NCBI GenBank assembly: GCA_002269645.1 | Contig: NIVC01000131.1 | Location: 62,001 to 126,000 of the forward strand | Length of the DNA stretch: 64,000 bases | From: Macrostomum lignano | Lineage: Eukaryota | Reading direction: 5' to 3' | In this document: one piece after another, positions 1 through 64,000 of the stretch | Position numbering within the stretch: the first letter of the stretch is position 1 | Layout: each line of letters starts with the position of its first letter | Notes under the pieces: generated by a model | What the model was told of the DNA's origin: nothing | Databases searched by the model: none | What the model saw: the letters and a program-made list of their open reading frames with translations, nothing else | Position numbers and translations under genes: made by a program

Positions 1-745
1 TTTGAGAGAGAGGCGCCATTTCATTTAAGATAGGCGCCATTTCATTTGAGAGAGGCGCCATTTCGTTTAAGATAGGCGCCATTTGATTTGAGAGAGGCGC
101 CATTTCATTTAAGAAAGGCGCTATTTCATTTGAGAAAGAGGCGCCATTTTATCTGAGAGAGAGGCGCCATTCAATTTGAGAGAGAGGCGCCATTTCATTT
201 GAGAGAGAGGCGCCTTATCATTTGTGAGAGAGAGGCGCCATATCATTTGAGAGAGAGGCGCCATTTTATTTGAGAGAGAGGCGCTATTTAATTTGAGAGA
301 GAGGTGCCATTTCATTTGAGAGAGAGGCGCCATATCATTTGAGAGAGAGGCGCCATTTCATTTGAGAGAGAGGCGCCATTTTATTTGAGAGAGAGAGGCG
401 CTATTTTTATTTGAGAGAGAGAGGCGCTATTTTTATTTGAGAGAGAGAGGCGCCATTTCATTTGAGAGAGAGGTGCCATTCAATTTGAGAGAGAGAGGCG
501 CCATTTCATTTGAGAGAGAGAGGCGCCATATCATTTGAGAGAGAGGCGCCATTTCATTTGAGAGAGAGAGGCGCCATTTCATTTGAGAGAGAGGCGCCAT
601 ATCATTTGAGAGAGAGGCGCTATTTCATTTGAGAGAGAGGCGCTATTTCATTTGAGAGAGAGGCGCCATATCATTTGAGAGAGAGGCGCTATTTCATTTG
701 ATAGAGAGAGGCGCCATTTCGTTTGAGAGAGAGGCGCCATTTCAT
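1..745. repeat. Minisatellite, ~21-23 bp unit (GA)3-5 GGCGCCATTTCATTT, in the PLA2 intron; runs off the left edge
   Basis: More than 30 tandem variant copies seen directly; the 121..333 ORF is a repeat artefact. Confidence 0.97.
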
Positions 746-879
746 TGTTTGAACCAAGGTGAAATCACTTTCACATTATCATGTTGAGCTTCGAGCATTG
801 CAGTAGATATTAATTTCAGTAGTATCAAAGCGCATAAATATCAAATCTTGGACGAGAACGCTCCCCAGCCCGCACTCAC

Positions 880-1091
880 GCATCCAGATTGTCCACCGGC
901 ACGCCCGCGCCGCCGGGGCCGCAGTAGTTGCCGTAGCCGATGTACGCGGCATAGTGATGGCCGGTGGTGGCGGAGATCATGTGACCCAGCTGGTCGATGC
1001 GCCTGCGCTGCCTGTTGAGCAGCTGGGCGGCATCAACGAATAGCAGCTGAGCCGACAATGCAAGCAGCAGCAAAGCGAATATCAACTTCAT
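880..1091 (-). CDS. Secreted phospholipase A2 (group I/II/V/X-like fold), first coding exon; the rest lies left of the window
   Basis: Signal peptide MKLIFALLLLALSAQLLFVDA, propeptide ending RQRRR, mature start IDQLGHMI (compare NLxQFxxMI), Ca-loop YGNYCGPGGAG, then PVDNLD. Donor GC|GTGAGT at 880/879 falls just before the expected CCxxHD exon. Confidence 0.85.
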
Positions 1092-1934
1092 TCTGCCTCG
1101 ATCCTGGCGTGCTAGCTAGAAATCAAATTAACAAAGGTGCAGCTGGCTTCCCGAAGTATTAAAAGTTTGATTCCGACACGTCCTAGTTGAACATTCCCTA
1201 GCTTTTATATCGATCCGAACTGAGTGCAGTCTGCTGGGAGATTCGCCTTATGGTCCTACAGGCTCAAAAGATAGGTCACGCACCTTAGGTGTTTGCGAAT
1301 TTTTTGCCACTTCTTCGTTGAAATTTTAGTTGTTTCTTTATATTCGACCATGCGGAGAACTGGCCCGGCACTACAGATACGATTGAGAATGCGGTGAATT
1401 AAAATGATTCAGCAAAATTGAAGGCAAATGCTTATTGACCTTTTGCACGAGTGCGAACGTGTATTATATATAGCTACATGTGATTCCTTGAATTAATTTA
1501 CTTGTACGAGTATAAATGTAAGCTAAATAAATGGTATGGGTTGTGCATTTTCAAGGCATTTTGGAGGCGCAAATAGACATTTGCGTATTCATACATGATG
1601 TGTAGAGATTATTTTTGTATTCCCAGCTTCAAATTTTGTGTCACATCTTTAATTTTTTCTGCTGGGGAAAGAGGTTGATTGGAAATTTCCGTCACGCATA
1701 TGTTCATTTGGTCTCTCTGCCTGCTTTCAGGAGTGCAACCGCACTGGCGTGAGCGAATATTTCTCTTTTATTTCTAGCGCTCGTAACATTTAGCTGATGC
1801 TTCAAACAGACAGGCCCTCAAATATTTTTGCAATATTTAAGAAGACTGTTACGTCCTGATACAACGGTAACTTCTAGTGGTCCTTGCCTGGGTGAAGCTG
1901 GACAGATAGGCAGACTTGGCGATCGGTAATTCTT

Positions 1935-2679
1935 CAGAAATTCTTCACCAGGCGGCCATCAGCCGGCAAAGGCGCATTGAAGTCACCGACAACGAAAACA
2001 AGATATCGCGGGATGGAATTAGATCCAGCAGGTGACCAGGGTATCGTAGAGGACCTCAGTCTCTGCGGGATTCTTGCTGGTGCAAGGGGCTATCGGGGCA
2101 TACACGCAGACAACATGCAGGCGCGCCTGTCCTTCAGGGCAAAAGCCGCTTGACCAAGGCGCTTAAGAGGGGAAACCGGCCGGATGTCCAGCAGGGCTTT
2201 GCATTGGAAGCGGCGGGCGAGGGCAGGAAGCCAACACCCCCCGAAGCCAATTCAAGGCCGCCACCGAGGCCCAGGCCTGCGCTTTCGTCCGTGCTCCTGC
2301 AATGCTCTTGGACAGCCAGAACTGAGATGCCCAGCAGTCGGCCGCCAACCGGGTCAGCTCCAGCTGCAGCCTACAGCGGGTGACTGATCAGGGTGCGCGG
2401 GTGTTAAAAGTTGGCGAGCCGAATCTGGGCCAAAAGTGTTGGTTGGTCGGCTCGTCTCTGCGTCTGTTTTGCTTGCGCGTGCATTGCGGCGGGTTGCCGG
2501 TTGGGGTGGAGGTGCTGGCACTCGGGGCTCCGGTGCGGAGCTCCTAGCGCCAAAAATTAAAGCGCTGCCGGCGGCGCGCAGAGTCCAGCTCACTTCGGCG
2601 TCCACTGTGGGTCTCCAGCTCAGTTGCCGCCCCGACAGTCACGAAAGTGACGGCGACACCGTTTTGTCACCTGGCCCAC
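1935..2679 (-). mobile_element. Degraded inverted fragment of the same RTE family (5' region plus AP endonuclease)
   Basis: The reverse complement aligns by eye with 3195-3905 (e.g. GACTTCAATGCGCC..GATGGCCGCCTGGTGAAGAA; GGGCCAGGTG..CGGTGT.GCCG..GCGGCAACT.AGCTGG) with many indels; truncated at the MITE. Confidence 0.85.
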
Positions 2680-2948
2680 GAGAATTGCCAGCAAACAAAT
2701 TTTTCCCGCCGAGATGTGCCCGCCGAGGTTTGCCTACAATGCTTAGAATTCAATTAGGGAGATTTACCCGATCAAAACCTAGTTCGATGGTATAACTGCT
2801 TAAGAATACTAAAGCATTGGGAGGCAACGCAGACAAAATCTGCCGCGTGGCTAAATACGTTGCAGGAAAAAAAGCATTGTGGGCAAAGTTCTGCGGGCAA
2901 TTCACTCGCGGGCAAAACGAACGTGGCAAATCTCGGCGGGCAATTCTC
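2680..2948. mobile_element. MITE-like element, ~270 bp
   Basis: Terminal inverted repeat GAGAATTGCC (2680-2689) / GGCAATTCTC (2939-2948); subterminal CCCGCCGAGAT / ATCTCGGCGGG; no coding capacity; no clear TSD. Confidence 0.6.
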
Positions 2949-3104
2949 ATGTAGGCTTTTTACATTACCAATTCCAGAACCAGAATCGGTTCGGATCTTC
3001 CAATAAAAAAGTAGTATTAATATATTTAATTTTGTTGAATGTTTGACTGCCTTAACAGCCTCACTTGCATAATTTTAGAGACCGTGAAGACGGTAGAGAA
3101 GAGA

Positions 3105-3148
3105 CCATAAAGACGGTCTCTTACTGCGAAGACTCAATTCATTGCATG
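3105..3148 (+). other. Spliced-leader (SL) exon relic at the 5' end of the RTE insertion
   Basis: CCATAAAGACGGTCTCTTACTGCGAAGACTCAATTCATTGCATG differs at 2 of 44 positions from the M. lignano SL as I recall it (not verified). It ends in ATG like flatworm SLs and is not followed by GT. A partial second copy CCGTGAAGACGGT lies at 3082-3094. Confidence 0.75.
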
Positions 3149-3182
3149 TTACTCTGAGCAATTGTAAATTAGAGCCGCCCAC

Positions 3183-3253
3183 CTCCGGCCGTTCCTGCGG
3201 GCCAGGTGCCAACGGTGTTGCCGCCCTCGGGCTGTGCGGCAACTAAGCTGGCG
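3183..3253 (+). ncRNA. Candidate HDV-like ribozyme remnant in the RTE 5' UTR (incomplete)
   Basis: P2-like CTCCGGC/GCTGG(c/a)G, P3-like CCG-TTCCTG-CGG, P4-like TTGCCGC/GCGGCAA, J4/2-like CTAA; no P1 5' partner found. Confidence 0.3.
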
Positions 3254-6200
3254 ACTCACCGACTGCTTCTGAGCGCCGCAAACAGCGCTTCAATGCTCGG
3301 CGCAAGGAGCTTCGTGCTGCTGCCCGCCGCCGCCGCCCCCACCCGGACTCGCAGCCTGCCCAGCCGGAGCCGAGAGGGCCAGACATCCATCCAAGTCTGA
3401 CCCCCCGCACTGCACATGCTCGCGACGAAGAGGTCCCCAGGTGCCAGGCCAACCCATCTGCCTGCCAAGCTGCGGCTGCAGGAGCTAGCTCGCCTGGCCT
3501 CCGACCTGCAGATCTCCATCCTGGCAGTTCAGGAGCACAGCAGGGCCACTGACGAGAGCGCCGATCTGGGCCTCGGATGGCGGTTCAAAGCTGCGCCCGC
3601 CTCGCTCCGTGGAACAGGAGGCATTGGCTTTTTACTCTCGCCAGCAGCACCCAGAGCCCTGCTGAACATCAGCTTCCTGACAAACCGACTCGGCCACGTG
3701 ACTTTCTCCGTAGGCAACCGACGGTTGCACGTCGCCTGCATCTACGCCCCCACTGCCCCCAGGACCAGCGAGGACCCCGCCGAGACTGAAGACCTGTACG
3801 ACAGGCTTGGCCACCTCCTGGACTCAATCCCGGCTCGCGACCTTATATTTGTGGCTGGAGACTTCAATGCGCCCCTGCCCCCTGATGGCCGCCTGGTGAA
3901 GAACAACTGGGGCGTGCCCAACGCCAACTCCGCCCTCCTGGAGACCTTCATCCAGTCTAGGAACCTCGTCGGAGTGAATGGCTCTTTACGGCAGCGGCTC
4001 GCGAAGCTCCGGTGCGGAGCTTCCTGACTTTCTTCGGCCCAAACGGCAGAACGACAAGGCTGGACTGGATCCTCTGCCTTTTCCCAATGCGTTCTAGGGT
4101 GTGCAGAGTGATCAACATCCGCCCCAGATGCGTCGCTTCCGACCACAGCTTGGTTGCCTGAGAACTGAACCTCTCTTGGACGCGATTCAGACGCCCCCCG
4201 CCGAAGCCTCTCTGGGCAGACCTGAGGAACCCAGAGACTCGCACTGCCTTCCTGACCGAGCTCTCCAACGCGAGACCCGCAATCACTGAGACAGCTGAGG
4301 CCTTTGCGAGTGCCGTCGGGTCGGCAGCGTCAGTTCTGCCTAGACAAATAGGACACCAGCCAAGAGCACTTTGGGACTGCGACCCCGTGATCGCCACTGC
4401 CAGACGCTCTGCACAGAGCGCCGCTGCGCGTTACGGCGAAGACAGCGACCAGGCTAGACTTGCCAGAGACAACCTGCAGGTGACGTACGCCCAACGAACT
4501 GAAGTGTTTATTGAGGAGGTGGTCCAAGAAATCAAGACCGCCAACGACAACTGCCGGCACATCGCTGCCTGGCGAGCGATCAACCGCCTCACAGGACCTC
4601 GTCCGACCAAAATCGTTGGCGCTGAGTCCACCGAGCAAAGAAAGAGCCTGCTTGTCGACCACTACCGGCAAGTTTTAAATGCCCCCTCCCCGACGTCTCC
4701 CCTTCTCCCCACCGCCGGCTTCACCCCAGCCCAGCATGGCGACTTCTACACCGGCTCGATCACCGCCGCGAAAGTTACCAAGGCGCTGAAGAGCATGCGC
4801 GCTGACGCTGCCTCTGGAGTCGACCGAGTGCCTCCCAGGGTTCTGAAGTTGCCAGAGCTCACAGACAGCATTACTAGCATCCTGAACAAGTACTGCTGTC
4901 TCGGCGGCGACCCAGCTGCCACGGCCGCTCCCCTCTGGCGTACTTCAAGAATTGTCTCCATCCCGAAGAAGGGCGCCTCCACGAGCCTTGAGAACCAACG
5001 CGGCATCGCACTGGAGTGCACGCTGCCGAAGCTGCTGAACGCAGTGTTGCGCAATCGGCTCCTTCCTGTCCTGAACTCGCTGCCGCTCGAGCTCCAAAGC
5101 GGCTTCAGGCCAGGCAGATCCACCACGGAGCAGATTGTGCCATTCAGTGCATTGTCGAAACCTGCAAGACTCGTCTTCGAGCCGTGTCTATCGTCTTCGT
5201 TGACTTCCGGAAGGCCTTCGACTCTGTCAGCAGGGCGGCTTTAGCCTGGCTCCTGGCTCAGTACGGCGTCCCCGACACCCTGGTGACGGCAGTTATGGAC
5301 CTGTACCACAACTCCAAGGCGTTCGTTGACTCCAGAGATGGCCCAACCGGACGAGTTTGATACCACTTCCGGGGTGCTGCAAGGGGACACGCTATCCCCC
5401 CTGCTTTTTATTCTGGCTGTTGACTACATCCTGCGCCGCTGCCTTCGAGACGACGACAGCTTTGTCCTCGCGCCTCAGCGTAGCTCCCGCCACACTGCCG
5501 TGACGCTCCCAGCCCTCGCCTACGCTGATGACATCGCGCTGCTGTGCCGAGACACTGTAGCAGCTCAGCACGCTCTTACTCGACTCTCCGAGGAAGGCGC
5601 TCGGATCGGCCTGCAGATTAACGCAGGCAAGACGGAGGTGCTGCACGTGGGTGCTGACAATGCCCCACCGCTGACCCTGCCCAACGGCGAGGCCATCTCA
5701 ACGTGCAGCGACTTCCGCTACCTAGGCACCCTCGTGATGAGCCCAGAGGCGATAATCGCGGACAGGAGGACCCAGGCCTGGCGCGCCATGCACCACCTCA
5801 GGCCGATCTTCACCTCCGGAGCGTGGGACGACCTGAAGATCCACCTGTTCCGCGCCTGTAGAGCCGATCCCCTTCTCTACGGCATGGAGGCTGTCCCAAT
5901 GACAACCACGCGCAAACGGGCCCTGGACGCAATGCACCGCAACCTGCTGCTGGGACACTGCCTGCGGCGGTTCGCCCGCGGCGACGACAACCCGCTCAGA
6001 CTGGCCGTTCTGCACCCGCCGACCGAACTGTTCCGTCGCGGCCAAGGGCGGACCCAGACGCTCCGGGACCTGACACCTGTTGCCGACCTGGAGGCAATTG
6101 GACTGACTCCCCAGACTGCTGCGACCTGCCCTGCCCCTCTTTTTCGCAATCGTGTGCGCCCCCCCCCCGACCCTAGCGTCGTTGTAATGTAATGTAATGT

Positions 6201-9200
6201 AATTGCATAATTTTAAACTCTCTTCTAATTCTTCTTGCCATTCAATAACTAGCTCGTATAACTTATAGCAAGAATATCCCTTTAGTTTAGGCGACAAAAA
6301 GTAATACTTTACAAATTTGATCTGGTTCCAGAACAAGAACAAGCAATATGAAAAGGCTCATATGGACCCTGCCTGAGGTCCGGGCTCAGGAGCGACAAAC
6401 CTGGACATCGCTACTGGGCGTGAGAGTTATAGCTAACATGCAATAAATTGAGTCTTCTCAGTAAGAAATTTTTTTAGCTACGGTAGTTTATCTCAAATCA
6501 ATCAATAAGAATAACAAAGGTTGTTTGTTTAGTTTTACTGCTCCACGTAGAACATGCATTTTGAACTAATTTCTTGCATTTTAGTTTGATTACGGACATC
6601 CAGTCAATCATCATCATCTAGTTCAACAATATGAGCATTTACGCGGCTCGTAGTTAGAGTTGGATTGACGGGATTAAAGCTAGTAACAGAATAAGTGATA
6701 AGGACCCTCTTCAATCCTATCCTAGCCAATCCTAGCAAAACTTTGCGAGGCATTACAATTTTTACAAGCTGTGATAAAAAATTCGTGGATAAACTTACTT
6801 AGCTTAAACACCTTGCTTACTTACGTCAAGACAGTAGTTAAGGCCTAAGAAAATTTTTTCGAGCTTAATAGCAAAGTAAAGAAAACTAAAACCTAAAAAC
6901 TAGGGCATAAAGCCCCATTTTAACTGGTTCTTTGATTTGAAACTTGTCAGGATTTTAAAATCATAACATTTTAATCTACTCTACTATACTAGGTATATTT
7001 ACTCTTTTATTCTAGAATCTATTCTAGGTTTTTTATTTATTAAATCTTTTTCAAATGTAATGGAATAGTAGAAATGTTTATTTTCAACTTAACCTTTTAA
7101 ACATTGTGTTTTTCACAGTAACAGTATGAATGGTTTTTATTTTGAATGTAGAGGCCTACATTTTAGGCCCTATCTTTTTTATATTTGCTATGCTATGTTG
7201 AACATTGCCCTATATTGCACACTATAGTCTATATCATCAATCATCTGTATTATATATGGGTAGGCCCCTAGCCAGGATAGAATTTGGTTATCTTCAAGTT
7301 TCGTTCGTTTAATTCCAACACCCACCCCCACCACCCTTGAATAGAGGGCGAAAATAATTCCGGAAATAATTAAACGAACGAAACTTGAAGATTGCCTAGA
7401 ATTCTTGCTTGGGAGTAGGAAAATGCGCGCGCACATTTTTGGAGCAGTGCGCAAGTGCATGCCAGTTGTAAAAATAAGTAATAATGCAGATCATGGCCCA
7501 TGTGCTAAAAAAATGAAATTTCTAGTTTTTCAATTCTATGCCAACATAAATTAAAAAGTTTTACTTTAAGTATAAAAAAGCTTGAGCACTACATGTTTTA
7601 GAGAAAATATTCTTTAAAAATTATAAGAGTTTCACTAAACTCTAAAGTAACTGTTTTTGCTAAAAACTATTATTCTTTGTTTTACTTTTGTTTTGAAATT
7701 TTCTGGCATAAAAACAACCTTTGGGACTATGAAAAGTAGGAGAACTTGAGTACGCATATACCACATGGCATATAACCATGTTGAATGCATGTAAAAGTCA
7801 AATCCTATCTATGATTCTGCAGTAAACAGCTTCTTCCTGCGCAAGCGCATACAATGAAGTGCGCACACACCTTCTTTAAAAGTGCACAAGTAGGCTCTTT
7901 TTCAGTGTGCACAAATTTGACAAGCGTGCATAAACACTTAATAACTTTTATACAAGAATTCGATCCTGGATAGGCAACAAGAGCTTGTAGCACTAGAGGC
8001 ATGTGTCTCCCCCCCTAGATAATGAGTCCATTTAGCATATATAATGCATTGTGCCCCTTGAATTTTTAGTGATATTTTTAGTGCTTTAGTATTTTATTTA
8101 TAATAACTAATGTCTATTATTTTTAGTGCTTTTTTATTTTAGGCTATAAGTAATAATATAATAAACAATAGTCAAGATTATAGATAGGCCTAGCATGCTT
8201 ATACTAGAATAAATCTTATTAAAAAAAGTTTGCTTGCATTGTATATTACAACTTTTTGAAAAAATGCAAAAATTAGTAATTTTCCATTTGAAAAATATCA
8301 ATAAAACTTGTATTTAAATCTGTTTCATAGAAAATGCAATGTTACATTGTGCCACTTTTTGTCTTGCACTATACTGTGGCAAATTTTTCTTCCTTGTTTG
8401 CTGTTGCACCAGAATGCACTAGTGTAGGACATTTCTGACCCCCTTTTGTGCTAGAATTTTATGTGAAAAAAGGCCATTTTCTTGACTATGTAAATATCAA
8501 TGCTCCATGCTTAATGCTCCCCACCCCTAAAATATTAGGCTCTGCTCTCCTAGTGCTATATATATAATGTACCAAGCCAAGATATTGGCCTGAGAAGGGT
8601 TCTATATGCTATCATTTTCTGGCTAAAAGACAAGATCCCAAGTGTAACATTATGGCACCTAGTAAAATATAGAATCCATAGCAGAATTAGAATAGAATAG
8701 CATAGTAAAATGCAAAATCCATTCCAAAAAGATAGGTGTAGCATAAAACTTAGAACAACATCATGCCCTTTTCTTGCAAAAAAAGGCAATTCATAAGTAA
8801 CATTGTATCTCAAAAATGAATTTTTAAGATTTTAAAGATTTTTTCTAAGGTTTTTTCCAAGAAAAAGCCTTGGAAAATGAATTTGAGAAAACATAATACT
8901 TTGCTAAAATGTTCCATAGCCATCTAATTTTAATAGCAAAATAGTTTTTTTGGGGTTCAACAATAGGCCTATTACATTTTTGAGATTTTCAAGTTTTCAA
9001 AAAAGTTGAAATCCATTTTTTCAAGATATTAAGATTCAACATTAAGCTTAATTGGGATCTAATATGCCTATTAACTATTATTATATTAGTTATTTTTTAA
9101 TGTATACAATGACAATAATAAAAGTTTAAACAAAGATTATTTAGTATTGAACTAGTTATTATCATAGTCATAGATATTCATACAGTTATAAACCTTGACT

Positions 9201-10358
9201 TTTTGTCAAGATCTTGAAACTAACTAAAATCAAGATTAAAATCTCATCTAATCTAACCATATTAGTTTATAAACGCTTTTAGAATCCTTATCCATAATCA
9301 TTTATATATGATCATTATTACTATATTAAGGATTTCAGACTAAGTGTCCCTTGACTTGCCAATTTCTATGCATAAGGCAAATTCAAAAAAAATTTGTTAT
9401 ATGAGTAACCTTGCAATGGACTTATGTAAATAAAAAATAGATTACTACTTTATTCTTTTGGTGTGTAGTACTATATATTTTTAAATGTAAAAAATGTATA
9501 AATATATATATAGTTTTCATTGCAACAATGACAAAATATGTCATCTTTTTCATAGCAAACTTATTATAAAACTGAAATTTACAAAAAGAGACTTGTTATT
9601 TAAGAAACAACAAAAATAATAAGTTCTAACATATAGTGATGACAAAATATAAAGCCAATATAATAACATTTCTTAATTCCTAACTAACCTTTTATATCGA
9701 TATACCCCCTGAAATTCAATAAGTCTTATTGTTTTTTCCTTTTCAATGGGTTAGTTTTGTTGCCTCCAATTAAGAAACAACATTTAATACTACTACAAAA
9801 GGAAAAAGAAATTAAAGACATAAGGCTATAATAGAAAATGGTATAAAAATAATTTCTATAGTCCCTTATGCTTTTTGGTCTTAGGCTAACTTTTAATTAA
9901 AATAATAAATAAATAATTAAAATATCATTAAGACTGTTTAAAAACTTTGTCACATTTGCTAAGAAAAAATCAATATAATCATTTAAATAATTTAGCTATG
10001 GCCTGATAGCATAGAAGTTTTTTAATACAGTTGTAGATGTATTTAATATCATCTTTATGTTCAATTAAAACTATTTTATTTTGAGTATTAAAGTCAAACA
10101 GGCTATATACTGGACTTGCATAAAAACATTATATAAATCCACCTTTGTCCAATATATTAACATAATACTTGTCATGCTTCTATATAATCCTAGTGACCAG
10201 CAGAATAATTCAGATATTTGAAAAGAATCTGGAAAGAAATTTTCAAAATTGTAAAACGTTGCATATTTTATTTTATCAAGCTGAACTTGCTACTTATAGT
10301 AGGCATTATCAGATTAAAAAATCGCCAAATTCCATTAATCAAAGCTTGCAGAGCAGCC

Positions 10359-10751
10359 ATGGTTTGCGTGTCAGTGCTGGCGGATGCCCTTAACCGGATT
10401 GTGCACGCCGAGAAGAAAGGCAAGCGGCAGGTGCTGCTGCGGCCCTCCTCCAAGGTCATCATCCGCTTCCTGCAGGTGATGCAGCGGAAAAACTACATCG
10501 GCGACTTTGAGGTCATCGACGATCACCGATCCGGCAAGATTGTTGTCGAGCTCAACGGCCGTCTAAACAAGTGCAGCGTGGTCTCGCCCAGGTACGACAT
10601 TCACCTGAAGGACCTGGAGAAGTGGACATCCGCTATTCTGCCGTCGCGTCAGTTCGGCTTCATCGTGCTCACCACCTCCGGCGGCATCATGGACCACGAG
10701 GAGGCCAGGCGGAAGCACCTTGGCGGCAAGATTCTCGGCTATTTCTTCTGA
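10359..10751 (+). CDS. RPS15A: 40S ribosomal protein S15a (uS8), 130 aa, intronless CDS
   Basis: [78 protein letters not shown]. The true ATG is 10359 (the track ORF extension is AT-rich UTR/intron); AATAAA downstream at about 10871 and 10917. Confidence 0.97.
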
Positions 10752-11159
10752 GAACCTCCCTGAGATGCTTCAAGAATACTGATGATGATGATGATGGGTC
10801 GGCCAGGGACTCTTTGTATCGATCTGGCGCTGTTGCTCGAACGCTTGAAGATTGTTGTTGGCGTTTAGAAAATAAAAAGTACCACCGCGTGTCCCGCCTT
10901 TGACTGGAGAAGCTTGGAATAAAAAAATTAAATTTTCTTTTGACGTTGTTTACCAGTTTGGTTTTCTTTATTTAACAGAACGCTGCTTTGACATGCAAGC
11001 AATTTTTTTTAATAAAGATCCCCTTCTAGAAAATTTTGAGGGCCATGCTGCGCTTTGACCTTGAAACTTCTGGTGGCTAGCAAGCCCTCAAGTTTCGCAA
11101 CCAAATCGTTAGAAAAATTCCCGCTTGAGGCCTGTCAAAATTCGCTACCATTCCCACCG

Positions 11160-12380
11160 TGGGGACATTGATTTAGAGCTGGTCTGCGCCTACCTGAATG
11201 GGCGGTGCACCAGGGTCCCCTACAGAGGCGCCGCCTCCTCGAGGATCCTCAAAGCTGATGTCCCCCAGGGCGGCGTCCTCTTGCCCCTGCTCTTCGCCTT
11301 CTATATTTAGCTGATATCCCGCACCCCCTGCTGCACGAAATCACGATCTGCACCCGCGGCCCGCTTATCTCAACAGCCTTGACCTGATCAACCAATTCCT
11401 TGCTTCGAAAGACCTGCCGCTATCACCGAAGACCAAATGGACCGCCCTCTGTTTATCACCTGTAACCATGAATTCAAGGCGACTCCAGCTGTCTTCCTTT
11501 CCGTGACCCCAGTCCCGCCATTAAGCCAAAGCTTTAAACAGCAAAATCCGCTCAAATAACAACATCCTCAAAGCGCTCACCGGCAAATCCTGAGGGCAAG
11601 ATAAAAGAGATCCTCAGTTACCTACAAAGCTATCTCTCACTCAGTTCTCAACACTGCGCTCCAGTGTGGCCTCTCTGAATCAAGAATCGCCCTCCAACAC
11701 CACATCAGGAATCGCCCTCCAACACCACATCAGGAATCGCCCTCCAACACCACATCAGGAATCGCCCTCCAACACCACATCAGGAATCGCCCTCCAACAC
11801 CACATCAGGAATCGCCCTCCAACACCACATCAGGAATCGCCCTCCAACACCACATCAGGAGTCGCCCTCCAACACCACATCAGGAGTCGCCCTCCAACAC
11901 CACATCAGGAATCGCCCTCCAACACCACATCAGGAATCGCCCTCCAACACCACATCAGGAATCGCCCTCCAACACCACATCAGGAATCGCCCTCCAACAC
12001 CACATCAGGAGTCGCCCTCCAACACCACATCAGGAGTCGCCCTCCAACACCACATCAGGAATCGCCCTCCAACACCACATCAGGAATCGCCCTCCAACAC
12101 CACATCAGGAATCGCCCTCCAACACCACATCAGGAATCGCCCTCCAACACCACATCAGGAATCGCCCTCCAACACCACATCAGGAATCGCCCTCCAACAC
12201 CACATCAGGAATCGCCCTCCAACACCACATCAGGAATCGCCCTCCAACACCACATCAGGAATCGCCCTCCAACACCACATCAAGAATCGCCCTCCTGCAA
12301 AATCAAGAGTCGCACTCCAACACCAATAAAAATCACCTCTAATGGCCATCAAGAACCCAATGTCCTTGTGCTTGTGACTT
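11160..12380 (+). mobile_element. Heavily degraded non-LTR retrotransposon RT relic (I/Jockey-group-like), interrupted by a minisatellite
   Basis: Remnant motifs DVPQGGVLLPLLFAFYI, NNILKALTGKS*GQDK, TYKAI, CAPVW; many stops and frameshifts. Confidence 0.7.
11678..12295. repeat. Minisatellite, 25-bp unit ATCGCCCTCCAACACCACATCAGGA, ~24 copies
   Basis: Near-perfect tandem copies; ORF 11666..12388 is an artefact. Confidence 0.98.
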
Positions 12381-13183
12381 GCCAGTAGAGAACCCTTTGC
12401 TAACTTTAGTTAACGGTAGGTGTTAGATGTACTCGTACTTTGGTAGAAAAAGTTTTAATGTGCGCGAATTCCTACTCTAAGTACACGAGTATACGAGCTT
12501 CCTTTTTGGAAGAATTTAAGGCAGCGATCTTTACTCGTAGAAATAAGGAATTATGGCGAAAGATCCCAATATTTAATAATTATTTCAGCTTGTTTTTCTC
12601 GCCCAGCAACAGAATTTATCGGCTGGTGCGGTTATGACTAAATTATATTGATACAAGGATTGATACATGATAGTTACATGTAATTATGCTTCTGACTGCT
12701 TATGTAGGGCTCTCTGTTGAGTCTAAAATAGCAGCAGCACAGCGTATATCAGAAGTGACGCTGCTTAAGCAACAAAATGTCGAATTAATCAACGCAAAAA
12801 ATCCGCTTCGTTTGCTTACATTGTTGCTGGTTTTACAAATTTGTTTTACAAACAGTTGGAATCAATTTTCTTACAGGACATTGGTGTTAGCTTGAATAAA
12901 ATAATTATCAGAGTTGTTGGTTTTTGATACCATACCGAATTAAATAATAACTCGAGAAGGAGGATCGCTGGGTGTTAAAACACATTTCGATCGGCCTGCA
13001 AGATGTAATCTGCCGGCTATTAGTACATTCTACAGTCTGGTTTTCATCGTTTTTTTGTCGCATTATAAATGCGACAGTTTCCAAATCGAATACACGTAAG
13101 AGCGCAGAGAGCAGGCGAAGTAAAATTCATCTCCTTCGGAGGGGGGATGTTGGTTCGGGGCTCGCGCTGGTCAATCCGCGGGT

Positions 13184-14110
13184 TTAAAGCACCTGCCTCT
13201 CCTTGGCCATGACTGGCCGGGGCAGAGCGGCCGCCAGCTGGCCATAGCTGGACTTGGCCTTCTCGTACAGCACAAACATGAGGATGTTCCAGCCGGCGAT
13301 GCGGGCGAAGCTCGGTATGAAGCCTTTGTAGAAGCCGCGCAGGCCGCTCTGCTGGTAGAGGCCGCGGGCGACGCTGACGACTCCGGCGCGCTCCTCCGGC
13401 CTGGCGCTCATCAGGCGGGTCTTCACCACGTCGACCGGGGAGGCGACCAGAGTGGCGATGAAGCCACTGCACAGGCCGGCTAGGAAGTGCGTGCCGACAG
13501 CGTTCGGCATGCCCAGGCGGGCCACCAGGTAGGTCTTGATGGTGTCGTAGGACACGACCTCGGCGCAGTTGACGATGGCGTTGCGCGCGACGCTGGGCCC
13601 GGTGCCCTTCCATAGGCCGGCGAGGCCCTCGGTGCGCCAGATGGTTGAATAGGCAGCGGCGCAGCTCGGGTAGCGGCCGGCGGAGCCTTGCATGCGCACC
13701 TTGACCACGTCGGTTGGCTGGGCGGCGCACACGGCCATGGCGCCGGTGGTTATGCCGGCCAGCAGGCGGACGGCCATGAGAGTGGCCGGGCCGGCGCCGG
13801 CGGCGGTGAGGCCCAGCCTGTCCATGTACAGCTGCTTCACCGGCTCGTAGAAGCCGATGCGGATTGAGGCGAAGGCGAACTGGCGCTGCAGGCCGGCGTT
13901 GAGGCCGCCGTACAGGCGGGCGGCGCCCTCGTTCGAGACGATGTTGCGGAAGGTGCCAACGATGGATGAACTGCTGGCTGCGGCAGCGGCGCCGCCGGCG
14001 GCCATCTGCATGCGCACCTTGACCGTGTCCATGGGGAAGGTCAGGGCGTCGGCCACGCAGGCGCAGCTGCCGGCAAGTAGGAGCTTGGTGACTGGGCTGG
14101 GTTCTGCCAT
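13184..14110 (-). CDS. Mitochondrial uncoupling-protein-like carrier (SLC25; UCP2/3-like), 308 aa, intronless
   Basis: Three carrier motifs PMDTVKVR, PTDVVKVR, PVDVVKTR; UCP-like segments LYGGLNAGLQRQFAFASIRIGFYE, ARNAIVNCAEVVSYD, FYKGFIPSFARIAGWN. Confidence 0.92.
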   Translation of the reverse strand: MAEPSPVTKLLLAGSCACVADALTFPMDTVKVRMQMAAGGAAAAASSSSIVGTFRNIVSNEGAARLYGGLNAGLQRQFAFASIRIGFYEPVKQLYMDRLGLTAAGAGPATLMAVRLLAGITTGAMAVCAAQPTDVVKVRMQGSAGRYPSCAAAYSTIWRTEGLAGLWKGTGPSVARNAIVNCAEVVSYDTIKTYLVARLGMPNAVGTHFLAGLCSGFIATLVASPVDVVKTRLMSARPEERAGVVSVARGLYQQSGLRGFYKGFIPSFARIAGWNILMFVLYEKAKSSYGQLAAALPRPVMAKERQVL

Positions 14111-14340
14111 TTCTTCTATTAAATTAAGGGGCGTATCTTACTACGTTAAACTATAAGTTAAGTTACTAATAAAACGTTATTAATATTACTAGCTACTACA
14201 CGTTAGTAAATACTACTACTATGGGGGGATTTGGGGGGATGGGAGTTGTTGGCTTGGCGCCGAGACCACTCGGCCAGCATTCGACTGTGCCGCTACTGTA
14301 AAAAGACGCACGTAAAGAAGAGGGGGCTGACAGCGGTCTA

Positions 14341-14347
14341 TTTTATA
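14341..14347 (-). promoter_or_regulatory. Possible TATA box for the UCP-like gene
   Basis: TATAAAA on the minus strand, ~230 bp upstream of the ATG, in otherwise GC-moderate sequence; motif only. Confidence 0.3.
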
Positions 14348-15724
14348 GTAGGCCCTGATCCGATGTACACTGAATAAATGCTGCTAAGTACACTGGCGCC
14401 CAAACACCCGCAGTGCCCGCACCCCTATTTTGGATACACTGGAGCGGAGGGTGAGATTTGGAAGGTCCAACTCCAAAGTACCAAAGCTCCTCTTTCCTCG
14501 CACTGCCCCCCCCCCACGGTTTTCCTTTCCCTGTCGGCTTTATTTGTCTCTTTTACCAAGGCAAGCGAGCTATAGTGAAGGAGATCGAAATCTAGAATTT
14601 GGAACTGGAAACAATGAGCAAGCTATTTATTAAGTTTAAACGAATCGAAAATTTATGCCAATGATTATATGAACAAAACAAGCCTGTGTTTCTTATTTTA
14701 TATGGTAGACGAACATGTCGTTTCATTTCATCAGACTTCAGCAGGCCTTTAGATTGGAGTTTAACTTCAATTTCTGGATCAAAGTTCTCCTTGGCTCAGG
14801 AGGGTGAGAAAGGCAGGCAGGACAGAACCGGAGCAGACTGGATTTCAGGCCCAACCACACCCCCTTCCTTATCTCTCCACCCCTCCCCCCCACCCCACCA
14901 AGTTCTTTCTCAAACCCCTCCCTAATCAAAGCCTAGTCCAAAACAGACTTCGCCCTTTTCACCGTACTGTACTGCCCGTACATGTACGCATCTCTCTTAG
15001 TGTACAAGACAGACGAGTGCGTTTTGTTCTTTTATGTCATTGGAGTTTGGGTAGCCAAAAAAAGCATCATTTTTGTTTACCTATTGTAATTAGGCGTGGA
15101 ATTTTTATACGATAATGAGTTTATAATTAGTATGATGTCTCTTAAATTGCTTAAGATTGATGCTTCTGTTTCATGAGATGACAATTGACAAGTAATGTGT
15201 GATAATGTATAGAATGGATATTTAACATTCAAGAACTTATAAAAGCTATTAGTAATTGTGAGTCAGGTTATTTTCCGCGCTGGTAAAAACCCCGCCTGTC
15301 TGCAAACAAAAAGTTTGCTGAGAAACTTTGGCGGCTCTCACCTGTCTTTCTGCTACGGTGCTAGTGCTTTGCCACTGCTACCTGCCACGATTGTCTTGCT
15401 GCTAGTCTAGGGGGTGTGGCCTCGTGGGACCATATTATTGTATCTAGCGTTAAACCCAACCTTTGCATTCCACTGGATCCACACGCCTTTGCTGTTAATT
15501 TTGTTAATCAAGCAATGTTGTTTGAACACCTGTTTTGTTGACTGCGCTTACCTAGCCCTTGATAAAGATAAGGGCGAGGTATTGATACAAAATCGAGTGT
15601 TAGCCACGTGGATTCTAAATTAAATTTCATTTGGTCATGCCAATTATTAGACAAAAACAATAGCAAATGAAGGCCAGTAGGTGTCAGTGCGCTCTGCGAC
15701 TTTGACAGATTCACAATGGAATTA

Positions 15725-16960
15725 CCATTGCCACACCCCCAAATCCCAAAACAAAACCCCATTCCAACACCCAAGCACCAAAACCCCACTCCAACACGCC
15801 AAACGCCCCAAACACGCCAAACACCCAAAACCCCACTCCAACACCCCAAACACCAAAAACCCCACTCCAACACCCCAAACACCAAAACCCCACTCCAACA
15901 CCCCAAACACCAAAACCCCATTCCAACACCCCAAACACCCAAAACCCCATTGCAACACCCCAAACACCAAAACCCCACTCCAGCACGCCAAACACCCCAA
16001 ACCCCATTCCAAAACCCAAACACCAAAACCCCACTCCAACACGCCAAACGCCCCAAACACCCCAAACACCCAAAACCCCACTCCAACACCCCAAACACCA
16101 AAACCCCATTCCAACACCCAAAACCCCATTGCAACACCCCAAACACCAAAACCCCACTCCAGCACGCCAAACGCCCAAACAACCCAAACACCAAAACCCC
16201 ATTCCAACACCCCAAACACCCAAAACCCCATTGCAACACCCCAAACACCAAAACCCCACTCCAGCACGCCAAACACCCCAAACCCCATTCCAACACCCCA
16301 AACACCCAAAACCCCATTGCAACACCCCAAACACCAAAACCCCACTCCAGCACGCCAAACACCCCAAACCCCATTCCAACACCCAAACACCAAAACCCCA
16401 CTCCAGCACGCCAAACGCCCAAACACCCCAAACACCAAAACCCCATTCCAACACCCCAAACACCCAAAACCCCATTCCAACACCCCAAACACCCAAAACC
16501 CCATTGCAACACCCCAAACACCAAAACCCCACTCCAGCACGCCAAACGCCCCAAACACCAAAACTCCATTCCAACACCCCAAACACCCAAAACCCCATTG
16601 CAACACCCCAAACACCAAAACCCCACTCCAGCGCGCCAAACGCCCCAAACACCAAAACCCCATTCCAACACCCCAAACACCCAAAACCCCATTGCAACAC
16701 CCCAAACACCAAAACCCCACTCCAGCACTCCAAACACGCACGACTCCATTCCAAAGCAACAAACACCAAAAACTCCATTACAAAACCCCAAACACCAAAA
16801 ACCCCATTCAAAACCCCCCATTAAAAAACCGCAAACACCAAAAACCCCATTCAAAACCCCCCATTAAAAAACCGCAAACACCAAAAACTTCATTGCAACA
16901 CCCAAAACAATTAACATTCCAACACCCAAAACCTCATACCATCCCAACACCCCCCAACAA
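15725..16960. repeat. Complex C/A-rich low-complexity tandem repeat (CCCCAAACACCAAAACCCCACTCCAACA-type modules)
   Basis: Shuffled short modules; almost no stops in any frame, giving multiple artefactual ORFs. Confidence 0.95.
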
Positions 16961-17589
16961 CCCGCAGTACACGTAAACCACTTAAACCACCCCGAACCTC
17001 CAATTGCCATGTAAATCTCTTCTTAGATGGCTTAGAGCATTAAATTCTTATTTCATATTTTTTACTTTGTTGCATTCAGTGTCCTGGGGCCTTTTGACTT
17101 CATTATCATCTCTGTATCCTCTTTTGTTGCGAGACCCAAACGCGACGAAGAGAAGAGCAAGAAGAGACAAGAAGAGAATGATGAGAACATGGAAATTCAA
17201 ATTTATGAAAAATTTCCTTATAATCCGCTCAGTTTGAAATAATCTCACTTTTCGATTTGTCCGAGTAACTTTACAACTCTATAAAGAAAATACTTTCAAC
17301 TTCGATATCAGAGAAAGAGAAGTTACAGCATGTGCTCTTACGTTCGATAAGCATGACGCACTACATTCCATGAGCTACATGTACGACTATACATGTAACG
17401 TAAGCTGGAGGGAACTCCAAGAAGATTTGCCGCAGTACTCTAATCGAGAAGATCAAATTACTGATGACCGTCACACGCTATTTCGAACATATGAAGATTA
17501 TTGATTACGGCAGACTCGGACTGCAATCGCTGCAAAATAGGCCGAGCCCAACTCCACATGTTGGACAACAACGGGGATCGATCTGAGAG

Positions 17590-17830
17590 GGCCATCAATT
17601 GGGATTTATGAGGGTGGCATCCGTTGGGATCTATTAGGGTGGCATCAGTTGGGATCTATGAGGGTGGCATCAGTTGGGATCTATGAGGGTGGCATCAGTT
17701 GGGATCTATGAGGGTGGCATCAGTTGGGATCTAGGAGGGTGGCATCAGTTGGGATCTAGGAGGGTGGCATCAGTTGGGATCTAGGAGGGTGGCATCAGTT
17801 GGGAATCTGGGAAGGCGGCGTACATGCAAG
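17590..17830. repeat. Minisatellite, 25-bp unit GAGGGTGGCATCAGTTGGGATCTAT, ~9 copies
   Basis: Seen directly. Confidence 0.95.
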
Positions 17831-18409
17831 TTGGGATCTGGGAAATATTGTATGCTAGAAGTTAAAATTTAAAAGACGACAACGCTCGTAGATAAAATGG
17901 TACTAAATATAGCTTTTCAGTACGCTAACTTCGAGGCCGTCAGTCACTTGAGGTAGATAGAACTCGTACATATCAGCACAATAATCTATGCTGCAGGAAG
18001 GATGCAAAGAACTAGATGCACTTCACATTGGTTTGCGCACTGGCTGCTGGTCAGTTGTTGGGATTTGTACTTTACGCTGGCTCTGTTCATCTCAGCTTCT
18101 CAAGTCAGCTGACCCAAATTAGTGGGCGAAGAAATGCTGTTGCACTTAAAATTAGCGCAAATTGTATAGAAGCTACTGATAGTAGCTGTAAAGTAAAAAT
18201 ATGCATTTTCATTTTGATTTGAACGCCCGGCAATGGTTTAGATTCACTTCAGCTTGGTATTATAGATACATGTACTCGTAGAGTGGATCAGTGGATCAGA
18301 GATATTTTAATTGGATTTGTGAGGTTACTTGTAGTCTGGGTTTCATGGTCGCAGCGGAGAGCACGTGGGACCACAGATACTATAAACACTTTATAGTATC
18401 TGTGCGTGG

Positions 18410-18800
18410 GACTATGTCCAGCTGGTCTTGGAGGGTAAAGACACAATGTCCGGCTGGTCTTAGAGGGTAAAAGGCACAATGTCCGGCTGGTCTTGGAGGG
18501 TAAAGGCACAATGTCCGGCTGGTCTTGGAGGGTAAAGGCACAATATCCGGCTGGTCTTGGAGGGTAAAGGCACAATATCCGGCTGGTCTTGGAGGGTAAA
18601 GGCACAATGTCCGGCTGGTCTTGGAGGGTAAAGGCACAATGTCCGGCTGGTCTTGGAGGGTAAAGGCACAATATCCGGCTGGTCTTGGAGGGTAAAGGCA
18701 CAATGTCCGGCTGGTCTTGGAGGGTAAAGGCACAATGTCCGGTTGGTCTCTGAGGGTAAAGGCACAATTCCCGGATGGTCTTGGAGGGCAAAGACAATGT
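18410..18800. repeat. Minisatellite, 32-bp unit GTCCGGCTGGTCTTGGAGGGTAAAGGCACAAT, ~12 copies
   Basis: Seen directly. Confidence 0.96.
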
Positions 18801-19179
18801 CTAAACATCATTAAAAAAGTGACACTGTTGTAATAAATGAAACATATTTCATAAATCAGTCAGGTATAAAAATCGTAGGTGATTAATAGCAGTTTATAAA
18901 TCAGGCATTTTATTAATCACACATGGATTACGTGGCAATCAGTGTTCTCAAACTGAAAAGAAACAAATGATACAAAACACAATGGCAGTGATTTTATAGA
19001 AAGCAAAAAACAATACAGCTGACAGCTGAAAGAATCCAATAATAAATGCTACTAAAAGAAACACAAGCAAAAAACACTCTTTAGCTAAAAAAGCAGAAAA
19101 ACAGACTTGTGGAATAAAAAAATTGAAGCAGATTGACTCAATGATCGAATGCATTAAACAAGCTCGTACAGTCATGCAG

Positions 19180-22100
19180 TTAAAAACAGCCGCCTTCGGG
19201 ATGCTGGGCACACAGGGCAGACGTCACCAAGTTGAGGCAGAGCTGCAGTCGGTTGCGCAGCTCGGGCGGCGGCGGTTCACCAGCGCCCGCGGCGTCGGAG
19301 TTGAAGGCGAAGACGCGCACGGGGGAGCTGCTCCCGTTGGGCGGCATCAGAGTGACGGACTCGGTGCTGGGACAGAGCACCAGCTTCACGTGGTCCCGGA
19401 AGTTCACCTTGACGTGGCCAAACAGGTAGTTGGGTAACTGGCATTAGCTGAGCTACTAATGAAATTTTAGCTGACCTTGTATTGTACCGAGTGGGATACA
19501 GAGTGGCGCCGCATTGAGCTGGCTGGGATACAGAGTGGCGCCGCATTGAGCTGGCTGGGATACAGAGTGGCGCCTCATTGAACTGGCTGGGATACAGAGT
19601 GGCGCCTCATTGAACTGGCTGGGATACAGAGTGGCGTCTCATTGAACTGGCTGGGATACAGAGTGGCGCCTCATTAAACTGGCTGGGATACAGAGTGGCG
19701 CCTCATTGAGCTGGCTGGGATACAGAGTGGCGCCTCATTGAGCTGGCTGGGATACAGAGTGGCGCCTCATTTAACTGGCTGGGATACAGAGTGGCGCCTC
19801 ATTGAACTGGCTGGGATACAGAGTGGCGCCTCATTGAACTGGCTGGGATACAGAGTGGCGTCTCATTGAACTGGCTGGGATACAGAGTGGCGCCTCATTG
19901 AACTGGCTGGGATACAGAGTGGCGCCTCATTAAACTGGCTGGGATACAGAGTGGCGTCTCATTGAACTGGCTGGGATACAGAGTGGCGTCTCATTGAACT
20001 GGCTGGGATACAGAGTGGCGCCTCATTAAACTGGCTGGGATACAGAGTGGCGCCTCATTGAGCTGGCTGGGATACAGAGTGGCGCCTCATTGAGCTGGCT
20101 GGGATACAGAGTGGCGCCTCATTAAACTGGCTGGGATACAGAGTGGCGCCTCATTGAACTGGCTGGGATACAGAGTGGCGCCTCATTTAACTGGCTGGGA
20201 TACAGAGTGGCGCCTCATTGAACTGGCTGGGATACAGAGTGGCGCCTCATTGAACTGGCTGGGATACAGAGTGGCGCCTCATTGAACTGGCTGGGATACA
20301 GAGTGGCGTCTCATTGAACTGGCTGGGATACAGAGTGGCGTCTCATTGAACTGGCTGGGATACAGAGTGGCGCCTCATTGAACTGGCTGGGATACAGAGT
20401 GGCGCCTCATTGAACTGGCTGGGATACAGAGGGCGCCTCATTGAACTGGCTGGGATACAGAGGGCGCCTCATTGAACTGGCTGGGATACAGAGTGGCGCC
20501 TCATTAAACTGGCTGGGATACAGAGTGGCGCCTCATTGAACTGGCTGGGATACAGAGTGGCGTCTCATTGAACTGGCTGGGATACAGAGTGGCGCCTCAT
20601 TGAACTGGCTGGGATACAGAGTGGCGTCTCATTGAACTGGCTGGGATACAGAGTGGCGCCTCATTGAACTGGCTGGGATACAGAGTGGCGCCTCATTAAA
20701 CTGGCTGGGATACAGAGTGGCGTCTCATTGAACTGGCTGGGATACAGAGTGGCGTCTCATTGAACTGGCTGGGATACAGAGTGGCGTCTCATTGAACTGG
20801 CTGGGATACAGAGTGGCGCCTCATTGAACTGGCTGGGATACAGAGTGGCGCCTCATTAAACTGGCTGGGATACAGAGTGGCGCCTCATTGAACTGGCTGG
20901 GATACAGAGTGGCGTCTCATTGAACTGGCTGGGATACAGAGTGGCGCCTCATTGAGCTGGCTGGGATACAGAGGGCGCCTCATTGAACTGGCTGGGATAC
21001 AGAGTGGCGCCTCATTGAACTGGCTGGGATACAGAGTGGCACGCACAAGGACACAGGCTTATAAATACGAATCTCCCTTTCTCTCTCTCTCTCTCTCTCT
21101 CTCACCTGCACGAGCCCATTAGACAGTGCAAACACGGTGCCTCCACTATTGGCCTCGGGCCGGTGGCTCCAGTGCGTGACTGCTGGCACCCGGGCTGCCG
21201 GTGGCGGCCCACCGACATCGGCTCGGCCGCCAGCCAGGCCCAGGTTGAGGCGCATGTACGCGGCCAGCTGGTCCAGCAGGCAGACCCGGCCGGCCAGTTC
21301 AGCGCAGTCGGCTGACAGAAGCCGCTCCCGACCGTCGGCATCGTAGAACTGCACGCAGCCTGGCGCGGACTGGGCCCGAACTAGGCTGCTGGCATCGTTA
21401 AATCTGGCGCCTACGGAGCCGTCGCTGAGCTCGTAGGCGAAGCCGTAGCCCTGCGGCAGGCAGTCCATCCAGCGGGCTACCCAAAGAGGCGCCGCCAGAT
21501 CCGGAGCTTCCGTAGGCGTCGAGGCCAGAGCGACTCGAAGCAGGTCGGCAGCCGCCGCCCGAGCCTCGGCAGCTGACTGTGGCGCCACCAGATAGCGACT
21601 GTGATCGCCGGGCGCTAGCGGCGGTCGCTCGCAGATGACGGAAGCGGCGCCTTCTCGATCAACGGCGACACCGCCATCAACTCCGGCAGCGTCGACAGCA
21701 GCATCAACATCAGCTGTCTGTACTTTTGGAATCGAAACGGAAATTTTATCAGCAGGCGGCTGTTGCTTAGCTCGGTTAGCATTGCTATTAGTATTATTGC
21801 TGTTGTTGTTAACGTTGCCAGTCTGCAGGCAGCCTAATGGCTTCCTTGGGCATTTGAGCTGAGGCGCCTGACGCGGCGGCGGCATCGGTGGAGGCATCGG
21901 TGGAGGCATCAGCCGGTCGAGCCGGGGCTGCTGGCTGAGACAGGACTCCGGCAGGGTGAGCAGCTGCGGCTCCAATCGGAAGAACTGATCCCGCAGTACC
22001 TCGGCCATGCCGGGCCGCTGCTCGGGATTCTGGCACAGCAGCCGGCCAAGAAACGCCCGCGTCACCGGGCACAGGGCCGCAGGCGGGCGCCATGGCGAGT

Positions 22101-23309
22101 CGCGGATGCTGCGCAGAGTGGCTTCCATTGTAGCTGCTCGAACTGGCGGCCGGCCAGTCAGCAGGGTGACCAGCACGCAGCCGAGGCTCCAGACGTCGGC
22201 GCCGAAGCCATGTCCGGCGGCGGTCCTGTCCAGCACCTCTGGCGCCATGTACTGCACAGTGCCGCAGCGGGTGCGCCGCCTGCTAGCGTCAGCGGCGCGA
22301 CTGAGCCGAGCGGCCAAGCCAAAATCGGTGAGCTTGGCCACCATGCCTTTGGCTAGCAGGATATTGTCCAGTTTGATGTCGCGGTGAATCTGGTCGAATA
22401 CAATTGTAATATAGTACTTTGATATGTGTCATTATAATACACGAGTGCATAACACTTTATATTGCCTCCATTTTTCACCTCGCCACTGTCAATTCTGCAA
22501 TTAATTTACAAATCCATCTACAACTTTGGGCTTATGAAATTAAAGCAAAACAATATGAAAAGGAACCTTTCCCTACACAAGTATATAAAATACAACAAAT
22601 TAATAACATGCTGTGCATGCTAAATCAAAAAAGGAATAGTAAATCTTCGCTGCCCCAGATCAAATGCAATAATTGATTTTGTGATGAAAAAATGATTAGT
22701 TTTTCTAGGAAATTGGCCTCCAAAAAATAACACGATCTTTGAGTTCTACGTCCTATTATACTATAGTGGTCCTTGGCTCAAAGACACCGAAATGGCACAA
22801 AGAAAACAACACCAACTCACCACGCCATTCTCGTGCAGGTAGCAGCAGGCCTCGGCAACCCGACGGCACAGGTGCTGCGCCTCCGGCAGAGTGAGCACCC
22901 GCCTACGCCGCAGCATAGCAGCCAGAGAGTGGTGCTGGCACAGCTCCAGCACCAGATAGTGCCGAGCAGAGTCGGACTGGTGCCAAAGCAGCCGGACAAT
23001 GTTCGGGTGCTTCAGGCTGGAGTGAATCTCCAGCTCGTGACGCAGTCGATCAGCCAGGTAGGGCGTCCGGATGCTGGCCTTCGTGATCACCTTCACGGCC
23101 ACCTCGCTGCTGCCGCCGTCTTCGAAGGCAAATTTGTGGCAGGTGGCGAAGCCGCCCCGACCGAGCAGTTGCTGCCAAATCAGATGACGGCCGCTGGCCG
23201 GGTGCACCAGCTGCTTGGGACAGATTTCTGCGGGCCCGCTGGCCGCTGGGGCCGCCGCTTCATCCGGCGCTACCTGACGGCGCTTTGATTTGGTGTCACC
23301 TGCCGGCCG
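19180..23309 (-). CDS. Polo-like kinase (PLK1-like, divergent), ~670 aa
   Basis: Exons 23309-22821, 22389-21106, 19407-19180, all phase 0; possible 12-nt first exon 23915-23904. Kinase motifs GRGGFATC, VAVK, HRDIKLDN, DFG, RRRTRCGTVQYMAPE; linker RKPL (D-box-like); polo boxes LWVARWMDC..GYGFAYELSDGSVGARFND and VQ|VNFRDHVKLVLCP. Confidence 0.92.
19490..21040. repeat. Minisatellite, 32-bp unit GATACAGAGTGGCGCCTCATTGAACTGGCTGG, ~47 copies, filling the last PLK intron
   Basis: Period 32 measured (19561 to 19593). Confidence 0.98.
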
Positions 23310-23369
23310 CTGGAATTAACATTTTTAGTTGGCTACATATGGGACAGGTGCTGACAGCTTTACATTAGT

Positions 23370-23650
23370 TGCTATGGGATTTTCAGATTCGCCTTGTTTG
23401 CTATGGAAGTGACAGCTTAATCTTGGTTGCTAGGGTAGTGACAACTTGCCCTTAGTTGCTATGGTGGTGGTGACAGCTTAACCTTAGTTGCTATGGTGGT
23501 GACAGCTTAACCTTGGTTGCTAGGTTACTGACAACTTGCCCTTAGTTGCTTTGGTAGTTACAGCTTCACATTGATTGCTATGGCACTGACAGCTTGTCCT
23601 TAGTTGCTATGGAAGTGACAGCTTTTCCGTAGTTGCTATGGTAATGCGTC
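23370..23650. repeat. Degenerate ~30-bp repeat (CTTAGTTGCTATGGTGGTGACAGCTT) upstream of the PLK 23309 exon
   Basis: About 8 diverged copies. Confidence 0.8.
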
Positions 23651-24449
23651 ATTGAACTGCAGGATTTCCAAGAAAAAAAAGAGCAATATGGGTACAAAAT
23701 GAAAATCAGGGGAGCCTGGGGCACACTGAAGCGGCACAGAAGACGCCCCAGAGCTCTCGTTTTGATTTCAATACAAGGGTATGCAATAATTATGTATAGA
23801 AAGCGGCACATTCGCATATGTGATAGGTGAGCTTGGAAATAAAAAAGCAACAAACAAACAAACAATTACACAACAAACAAACAAAAACTTATCAACTATT
23901 TACTTTGCTTCTCATATCGTGCGCGATGGGAATTAGCGAAATGCAACCGGACGGATGTGGCGGCTTATTAGGGGAGGGGAGGGGGCTTCAAGACAGGTAA
24001 GAGAATTACGACAGGGGATATCACTGGGATTAAATAAATTCACTCGAGGTTTCGGCGTCAACAAGGTAATTGATTAATATTAAAAAATATTTTTAATTAT
24101 ATCTTACATTAAATATGCCACTTATATTAACGCTGTACTATAAATAAACTAAGCTATATTATAGTAATTTTTCGAGGAAAACATTCTCATGCACGGGGGT
24201 CAATAGTGCAGAATGGCGACGTTGTAAAATAAAACAATATAAAAATACAAGAGGGTGCTCAGTGTGCTCAGGCGATTGGGACTTCTGACTGTCATTTGGC
24301 ATTTGGCATTTACAGATGCAGCAATAAGCAGTGCTGGCAGTTAGTTAGAATTTCTATGCTGCGTTTACTGATCTATAATGCAAATTAGTTTTCACAATAA
24401 TTAAGCAATTTTTTGAAAACTAAAGATAGAACATGGCATGATACAAACA

Positions 24450-25715
24450 CGCGGCACTCTACTGACTCACTGGGAAGGGGATGGCGGCACTCTAGTGACT
24501 CACTGGGGAGGGGGAGGCGGCACTCTACTGACTCACTGAGGAAGGGGAGGCGGCACTCTACTGACTCACTGGGGAAGGGGAGGCGGCACTCTACTGACTC
24601 ACTGGAAAGGGGAGGCGGCACTCTAGTGACTCACTGGGGAGGGGGAGGCGGCACTCTACTGACTCACTGGGAAGGGGATGGCGGCACTCTAGTGACTCAC
24701 TGGGGAGGGGGAGGCGGCACTCTACTGACTCACTGAGGAAGGGGAGGCGGCACTCTACTGACTCACTGAGGAAGGGGAGGCGGCACTCTACTGACTCACT
24801 GAGGAAGGGGAGGCGGCACTCTACTGACTCACTGGGGAAGGGGAGGCGGCACTCTACTGACTCACTGGGAAGGGGAGGCGGCACTCTAGTGACTCACTGG
24901 GGAGGGGGAGGCGGCACTCTACTGACTCACTGGGAAGGGGATGGCGGCACTCTAGTGACTCAACGGGGAGGGGGAGGCGGCACTCTACTGACTCACTGAG
25001 GAAGGGGAGGCGGCACTCTACTGACTCACTGAGGAAGGGGAGGCGGCACTCTACTGACTCACTGAGGAAGGGGAGGCGGCACTCTACTGACTCACTGAGG
25101 AAGGGGAGGCGGCACTCTACTGACTCACTGAGGAAGGGGAGGCGGCACTCTACTGACTCACTGAGGAAGGGGAGGCGGCACTCTACTGACTCACTGGGGA
25201 AGGGGAGGCGGCACTCTACTGGCTGGCTAGGGAGGGGGAGGCGGCACTCTACTGACTCACTGGGGAGGGGGAGGCGGCACTCTACTGGCTGGCTAGGGAG
25301 GGGGAGGCGGCACTCTACTGACTCACTGGGGAGGGGGAGGCGGCACTCTACTGGCTGGCTAGGGAGGGGGAGGCGGCACTCTACTGACTCACTGGGGAGG
25401 GGGAGGCGGCACTCTACTGGCTGGCTAGGGAGGGGGAGGCGGCACTCTACTGACTCACTGGGGAGGAGGAGGCGGCACTCTACTGGCTGGCTAGGGAGGG
25501 GGAGGCGGCACTCTACTGACTCACTGGGGAGGGGGAGGCGGCACTCTACTGGCTGGCTAGGGAGGGGGAGGCGGCACTCTACTGACTCACTGGGGAGGGG
25601 GAGGCGGCACTCTACTGGCTGGCTAGGGAGGGGGAGGCGGCACTCTACTGACTCACTGGGGAGGGGGAGGCGGCACTCTACTGGCTGGCTGGGGAGGGGG
25701 AGGCGGCACTCTACT
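24450..25715. repeat. G-rich minisatellite, 33-bp unit GCGGCACTCTACTGACTCACTGAGGAAGGGGAG, ~38 copies
   Basis: Seen directly; the distal part alternates two variants. Confidence 0.98.
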
Positions 25716-25865
25716 GACTAATAACGGAGTAGTCACTATAACACGGGTACACGTGAAAATAAATGACACTGATAATGACTGGAAAAAATATGCTAAATCC
25801 TACTGACTCTCAGGGAGACCCGGATGAAGAATCAAGTGGAAGACAAGCAGCATCCAATCCCAAAA

Positions 25866-28800
25866 CTACTTGAACAGCCTGGCCAACTGTTGCAGCTGGC
25901 GGCTCATATCGCTAACATCGCTGCTATTAGCCAGAGTCCGGTGGAAGTGCTGGATCTGGTCTGGCGTCGCCTGCACCAGTCCGTCCGGCCGGGTGGCCGG
26001 CAGCTGCAGCAAAGCGGCTCCAATCCAGTCGGACACTGTCCGCTGATCCAATAGCAACAGGCTGTGCAAAACCTCGGCAGCGTCCGGCACAGAGTAGCTA
26101 CTCAGCTGCAGTACGCTGGCGTGCACAAGCACCCGAGTGAGCGCGGCGCCGCCCTGCTCGGAGTCCGATAGCAGAGCCAGCACCGGTTCCCTGTGCTGCT
26201 GATTGTGCTGGCCAAGCTGCAGCAGTTCCTGCAGAAATTTTGTCACCGAGGCAACGGCGTCGCGATGCTCGGCGGACAGACTGCCCAGAGCCAGCTGCCA
26301 GATTGTTGGCAGAGCGCGCGACGCCAATAATTGGCCCGGACAGCGCTGCAAGAATCTTGTGCACAGCCGGAACAGATCCTCGGCCATGTCGGGATTCTGG
26401 GCCAGGCCGCGGCCGCTCTCCAGCGTTGCCAGTGTTGGCCCCATCATGGCTTCGAGCAGCTGCAGCAGGCCCACCTGGCAGGTTGAGTCTTCGCCAAATT
26501 CGTCAGTTAGAATGCCGGCCAGGTACAGGAAGCAGGAGTGGGGACAGGCGGCGTAGCTGAGCATGATGCGGTCGGCCAGCTGGGGCAGGAGGGGTGCACA
26601 CGACCGCTTGAGGCAGCGGACCTGCAGGGGTAGGGAATGTTTTAGGTTTAACATTCAGTAGGTTCACATCCTGGAGTTGGGAGCTTTGGGGTTGGTCAGC
26701 TGGAGTTGGGAGCTTTGGGGTGGGTCGGCTGGAGTTTGGGAGCTTTGGGTGGGTCAGCCGGGGTTTGGGAGCTTTGGGTGGGTTAGCTGGAGTTTGGGAG
26801 CTTTGGGGTGGGTCAGCCGGGGTTTGGGAGCTTTGGGGTGGGTCAGCCGGGGTTTGGGAGCTTTGGGTGGGTCAGCTGGAGTTTGGGAGCTTTGGGGTGG
26901 GTCAGCTGGAGTTTGGGAGCTTTGGGGTGGGTCAGCTGGAGTTTGGGACTTTTGGGTGGGTCAGCTGGAGTTTGGGAGCTTTGGGTGGGTCAGCTGGAGT
27001 TTGGGAGCTTTGGGGTGGGTCAGCTGGAGTTTGGGAGCTTTGGGGTGGGTCAGCCGGGGTTTGGGAGCTTTGGGTGGGTCAGCTGGAGCTTGGGAGCTTT
27101 GGGGTGGGTCAGCCGTGGTTTGGGAGCTTTGGGGTGGGTCAGCCGGGGTTTGGGAGCTTTGGGTGGGTCAGCTGGAGTTTGGCAGCTTTGGGGTGGGTCA
27201 GCCGGGGTTTTCTGAGCCTTGGGGAGGGTCAGCCGAGGTTTGGGAGCTTTGGGGGTCAGCATGGGTTTGGGAGCCTTGAAATGCATTTTGGAATTTAGTG
27301 CTATGTATTAGTAATCAGAAGTCAAAAGAACCGTAGTAAGACAGTAAGCCATTTAAAACAATACCCTCGCCGAAGCTTACCTGGTACCGGATGACCCGGC
27401 AGGTGTGCTCCACAACTCGCATGCAGTCGGGATACTGAGCCAGAGTGCGCTCAATCGACGGCCAGACGGCCCGCATGACGGGCAGGCCGGGATGCGACTC
27501 CGACGAGCTGCTCAAATTGGGATGAAATTCCCTAAATAGCGTGGCCAGACAGTCCAGCCAGGGTATGGGATTGGCTTTGCCTGCGTTTGGACCGCAACAA
27601 CTGCCGCCGCTGCAGCCGCTGCGACTGCCAGCTGCGGTGCGGGCTGCCAACGCAGCTTCGAGGCCGGCCACCTGCACGTCGCATAGGCGCTGCAGGCCTG
27701 CCGTGATCTGCTGCTCGTCTGGCAGCCGGCTCAGCACCTGTGTGATGCCGCACAGCAGCTCCTGTGGGCCGGGGTGGGGAATGGAATTTGCTTAGTGGGT
27801 AGACGATAGACTGAGCATCTGGGAGCGGCTCAGCCTGAGGGTTTGGGAGGCTGGCCAAGAAACTGAGGGTCTGGGAGGCTGGCCCAATAACTGAGGATCT
27901 GGGAGGCTGGCACAGAAACTGAGGGTCTGGGAGGCTGGCCAAGAAACTGAGGATCTGGAAGGCTGGCCAAGAAACTGAGGGTCTGGGAGGCTGGCCAAGA
28001 AACTGAGGATCTGGAAGGCTGGCCAAGAAACTGAGGATCTGGAAGGCTGGCCTAATAACTGAGGATCTGGGAGGCTGGCCCAGAAACTGGGGATCTGAGA
28101 GGCTGGCCCAATAACTGAGGATCTGAGAGGCTGGCCAAGAAACTGAGGGTCTGGGAGGCTGGCCAAGAAACTGAGGATCTGGAAGGCTGGCCAAGAAACT
28201 GAGGATCTGGAAGGCTGGCCTAATAACTGAGGATCTGGGAGGCTGGCCCAGAAACTGAGGATCTGGAAGGCTGGCCTAAAAACTGAGGATCTGGGAGGCT
28301 GGCCAAGAAACTGAGGATCTGGGAGGCTGGCCAAGAAACTGAGGGTCTGGGAGGCTGGCCAAGAAACTGAGGGTCTGGGAGGCTGGCCAAGAAACTGAGG
28401 ATCTGGAAGGCTGGCCTAATAACTGAGGATCTGGGAGGCTGGCCCAGAAACTGGGGATCTGAGAGGCTGGCCCAATAACTGAGGATCTGAGAGGCTGGCC
28501 CAGCATTAGGATGACGGCATAAACCAGTCTCACCTGTGCCGCATCCGGCTTGAGGCCGGAATTGTTAGGCAGAGTCTCGGCCACCTGCAGCAAGCCAGCA
28601 AACTGGCTCTGCATCTGGGTTTTGCAGAATGTGCAATACTGGCCAAGGGCCGAGGCTGACGCGCTGACCAGCTCTGGATTGCTCAGAGCGTTCAGCAGCA
28701 CGGGGAACACGGCGCCAAGGAACTCCTGATGGATGTTGACCCACACGGCCATCTTGCCTAGGAAGGTGAGTCCGGTCAGCTGAAGAGGAATCGGCGTGCT

Positions 28801-31800
28801 ATCAGGCGGCAACGATAGCACGGCGTGCAGCAGCTGTGGTGTGACCTCGTTCTCCTGCCTGCGGTGGGTGGGCGAGGGGTGGCAACAGCTAGAGTACATC
28901 AATCGATAGACATCGATGTACATGTATGGGGCGCGCAGCTTTGGGGTTTACCCAGCCGTTCCAAGTCACGTGACGACTTACATCTGCGTGCATGCGTGCC
29001 AAAAAAATTGAAACGACTGGATGAATAAACACGCCTCGAAACTCAGGCTAAAGACTTTCTGAGTGGCCCTCAGTACACGAGCGTGTCACATTCACAGACA
29101 ACTTGCAGCCTGCTAACACTTACGAGGACACTTCGCTAACAATGATGCACAGAATGAACAGTACAGCCTCAGTCAGACGCCAATCAGCGGAGGAGCTGGC
29201 CTCGAATTCCTTCAACAGGTTGAACATCTGCAATGATTTTTATGACAGTTCATATAGCAAAGAAATGAGTGATTGAACAAGACTAAAAAAGCGATAGTTA
29301 TTGCCACAAAAACTAGATGTCATTCACAAAAATGCGCTCGTATACTATTTTGACAGTAGCAAAATTGGCGTTTTTAAACAGAAGCAGCAAGAAAAAATTA
29401 GTGGCACCCTTAGCAACCAGACAGGCCGATAAACAGGTAGGCTTTCTTTCCTCTTGCCCGCTTGCATCTGACTTTGACCTCTCTCCTTGCTGCTCACTCA
29501 TTGGCTGAGCTAGATTAGGCCTGCCCCTAGACTGAGTTTCGTCCGCGTCTGACTGCCCTCTCTCTCCTCACTGCTCTCTCATTGGCTGAGCTAGATTAGG
29601 CCTGCCCCTAGACTGAGTTTCGTCCGCGTCTGACTTTGCCCTCTCTCTCCTCACTGCTCTCTCATTGGCTGAGCTAGATTGGGCCTGCCCCTAGACTGAG
29701 TTTCGTCCGCGTCTGACTGCCCTCTCTCTCCTCACTGCTCTCTCATTGGCTGAGCTAGATTAGGCCTGCCCCTAGACTGAGTTTCGTCCGCGTCTGACTT
29801 TGCCCTCTCTCTCCTCACTGCTCTCTCATTGGCTGAGCTAGATTGGGCCTGCCCCTAGACTGAGTTTCGTCCGCGTCTGACTTTGCCCTCTCTCTCCTCA
29901 CTGCTCTCTCATTGGCTGAGCTAGATTGGGCCTGCCCCTAGACTGAGTTTCGTCCGCGTCTGACTTTGCCCTCTCTCTCCTCACTGCTCTCTCATTGGCT
30001 GAGCTAGATTGGGCCTGCCCCCTAGGCTGAGCTTCGTTCGTCTTGCATTCACTTGTGGCACTGCACAGACAAACTACTGAAAAAGAGTTAGACATCTAGT
30101 TATTCTAAAGCACCTGTGGTTACTATATACTTTTTATAACATTATTACAATTGGTTTTGGTGTTTCTTATTATGTTTCTGATTCCATTAAATTTCACAAT
30201 ACTCAACAAAGATTTTTTATTTCGGCAAAGTTACTCATCACTTGACATGGAGATTGATATCAGCAATGACCTGATCGAAACTAAAGTCTTTAGGAAGCCC
30301 AGCTTCACCGGCCTTATGCTGAGATTTGATGCCCTCTGCCCATGGCAATGGAAGAATGGCCTGATTCGCTGCTTTCTGCATAGAGCTTTTCTGATCTGTA
30401 GCTCCTGGAAACTGTTTCATGATGAGGTGGAACAGCTTACTGGCTATCTCATTGGGAATGGTTACCCCAGGAACTATGTGTCTCGCATTGTGAACCAGTT
30501 TTTAAATAAAAAGCTGACTAATCAACAGAGCACTCAGGAGTATAATGCTAAAGAAACTAACAGCCCTACGATTGTGTTGCCGTTTTTTGGCCTATGCTCT
30601 ATTGAGTGTAAGAAGAAAGTTGAAAAACTGTTCAAAAAAAGCCTCAACGTTCAGCTTAGGATCACGTTCCGCACAGAGAAGGTGTCCCAGTATGTCTGCA
30701 ACTTGAAGTCCCGTGTCCCTCGGCCTCTCAATGCAGGTGTCATTTATAAATTTCATTGCTCTGGCGACCAGAGTATTTCGTACATCGGAAAAACTAAGCG
30801 ACACTTGTACACCAGGGTCAAGGAGCACTGGACCAAAATATCTGCTGTACAGGAGCACCTTCTCACATGCAACTCATGCTGTAACAGCAAACCGATTGAT
30901 TTATTTAAGATTATCGATTCTTGCCGCCATGAGCACACTTTGAATATCTTAGAGGCTATGTACATCAAAGATCAGAACCCGAGCCTAAACTGCCAGCTAG
31001 CTATGGGGGGTGCCAGCCGCCAACTCAGCGTGTTTTAGCTTGGAGTGTACGCTACTGCACCGTGTGTTAACTTGTGTCGATTGAAAACTACGTACAATAA
31101 TTTATATTGTGTATTCAACTTATCACAGGTATATTTATTCAACTGTTTATTAGAATTTTCAATTTCACTACTGCCCTGACGATGACCTACAAGGGTCGAA
31201 ATGCATTGGCAATTGAATTAAAGTAAATAAAAACGAGTTAATGTTTGTTCTCTCATTCATTTTATTCCTATTTATTAAGCGAGCTACTCTACCAAAGTTA
31301 CTCATCATTATAGGTTTCTTGGAATTTCAAGACTTAAATAAAAGCTGCTCACTGTGCAAAGTAGTCGCTCCGGCTCCACCAGATAGAGCACATCCTCCAG
31401 CAGCTCGGTTACCCGTTCCCGGAACTCGTGGAACCCGGTCGTATCCTGGTCGGCATCGCCAGTCGTAGAGTTGGGCGAAGCGCACTGGCAGTGCTTGACT
31501 AGGGCCACCACAACTCGCTCCATGTAGGGCTGGAACAGTTCTTTAGACTTACTAACTGACACAGCTGCGGCAAATGAATACCAGAAGGACAGTGTGTACT
31601 CTGCCAGCTCCCGGCAGGGATGGCCGACTACGGTCAGCAGTAGGTCCAGAGTGCGCAGCGAGCCCAATCCAACATTTGGTTCGTTGGTCAGCTTTGGCGT
31701 GAGGGACTGCGCCATGTCCGACCAGACTCGGCAGATACTAATACACCTGCGACAGTGACGCCAGGTAGACTCTTGGTTATATAGACTCTTGCGGCTTGCG

Positions 31801-34800
31801 ACCACCTATGCTTCAGGTTGCGTCACTATCTCACTCCAAAAAATTCGGTGGACACCATTACCCCCCCTGACCCCAAGATTCGGTGGGTTCCATTACCCCC
31901 CCCCCAAAAAAAAGATTTGGTGGGCGCCATTATCCACCCAAAGATTCGGTGGGTGCCATTATCCCCCCCCCCCAAAAAAAAGATTTGGTGGGCGCCATTA
32001 TCCACCCAAAGATTTGGTGGGCGCCATTGGCCCCAAGATTCAGTGGGCGCCATTATCCCCCCCCCCAAAAAAGTTTTAATGGGCGCCATTATCCCCCCCC
32101 AAAAAAAAGATTCGGTGGGCGCCATTTACCCCCCCCCCGCCCAAAAATTCGGTGGGTGCCAACAACCCTCCAAAGATTCGGTGGGCGTCATTACCCCCCC
32201 CCCGCCCCACAAAGATTCGCTGGGGCGCCATTATCCCCCCGGCCCCAAAGATTCGATGGGCGCCACTATATGAAGAAAACTTAGTCTCTAGACATAGGTT
32301 TCCATACCCCACCAACCTGGAAGTGTCCTCGGCTGCCACGCTGGCCTGGTAGGCGGGCTCCAGGCCTAAGGCGGCGTTAACCATGGCCGGCACCACGGTG
32401 GGGTACAAGTCAACAGCTTCGACAGCGTAGAAGGCGGAGCACAGGCACTCGGCGGCGGTCGTGTGAGCGGACTCGGCCAGGTCAGGCGACAACGAGCCGG
32501 CAGTGGCGGTCTGACTGCCAGCAATGAACCGGAAAGGCGCCAGCAGCAAGTCCATTCGATGCTGCTCAACAAAATCGTTATCGGCGAATACGCCGACTGA
32601 CCACCACTGGCCGAAGGTGCCAATCAGTTTGTTGGCCAGCTTCCAATTGCCGGCCGATTCGTACTGGTTGAGACAGCTGGCCTGTGAATAGATTAGAGTA
32701 AACATGTTTAACCTATGTTGATAAGAATTTTACTACTGACAAAAGTAGAATATAAGCATGTGAGTCTAGAATGTTTGAAAAAGTTCCATATAAAAAATGA
32801 CTTTTTGGGGGGGGGGGGTTATTTGATTTTAATAATAAACTTAAATATGGACTCATATCAGTATACTGTCGATGTCAGCATAGCCAAACTGGTGTCAGCA
32901 TTGCCAAACTGGTGTCAGCATAGCCAAACTGGTGTCAGCATAGCCAAACTGGTGTCAGCATAGCTAAACTGGTGTCAGCATTGCCAAACTGGTGTCAGCA
33001 TAGCCAAACTGGTGTCAGCAAAGCCAAACTGGTGTCAGCATAGCCAAACTGGTGTCAGCAAAGCCAAACTGGTGTCAGCATTGCCAAACTGGTGTCAGCA
33101 TAGCCAAACTGGTGTTAGCATAGCCAAACTGGTGTCAGCAAGCCAAACTGGTGTCAGCATAGCCAAACTGGTGTCAGCAAAGCCAAACTGGTGTCAGCAT
33201 AGCTAAACTGGTGTCAGCATTGCCAAACTGGTGTCAGCATAGCCAAACTGGTGTCAGCATAGCCAAACTGGTGTCAGCATAGCCAAACTGGTGTCAGCAA
33301 AGCCAAACTGGTGTTAGCAAGCCAAACTGGTGTCAGCATAGCCAAACTGGTGTCAGCATAGCCAAACTGGTGTCAGCAAGCCAAACTGGTGTCAGCATAG
33401 CCAAACTGGTGTCAGCATAGCCAAACTGGTGTCAGCATAGCCAAACTGGTGTCAGCATAGCCAAACTGGTGTCAGCAAGCCAAACTGGTGTCAGCATAGC
33501 CAAACTGGTGTCAGCAAAGCCAAACTGGTGTCAGCATAGCTAAACTGGTGTCAGCATTGCCAAACTGGTGTCAGCATAGCCAAACTGGTGTCAGCATAGC
33601 CAAACTGGTGTCAGCATAGCCAAACTGGTGTCAGCATAGCCAAACTGGTGTCAGCATAGCCAAACTGGTGTCAGCATAGCCAAACTGGTGTCAGCATAGC
33701 CAAACTGGTGTCAGCATAGCCAAACTGGTGTCAGCATAGCCAAACTGGTGTCAGCATAGCCAAACTGGTGTCAGCATAGCCAAACTGGTGTCAGCATAGC
33801 CAAACTGGTGTCAGCATAGCCAAACTGGTGTCAGCAAAGCCAAACTGGTGTCAGCATAGCCAAACTGGTGTCAGCAAAGCCAAACTGGTGTCAGCATTGC
33901 CAAACTGGTGTCAGCAAAGCCAAACTGGTGTCAGCAAAGCCAAACTAAACAGAGACGGAACTCACAAAGAAGTCCAACAGCTCCAGCCTGTGCTGATCCC
34001 ATTCTCCAATGAGTTCGTGCCGGCGGTTCTGGCCAAGCCGCAACGATTTATTATTAATCTCCTCCGGCATTACAAACAATATCTCAAGTAGATTGTCCAT
34101 CAAGTGGCCGTCTCGCGATAATGTAACGATAATTTCCTGCAGGGAATTGCGCCACTGCACCATCTGCAGTGCCAGGTCGGCTATGGCCAGGCACAGCTGG
34201 GTGACTACCTGAGGCGAGGTGCGACTTTGACTGTTGAGATGGCTGAATAGAGAGGCCTTTAGGTCCTGCGATTGAAATGAGTTTTTTTAAATATAAGACA
34301 ACCATCTTCAAGTTGCTACTACTAGTAGAAATAAACAACTTTTCTTAATTAAATAACAAATTGTAAATTAAATTAAACAGACATACATGATGCGTATTAG
34401 GCGGCAGCTCGTGGAACTGGTACTTGATCTGAAATGGTTACAAAAAGTTCATTCAAATATCAATGACATCTAAGAAAGAAACAAAGATAGAGAACAACCT
34501 TAGATCGCATAGTCTGAGCGGCAAAGTAGCAACAGCTCAGGTCAGTGTTGTGCTGCAGGATGTCATTACAGATTTGCCAAGAGTAAATCTGTGTGAATGC
34601 AATTAGTGGAGGGTACTCATTGGAATAGGGCCATATCAAAATTAAGATGATATTATTTGCAAAGTATATAACTTATTTTTGCAAGAATCCTAATGTTTAG
34701 AAACTAGTTGCTGCAAGATTTTTTTACATCATTTTAAGATATGATTTTAAGATTTTAAGACATTTTTAAGATATATACCTCTACATGAACTACAAGCATA

Positions 34801-37800
34801 TTAAAAAATAAAATAAACTAAGTATTTATATCAACAAATGGCTGCTTAAATCAAATGCTAATATTCTCCCTAGTTATAGACTTAAATCCTTTTCTAGTTT
34901 AATATAACAAAAAATATATTATTTTCTTTAAAAATTGTTTGTTGTTTAGTGCATTAATGTTACTTGTAGTGGAAAGATGCATGTTTTGACTATTTTTATA
35001 ATTGTTTTCTAAAAATATAATAATAATAATTAATTGTTTATTAATAAAGTTTGTTGGCATTTAGCATGGCTTGTAAGTAGAATATTTAGAGATAAAAAAT
35101 TTCTTTATTTTATAACTATATGTATTAAAAAATTAATTTTGAAAGTTTTTTAAGTCAAAATTTTTTATTTGAAATTTGGAAAAACCAAAAATATTTTGAA
35201 TTTTTTAAATATCATCTAGATTTCTGTTGCAATTCAATGTTTCATGTATGAATGCTACTAGTAAATGCAAGTAAGAATGCTAGTAAAAGTAATAAGAAAT
35301 ACTAAGACAAATACTAAGATATATACTCAGACTTTTTCTCAGTTTACACTCATTATATACTTAGACTAATATTTAGACAAGTGCTTAGACCCAATTCTAA
35401 GACTATTGCTTAGAGATAAATTGTAATCTAGCACAACTTTGGTAGCATTAGTGAAGTTAGAAAATCTCCCATTATAAGTTGTTAAATGATTGATAGTAAG
35501 AGTTTACCTCTATCAAAACTTTGATAACAACCATAATAAGATTATTTTAGAGGTACAACCAATAGCCCTCTCACAACTTGCTTGCAGCTATGAAATTGGT
35601 TCAAAAAGTAGAACATTTTGAGAGGACAGAAGTAACCTCCAGGGCATTAGCTATTGCCAAAATTTCATTGTAGCATATACTTTTTCTATAATAATGCAAG
35701 AATATGCTACAAGAACATATGACTAAAAGATATAGAATTAAGGTCTATGAAGTTTGCTTGTGAGAAGTTTGCTTGCTAAACTTTGCTTGTTAAATTTTTC
35801 TTGCAGAAAATTTGCTTGCTGCATATAAGCTTGCCAAAGTTTGTTTGCAGGAACTTTGCTTGTAGAAATTTTGCTTGCTGAGGTTTGCCAGCCAGTTTTC
35901 TTGTGGAAATCAGGAACTACAACGATATATACTTTTACCAATCCCTGTCTATCTTCTATCTATACTAAATGTCGAATCATTCTATATACTAAATTCTTAA
36001 AATGAAACTCTATAAGCCTAGTTTGAAAGCTTAGTGTCAAGTCAGTTTACTTTGTGATGCTGATAAGAATCTACTTGCAAAGCATCTGTAGACTTTAGTA
36101 AGTAATAATTGAATGACAAACTTCACAAGCAATCAAAACAAGCAAGCAAACAAGAAAATAATTTAGCAAGTTAAAACCTTGCAATAGTGATTGCAAATTT
36201 CTAGGAAGCAGACATCAAAATTCTGCAAAGAAAGTTTGGCAAGCAAAGCTCTTACAAGAAAAGTTCAGCAAGCAAAGTTCCTACAAGCAAAATTTGGCAG
36301 GCAAAGTTCCTGCAACCAAACTTTGGCAAGGAGAATTCCTCCAACCAAATTATCTACAAGCAAAGTGTGGCAAACAAAGTTCGGCAGGCAAACTTTGGCA
36401 GGCAAACTTTGACAAGAAAACTTGGGCAAGCAAAGTTTGGCAAGCAAACTTCCCACAAGCAAATGTTGTACTCCTATAGAATTGGCTAATATATATTTCA
36501 CTAGGCTTAACTTGCCATAATTAATATAAGTAATTGATTGTTACTAGTAGTTTAAATCTACTTTGGCAAAAGAATTTTCAATGAAAGTCAATAATAGCAA
36601 AACTTTTGCAATGACCATCCTATATCCTAAAAATGAGTTATTTTTTATCTAAAGCTAGCCATTTTTAGTGAAAAATTGTTGCAATAGATCTAAGCTTTAG
36701 CAAAGAGCAAAGAGTTAGTTGTTTTAAAAAAAGTCAAAATGAAAAAAGACTATCTTGTTGTTACATCTTTTATTATATGGCAATTCTTTATTATTTAAAT
36801 GCTGTTTTATTAGGTGCCATTCCTTTATATCAAGATTTCAAAGTTCAATTTAGGAACTAGAACTGAAAAACTATACTATCATTCCTAGAATCTATCAATT
36901 GCACTTTATATGTATATAACATAGAGCACTAACTAAGTTATAAGTTTTTTTAATTTAAAAATTATAAATATATAATGTAAAAGGTGGTCAATGAATAATT
37001 TTTTAAAGCTACAACTACCAAAGTGGCATATTTACAATTATAGTTATAAGTTATAAATAGCCTATCTATCTTTTAGCCAAACTGGTTACTTTTTTTGGCC
37101 AAAATATATCTATAACTCAGAACATCCTGAATGTATGCTGGACTAAAATCTCCTACAATTTATTTGGTACGCCTATTTGCACCAAATTTTTTCCAACCCA
37201 GAAAAAATTATAATTCTAGAAAAAAAATTAGGCTTGTTACGAGCTTCATTTAGTGTTGCGATGTACCAAAAAACCTTTTTTAGCCAAAAATTCCTCCTAA
37301 AAAAGGTCATTCTAAGACCTTAAGCCTTTCTAAAAGGTCTTTCTTAGTTTTCTAAGAAAGGCTTTCGTACGAAAATTCTTTCAAATACTACGAATATTTT
37401 CATTTTAAACAAACTTAAATTAAACCTAGAGAAAAGAGAATGCAAAATTTACATTCTTAGCAATAATTTACACAAGTTTTATTCATTGTTAATTTTAAAA
37501 AAGCAAAAAGTTTATCACTGATTATCTAGACTATACAAATTTTCCTTCATTTTACATAAAAACTAAAAAGGGTTAATTTACATTACAATTTTTATACACG
37601 GCATGAATTTATTCACCAAAATTGGTACGCCAAAAATTTCTTGAGCTCAAAGTAGTACGCCAAAATAGCCAAACTTTTCAATGGTATGCCGGAAAATTCT
37701 GGCTTACATGTAACCTTCCTGAGTTTGGATAGTGGAAAATCAATGCATGCCAAGATTTTTTTCATTCTTTTAAAATAATTACTTTCTATTTAAATTTACT

Positions 37801-38368
37801 CTTATTTCACAATTTGATTCTGCAACTGCAAGAACATGTATACCACTTTTTCACTATTTTTATATGCTAGACTAGATAGCATGGCCGGTTTCCAAAAAAA
37901 ATTTTTATGCCAAGTATCACCAAAAGTTGTGAACTATCTTTTGCCAAAAAATATTTTGCCTAAATGGGCTGCATTCTGATTAACTGGTGCATATGGATGA
38001 AATTTAAAATACTTATTTAGATTGGAAACTAAAAAGAAAAGTAGCAACAAAAATTAATAATTAAATAATTAAAATAAATTAAATAAAGAAAATAGTTGGG
38101 AATTAATAAAATGTTTTAATGAATTTGCCTAAATTTATACAATTCAGTGGTTCATAATTATAACTTAATCCTAATTAAAATTCAAATGGTGAAAGTACTT
38201 AAAAAGTTGACTCACTGATTTTTGAAATCCATCAAGCCACTGTGAAGCACTCTCTTTGGACAAATGTCCATTGCCATTGCTATTATTGTACAAAACACCA
38301 ACTGCTTCAACAACTGAGGTGTAGGAGTAGGTGTCTGATGTGGACTGCTTCTCAGAGGACATAGTCAT
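25866..38368 (-). CDS. TNPO3: Transportin-3 / transportin-SR (importin-beta family), 10 exons, ~969 aa
   Basis: Exons 38368-38216, 34588-34499, 34428-34387, 34265-33966, 32681-32317, 31746-31353, 29227-29124, 28858-28534, 27761-27381, 26621-25866; all GT-AG with consistent phases (2910 nt). Motifs CYFAAQTM, VTQLCLAIADLALQM, LLEILFVMPEE, SLRLGQNRR, HSCFLYLAGIL, HRDA. Confidence 0.93.
26670..27280. repeat. G-rich minisatellite, ~29-30 bp (GGGAGCTTTGGGGTGGGTCAGCTGGAGTTT), TNPO3 intron 9
   Basis: About 20 copies. Confidence 0.96.
27830..28505. repeat. Minisatellite, ~28 bp (CTGAGGATCTGGGAGGCTGGCCAAGAAA), TNPO3 intron 8
   Basis: About 24 variant copies. Confidence 0.96.
29490..30035. repeat. Tandem repeat, 81-83 bp unit, ~6.5 copies, TNPO3 intron 6
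   Basis: Periods measured 29499 to 29580 to 29663. Confidence 0.95.
30230..31260 (+). mobile_element. 5'-truncated Penelope-like element (RT C-terminus + GIY-YIG endonuclease + pseudo-LTR region), antisense within TNPO3 intron 6
   Basis: LDMEI..TKVFRKPSFTG..HRAFLICS..NGYP (PLE RT thumb); GVIYKFHC..SYIGKTKRHLYTRVKEH..LNILEAMYIKDQNPSLN (GIY-YIG); stop at 31038; hammerhead downstream. Confidence 0.92.
31172..31211 (+). ncRNA. Minimal type I hammerhead ribozyme of the Penelope-like element
   Basis: Stem I TGCC (31172-75) / GGCA (31208-11); core CTGACGA (31176-82) plus an extra T; stem II GACC/GGTC with a 6-nt loop; GAAA; palindromic TGCA in place of stem III; cleavage triplet ATT. Confidence 0.85.
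31845..32270. repeat. Degenerate ~40-bp repeat (AAAGATTCGGTGGGCGCCATTATCCCCCCCC), TNPO3 intron 5
   Basis: About 10 diverged copies with variable poly-C/poly-A runs. Confidence 0.88.
32875..33947. repeat. Minisatellite, 20-bp unit GCCAAACTGGTGTCAGCATA, ~54 copies, TNPO3 intron 4
   Basis: Seen directly. Confidence 0.98.
35740..36470. mobile_element. Foldback/MITE-like structure: modular TTTGCTTG arm and inverted CAAGCAAA arm around an AT-rich spacer
   Basis: Left arm GCAGGAACTTTGCTTGTAGAAATTTTGCTTGC versus right arm GCAAGCAAAGTTCCTACAAGCAAAATTTGGCAGGCAAAGTTCCTGC; exact ends not defined. Confidence 0.45.
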
Positions 38369-38929
38369 TAAAATGAATTGTATATTAAGCTTAATTATAA
38401 AAATAGTTTGTGTTGATTCAAACCAAGATATCTAGTTTTTAAACATTAGGTCAAGAATCTCAAGTAGACTAAATATTAAAGTTTTTAATGGCAAAAGAAG
38501 CGCTAGATAATTTCGAAAGAGCGTAAAAAACCAATCGTTAAAAGCGAATTGAGTCTATAAATTCCCTGCTGCAGTTCTTGTATGCGTTACGTCTCGAGAC
38601 TGAAGTCTTAGTTTGAATGTTTGACATCTGAATCCAAGGAAAATTTATTACTGTACTGATTTAAATTACAATAAAAATTTGTTCGTAGCGAAATGGCATT
38701 CTATTTTAGTTATATGTAGTTTACTAATAAAAATTAGGCCAAGCTATTAAATTCCTTTGCATCCGAAATATTTAACCTTAGTAAATCAGTTGTTTTATCT
38801 TTCATAATTGTCCGTGAAAACCAAACCCGGTAAATGGGCCTTTTAAACATGCACGCACTAATTATGACTCAAGTAGAGATGTACCATACATATCTAGGCT
38901 GACTTAAATATGTCTATTAGAGATGAGAG

Positions 38930-39110
38930 AGATCGAAGAGACAGGAGGTGAGAAGAGAGAAAATTAGAAGAGAGAAGAGGAGAAAAGAGAAGAGAGGAGA
39001 GACAAAAGAGGAGAGGAGAGAGAAAGACGAGAGATGAGAAAAGAAAGGAGAGAGGAGATAAGATAAGAGAGAGTTCGAGGAGACGGAAGAGAAGTGAGGA
39101 GAGAAGAGAG
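38930..39110. repeat. GA-rich low-complexity tract
   Basis: Purine-only stretch between spen and TNPO3. Confidence 0.9.
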
Positions 39111-40633
39111 ACGGTTCAAAGGCCTCAAATTTTATTTTTAACACGAATTTAATCCAATTTTTTATCTTCATCTTAACTACTAATTAAACGAGCTTTTGTT
39201 TGAGGCCAACTTCAGATTTCGGAATGTATGCAAAAAATAGTTCAGAGGATTAAAATTCAGCGGGCTCAAAATCCGCGGGTGCAACAGCTTGTACAATAAA
39301 TAAATATATCAGATACGCGTATACTTTTTATATACTTTATCTCTGATGTTTGATTATAACTAAAAAATTAAACAGCTGCTAAAGTTCTGAGATGGTACCT
39401 ACCTAAACCTTGCTGCAAATTTTCTCGGCTGGCAAGTGTTCCTAGACCCTAAGGAGTGCCCATAATTTGTCGTGCCGCTAGCGCTTTTACATGCTCTCGA
39501 AAGATTGGATTTTCCTACATGTATCGCGGATATCTCTCGACCGAATGTGCGAAAATCAATTCAGCGCTATACTTAGTTTTCTAGACTTCATCTGGGCAAC
39601 AAACACATCCTCTGCGCATTCTTCTAGCCAAAGAAACAATTATGGGGCATTATTTAATATCTAATTACTTCAAGAAAAGCTGAAATACTAGTGTATCGTA
39701 GTACAATCCTACTTTCGGTGGTGATGCAAACCTAATATACATGTAGGCAACTAACCAACAGTATGCAATGCAAAAAGCAGAAGTTTCAAGAAATCATAAA
39801 AGAAGATATATTATTTATTGCCTCCTGCTTTATTTTATGAAGGCTAAAAATAACAGTAATTTTCATTTTACGAGCTAGTTCAAACGAATCATTTCACATC
39901 AGAATCGCAACTCGAATTGATCATTTTCTAAATTGCTAGCTTTAGACATTACAGCAATATCCCAAATTTTAAAGCAATCGCGAAAATACCCTACTGTTAG
40001 TAAAACAAATCGACCAGCTGGATCATTAAAGTCCTACAAATTAATCAGCTTTATTATATGCCGAGCTGTCTACTGCATAGGAAGGGCGTGGTCCCCGAAC
40101 TGTAACCCAAGCATTAAAAAACGGATAAAAATGTATAGGCAAACGAACTCGAACACATGGTTTTCAATCCAAAGAAGACAGATTTAGCAGGATGAGAGTT
40201 GTATTAGCGCTTTTTGTTATTCACCTTGAAAAATGTACAGCTGACATGGCCTGGATAGTTAATTAAGTTGTACAAAAAGGAGAACAATCAAAGCCTAATT
40301 GTATGTACAGAAGCAGGTGCAACGTATGTAATCACAAAGCTGAACAAGTCGAAAACAAAAAACGAGAAAACTGGTCGCGCAGAAAATCTAAAGAATGAAC
40401 GGTAATTCCGCATCTAAACTGGCTGCCAGGCTGTGTCGCGCGGGGGAGATCGGTGTGAGAATACATTGAAAATAGGGGGAGGGGGAAGAATTAGAAAAAG
40501 AAAAGATAAGCAGAGAAAGAGAGAAGGGGAAGAAACAATGTTGATATTACGTTGAGAAACACCACACCAACTCTTAGAACAGAGAGAGTAACTAGGACGG
40601 GCACGGAGCAGGGTGGCTTGGGTAGGGTCGATG

Positions 40634-43600
40634 TCACACAGTCGTAACGACCACAAGCAGGTGCGGCGTCTCAGAACTGGGCTGTGGAAACAGATTAGCG
40701 TACAGATCGCTGGCGTACTGCTGCAGCTTGGAGGTTGCAAACTGGCCGGGCGGAAAGATGTGCACAACATAGGCTGGCACATCCTGCTGATCGGGATAGT
40801 TGACGTTGACAATGCCGGCGGCCTGCTTCTCCTGCAGGTACTTGATGAAGGCCTCGCGCAGATTGTGCGTCTGGCTCCGATAGTCCTGCGCATTGACGCC
40901 GCAGGCTACGGCCAGCAATACGCAATATTCCGCTTCGTCCGCCATCTTGCGCTGGACGCCTTCCAGCTGAGCTGGCTCCAGTCGCATCCGCTGAGCGACC
41001 TTCAACACCCGGGCAGCGTCTGGCGCAGCCAGCTCCAGCGCCGCTTTGGCCAGCGTGTCGCTGCCGCGGACAAAGTGCATCTGCACGCCGGCCTCGTCGT
41101 TCTTTAAGGCTAGACGACCCTGCCATTTCACTGGATACTTGCGCAGCAAGGCATCCAGCTGTCCAGATTGCGCCGGGGCCTGCGACTGCTGCTGCTGCGG
41201 TGGCTGCTGCTGAGGTGGCTGCTGCGGTGGTTGTGGCGGTTGTGGCGGTGGCGGCGGCGGCGGAGGTTGCGACGAAGCGGCTGTTGTTGCGGCTGCTGCG
41301 GCTGACTGGCTGTTTGAGCCGGCAGCTGTGGCGGAGGCGGCGGCGCGGAACTCGGCTGGAATAGCTGCAACTGAGGCACATATTGGCTGTAAAGCAGGTC
41401 CTGAGGATAGCGTCCGCTAGCAAATAGTTGCATGTAGAGAGCCTGCAATTGAACCTGCTGCTGTTGCGTCTGTTGTTGCTGCTGCTGCTGCTGCATCCGC
41501 TGGGCAAAAGCATCATTGCCAGTCGAATCACTAGTTGTAGACGTAGTAGACAGTGATGAAACCGCAATTGATTGGGGCGTCATCAGTTGAGAGACTTGCT
41601 GGATTGGCGCAGCTGAGGTGTCAGGGGGAGCAGCGCAGGTGGTCACAGAGCAGATGGAGAATGGCTGCAGGCGCAACTCTGGAGCTGTGGTCACAGGCGT
41701 TGGCAACGATGACGGAGGCTGCGGCGGCAAAGCCGGCTGGGTGACAGACGGCGGACGGACAGGAGTGACCGCCGGCGGCACGGGGGTAAGTGTGAACCGT
41801 TCACCAGACGGATAGCGAAGTCGGTCGCGTTCCATGTAAGGCGACAAATCAATGTTTCCTTCGACAACTTCGCGAATAACATCGTCCAAGTGCTGCAGCG
41901 CCAAGGCTTCCATGGCCGGTGGCGACTTCTTGGCTGGCCGCTGGGCCAGGCCGCCAGTCAGACTGATAGTTGGCTGGGTAGGCGTTACTTCGGCGCTAGA
42001 GGCGACGCTGATGCCAACGGCAGAGCTGGCGCTGGTGACTGTAGGAGTATCGCCAGCTTGTTGCTGCTGATTATCCCAGCAGGCAGCTTGGTTGGGCGGA
42101 GCTGCTTGCACCTTGCGAATCACATCCTGTACAAACTGATCAAGATCTTGCTGAGCGGCCGGCTGCATTGGAGGCCGGGCGGGCTGGGCTGGCGGACCAA
42201 CAGGGTGCAGCATCAGGCCCGCCTCCGGCGCAGCAGAACGCGCCGTCTGCGGCTGCGGTACAGGCGGCAGCGGAGGCGGTGGCGGTGCGGGAATGAGCGG
42301 ACGTAGACTCAGTTCGGGCACTCGGAACTGAGGTTGAGACAGGCTGATAGCGGCCGGTCGTTGGCTTAGCTGGGCCAGAGCGTGCGCAGCTGTAGTTTCT
42401 AAATCAGCGTGGGCGGCCGCCAGCTTAGGCGGCTCATCGTCGTCGACTCGGTCCGGGCTGATCGCGGCGGCGTCTGGCTGAAAGCGGTCGATGGTCGGCA
42501 GGTCTGGCGCCGGCTCGAAAGTCTCGTCGTCGGAGAAAGAGAACAGAGATTTCTCAGTGACAGCTCGCGGATCCAACTGGGCCTTGGCTTCGGCAAATAT
42601 GTCGGTTAGGCGACTGCCAGCCGGCGGGCTTCCAGGATCGACAACAGACTCGGCGCGGCTAGAATCAGTCATTGGCACGGTGCTGGGAGTTGACGGCGCG
42701 GCAGCCTCCTCAGAGTCAGACGAGCTGCCAAACACGCTGTCGACAGACATTTTGCCGCGGCTAGCCTTGCCTGACTTAGACGACCGGTGCAACCGTTTGG
42801 AAGCCGGAGCCTTGGCTGCTGACGAGGAGCCGCGTCTTCGCTTCTCGTTGCCGCCACCGCCGCCACCACCGCCGACTTCGCTGCCGGTTGTGGTCGACTT
42901 TCGACTGCGGAATCGCGAGGAACTGCCACTCAACTGATGCTGCTTCTTGGATCGCACAGCCTCTTGTGCAGGATAAGTTCTAACGTTTTCCTGCATTGCC
43001 TCATCCTCGGTGTCGCTTGCTGATGGGCCAGCGGCGCTCTGCTGTCTGCTGGCGGGAGGCCGAGGCCTCGATCGTTTCCTGGAATTTTCATCCGAACGCC
43101 GGACTTCGCCTGGCCTGGTCAGACTTCTGATGCCGTCGGACGCGGACGCGGTTCGAGAAGCCTGCCGGCGTTTGATTTTGTCGTACATAGATTCGTACGG
43201 TTGGGCCCAATCGGCTGGATCGAATGCCAGCTCGAGCTGCGCGTCATTTTCGCGCTTGATTGGTGGCTGGCGCCAATGTGGCGCCGGGCAGATTTGCCGC
43301 TTCTAATACTGCCGCCAGCGTCGGAGTCAGCTTCCTCTGATTCTGAATTACGACGCCGTTTCACCACCATAGTGGACTGGCCAACACGAAGCGGCGGAGT
43401 TGGTGACACCGGAGTCTCTGGCGGCGTCGGCATGGTGGAACTACTGCGAACTTCCTCTTCGCCAATGGTGGATGTCGGATTGGCCTCCGTGCACGTGCCA
43501 GCGGATGGCGACTGGCAATCGAATAGGCCGACAAGAGGCTGCGTCGCCGATCCGCTGCGGGTGCCAAGCGCGGCCTCGTAGGCGGACACTGCTTGCTCGA

Positions 43601-46600
43601 GGCAGCGTGTTTCCCGCTCAGTCACGGACTGTTGGCCAGCCGGACGAAGGCCACCAGAGGCGGCCGCAGTAGCTCTAGGCGTTTTCCTAGTAGAAGCTGC
43701 CGGCGAGCGAGACGACAGTGAGGGCGAATTGGACTTCTTCAGCCAGCCGGGTGTGGAAAGCCGGTCGCTGTCCGACACGAGGCCAGATTGCTCCGCAGTG
43801 GATCTGTCGGACAGGAATTGAGAAGGGCTACTCACTTAAGGACTGACTCCAGTGTTAGAACTTTAATACATAAGCTGAATTTGACGCAATTTTCAATCTA
43901 AATGCCATCGAGGGGCATGAGTGCATACTTAAACTAAAAAATGGTAATACTACTGAGCAATGAAAGCTTACCCGCTGGTATCCGCATCGCTGCATTCGCT
44001 GCGCGCGTCCTCAAAGCAGGACAGTCTGGCTAATAGTCGTGATCTCGCTCCGACCCGTCCTTGGCCGCCGGGACGTCTCCGTCCGAGCTGTGGCCGCCGG
44101 ACTTGCGTCGGACGCTGCCGCTGTTTACGCGCTGACGGGACTCGATGAATTCGCGCAGCTCGGGCGGATTAGTTGGTCGATTGGCGTCTTGGTCAGCTTC
44201 ATTTGTGCTGGATCAGAAATTGGACAGGCGTATATAGGGTATAAATTCGTTGACTTATTTTTGCATGCACGCTAGAATGAGAAGCCTAGCCTAGCTTACT
44301 CCAATCATTAAATAGGAATGAAAAACCTCAATCTCCCACAATGTACTTTGCTATACATTTGTCTATGTCTATGGCCAAAACTGATCTACGAGCTAATTAA
44401 GAGTAGACGAAATCGTTCTTTAACGAGAGTACACAAAATTGACATACCCGCAGTCTTGAACTTTGCGCCAGTTCCCGTGACTCCTTGCCTTCACGTATTC
44501 TAGCATCATGTCGCGATAACGAGCCGCCGCCTTCGCACTGGAAATGATGCCGCGGTGAAGCTCGGGTGCCAGTAGCTGGTCGAAAAGCCTGGCGCAAAGG
44601 CAAAAAGAGGTCAGAGGATGGCAATCTTAGTTACTTAAATTTAGGCTCAGCTCGTTTGCAGGGTGGAGAGGGGCTACGGGCACTGCCGCAAACCAAGGTG
44701 AAACAGGGTGTACAGCGGCCCTAACTTGTTTTGTTAACCATACTAGCACCAGCCCCATATTAATGCGGCCATGCAGGGAATCGAACCCACGGACCCTAGT
44801 CAGGCGCTGGAGATGGCGCCTGGCGATTAACCCGATCCAACAAAATTTACAGTAAAAATGATGGTATTATTATTAAAAAGCTCTTACTTGTAATCGCTGC
44901 ACTGGCCAGACGTGACCAATTCGTCAACAAAGTGCTTCTGACAAGGCTGGCTAGCAAAGTCAACTAGCAATCGTTGGCCAAGCAGACTGGCGCATTTCAT
45001 TGCATCAACGGCTCGGCGTGCGTCGTCCAATTCGTTAAAGAATACCAGGGCGCAATGCCGGTGCGAATTGACGCAAACGTCTCTGAGACGGCCGTGACAG
45101 GCAAAAGTTTTACTTAGTAGCGATTCTGTCACTGTGGATGCCAGGTTAGCCAGCCACACGCAGTTGGTTGGCTGTGATTTTTGATAGCTGAGCCGGACTC
45201 GCTGACCGCCAACGGTCAGGTCGGCTGACTGACGGAGGGCAGCCGCGGCGCCTCGGATGTCTGAGAATTGCACAGTTGCCTTGGCTGGCCCATCTGTTGA
45301 AGACTTTAGTTCCACGTCCTGGAGAGAATTTGGGGTGGCGTTTTATGCTTATCTAAACCCACTAAACACCAAAACAGGCAAAACTACGCTTAGTAAAGTC
45401 AAGGTAAATCGTAGCAACTCTGCAATCAAAAGTCAGATAAAAAACAAAGGGATGCAGGGCATTAGTCAGCAGAAACACTCACCAGGATGGCGCCGTAGGC
45501 GGCAAGTTTTTCCCGCAGGTCGGCTTCTTGAACGCCGGGTTCAATATTGCTGACTAGCAAAGTCCTTGACGCCCGCGGGTGAAACTCGTCAAAGACTTGT
45601 TCGCCGGCTTCGTCAGCCGATTCTAGCCGCTCAACGTTGAGCGTCATGCCAAAGAAGCTCTTGCCGCTTTTGGTGAGCTCGTAAGCGGACTCGGCGTCTT
45701 CAGCCCGCTTAAAGACAATCAGCGCATGCCTGTCGTCTTTCTCGCCGCGCACTTGAATGCTGGACACTTTGCCAACTTTTCTGTACTCGTGAAACAGACC
45801 GTTTTGAATGCTGCCGTCTGCAATGACATTAATAAAGCCGCGGGCGGGGTAAGAGCGGAATTAATTAATTCAATCGGGCTTGTCTCGAAGCAAAATCACG
45901 CAATTTTTCTAGGTCTCATATTATATTACTAGAAGAAATTCTCGGGCCTTTTAGAATAGTGTAGGTGAAAATTTCAAGACTAAGAAAGGGTTTGAAAAGC
46001 GAGTTAGTGCGTGCACGCGATTCGTACTGTTCAAGAATTTTTGTTGTTGTCTTGTGTACAACCGAATACAGAAGAAACTAGAAACTAAAATCTAATGCTA
46101 ACTGTGGATTTAAACACGTACTGTCTGTTTAAATTTATAACATCGACTCATCAACACTTACCAGAGGAACGGTCGGGAAAATTCCAGACCTTAAGCACTT
46201 TCAGTTTGCTGCCGTCCTGCTTGCCGACTTGGGTCCTGCGGGAAGAACGAAGGGCCAGGCGGAGTAAAACCTCTGCGCGCCTATACACAGATGGGATTGC
46301 AAAAAGCGGTCTCCTCTCTGAGTCCCTTTCGTCTCTCCTGTTCCTACCCGACTCCACTCCCCTATTTCCCCTGGCTCCCAATCCCTCCCCTTCCCACTCA
46401 GCTTCCTCTTTAGCCTTCATTCACTCCAGGACAGGCTAGTCTCACTCTCACCCAAGTGCAGCGCAGCGCAGAGCAAAGCAAAGGGAAGAACGGCCATGGT
46501 AAAATCAATACTTCACCCCAATGTGCAAAGGAACCAAACCCGTTCACATATTGCTCATAGCTATCTTAATGTACTCTGTAGCCCAATTTAGTGTTTAGGT

Positions 46601-49600
46601 AGAACGACCAGGCCTTATCAATGCAGTGATTCAATGTGGAAAATTGTGAATCAAATGTACTCGCATAGGACCAAATACATTACATAAACTATGGAAATTG
46701 ATCAAAGGCAAAATGAAAGACGATTGCGAAAAGGTTTGCATCTATCATATTCAGAGTAACATGCATCGAATATGCATATGAAAAATTTCCTCATATCTAT
46801 TGTACTGATATTATTAGCAATTTTGATTGCTACGAGCGAGCACAATCTCCAAAAGTATAATAGAGATAGCTTAATAATAATTATATTAGGGGTTGCAGAG
46901 AGAAAACCGGTTAATCAGTTATGCAAGATGAAATAGGATCCGTCCAGCCCCATCGACAATGCCAGTATCGATCCAGAGTGGGGTACCTTGTGTGCTTAGT
47001 AAGCAGAGTGCGGCGATATGCCGCGTCCCGCGCCAGGACTTGCACAGGAGGGTGTGGAAGCACAAGCTTTTGCTGACTAGGCAAATGAAAGGGTTGGGCT
47101 TGTCCTGTACAGTGCGGTGTGCGGCTGACTACGGCCTAAGCCAAAGCAAGAATGAATTTCAGGTCACCACGTCTGCTACCTCCCCCCACCCGTTCTTTTC
47201 ATGCAAACCTTCCGCCTCTCCCTCTCCCTTTACCCAGCTCTTGCAGTCAGTCAGCCAAAAACACACTATAAACCCCAGAACCCCCGACCGATGCGCGAAC
47301 GCGCGCGTTCATTAACGTTCCCTCTCTATTCTGTTCACCGCCGGGCGCCAACCCACCCTCCGCTGTTTTGTGTACGCACGCACGCGCAGAGGAAGGGGTT
47401 GGGGTTGTTGGTTAGGAAACGAACAGTGGCGAGGGATAGAGAAGGAAATAGACAGAGGGCAGAGTGAGTAAGCTCCGAGATAGCCCAGTAGGCCAAACCT
47501 TACCAAAACAAGCAAGCAGCTCACACAAGGCTCACTCACAACTAGGGAAAGGGTAAGGGAGGAAGGCCAAACGGCTCTAAGGTTTGGGCAGGAGCGTCAC
47601 AGCGGGGCAAGAGAAAAATCGTGCCACTGCAAGTGTTCTGTTCAGACTTAGTCGTAGCACAGAAAACGAAAAAAGTGGAGCGAATGAGTAGCAGCATGGC
47701 TGCAAGCACACGCACGCATGCATGCAGTTCACGCACACATACAATTGCAGTACATACACCCCAAACTGAGAGTTCAACTAGACACAAGCCCGATAAGGAT
47801 AAGGACGCGTAGCAATTTCTTAATAAATTAACAAAAGATCTTTAATTATTTGTACAATTTCTCTTACCTGATTGGCGGACTGTTGTTGTTATTGACGCTT
47901 GTTGAACCATTTTCTAGAGAGCTCCTGTATGTTTAACAAATGTGTAAAGATGTCTAAAAGTTACATTATTTAAAGACTATGGAGCACGAACTTTTCTTTA
48001 AAAGCATGAATACACCGACTTACTTATCCGAAAACTTGCCGCTGGCCAGATCCTTCAGACGCTGTAGTCCAGGCTCGCCAGATTGATCGCAGTGTTCGGA
48101 AGTTAGCGAATGACCATTCAATAGATGCCGAGCTGCACAGGCTTTAGCAGCCACTTTTGCGTCTGGAAACGACAGCACTGCGCCGCGCAAATTGCCAGCC
48201 TCGTGAATTTTAGTAGCTAAGACACAGCCGTAGCTAAAAGGTTAATTAAGTATAGTTAGTTACAAAAACGCAACAAACTGCAGGAGGCATAAGCCCAAGT
48301 TCCTGAAATGAACTTTGGCCACTGTGATGATGTTTATTAGTTTATCTAACAAGACAAGTCCAAGATTTCAATATCAACCAGTTCAAATGAAATCAACTAT
48401 TTATCTAAATAAATTTACTCCATTCAAGCCATTCAAGAAGTGATAAAGCTAAACTGAATCAAACTAGCACAGCAGTCTATAGTAAAAAAAGTTTAAATAA
48501 GGATTAAGGGTTTTTTCTATATTTGCAATTTTATGCTATCTATTGACTTTGGCTTTGTATTCAAAACATTCTACCAATCAACAAAGAAAAGGCCTATGGC
48601 TATATTAGGCCAATTCAGATTAATAAAACTATAAAAGACCACATCTAGGCTAAAGATAGGATAAGATTCCAAACTAGATCTCAAAATCATAGGATTTGAA
48701 CAAATATTTCAGATTAATCTTTGATCAATAGAGTTAGACTAATATCCAACTATTTAAACATAATACAATAATAGATATTAGACTTATAGATAGACTATAG
48801 CCTAGGGAGACCCATTGCATTAAAAAGACTATTGCAATGAAAAGAACAAAACTACATTAAATTTTATTAACACAAACATTAATAATTTTGCTAAGCTTTT
48901 TGGCTTTGTACTTAAACTTTAGCCTGTGCTATGGCTGTATCAATTGTCATTATTTATATATATATATATTTATTATTCAGTTGCAAGCTAGTAATAATTG
49001 TCATTTGCTAGACACATGACTAGACCTAGCTAGTATTAGTAACCTAATTAATAAACTATGAAATAACACAAATGACTCTTATAGTTTACTTGCTTATTTG
49101 TTTGTATTGCCTAACTTCCTTGTCTCTTATTCTTGGGTCATTATATAACTCTCCTACGAGCTATGCTATGACTGGAATGTTTGATATAGATGACTAGATC
49201 TAAGCAAGACATAGTTGCAAAGTCGAGAGCTGATCAAATGTTTGAAGTTTGAACTGAGAAGAACGAGATTCAGCAGATAATAGACAAAAGTTGAAGTCAG
49301 ATTTAATGAGACAATGCAGTGAAACTTAAAAAATTAATTTAAACTTAAAGCCAAGCCACTTAATGTGCCAGGGAAACGCATGCCATTACTGTTGTTGTGA
49401 GTTGTGACTGCCCAAGCTTAAAATTCCAATGGCAATGGGCAACGAACTGAGCCTGAGCGAGAGGAGGATCGACGATAAGACTAGAAAACTCCCAGTCTTA
49501 ATTTATCTTAACAATAAAATGACTAAGCTCCTAATATAAAAATTCTTGTTAAATGCAGATATACCGTTAAGTTGTAGTAGGTGATAATGAAAATCAAGAA

Positions 49601-49688
49601 ATTACCTTGAAAACAGATCCGTCAAAGTTTGCTGAGTAACGTTGGGCGGCAGCTGGCTAATCCACAAGTAGCACGTCTCTTCTTTCAT
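40634..49688 (-). CDS. spen: Split ends / SHARP / MINT (4 RRMs + C-terminal SPOC), 9 exons, ~1580 aa if three 1-nt deletions are corrected
   Basis: Exons 49688-49606, 48233-48024, 47924-47868, 46235-46162, 45817-45483, 45318-44888, 44588-44448, 44207-43972, 43803-40634. RRM1 MKEETCYLWISQLPPNV; GLFHEYRKVGKV; DEFHPRASRTLLVSN; PTNCVWL; SMYDKIKRR; SPOC KYPVKWQGRLALKND..AQRMRLE..EKQAAGIVNV..HIFPP. Confidence 0.93.
44680..44840 (-). mobile_element. tRNA-derived SINE-like fragment in spen intron 6
   Basis: B-box GGTTCGATTCC on the minus strand (about 44777-44787); no full cloverleaf. Confidence 0.5.
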
Positions 49689-50814
49689 TACATAGAGTCA
49701 AATGTTCGATGGCATATCATGCTATAATAGCAGCTTGATTCGAAATTGTGAATGAAAATTGCTGCTAAGTCCCCTAGAATTGTGAACGCAACGCCAGTGT
49801 ATAGAAGATGCCGACTCAAGCAGGGCTTGTGCTGTAGTAGGGTATGAAATAGACTGCACAGGGAAGGGGGGTTTGTTGAGGGCTAATTTGAATAGCGAGT
49901 GCGCATCGACCAACCCCAAACTCTGGTCGATAAGTCCATACCACTTTTGGGGGGTATCATGATTCTACGTCGCGTTTGGCCTACTTGCAAAGTATGCTAC
50001 TAACAGTAACCGTACCTGTATATATATACAATTAATACATTGAAGCCGTAATATAAATCGCTTATGACTTACTTAATCAATGAAAACGATTGATGCTGAA
50101 ATAGGTAATAACTTTAGCACCAAAAAATGCATATGAACAGTTGGGTACATCATAAATTATGTAGTTAATTCTTTGAATTTTAGTATTATGAGTGTACGTA
50201 AAATTAACTGCTACGTTCAAAAAGGCATTATATTTTGCAGCAACGCAACATTAGATTTTACAACTCACAATGTAAAAAATCTGCTGAAAACCCCGGGTTT
50301 CAAAATCAATCCTTTTCAACATCTATTTATGTTACCAAAGGGACAATTCAAATTTTTAGAAATAAGTACAACTTTCTCACTGAAAAAACATTTAAAATTA
50401 GACAAACTCAACAAAATGATTTGAAAGCAATAAGAATCCATGTTAGAATCTCAATGTTTTACTACGTCCACCATTGACCATTCTCCATATTGCATGGGGC
50501 TCTCCCACAGGAAAAGATTACCTTTGGGCAGTTCAAAACTCGGCGTGATTAAAATGTTCAATGCACCAATATGATAACCCGGCCTAAGCCAAGCTTATGC
50601 TTTTGTCATGCTAAATTAGAAAACTGACACCCGCAGTTAAAATCCTATAGGATAAAGACAGGTTGGGCCATAAATGAGCAATGGCCATAGACAAAAGGGT
50701 CACATGCGGCCTGCGAAGCCTCTTTATCCGGCTCTCGGGTCCTCTTTAACTTCACTAGCTATAGCAATCCGGCCCGCACGAGGTTTGTGTCTATTCTTAG
50801 CTGTCTTGTCGAAT

Positions 50815-50945
50815 CTCCTCTTCTCTCCTCTCCTCATCTCTCCTCTCACTTTTTTGTCTCCTCTCCTTCTTTTCTCTCTCTTTTCTCTCCTATTTAATCT
50901 CTACTCTCCTCAGTCCCTCCTCCCCTTTATTCCCTCGCCTCCCTC
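50815..50945. repeat. TC-rich low-complexity tract
   Basis: Pyrimidine-dominated stretch. Confidence 0.85.
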
Positions 50946-51539
50946 GTAACTAATGTACATGGCACCATAGGCATTTGATGCCGAAGTTACACTATTGTGG
51001 GCCCGGAATAGTGGTGTGGATGCGAAGCCCCCCCCCCCTAACTTGCGACCATAGACTATTTCATTCTTAAATGAATCAAACTAAGTAGATGGACTTATAG
51101 GCTATTCTAAAAGGTTTAGGATGCCCCTATGCAAGTGCAGTTCAGAAAGCAAGCTGCAAGTTGTCGATGTTCCTAACCTAACCTCATCTTTTTGTATGCG
51201 ATACAAACTTGTTTTGCACTTTCTGTTTTGATTAACTATCAAACTCCTTCCTATACGCAACCTCTATTTGAAATTCCGCTGTTTCTTAACGTCTAAAAAA
51301 TCAAAACTAAGTTATGATGGAATTTTGAAAACGAAAAGTAAAGTTACACGCAAAATAAATTATCTCGCAGCAAAGGCACTCAAATGTGAAATGTTATAAT
51401 GGCGCAAATAATGATATTGAAAAAATGAACTAGATAATATCGTGCTTCACAATAATACTCAAAGTTAACACAAATGAGATTTATGCAAATTTAACAAAAG
51501 ATAATATAAATTGATTACACCCACAGCTAGCTAAAGGCT

Positions 51540-51757
51540 GCGTACGGCTGTTCGGTCCAAGGACTGAGGGGGGGGGATCGAGAGGTCGCCACACCCACCC
51601 TTAAGTGCCCCAGCTAATGCTAGCACCCATTTTACAGCTGGGTGAACTGAAGCAATGCAGTTAAGTGTGTCGCTCAAGGACACAACTTCTTCCAGTGGGA
51701 TCGGGAATCGAACCCCCGGCCTTCAACCCAACTCTTTAACCACTAGGCTACAACGCC
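51540..51757 (-). mobile_element. tRNA-headed CORE-like SINE
   Basis: Minus strand: A-box TAGCCTAGTGG (51750-51740), B-box GGTTCGATTCC (51714-51704), then TGTGTCCTTGAGC..CTTAAC..GCTTCAGTTCACCCAGCTGTAAATGGG, resembling the CORE (MIR-core) domain as I recall it. Confidence 0.75.
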
Positions 51758-52457
51758 TTTCAACAACAGACAGCAAAATAACAAAAGAACAGACACCTTA
51801 GCACATCAAATCTAGATAGGCTTATTATATTAATATCATAGTAAATTCATTTTTATGCATTGGATGTCCAGCATCAGAAATAAACAAACCCGACATTGTG
51901 ATTAAAACAATGGAGTCTAGAGCGTGTGAAAAATATGCTTAAATTGATGGAGTGAATGTATAAAATAAATGTAAAACAGGCTAAGAAGTTGTTGAGTTAT
52001 CTTTTACAAGTTATTAACCATGTTATTTTTACATGAATGTAAATAATGTTTGAAAACTAACTGTTAGTTAGTGTGAGCAGCTGTGCTTGTATTGGAAAAC
52101 AACTTCAGTGAGAAAGGCTTCTAAAATATAAAAAACAGACGGTTCAGCTGCTGGAATGATTAGCTAGAGACCTGCGTTAGATTTTTTTGAAGCAAGACTA
52201 CTGAGGTTAAAGTTTCGCTTTAAATTAGTTTGTTAGCTGAAATTATCAACTGACCCATTTGCTGACATCATCAGCTGACATCATCAGCTGACATCATCAG
52301 CTGACATCATCAGCTGACAGTTAAAATTAGCCCTTCGCTGCTAATTTACTATACTTTGCATAATAGCTGTTTACGAGCTATAGATAGTCACATCTGCAAT
52401 GCATCAATTATAAAAAGTTTCCGGTGCAAAACGAAAGTAATGATATTTTTTCAAACT

Positions 52458-53832
52458 TCAAAAGTACGTAGTGATCTCCTGCTCTTCGAAGGTGTCACCG
52501 TGCCTGGCTGCGGTCGCCGGATGCGGCCGCTCCAGTTGGAATTCGCCGCGGGTAACCCGGCCGCCGGGAGGTGGCGACTTGTGAAGGTCGATGGTGACAG
52601 TTGAGCCGCCGCCGACGACGCTGCTGACACCGCCGCCGCCGCCGCTGCCACGACCTCCAGTTGGCGAAGAAGCCGAGTTCAGCTCGGCGTAGCCGGAGCT
52701 TCCCTCCTCGTATATGGGTGAAACGGAGGCGGCCGCGGCTGCGGAGCCGGCCAAAGCTGAGTCCTCATCAGTTGGATAGTCAGGCAGCGGGCGGGCCTTG
52801 CGCACAGTCAGCAGTAGGTGCGGCGACGCCTTCAACGCCACCACCGTGGCCGAGTGCGGCAGTCCGGAAAGGCGCTGACCGTTGGCCTCCAGCAGCTCGT
52901 CGCCGACCTCCAGGCCGACTTGCTCCGCTGGCGAGCCGACTTTCACAGACCGGATGAAGACGCCGTTGGGCCGGTCAGGCGGACCGTCGCTGGCCACTGA
53001 ACAGCCGACGCCGCCGGCGTCACGGACGTTCAAGAAGACCCGCACGGTGTCCCGGTGGGTGTTCAGCAGCTCTGGGGAGATGTGCTCCCAGCTGAGCGGA
53101 TCGTCCGGCACAATTCGCCTCGGGATGAGGCCGACCCGACGAACCCGGAGGCTGAGATCGTTGCGCGAGCGAACCAGGTCGGCCAGCTCGGCTGAGATCG
53201 CTCGATCGATGCGGAATCCGTTAACTCGGACCTGGAGGCGCCGGATTATTTGAGGTCATCAGTTCGAAATTAATAGGATGGAACAGGTGATGAGATATGA
53301 TCACAGATTATAAGACAATTACCCTATTATGTCACACCTTATTTTCCAAGAGCAATACAAAACAAAGCCGCCACAATTAAACTTAAAGTGATTTTACCAG
53401 TTCATCTCCCGGCATGAGCCCTTGCTCCCATGCGTGCGACCTCGGCCTAACGTAGGTCACGTAAAACCCGATGCCGTGCTCGGCGCCGCCCCGTACGCTG
53501 AACCCGTAGGGCTCCGGCTCGCCAAAAGCGCTACTGGCGGCGCCGCTTCGCTGCAGCTGGACCAGCGCCGGCCGATCCGATGGCGGTCTCAATGCCCTGG
53601 CATCGTAAGCGATCTGGTGCCGAAGCGGGATCAGTGGTCTGACAGCCTCGTAGAGGGGGATACGCCTGGGCGAGTTGACAAAACGGCGCATCTCGCGCAG
53701 CAGGCGCTCTAAGTCAAGGCTGGATCGGTATTCTCGAAGCATGCTATGGAATCGGTTCCGTTCATCCTCATCTGGCAGCAACTGCTCAACAGCTTCCCAG
53801 AAACTCTTCACTAGCCGCATATCCGTTGTCAT
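52458..53832 (-). CDS. USH1C: Harmonin (USH1C)-like scaffold: harmonin-N domain + PDZ1 + PDZ2, ~402 aa as modelled
   Basis: Exons 53832-53398 and 53231-52458 (phase 0). RIPLYEAVRPLIPLRHQIAYD (compare harmonin [21 protein letters not shown]), GFSVRGGAEHG, PDDPLSW, GVGCSVASDGP..GVFIRSVKVGSPAEQVGLEVGD; a weak donor at 52467 could extend the gene. Confidence 0.85.
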
Positions 53833-55035
53833 GTCGAAGTGGCATTAATATAGAATAAGTATAGATTGATGTTTGAATGGCTTATACTTTTGCGAAAATA
53901 CAAAGACAATAAAAGCCAACTAGCAACAACCTACTTGCTTAACTAACCACATGGCATATATATGAAGCATTAAAAATATTTAAACATTGATATTAATTGC
54001 AGCAAAATAACAATTCATATGAAGTTTCTATTCGTTATGCACAAATTGCTTATTAATTTTATTCCACCAACAATTTGTACTATACTTCTTTATATAAAAT
54101 AGCTGGATTTGACAAACAGTGCATAAATTGCATTTTGATAGTGCATTAAATTTATAATGCTTTATAAAAGAGATAATTTTACAAAGCATTCATTTATCAA
54201 GTAAAAAAACTTAAGTTTAAAAAAATTAAAGATAAAATAACTATATTTCCTTCAGTTGTAGATTCTAGATTATTTATCTAATTATCTTTATCAAATTTTA
54301 ATTAATTAATAAACTAATTAAGCTATAGGATATTCGTATAGATTATATATCTAGTTCTATAGCAAAGCACTATAAAATATTATAGGTAATATAATACAAT
54401 ATATAGTATAGGTAAAAAATGAGAGGATGTGCAAATGGAAGCCTTTTGATATTACATTTGAATTTACTATTTAGAATACCACAAGCAAATACTTCATGGA
54501 GCCTGGCATGTACACTCTACAGGTAAAGAATAATATATTAAAAACCTCAAATTCGGCTCATTTCGAAGTGGATTTTAAACAAGTTTTTTTACATTTAGGA
54601 GTGGGCCGAACATAGCATCAGCATAGCAAAGAACAGAAATTTAAGTTTTGTAACGACCTCGATCCCGACATTCATAATTGGCAATTGACGTTAATATTAA
54701 AATTAATACTGACACTCCTAAATATAGCTATAGTTTTCGTTTTTACTTAACTCTAAAAAGTAGTATAGTAAGATATGCTAAAATTAATAGTATTCTTTTG
54801 TTTAAATAATAATTATAAGCTCTATCCTACAGTTTTTGTTTTAGTACTTAATGTTTTAGCTGCTTTGCGCAATCCGGCGTAGTTAGAAACATAAAACAGC
54901 AAACGACGACGCTTTTCTTAACTTTATTAGCTAACAGTCAAGACAAAGCCAACTGGCCACTACGAGAACTCCATTGTACCTTTAAGAATTTGTATCAATT
55001 GCCATACACGTCGAATTTTAGTGAACACTTTCGCA

Positions 55036-58000
55036 ATGACATCAGAATTAACAGGAATAAAGAAGCGCGTATGCTATTATTATGATGGTAGGTATAAAAA
55101 TTATCATTTATGAAAATGATGCTATTCTTCAAATTATTTTTTATTTGATTCAAAACGATGTTTACAATGTCTAACCTTTAGTTGCATTTGATGCATTTGA
55201 TAATAAAATCTGGATCTTAACTTCCTTCATGTCAGTAAAATAATTTTTGATGGAATAAATGGTAACTATATAATATTATAGTTCTTACTTAAGTCAAGAC
55301 TTGTTAGTGATGCTTTTAGTTTATGTCCTAGCAATTTATAATATTTGTCTTTGTGTTTTTAAGTGGCGCCTAGACTTATTGCAAGATGTAAAAATGCACT
55401 GTGATTAATTTTAAGAATTAAAATGCACTCAGCTCTGTGATTTCAGGCCTGTCTTTAAAATGTTACCTGTGTTATGATTTTGTGCATAATTTTCAAAGCA
55501 AATATTTTAAAATGTGTACAAATGTAAAATAATATTTTTAGGGCCTTTTAGGGCCATATAGCTAGGTCATCTTGTTACTAACTTATAATATTGGCCTATG
55601 TTGTTTAAATTAGATAAATATTATAGATAAGAATATTAATTGCAAGCCCAAAATATTAATTTTAAGGAATTTACTCTTGTAACAGATTCATTTTTAGCAA
55701 CAATGAAATCAGTAATAGCAAAGATAGGCACTAAGGTACTATGTAGTTGTAGTTTTAATATTTGATAAAATGCCTAAGAGTAAAAGGCAAGTTCATAGAA
55801 AAATAAAAAAAGGTTTATTCAAATATCTTTGCTAATATTTTTTGGTCTCCTATCATTTTATTTTTCTACATCCCTTGTAAAGATAAGTGGCTATTTAGTT
55901 GCCATGTGGCTTTGCCAATAATAGCCCTTTCTGGTTGCAAGAAATATTGCTTTTAGGGACTTCTGGAAATTAAGTTATATAAATTAGTTCCAGTTTTAAT
56001 AAGATCATACTTTTGTTTTTGAGAGTGCTAATTTCAAATTTAGGCTTTGTTTCTACATTGCTTTTTTCAAAATTCATGTTGCCTAAAACCAGGGTATAGA
56101 GAATGGGTGCTTTAGGATTCTATGGTTATTGCCTTTCCTAGTTACAATATATATTAATTTTTTAAATAGGGCTAAGTATATTTTTCAAATACTCTTTTAT
56201 CTATGCTACATAGGACCTGACTAATATGCTCTTAATTTGACACTGTCTAGTACATAAATAAAAAGTTGAAAAATAAACATTTTTTATAATTTGTTTATAT
56301 TTGCTACATATAAGCAACAAATATACTTAGTTATAGATAGTTATTTTTATAAGATAAAATTTTACAAGAAAAGACAATTATGATGTAAGACAAATTATTT
56401 TTTATTTTAGTAAATAGCATATAACCTTACTTAAAAATGTCTGTTTGAATTCTATTAGTTGAGTTTTTTTGTTAGCAGTTGCATAATAATAGAATGCATA
56501 GCTTTCTCAAACTCATCTTATATTACAATTACATTAGGAGGCATACAATTGTATAAACAGACCAGAATCCTTCCAAGAATACATGAATACTTCTTTCATT
56601 TTTTAGAGCATTCATTAAAAGGGATGCATTTTAATTTTTTAAGTATCTACTAAACTTAATAAAACAACAACCCCCACCATGCCCAGGCGACATTGGCAAC
56701 TACTACTATGGCCAGGGCCACCCCATGAAGCCGCACCGCATCAGGATGACGCACAACCTGCTGCTCAACTACGGCCTGTACCGCAAGATGGAGATCTACC
56801 GGCCGCACAAGGCCACGGCCGAGGAGATGACGCGTTTCCATAGCGACGACTACATCAAGTTCCTGCGCTCCATCCGGCCGGACAACATGCACGAGTTCAA
56901 CAAGCAGATGCAGCGCTTCAACGTCGGCGAGGACTGCCCCGTGTTCGACGGCCTGTACGAGTTCTGCCAGCTCAGCACGGGCGGCTCCATCGCCGGCGCC
57001 GTCAAGCTGAACAAGGGCGCCACCGACATCGCCATCAACTGGGGCGGCGGCCTTCACCACGCCAAGAAGTCCGAGGCGTCCGGCTTCTGCTACGTCAACG
57101 ACATCGTGCTGGCCATCCTGGAGCTGCTCAAGTACCACCAGCGGGTTCTGTACGTCGACATCGACATCCACCACGGAGACGGCGTCGAGGAGGCCTTCTA
57201 CACCACCGACCGCGTCATGACCGTCTCGTTTCACAAGTACGGCGAGTACTTTCCCGGCACCGGCGACCTCAAAGACATCGGGGCCGGCCGGGGCAAGCAC
57301 TACGCTGTGAACTTTCCGCTGAGGGACGGCATTGACGATGAGGCATTTGAGCAGATCTTTGCCCCCGTCATCACCAAGGTCATGGAGCACTACAGGCCCT
57401 CCGCCACCGTTCTGCAGTGCGGTGCCGACTCTCTGGCTGGGGACCGCCTTGGCTGCTTCAACCTGTCGCTGAAGGGCCACGGCCGCTGCGTCCAGTTCAT
57501 GAAGAAGTTCGACACCCCCCTGCTGTTGCTGGGTGGCGGCGGCTACACCATCAGGTGAGCTGGTAGCCTCATCTGGGATGCTGGGTGCCTCATCTGGGAT
57601 GCTGGAGCCTCATCTGGGATGCTGGGGCCTCATCTATTGTAGGATGCTGGGGCCTCATCTGGGATGCTAAGTGCCTCATCTGGGATTCTTTCTTGATGCC
57701 TAATCTTTGATGCTGTGCCTCATGCTAAGTGTGTCATCTGGGATACTGGGTGACTCTTCTGGGATGATGGGTGCCTTATCTGGGGTGCTTCTAAGTGCTT
57801 CATCTGGGATGCTGGGCGCTGCGGCCAACTGATCCCAAAATTGCCCCCAATTTCTAGAAACGTGACCAGCTGATCCCAAAATTGCCCCCAATTTCTAGAA
57901 ACGTGACCAGCTGATCCCAAAATTGCCCCCAATTTCTAGAAACGTGACCAGCTGATCCCAAAATCGCCCCCAATTTCCTAGAAACGTGACCAGCTGATCC

Positions 58001-59324
58001 CAAAATCGCCCCCAATTTCCTAGAAACGTGACCAGCTGATCCCAAAATTGCCTCCAATTTCTAGAAACGTGACCAGCTGATCCCAAAATCGCCCCCAATT
58101 CCTAGAAACGTGACCAGCTGATCCGAAAATCGCCCCCAATTTCCTAGAAACGTGACCAGCTGATCCCAAAATCGCCCCCAATTCCTAGAAACGTGACCAG
58201 CTGATCCCAAAATCGCCCTCAATTCCTAAAAACGTGACCAGCTGATCCCAAAATCGCCCCCAAATTCCTAGAAACGTGACCAGCTGATCCCAAAATCGCC
58301 CCCAATTCCTAGAAACGTGACCAGCTGATCCCAAAATCTTCCTAGAAACGTGACCAGCTGATCCCAAAATCTTCCCCAATTCCTAGAAACGTGACCAGCT
58401 GATCCCAAAATCATTCCCAATTCCTAGAAACGTGGCCCGCTGCTGGACCTACGAGACGGCCATCGCCCTGGGCCAGGAGATTCCAAACGAGCTGCCCTAC
58501 AATGACTACTTTGAGTACTTCGGGCCGGATTTCAAGCTGCACATTCAGCCGTCGAACATGTCCAACCAGAACACGCCCGAGTACCTGGAGAAGATCAAAA
58601 CTCGGCTGCTGGAGAATCTGCGAATGCTGCCGAACTCGCCTGGGGTGCAGATGCAGGGTGCGTGTCTGGCGCTGCCTGCGGTTCTTTGCTAATGGCTTTT
58701 TAATTTGGGATGGGGGTGCATAAAGAAGATAAACTCTTGATTTGATATACACTGTGAATTAAGTAGAATCCCCTGCCATAAAATCCCAGCCATTGGAATC
58801 TCCATCAGTAGAATCCCATATAGGGTTATAGTGAAAGGAATGCCAGTTATCCCTGTGGTTGATTTCTCCTGTTTTTACTTTACAGTTGCATATTGCTACT
58901 AACGAGTAGCAAGTATGAGATTTGTTGCACTAAAATTCTATAGATTTTTTAAATTTTACTTTGAAGAATTTCATATTGCTACTAATAAGTAGCAAGTTGA
59001 GCATTCGCAATCAGTAGTTTCCATTCCCCAACGCCGCCAGACATCCCCGAAGACGGCATGGCGGTTGACGAGGACGTCGCCCAGGAGGAGGTGGAGCAGG
59101 ACCGCGGCAAGCGGGACGAGCAGCGGGTGAGCATCCGCTCCTCGGACAAGCGCGTCTCCGGCGACAACGAGCTCAGCGACAGCGAATACGAGGCCGGCGA
59201 CGGCAGGCGCGACTCGAGGTCGCACAAGCGGCAGAAGCGGGACAGCCGGGGCGAGACGGCCGCCGCCTCTGCCGCTGGCAAGGCCGCCGAGAACGGAGAC
59301 GGCACAGCGGCCAAGACCGACTGA
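55036..59324 (+). CDS. HDAC1: Class I histone deacetylase (HDAC1/2, Rpd3), 4 exons, 477 aa
   Basis: Exons 55036-55087, 56687-57554, 58428-58657, 59041-59324 (1434 nt, phases consistent). Motifs [74 protein letters not shown]. Confidence 0.97.
57565..57830. repeat. Degenerate ~20-bp repeat GCCTCATCTGGGATGCTGG at the start of HDAC1 intron 2
   Basis: About 11 diverged copies. Confidence 0.88.
57835..58437. repeat. ~40-42 bp minisatellite whose unit contains the HDAC1 exon-3 acceptor (CCCCAATTCCTAG|AAACGTG)
   Basis: About 15 units; the last overlaps the functional intron/exon junction at 58427/58428. Confidence 0.96.
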
Positions 59325-60347
59325 TGCTTGTGTGTGTTTGTCATCTGTTTAACAGCTCATACTGAACCATTCATTCTCGCGATTGTGTTCAATGTATGTT
59401 CCATGTTCTATTGGGCTTTTTGTTGTCATTTTGTTCAACCAAAATCACAGATGCTAAAATAATTAGCTGGGCCAATCAGGCATATATACTTTAAGTTCAG
59501 TAGCAAAGAAGAATACATAAGCTATTTTATAAAAATAAAGGCAGCTGAAATGACTTTGATAAGCTCAGAAGCCCAAGCTTGCAGGCGTAAAAAACTTGCT
59601 AATTGGTTCGGCAATAATTTACATTAGCCAGTCCACTGAAATTTACATGACAGCTTTTGGCGGGAATTCCGAGAAAGGCAATTAAAATTAGGGCGGGGCG
59701 AGGGTAGTGCGGAAAAACGCGGCTGGAGGGTTTAAGCTGGGGGGGGGTAAGAGCAAATAAAATGAGCCTTGACTTTAAAAATACATTAAAATGCTTGTTT
59801 AACTTGCTACTGAACTGAAAGTAGTTTGCACGAAAATGTGCTGAGTGGCCCATCTAATTTTTCTATTATCTGTGACCAAAATTAAACGCTCGAAAATAAA
59901 ATGGCAGCCTCAGGCTTGCGTTTTTCAAGTCGGCAATTTCTACCTTGCAAACTGAACATTTTTGCCGGCGCAGTTTTATTGGAGATTTTCGGACACCGAT
60001 GCCCGCGCGAGTTGAAGTAGTGAAATTGGATCTGATGCATGCTATGGCGGCTTTTTATGTAATTTATATCCCTAATTTATATCCCTATCTACCCAATAAG
60101 TGTAGCTAACGTGTATTTTTAGGTTTGCAAACACGCAGCTGTGTGTTAAAAAATGTTCACCCGCCCTTCCCCACGGCTACTGTAGCAACAGTGTCAACCA
60201 GCTGCTAATATAATTACACGAGTAATTGTCGGAATCTGAACAAGTTTAACAATACTGTCATCGTGTGCAATTAATGTTGTTATAACCCGACTCGGATTCG
60301 ACTGGAGAACAATTTAATCATGCATTTTTAAGTTTATTTGCATAATT

Positions 60348-61303
60348 CATACCAGCTAGATGCAGATGTACATGTATTTGTACATGCTATTTAAGGGAAG
60401 CTTAAGATGCCCATACCAGCTAGATGCAGATGTACATGTATTTGTGCATGCTGCTTAAGGGAAGCTTAAGATGCCAACCAGCTAGATGCAGATGTACATG
60501 TATTTGTACATGCTATTTAAGGGAAGCTTAAGATGCCCATACCAGCTAGATGCAGATGTACATGTATTTGTGCATGCTGCTTAAGGGAAGCTTAAGATGC
60601 CAACCAGCTAGATGAAGATGTACATGTATTTGTGCATGCTACTTAAGGGAAGCTTAAGATGCCCATACCAGCTAGATGCAGATGTACATGTATTTGTGCA
60701 TGCTACTTAAGGGAAGCTTAAGATGCCCATACCAGCTAGATGCAGATGTACATGTATTTGTGCATGCTACTTAAGGGAAGCTTAAGATGCCCATACCAGC
60801 TAGATGCAGATGTACATGTATTTGTACATGCTATTTAAGGGAAGCTTAAGATGCCCATACCAGCTAGATGCAGATGTACATGTATTTGTGCATGCTGCTT
60901 AAGGGAAGCTTAAGATGCCAACCAGCTAGATGCAGATGTACATGTATTTGTGCATGCTACTTAAGGGAAGCTTAAGATGCCCATACCAGCTAGATGCAGA
61001 TGTACATGTATTTGTACATGCTATTTAAGGGAAGCTTAAGATGCCCATACCAGCTAGATGCAGATGTACATGTATTTGTGCATGCTGCTTAAGGGAAGCT
61101 TAAGATGCCAACCAGCTAGATGCAGATGTACATGTATTTGTGCATGCTGCTTAAGGGAAGCTTAAGATGCCAACCAGCTAGATGCAGATGTACATGTATT
61201 TGTGCATGCTACTTAAGGGAAGCTTAAGATGCCCATACCAGCTAGATGCAGATGTACATGTATTTGTACATGCTATTTAAGGGAAGCTTAAGATGCCCAT
61301 ACC
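60348..61303. repeat. Tandem repeat, 62/64-bp unit rich in short palindromes, ~15 copies
   Basis: ACCAGCTAGATGCAGATGTACATGTATTTGTGCATGCTACTTAAGGGAAGCTTAAGATGCCCAT. Confidence 0.97.
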
Positions 61304-61728
61304 ACCCTACTCTCCTTGCATGGATAAATCATGGATGAAGCATCCATGATGCCATGTATGGATCATACCTGAACATGTATGGAGCCATACCTGATCATAC
61401 ATGGTTCCACGTAAACTTCATCCATGGTTACTTTCCATCCATGTACATTGATGTATGATTTTAAATATAATTTTCCTTACTACACTACTGTTAGTAGAAC
61501 GCAATGTTTGCGTAGGTTCATTTTAAAGCTGAAATTTTCTAAACAAATTCGGCAGCATCTTTAGTGCTGCTGAGAAATATGTTTCCATTCCCTTATAAAT
61601 CACTTTCAAAACAAAAAAGTATCAGAACAAATACTTATGCAATTAAATGTAGAAGTAATTGAAAACTCGTATGATGACCATTTCGAGACTTATATTATTA
61701 ATGATAATTAGGCATAATTCATTTCAAA

Positions 61729-62411
61729 GTACTGTAAGAAAAAATAAGACAGCTCAGTCTCAGAGAGCTTTAAAATACAGAATGGACAGAATTTGACGCA
61801 TTTCAAGGTACTGTAAGAAAAAATAAGACAGCTCAGAGAGCTTTAAAATACAGAATAGACAGAATTTGACGCATTTCAAGGTACTGTAAGAAAAAATAAA
61901 ACAGCTCAGAGAGCTTTAAAATACAGAATAGACAGAATTTGACGCATTTCAAGGTACTGTAAGAAAAAATAAAACAGCTCAGAGAGCTTTAAAATACAGA
62001 ATAGACAGAATTTGACGCATTTCAAGGTACTGTAAGAAAAAATAAAACAGCTCAGAGAGCTTTAAAATACAGAATAGACAGAATTTGACGCATTTCAAGG
62101 TACTGTAAGAAAAATAAAACAGCTCAGAGAGCTTTAAGATACAGAATAGACAGAATTTGACGCATTTCAAGGTACTGTAAGAAAAAATAAAACAGCTCAG
62201 AGAGCTTTAAAATACAGAATAGACAGAATTTGACGCATTTCAAGGTACTGTAAGAAAAATAAAACAGCTCAGAGAGCTTTAAGATACAGAATAGACAGAA
62301 TTTGACGCATTTCAAGGTACTGTAAGAAAAAATAAAACAGCTCAGAGAGCTTTAAGATACAGAATAGACAGAATTTGACGCATTTCAAGGTACTGTAAGA
62401 AAAAATAAAAC
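61729..62411. repeat. Tandem repeat, 73-bp unit, ~9 copies, downstream of the transposase (possible subterminal repeat)
   Basis: Period 61808 to 61881. Confidence 0.97.
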
Positions 62412-62742
62412 AGTAAATTTTACTGAACAGTCAATAAATAGAATTAGCCGAATTCGGTACGCATTAAGGGCAAGGGCCGACTAATCCTTTACGAAACGAA
62501 GTTAATGCTGCATTAGTCAATTATTTGCGCACAGAAACTTGGAGATTTTGAATATGGAGAGATCGGACAAAGAGAGGTAACGGTGGGAGTCTGAGAGGGA
62601 GGAAGTTGGGCATCTGGAAAGTTATTCTGATTCCCTGATGGTTTTATCTTGGTCATGGAGCATAATTTTATTTTCTGCCAGACTTTGCAGCATTAATAAT
62701 AAAATAATCGGATCTAAGGTACGGACACATACTCGTACCTTT

Positions 62743-64000
62743 TTAATCATGTTCAAACTCTTTGAACAATGGCACAGCGCAATAACAGTCTTTGCTGAAC
62801 GATTCTACTGGAACAGCGATGCAGGGTCGATCGACCTCTGAAAAATTAACTATACGTTCGCGTCTGGCCGATCTGGGCGCATTAGACAGGGATATCAATA
62901 CAAAATTGAATGTCGAAGACTTTTTGAACATGGATTCCAGCAATGCTTTCCAATTAAGTAAATCGATGGGGAAAGTTGCTGCTGGTACTCGTAAAACAAA
63001 ATCAAACAGCGAACCAATGGGATCCAAAATTTGCACTCGAATAGTATTAGGCTCGAGGAACTCTGCAATAGTGCAGATTTCGCCGGACTTCAATTGGCAA
63101 AGATGGTTAGAATTTTTCGACGCACAAGCTGAGCTTGTCGAGAAAAAATGTCCATTAAAATAAGCAAGTGAGTTTCGAAGAATACCATGTGGCCTGGATG
63201 GCTCTAAAGATATAGAGTTAACTGCATCCACTACAATAGAGTCCTTAACACAAGAAAAGTAGTGATGTAGCAACTTTTGAAACAAAAACTTGCGAACAAG
63301 CTGTGGGCCAAATGACACAGTTCCGCATAAGAACTTTTTGAACATGCCAATGGAGCTCTCAAATGCGAACATAGAATAATTAAATACAGGTCCGTACAAT
63401 TCGTACTGTTCAGCCATATGCAAAAGCAGGTGGAAATTAAGGCGGAGTACTTTCGGTCCGAATATTTGCTGAGCATTGGAGATAAAAGCTTTGCATAGCT
63501 TTTCGATATCAGTCTTATTTGATTGGGGGCTATACAACATGTGATAAATAAGAACTAAATTAGTTAACAGCAGTTTCAATGGAAAATGCGAAATTCTCTG
63601 CAAAAACGTAGGAAGAAGAAAGTATAGCGCAAAGTTTTTAAAATGCTTTGCTTTCCAATCTGAAAAGCCTTTAAAATTTGTGTTGATTGTGATGCTAGAA
63701 GGAGTTATAGATTGACGAATACAATTAGATATGAAATCCATGCAATTAGCTGAGCAAAAATACAACTCGCGCCTGTTTGCAGGTAATGACAGCTCTTCTA
63801 GTAGATACTTGGTGTGGCCTTCGAAAAAGCAGTGTAAACTGTCAATAGGATTGCAGCTGGGAAACGGAACATAGTCTAACAAGCAACTGCGCATCTTTAC
63901 GCCAAAAACAGGCCGATTTCGAATTTGTGCGAGCCGACAGTGTTCAAGATGGGAAGATGGGTTTCTCAAAGGAAACAAGTAGCCTTCACCATAGCGGAAG
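62743..64000 (-). mobile_element. CACTA/EnSpm (CMC superfamily) DNA transposase, C-terminal part; ORF open to the window edge
   Basis: PIDSLHCFFEG, WKAKHFKNF, NFHLLLHMAEQYELYGPVFNYSMFAFES match the CMC pattern D.hH..G / WKA / H.h.H....GP......F.FE; no stop between 62746 and 64000. Confidence 0.8.

What the first reader, a model, noticed from the sequence alone, without database searches (positions are those of the whole stretch)
3065..6215. LINE insertion capped by a spliced-leader sequence: apparent retrotransposition of an SL-trans-spliced RTE RNA
Seen in sequence: a 13-bp TSD (3065-3077 / 6203-6215) brackets the whole insert. Inside it, before any RTE sequence, is a 44-nt segment ending in ATG (3105-3148) that is followed by TT, not by a GT donor. 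A partial duplicate of its 5' end lies at 3082-3094. From memory: the segment matches the M. lignano SL (CCGTAAAGACGGTCTCTTACTGCGAAGACTCAATTTATTGCATG) at 42/44, and flatworm SL exons end in AUG. Inference: the template was a processed, SL-trans-spliced RNA rather than an SL gene. The RTE may therefore use host trans-splicing to obtain a capped 5' end, either directly or via read-through from a trans-spliced host locus; the ~25 nt between SL and element would then be transduced flank. The double SL start fits template jumping at the cap. This differs from SLACS/CRE/NeSL elements, which insert into SL genes. The SL ATG here reads M-L-L-stop, so it does not initiate the ORF.
Basis: partly seen in the sequence, partly recalled or inferred. 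Interest (0 to 1): 0.85.

Follow-up and report, generated by a model that had tools for sequence, protein, structure and literature searches.

The report
Flatworm LINE copy capped by spliced leader
A dead jumping gene (an RTE-type LINE) in a Macrostomum flatworm genome starts with the host's trans-spliced leader, so it was copied from a leader-capped RNA; this is a clear example of something already noted in passing in other flatworms.

Summary
An exact 13-bp target-site duplication (3065-3077 / 6203-6215) brackets a 3.1-kb RTE-like LINE. It has endonuclease and reverse-transcriptase domains, a broken ORF, and a (GTAAT)n tail. Its 5' end carries 44 nt matching 42/44 the published Macrostomum spliced leader (SL). 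The copy stops exactly at the SL exon's last base (…TTGCATG) and is followed by TTACT. A genuine SL RNA gene recovered here from a metagenome contig has a GTAAG donor, an Sm-like site and two more hairpins at that point. Five SL-capped mRNAs from a metatranscriptome-like JGI assembly show the same exon end.

The best explanation is target-primed reverse transcription of an SL-trans-spliced RTE-containing RNA, copied to its very 5' end. It leaves 27 extra nt built from the SL's own 5' hairpin.

A second, 5'-truncated SL copy lies 220 bp away on the opposite strand (6437-6466). It also lacks a donor, and it sits upstream of and co-oriented with a second RTE fragment.

I could not test whether the family routinely relies on trans-splicing, because no close copies are reachable. 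The idea is not new. SL-tagged LINE/LTR loci were reported in parasitic flatworms in 2025 and SL-capped TE transcripts in Hydra. This is a new member of a known kind, of moderate interest.

The parts
3065..3077 (.). Left copy of the 13-bp target-site duplication, TTGCATAATTTTA
   Evidence: exact, only two occurrences in 64 kb, directly abutting the insert.
3078..3104 (+). 27 extra nt at the 5' junction, GAGACCGTGAAGACGGTAGAGAAGAGA. It holds a direct 12/13 copy of SL nt 2-14 (3082-3094). Its last six bases, AAGAGA, extend the SL 5' hairpin into a 10-bp palindrome (AAGAGACCAT / ACGGTCTCTT).
   Evidence: the fold shows both hairpins. It is not the SL-gene upstream flank, which reads CTCTTT in L008. 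The origin by reverse-transcriptase snap-back or template switching is inferred.
3105..3148 (+). DNA copy of the spliced-leader exon (nt 2-45 of 45), 42/44, ending in ATG
   Evidence: Mismatches at 3107 and 3140.
3149..3199 (+). 51 nt between the SL and the conserved RTE 5' UTR. The first 26 nt are AT-rich (TTACTCTGAGCAATTGTAAATTAGAG). Whether this is element sequence or transduced flank is unresolved. The SL ATG opens a 3-codon uORF here.
   Evidence: Similarity to relative L001 starts only at about 3200. There is no significant similarity to the region upstream of RTE#2 (p=0.27).
3200..3415 (+). RTE 5' UTR conserved with RTE#2 (window minus strand) and with relatives L001 and L012
3416..6192 (+). 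Single RTE-type ORF (APE endonuclease then reverse transcriptase), inactivated. Defects: a frameshift at about 4009-4015, an in-frame TGA at 4159, and a frame excursion at about 5140-5340 with in-frame TAG 5242 and TGA 5284. The stop codon TAA at 6190 lies inside the tail repeat.
6184..6202 (+). (GTAAT)n 3' tail with essentially no 3' UTR
6203..6215 (.). Right copy of the 13-bp target-site duplication
6437..6466 (-). Second SL copy (SL#2), outside the TSD. It covers SL nt 16-45 at 29/30 (mismatch at 6458), is 5'-truncated, and is followed by TTAGCT rather than a GT donor.
1881..2700 (-). RTE#2: the 5' UTR plus endonuclease part of a second, diverged RTE (about 66% nt identity to RTE#1). It is 3'-truncated and co-oriented with SL#2, whose exon ends about 620 nt upstream of RTE#2's conserved 5' UTR once RTE#1 is removed.
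   Evidence: The link to SL#2 is not proven.
2677..2951 (.). Direct and inverted copies of a 22-nt motif (GGCAAAnnTCnGCGGGCAATTC) just upstream of the RTE#2 5' UTR
   Evidence: three matches to the pattern (up to 3 mismatches) where 0.03 are expected, all in this stretch; one search shows further, more degenerate inverted copies there.

Best explanation
The insert is a full-length, now dead, RTE-type LINE copy made by target-primed reverse transcription of an RNA whose 5' end was the host spliced leader.

Proposed sequence of events:
1. A source RTE was transcribed, probably as part of a longer host-driven transcript.
2. The spliceosome joined the SL exon to a 3' splice site about 50 nt upstream of the conserved RTE 5' UTR.
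3. The RTE reverse transcriptase primed at a nick in an AT-rich target and copied the RNA through the SL to its 5' terminus.
4. It stuttered at the SL's terminal hairpin, adding 27 nt of SL-derived sequence.
5. Integration was completed with a 13-bp TSD.
6. The copy then decayed by frameshifts, stop codons and two SL substitutions.

Shown: the SL identity, the exon-exact junction, the absence of SL-gene features, the position of the SL inside the TSD, and the LINE domains and tail.

Inferred: the trans-splicing event itself, read-through as the source of transcription, and the mechanism of the 27-nt addition.

My split within this explanation (shares of it, not absolute probabilities):
- about 55%: opportunistic trans-splicing of a read-through transcript, with a short 5' transduction;
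- about 20%: an acceptor inside the element's own 5' UTR;
- the remainder: the SL was acquired one or more generations earlier (listed separately as a rival).
For: - SL identity: 42/44 and 34/35 to published Macrostomum SLs, with 0.00 matches expected by chance.
- Exon-exact junction: five mRNA contigs (VDAC, IDH, CNBP-like, GAPDH, arginine-kinase-like) carry the SL ending in …TTGCATG followed by unrelated sequence. The window copies end the same way (CATG|TTACTC and CATG|TTAGCT).
- Not an SL gene: the real SL RNA gene (L008) has GTAAGA, an Sm-like site and a three-hairpin fold (z = -3.57). Window 3105-3215 has no such fold (z = 0.02).
- Exact 13-bp TSD enclosing SL plus element.
- APE and RT domains, a single ORF whose stop lies in the (GTAAT)n tail.
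- The extra 27 nt consist of SL-hairpin sequence only, as expected if the RNA ended at the SL 5' terminus.
- A second independent SL/non-donor junction sits upstream of a second RTE.
- TEs crowd M. lignano operon spacers (PMC8629364). Authors working on parasitic flatworms gave the same interpretation (PMC12582326).
Against: - There is no RNA evidence, and no other copy of this family or the source locus could be examined. The closest relatives reachable are 59-76% identical in protein and lack the SL.
- The acceptor site (outron) is lost by definition.
- The 51 nt after the SL cannot be assigned to element or host.
- RTE#2 has no SL at the equivalent position, so a conserved family junction is not supported.
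- The insertion boundaries rest on one assembly.
Confidence: 0.8

Rival explanations
1. The SL was inherited in DNA. It was captured once by an ancestral master copy and has since been an ordinary part of this subfamily's 5' UTR. It is transcribed from an internal or upstream promoter, so this particular insertion involved no trans-splicing.
For: Once integrated, an SL is copied like any 5' UTR sequence. Many LINEs start transcription at their first base. No family copies could be examined.
Against: The SL is only 2/44 diverged in a copy whose ORF carries several inactivating lesions. RTE#2 and the relatives L001 and L012 share the 5' UTR but show no SL at that place. SL#2 has a different junction. 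The extra 5' nucleotides are purely SL-derived, which fits an RNA that ended at the SL cap. At least one trans-splicing event in the lineage is still required.
Confidence: 0.15
2. Template-switch chimera. The reverse transcriptase jumped from the 5' end of an ordinary RTE RNA onto free SL RNA, as in U6 snRNA/L1 chimeric insertions.
For: SL RNA is an abundant small nuclear RNA. LINE reverse transcriptases do template-switch (PMC11838501 abstract). The junction region shows signs of stuttering.
Against: A jump onto SL RNA would start at its 3' end or at a random internal point and would include the intron half (about 65 nt). Here, in two independent copies, the SL ends exactly at the exon's last base, and no intron-half sequence is present. 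By my estimate this has roughly a 1-in-10,000 chance for two events on a 109-nt RNA.
Confidence: 0.03
3. Insertion into, or next to, an SL RNA gene or pseudogene, as for the SL-gene-specific SLACS/CRE/NeSL-like elements.
For: SL-gene-specific LINEs exist in trypanosomes and nematodes (background knowledge).
Against: The SL lies inside the TSD and not in the flank. There is no GT donor, Sm site or downstream hairpins. The target TTGCATAATTTTA and its flanks are unrelated to the SL gene. The endonuclease is APE-type, not restriction-like.
Confidence: 0.01
4. Assembly or library artefact: a chimera between a cDNA-like molecule and genomic sequence.
For: Only one assembly is available to me, and Macrostomum genomes are repeat-rich and duplicated (PMC10468722).
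Against: The exact TSD, the ORF lesions in this copy and the continuity of AT-rich host sequence on both sides are what a real old insertion looks like.
Confidence: 0.02

Closest known systems
SL-tagged LINE/LTR loci in parasitic flatworm genomes (Mol Biol Evol 2025, PMC12582326)
   Same: Genomic partial SL sequences without other SL-RNA features, attached to retrotransposons. The authors interpreted them as integrated copies of SL-trans-spliced retrotransposon transcripts.
   Different: That report mentioned 597 loci only as discarded false SL genes, with no anatomy. The case here is in a free-living macrostomid. It is a near-full-length SL with TSD, tail, junction and 5' extra nucleotides resolved.
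SL-relict retrogenes of dinoflagellates (Slamovits and Keeling 2008; PMC5585692, PMC12014239)
   Same: DNA copies of trans-spliced RNAs recognisable by the SL at their 5' end.
   Different: Those are host genes, often re-spliced to give tandem 5'-truncated relicts downstream of a new SL. Here the cargo is the LINE itself, and the extra partial SL is a 5' fragment lying upstream.
SL trans-splicing of TE transcripts (Hydra Iso-Seq, PMC12220107; C. elegans Cer1 SL1 mRNA, PMC3315495)
   Same: TE RNAs receive the host SL.
   Different: Those are RNA-level observations. Here the evidence is the DNA record of such an RNA having completed retrotransposition.
SL-gene-specific LINEs (SLACS, CRE1/2, CZAR, NeSL-1)
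   Same: A LINE physically joined to SL sequence.
   Different: Those elements insert into SL genes at a fixed site using a restriction-like endonuclease, and the SL is target DNA. Here the SL is inside the TSD, the endonuclease is APE-type, and the target is an ordinary AT-rich site.
U6 snRNA/L1 chimeric insertions
   Same: A small nuclear RNA sequence fused 5' of a LINE within one TSD.
   Different: In U6/L1 chimeras the U6 is joined at its own 3' end by template switching (background knowledge; the chimeras themselves are noted in the PMC11838501 abstract). Here only the SL exon is present, cut at the splice donor.
Ribozyme-processed LINE 5' ends (R2 and L1Tc HDV-like ribozymes; PMC3185411)
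   Same: A possible functional analogy: freeing a LINE RNA from a host co-transcript.
   Different: In those elements processing is by self-cleavage (PMC3185411). Here it would be by host trans-splicing, which also supplies a cap. This role is hypothetical.

Membership tests
SL RNA gene | SL exon sequence | tested here: met
   42/44 and 34/35 to published SLs.
SL RNA gene | GT splice donor immediately after the exon | tested here: not met
   The window has CATG|TTACTC and CATG|TTAGCT. The real gene L008 and PMC8629364 have GTAAG.
SL RNA gene | Sm-binding site and three-hairpin fold | tested here: not met
   L008 folds canonically (z = -3.57) with ATTTTTAG. Window 3105-3215 gives z = 0.02 and has no Sm-like site.
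RTE-clade LINE | N-terminal APE-type endonuclease followed by reverse transcriptase in one ORF | tested here: met
   Exo_endo_phos and RVT_1. Homologues align colinearly across the frameshifts.
RTE-clade LINE | About 3.2 kb long, very short 3' UTR ending in a short tandem repeat, no poly(A) | tested here: met
   The unit inside the TSD is 3.1 kb. The stop codon lies inside the (GTAAT)n tail.
RTE-clade LINE | Phylogenetic placement of the RT within the RTE clade | not tested
   No named RTE reference sequences were among the hits. The assignment rests on architecture.
SL-gene-specific LINEs (SLACS/CRE/NeSL) | Insertion at a fixed position within SL gene repeats | tested here: not met
   The target is TTGCATAATTTTA in AT-rich intergenic DNA, and the SL is inside the TSD.
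SL-gene-specific LINEs (SLACS/CRE/NeSL) | Restriction-like endonuclease | tested here: not met
   An APE-type Exo_endo_phos domain was found instead.
snRNA/LINE template-switch chimera (U6/L1 type) | The snRNA is joined through its own 3' end, so the whole snRNA (here including the SL intron half) is present | tested here: not met
   Only the exon is present, ending at the donor position in both copies.
Retrocopy of an SL-trans-spliced RNA | SL exon only, junction at the exon's last base, followed by unrelated sequence | tested here: met
Retrocopy of an SL-trans-spliced RNA | Hallmarks of target-primed reverse transcription (TSD, 3' tail) enclosing the SL | tested here: met
Retrocopy of an SL-trans-spliced RNA | SL-RTE transcripts exist, or a source locus has AG before TTACTCTGAGC | not testable with these tools
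   The species' genome and RNA-seq are not in the reachable collections.

The most novel reading that the evidence does not exclude
RTE-clade LINEs of Macrostomum have no promoter of their own. They routinely depend on host read-through transcription plus SL trans-splicing to release a capped, translatable RNA that can retrotranspose. This would be a spliceosomal counterpart of the HDV-like ribozymes of R2 and L1Tc. SL tags left in DNA, such as the two in this window, would then be a genome-wide record of the acceptor sites used.
Probability: 0.2. Interest if true: 0.7.

Novelty: new member of a known kind. Interest (0 to 1): 0.45.

Why it matters
An SL at the 5' end of a TSD-bounded LINE shows that a trans-spliced RNA can serve as a retrotransposition template in a flatworm, and that the reverse transcriptase can read through to the end of the hairpinned SL (capping is inferred from the general properties of SL RNAs). 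SL tags therefore mark exactly where the RNA began. Across a whole genome they could show how apparently promoter-less RTE elements get expressed (read-through plus trans-splicing, or an internal acceptor) and how much 5' flank they transduce. For annotation, such copies are a source of false SL RNA genes and of genes wrongly called SL-bearing. PMC8629364 reports one such mis-assignment in M. lignano.

Tried and rejected
- Rfam scan of the window at gathering thresholds: no hits.
- Other copies of the family: BLAST of the insert against the window found only the diverged RTE#2 fragment and SL#2.
- Two protein searches (endonuclease ORF, RT ORF) gave nothing closer than 59-76% identity, so the species' genome is not in the collection.
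- Contigs of six relatives (L001, L002, L003, L010, L011, L012) contain no Macrostomum SL. L001 is cut just where 5' UTR conservation begins.
- A MAFFT alignment seemed to place a degenerate SL upstream of RTE#2. A local-alignment test showed this is spurious (score 11 against a null mean of 13.3).
- A TSD for the SL#2 unit: none of 9 nt or more.
- Homology of 3149-3199 to the region upstream of RTE#2: not significant (p = 0.27).
- A GTAATGTAA 9-mer at 2960-2968 (-) could be an RTE-type tail ending a short SL#2 unit. A similar 9-mer sits in an AT-rich intron at 37578, so chance cannot be excluded.
- The 12-mer SL match at 26483-26494 lies in a transportin-like coding ORF and is taken as chance.
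- A dinoflagellate-style re-splicing origin for the doubled SL start was rejected. The partial copy is a 5' fragment lying upstream, not a 5'-truncated relict downstream.

Full report
**1. What is in the sequence**

The 13-mer TTGCATAATTTTA occurs exactly twice in the 64-kb window, at 3065-3077 and 6203-6215, even when one mismatch is allowed. The two copies directly abut a 3,125-bp GC-rich insert (about 63% GC) sitting in AT-rich DNA.

The insert encodes an Exo_endo_phos (APE-type) endonuclease and an RVT_1 reverse transcriptase. Homologous proteins align colinearly from about 3470 to 6170. The reading frame is broken in several places:
- a frameshift near 4009-4015;
- an in-frame TGA at 4159;
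- a frame excursion between about 5140 and 5340, with in-frame TAG 5242 and TGA 5284.

The ORF's stop codon (TAA, 6190) lies inside the terminal (GTAAT)n repeat, 6184-6202. So there is almost no 3' UTR and no poly(A). This is the architecture of an RTE-type LINE. I did not place the RT phylogenetically.

**2. The leader**

Positions 3105-3148 read CCATAAAGACGGTCTCTTACTGCGAAGACTCAATTCATTGCATG. The published 35-nt M. lignano SL is CGGTCTCTTACTGCGAAGACTCAATTTATTGCATG (PMC8629364). The 45-nt SL assembled for M. cliftonense is GCCGTAAAGACGGTCTCTTACTGCGAAGACTCAATTTATTGCATG; the 43-nt M. hystrix SL is identical over its length (PMC10468722, suppl. Table S3).

The window copy matches these at 34/35 and 42/44. 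The differences are at 3107 (a CpG to CpA change) and 3140. The SL is shared across the genus, so it does not identify the species. A 29-mer of the SL is expected 0.00 times in shuffled sequence.

**3. Not an SL gene**

I scanned the JGI metagenome collection with a 21-mer from the SL's 3' part. It returned six contigs.

Five come from one metatranscriptome-like assembly. They carry the SL at their extreme 5' end, joined to ordinary mRNAs: VDAC, isocitrate dehydrogenase, a CNBP-like zinc-finger protein, GAPDH and an arginine-kinase-like protein. In every one the SL ends at …TTGCATG and unrelated sequence follows.

The sixth contig (L008) is a genuine SL RNA gene:
- the SL exon is followed by GTAAGA, as described for M. 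lignano (GTAAG, PMC8629364);
- it has a hairpin, an Sm-like ATTTTTAG and a third hairpin;
- it folds into the canonical three-hairpin shape, z = -3.57.

The window copy ends at the same exon base but continues TTACTCTGAGC. It has no donor, no Sm site and no fold (z = 0.02). The SL ATG opens only a 3-codon uORF (M-L-L-stop). Because the SL lies inside the TSD, it belonged to the molecule that was reverse-transcribed.

**4. The 5' junction**

Between the TSD and the SL lie 27 nt (3078-3104): GAGACCGTGAAGACGGTAGAGAAGAGA.
- Positions 3082-3094 are a direct 12/13 copy of SL nt 2-14.
- The last six bases, AAGAGA, are the reverse complement of SL nt 15-20. They extend the SL's own 5' hairpin (CCGT-AAAG-ACGG) into a 10-bp palindrome.
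- The real gene's upstream flank is CTCTTT, so these bases are not gene flank.

They consist only of SL-hairpin-derived sequence. This is what one expects if the RNA ended at the SL 5' terminus and the reverse transcriptase snapped back or switched template there. The exact path cannot be reconstructed and is inference.

**5. Between the SL and the element**

The 5' UTR shared with RTE#2 and with relatives L001 and L012 begins at about 3200 (GGGCCAGGTG…). The 51 nt at 3149-3199 are not significantly similar to anything available. Their first 26 nt are AT-rich like the host intergenic DNA, with an abrupt shift at about 3175. That fits a short 5' transduction from a source locus but does not prove it.

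**6. A second SL**

On the minus strand at 6437-6466 there is a second SL copy: nt 16-45 at 29/30, 5'-truncated as LINE products often are. It is again followed by non-donor sequence (CATG|TTAGCT). It lies outside the RTE#1 TSD, so it comes from an independent event.

With RTE#1 removed, the end of this SL lies about 620 nt upstream of, and in the same orientation as, the conserved 5' UTR of a second RTE fragment (RTE#2, 1881-2700, minus strand). RTE#2 is about 66% identical to RTE#1 and is 3'-truncated.

I could not decide between two readings:
- SL#2 heads RTE#2 with a long leader;
- SL#2 heads a separate short retrocopy that ends near a GTAATGTAA 9-mer at 2960-2968.

No TSD of 9 nt or more was found, and a similar 9-mer occurs by apparent chance at 37578.

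RTE#2 has no SL directly before its conserved 5' UTR. Instead it has direct and inverted copies of a 22-nt motif at 2677-2951. Within this window the SL junction is therefore not a conserved family feature.

**7. Explanation**

The best reading (confidence 0.8) is that RTE#1 is a retrocopy of an SL-trans-spliced RNA containing a full-length RTE.

- The template-switch alternative (a U6/L1-like chimera with free SL RNA) is disfavoured. Both SL copies stop exactly at the splice donor and none of the intron half is present.
- The SL-gene-target alternative fails on every defining feature.
- An inherited SL, captured in an earlier generation, cannot be excluded (0.15). It would still need one trans-splicing event in the lineage.

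Whether trans-splicing is a regular part of the family's life cycle is untested. The closest relatives I could reach are 59-76% identical in protein and come from other organisms.

In M. lignano, repeats and transposable elements account for much of the spacing between genes in operons (PMC8629364). That makes read-through transcription plus opportunistic trans-splicing plausible.

**8. Comparison with what is known**

- A 2025 survey of parasitic flatworms discarded 597 SL-like loci that sat in LTR and LINE elements and carried only partial leaders. The authors suggested these are integrated retrotransposon transcripts that had received the SL (PMC12582326).
- In Hydra about 30% of TE Iso-Seq reads carry an SL (PMC12220107).
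- C. elegans Cer1 has an SL1-spliced mRNA (PMC3315495).
- Dinoflagellate retrogenes are recognised by SL relicts.

The kind is therefore known. What is new is a well-resolved example in a free-living macrostomid, with a near-complete SL, TSD, tail and 5' stutter, plus a second tag nearby.

It also explains a published mis-assignment. The SL RNA first reported for M. lignano mapped to the 5' end of a trans-spliced protein-coding gene (PMC8629364).

**9. Verdict**

Novelty: new member of a known kind. Interest: 0.45. The most novel reading still open is that these RTEs systematically depend on SL trans-splicing to free and cap their RNA. I give that a probability of about 0.2.

Noticed in passing
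window 6437-6466 (minus strand): A second genomic SL copy (29/30, 5'-truncated at SL nt 16) followed by TTAGCT instead of a GT donor. It lies 220 bp beyond the RTE#1 TSD on the opposite strand, so it marks another retrocopy of a trans-spliced RNA. The 3' end of its unit is unresolved.
   Followed up: partly
window 1881-2951 (minus strand): A second, diverged and 3'-truncated RTE fragment (5' UTR plus endonuclease). It is preceded by a roughly 275-bp stretch of direct and inverted copies of the 22-nt motif GGCAAAnnTCnGCGGGCAATTC, found nowhere else in the window. This could be a 5' inversion or a repeated 5' UTR module.
   Followed up: partly
L008 615-725 (JGI contig Ga0302322_100095745): A complete Macrostomum-type SL RNA gene (exon, GTAAGA donor, Sm-like ATTTTTAG, three hairpins) in an environmental metagenome contig. 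GCCGTAAA is partly duplicated 15 nt upstream of the exon start. Five contigs of Ga0316592 (L004-L007, L009) are SL-capped mRNAs of a macrostomid-like animal.
   Followed up: partly
window 1-746: About 32 copies of a 23-bp tandem repeat (TTTGAGAGAGAGGCGCCATTTCA) running off the window start.
   Followed up: no
window about 878-1090 (minus strand): First exon of a secreted phospholipase A2-like gene: a hydrophobic N-terminus that looks like a signal peptide (read by eye), YGNYCGPGG, then a GT donor. Pfam Phospholip_A2_1 E = 6.8e-7, just below the gathering score.
   Followed up: partly
window 13184-14110 (minus strand): An uninterrupted 308-aa ORF with three Mito_carr repeats: an apparently intronless mitochondrial carrier gene. 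It could itself be a retrogene, although no SL lies upstream.
   Followed up: no
window 15752-16941, 17593-17804, 18414-18801: A strongly strand-asymmetric C/A-rich satellite (29/57/367-bp periods) that produces long spurious ORFs in all six frames, followed by 25-bp and 32-bp tandem arrays.
   Followed up: no
window 20980-22344, 25866-26654, 52458-53111, 62743-63978 (all minus strand): Host coding exons: a polo-like kinase (Pkinase plus POLO box), a transportin-3/importin-13 repeat and a PDZ domain. There is also a DUF4218-containing ORF (below Pfam's gathering score) that may be transposase-related. RTE#1 is antisense to the PLA2-like and mitochondrial-carrier genes that flank it on the minus strand.
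   Followed up: no
L002 1-75: The ENA contig that carries a related endonuclease ORF begins with Illumina adapter sequence (CAAGCAGAAGACGGCATACGAGAT…). This looks like an assembly contaminant.
   Followed up: no
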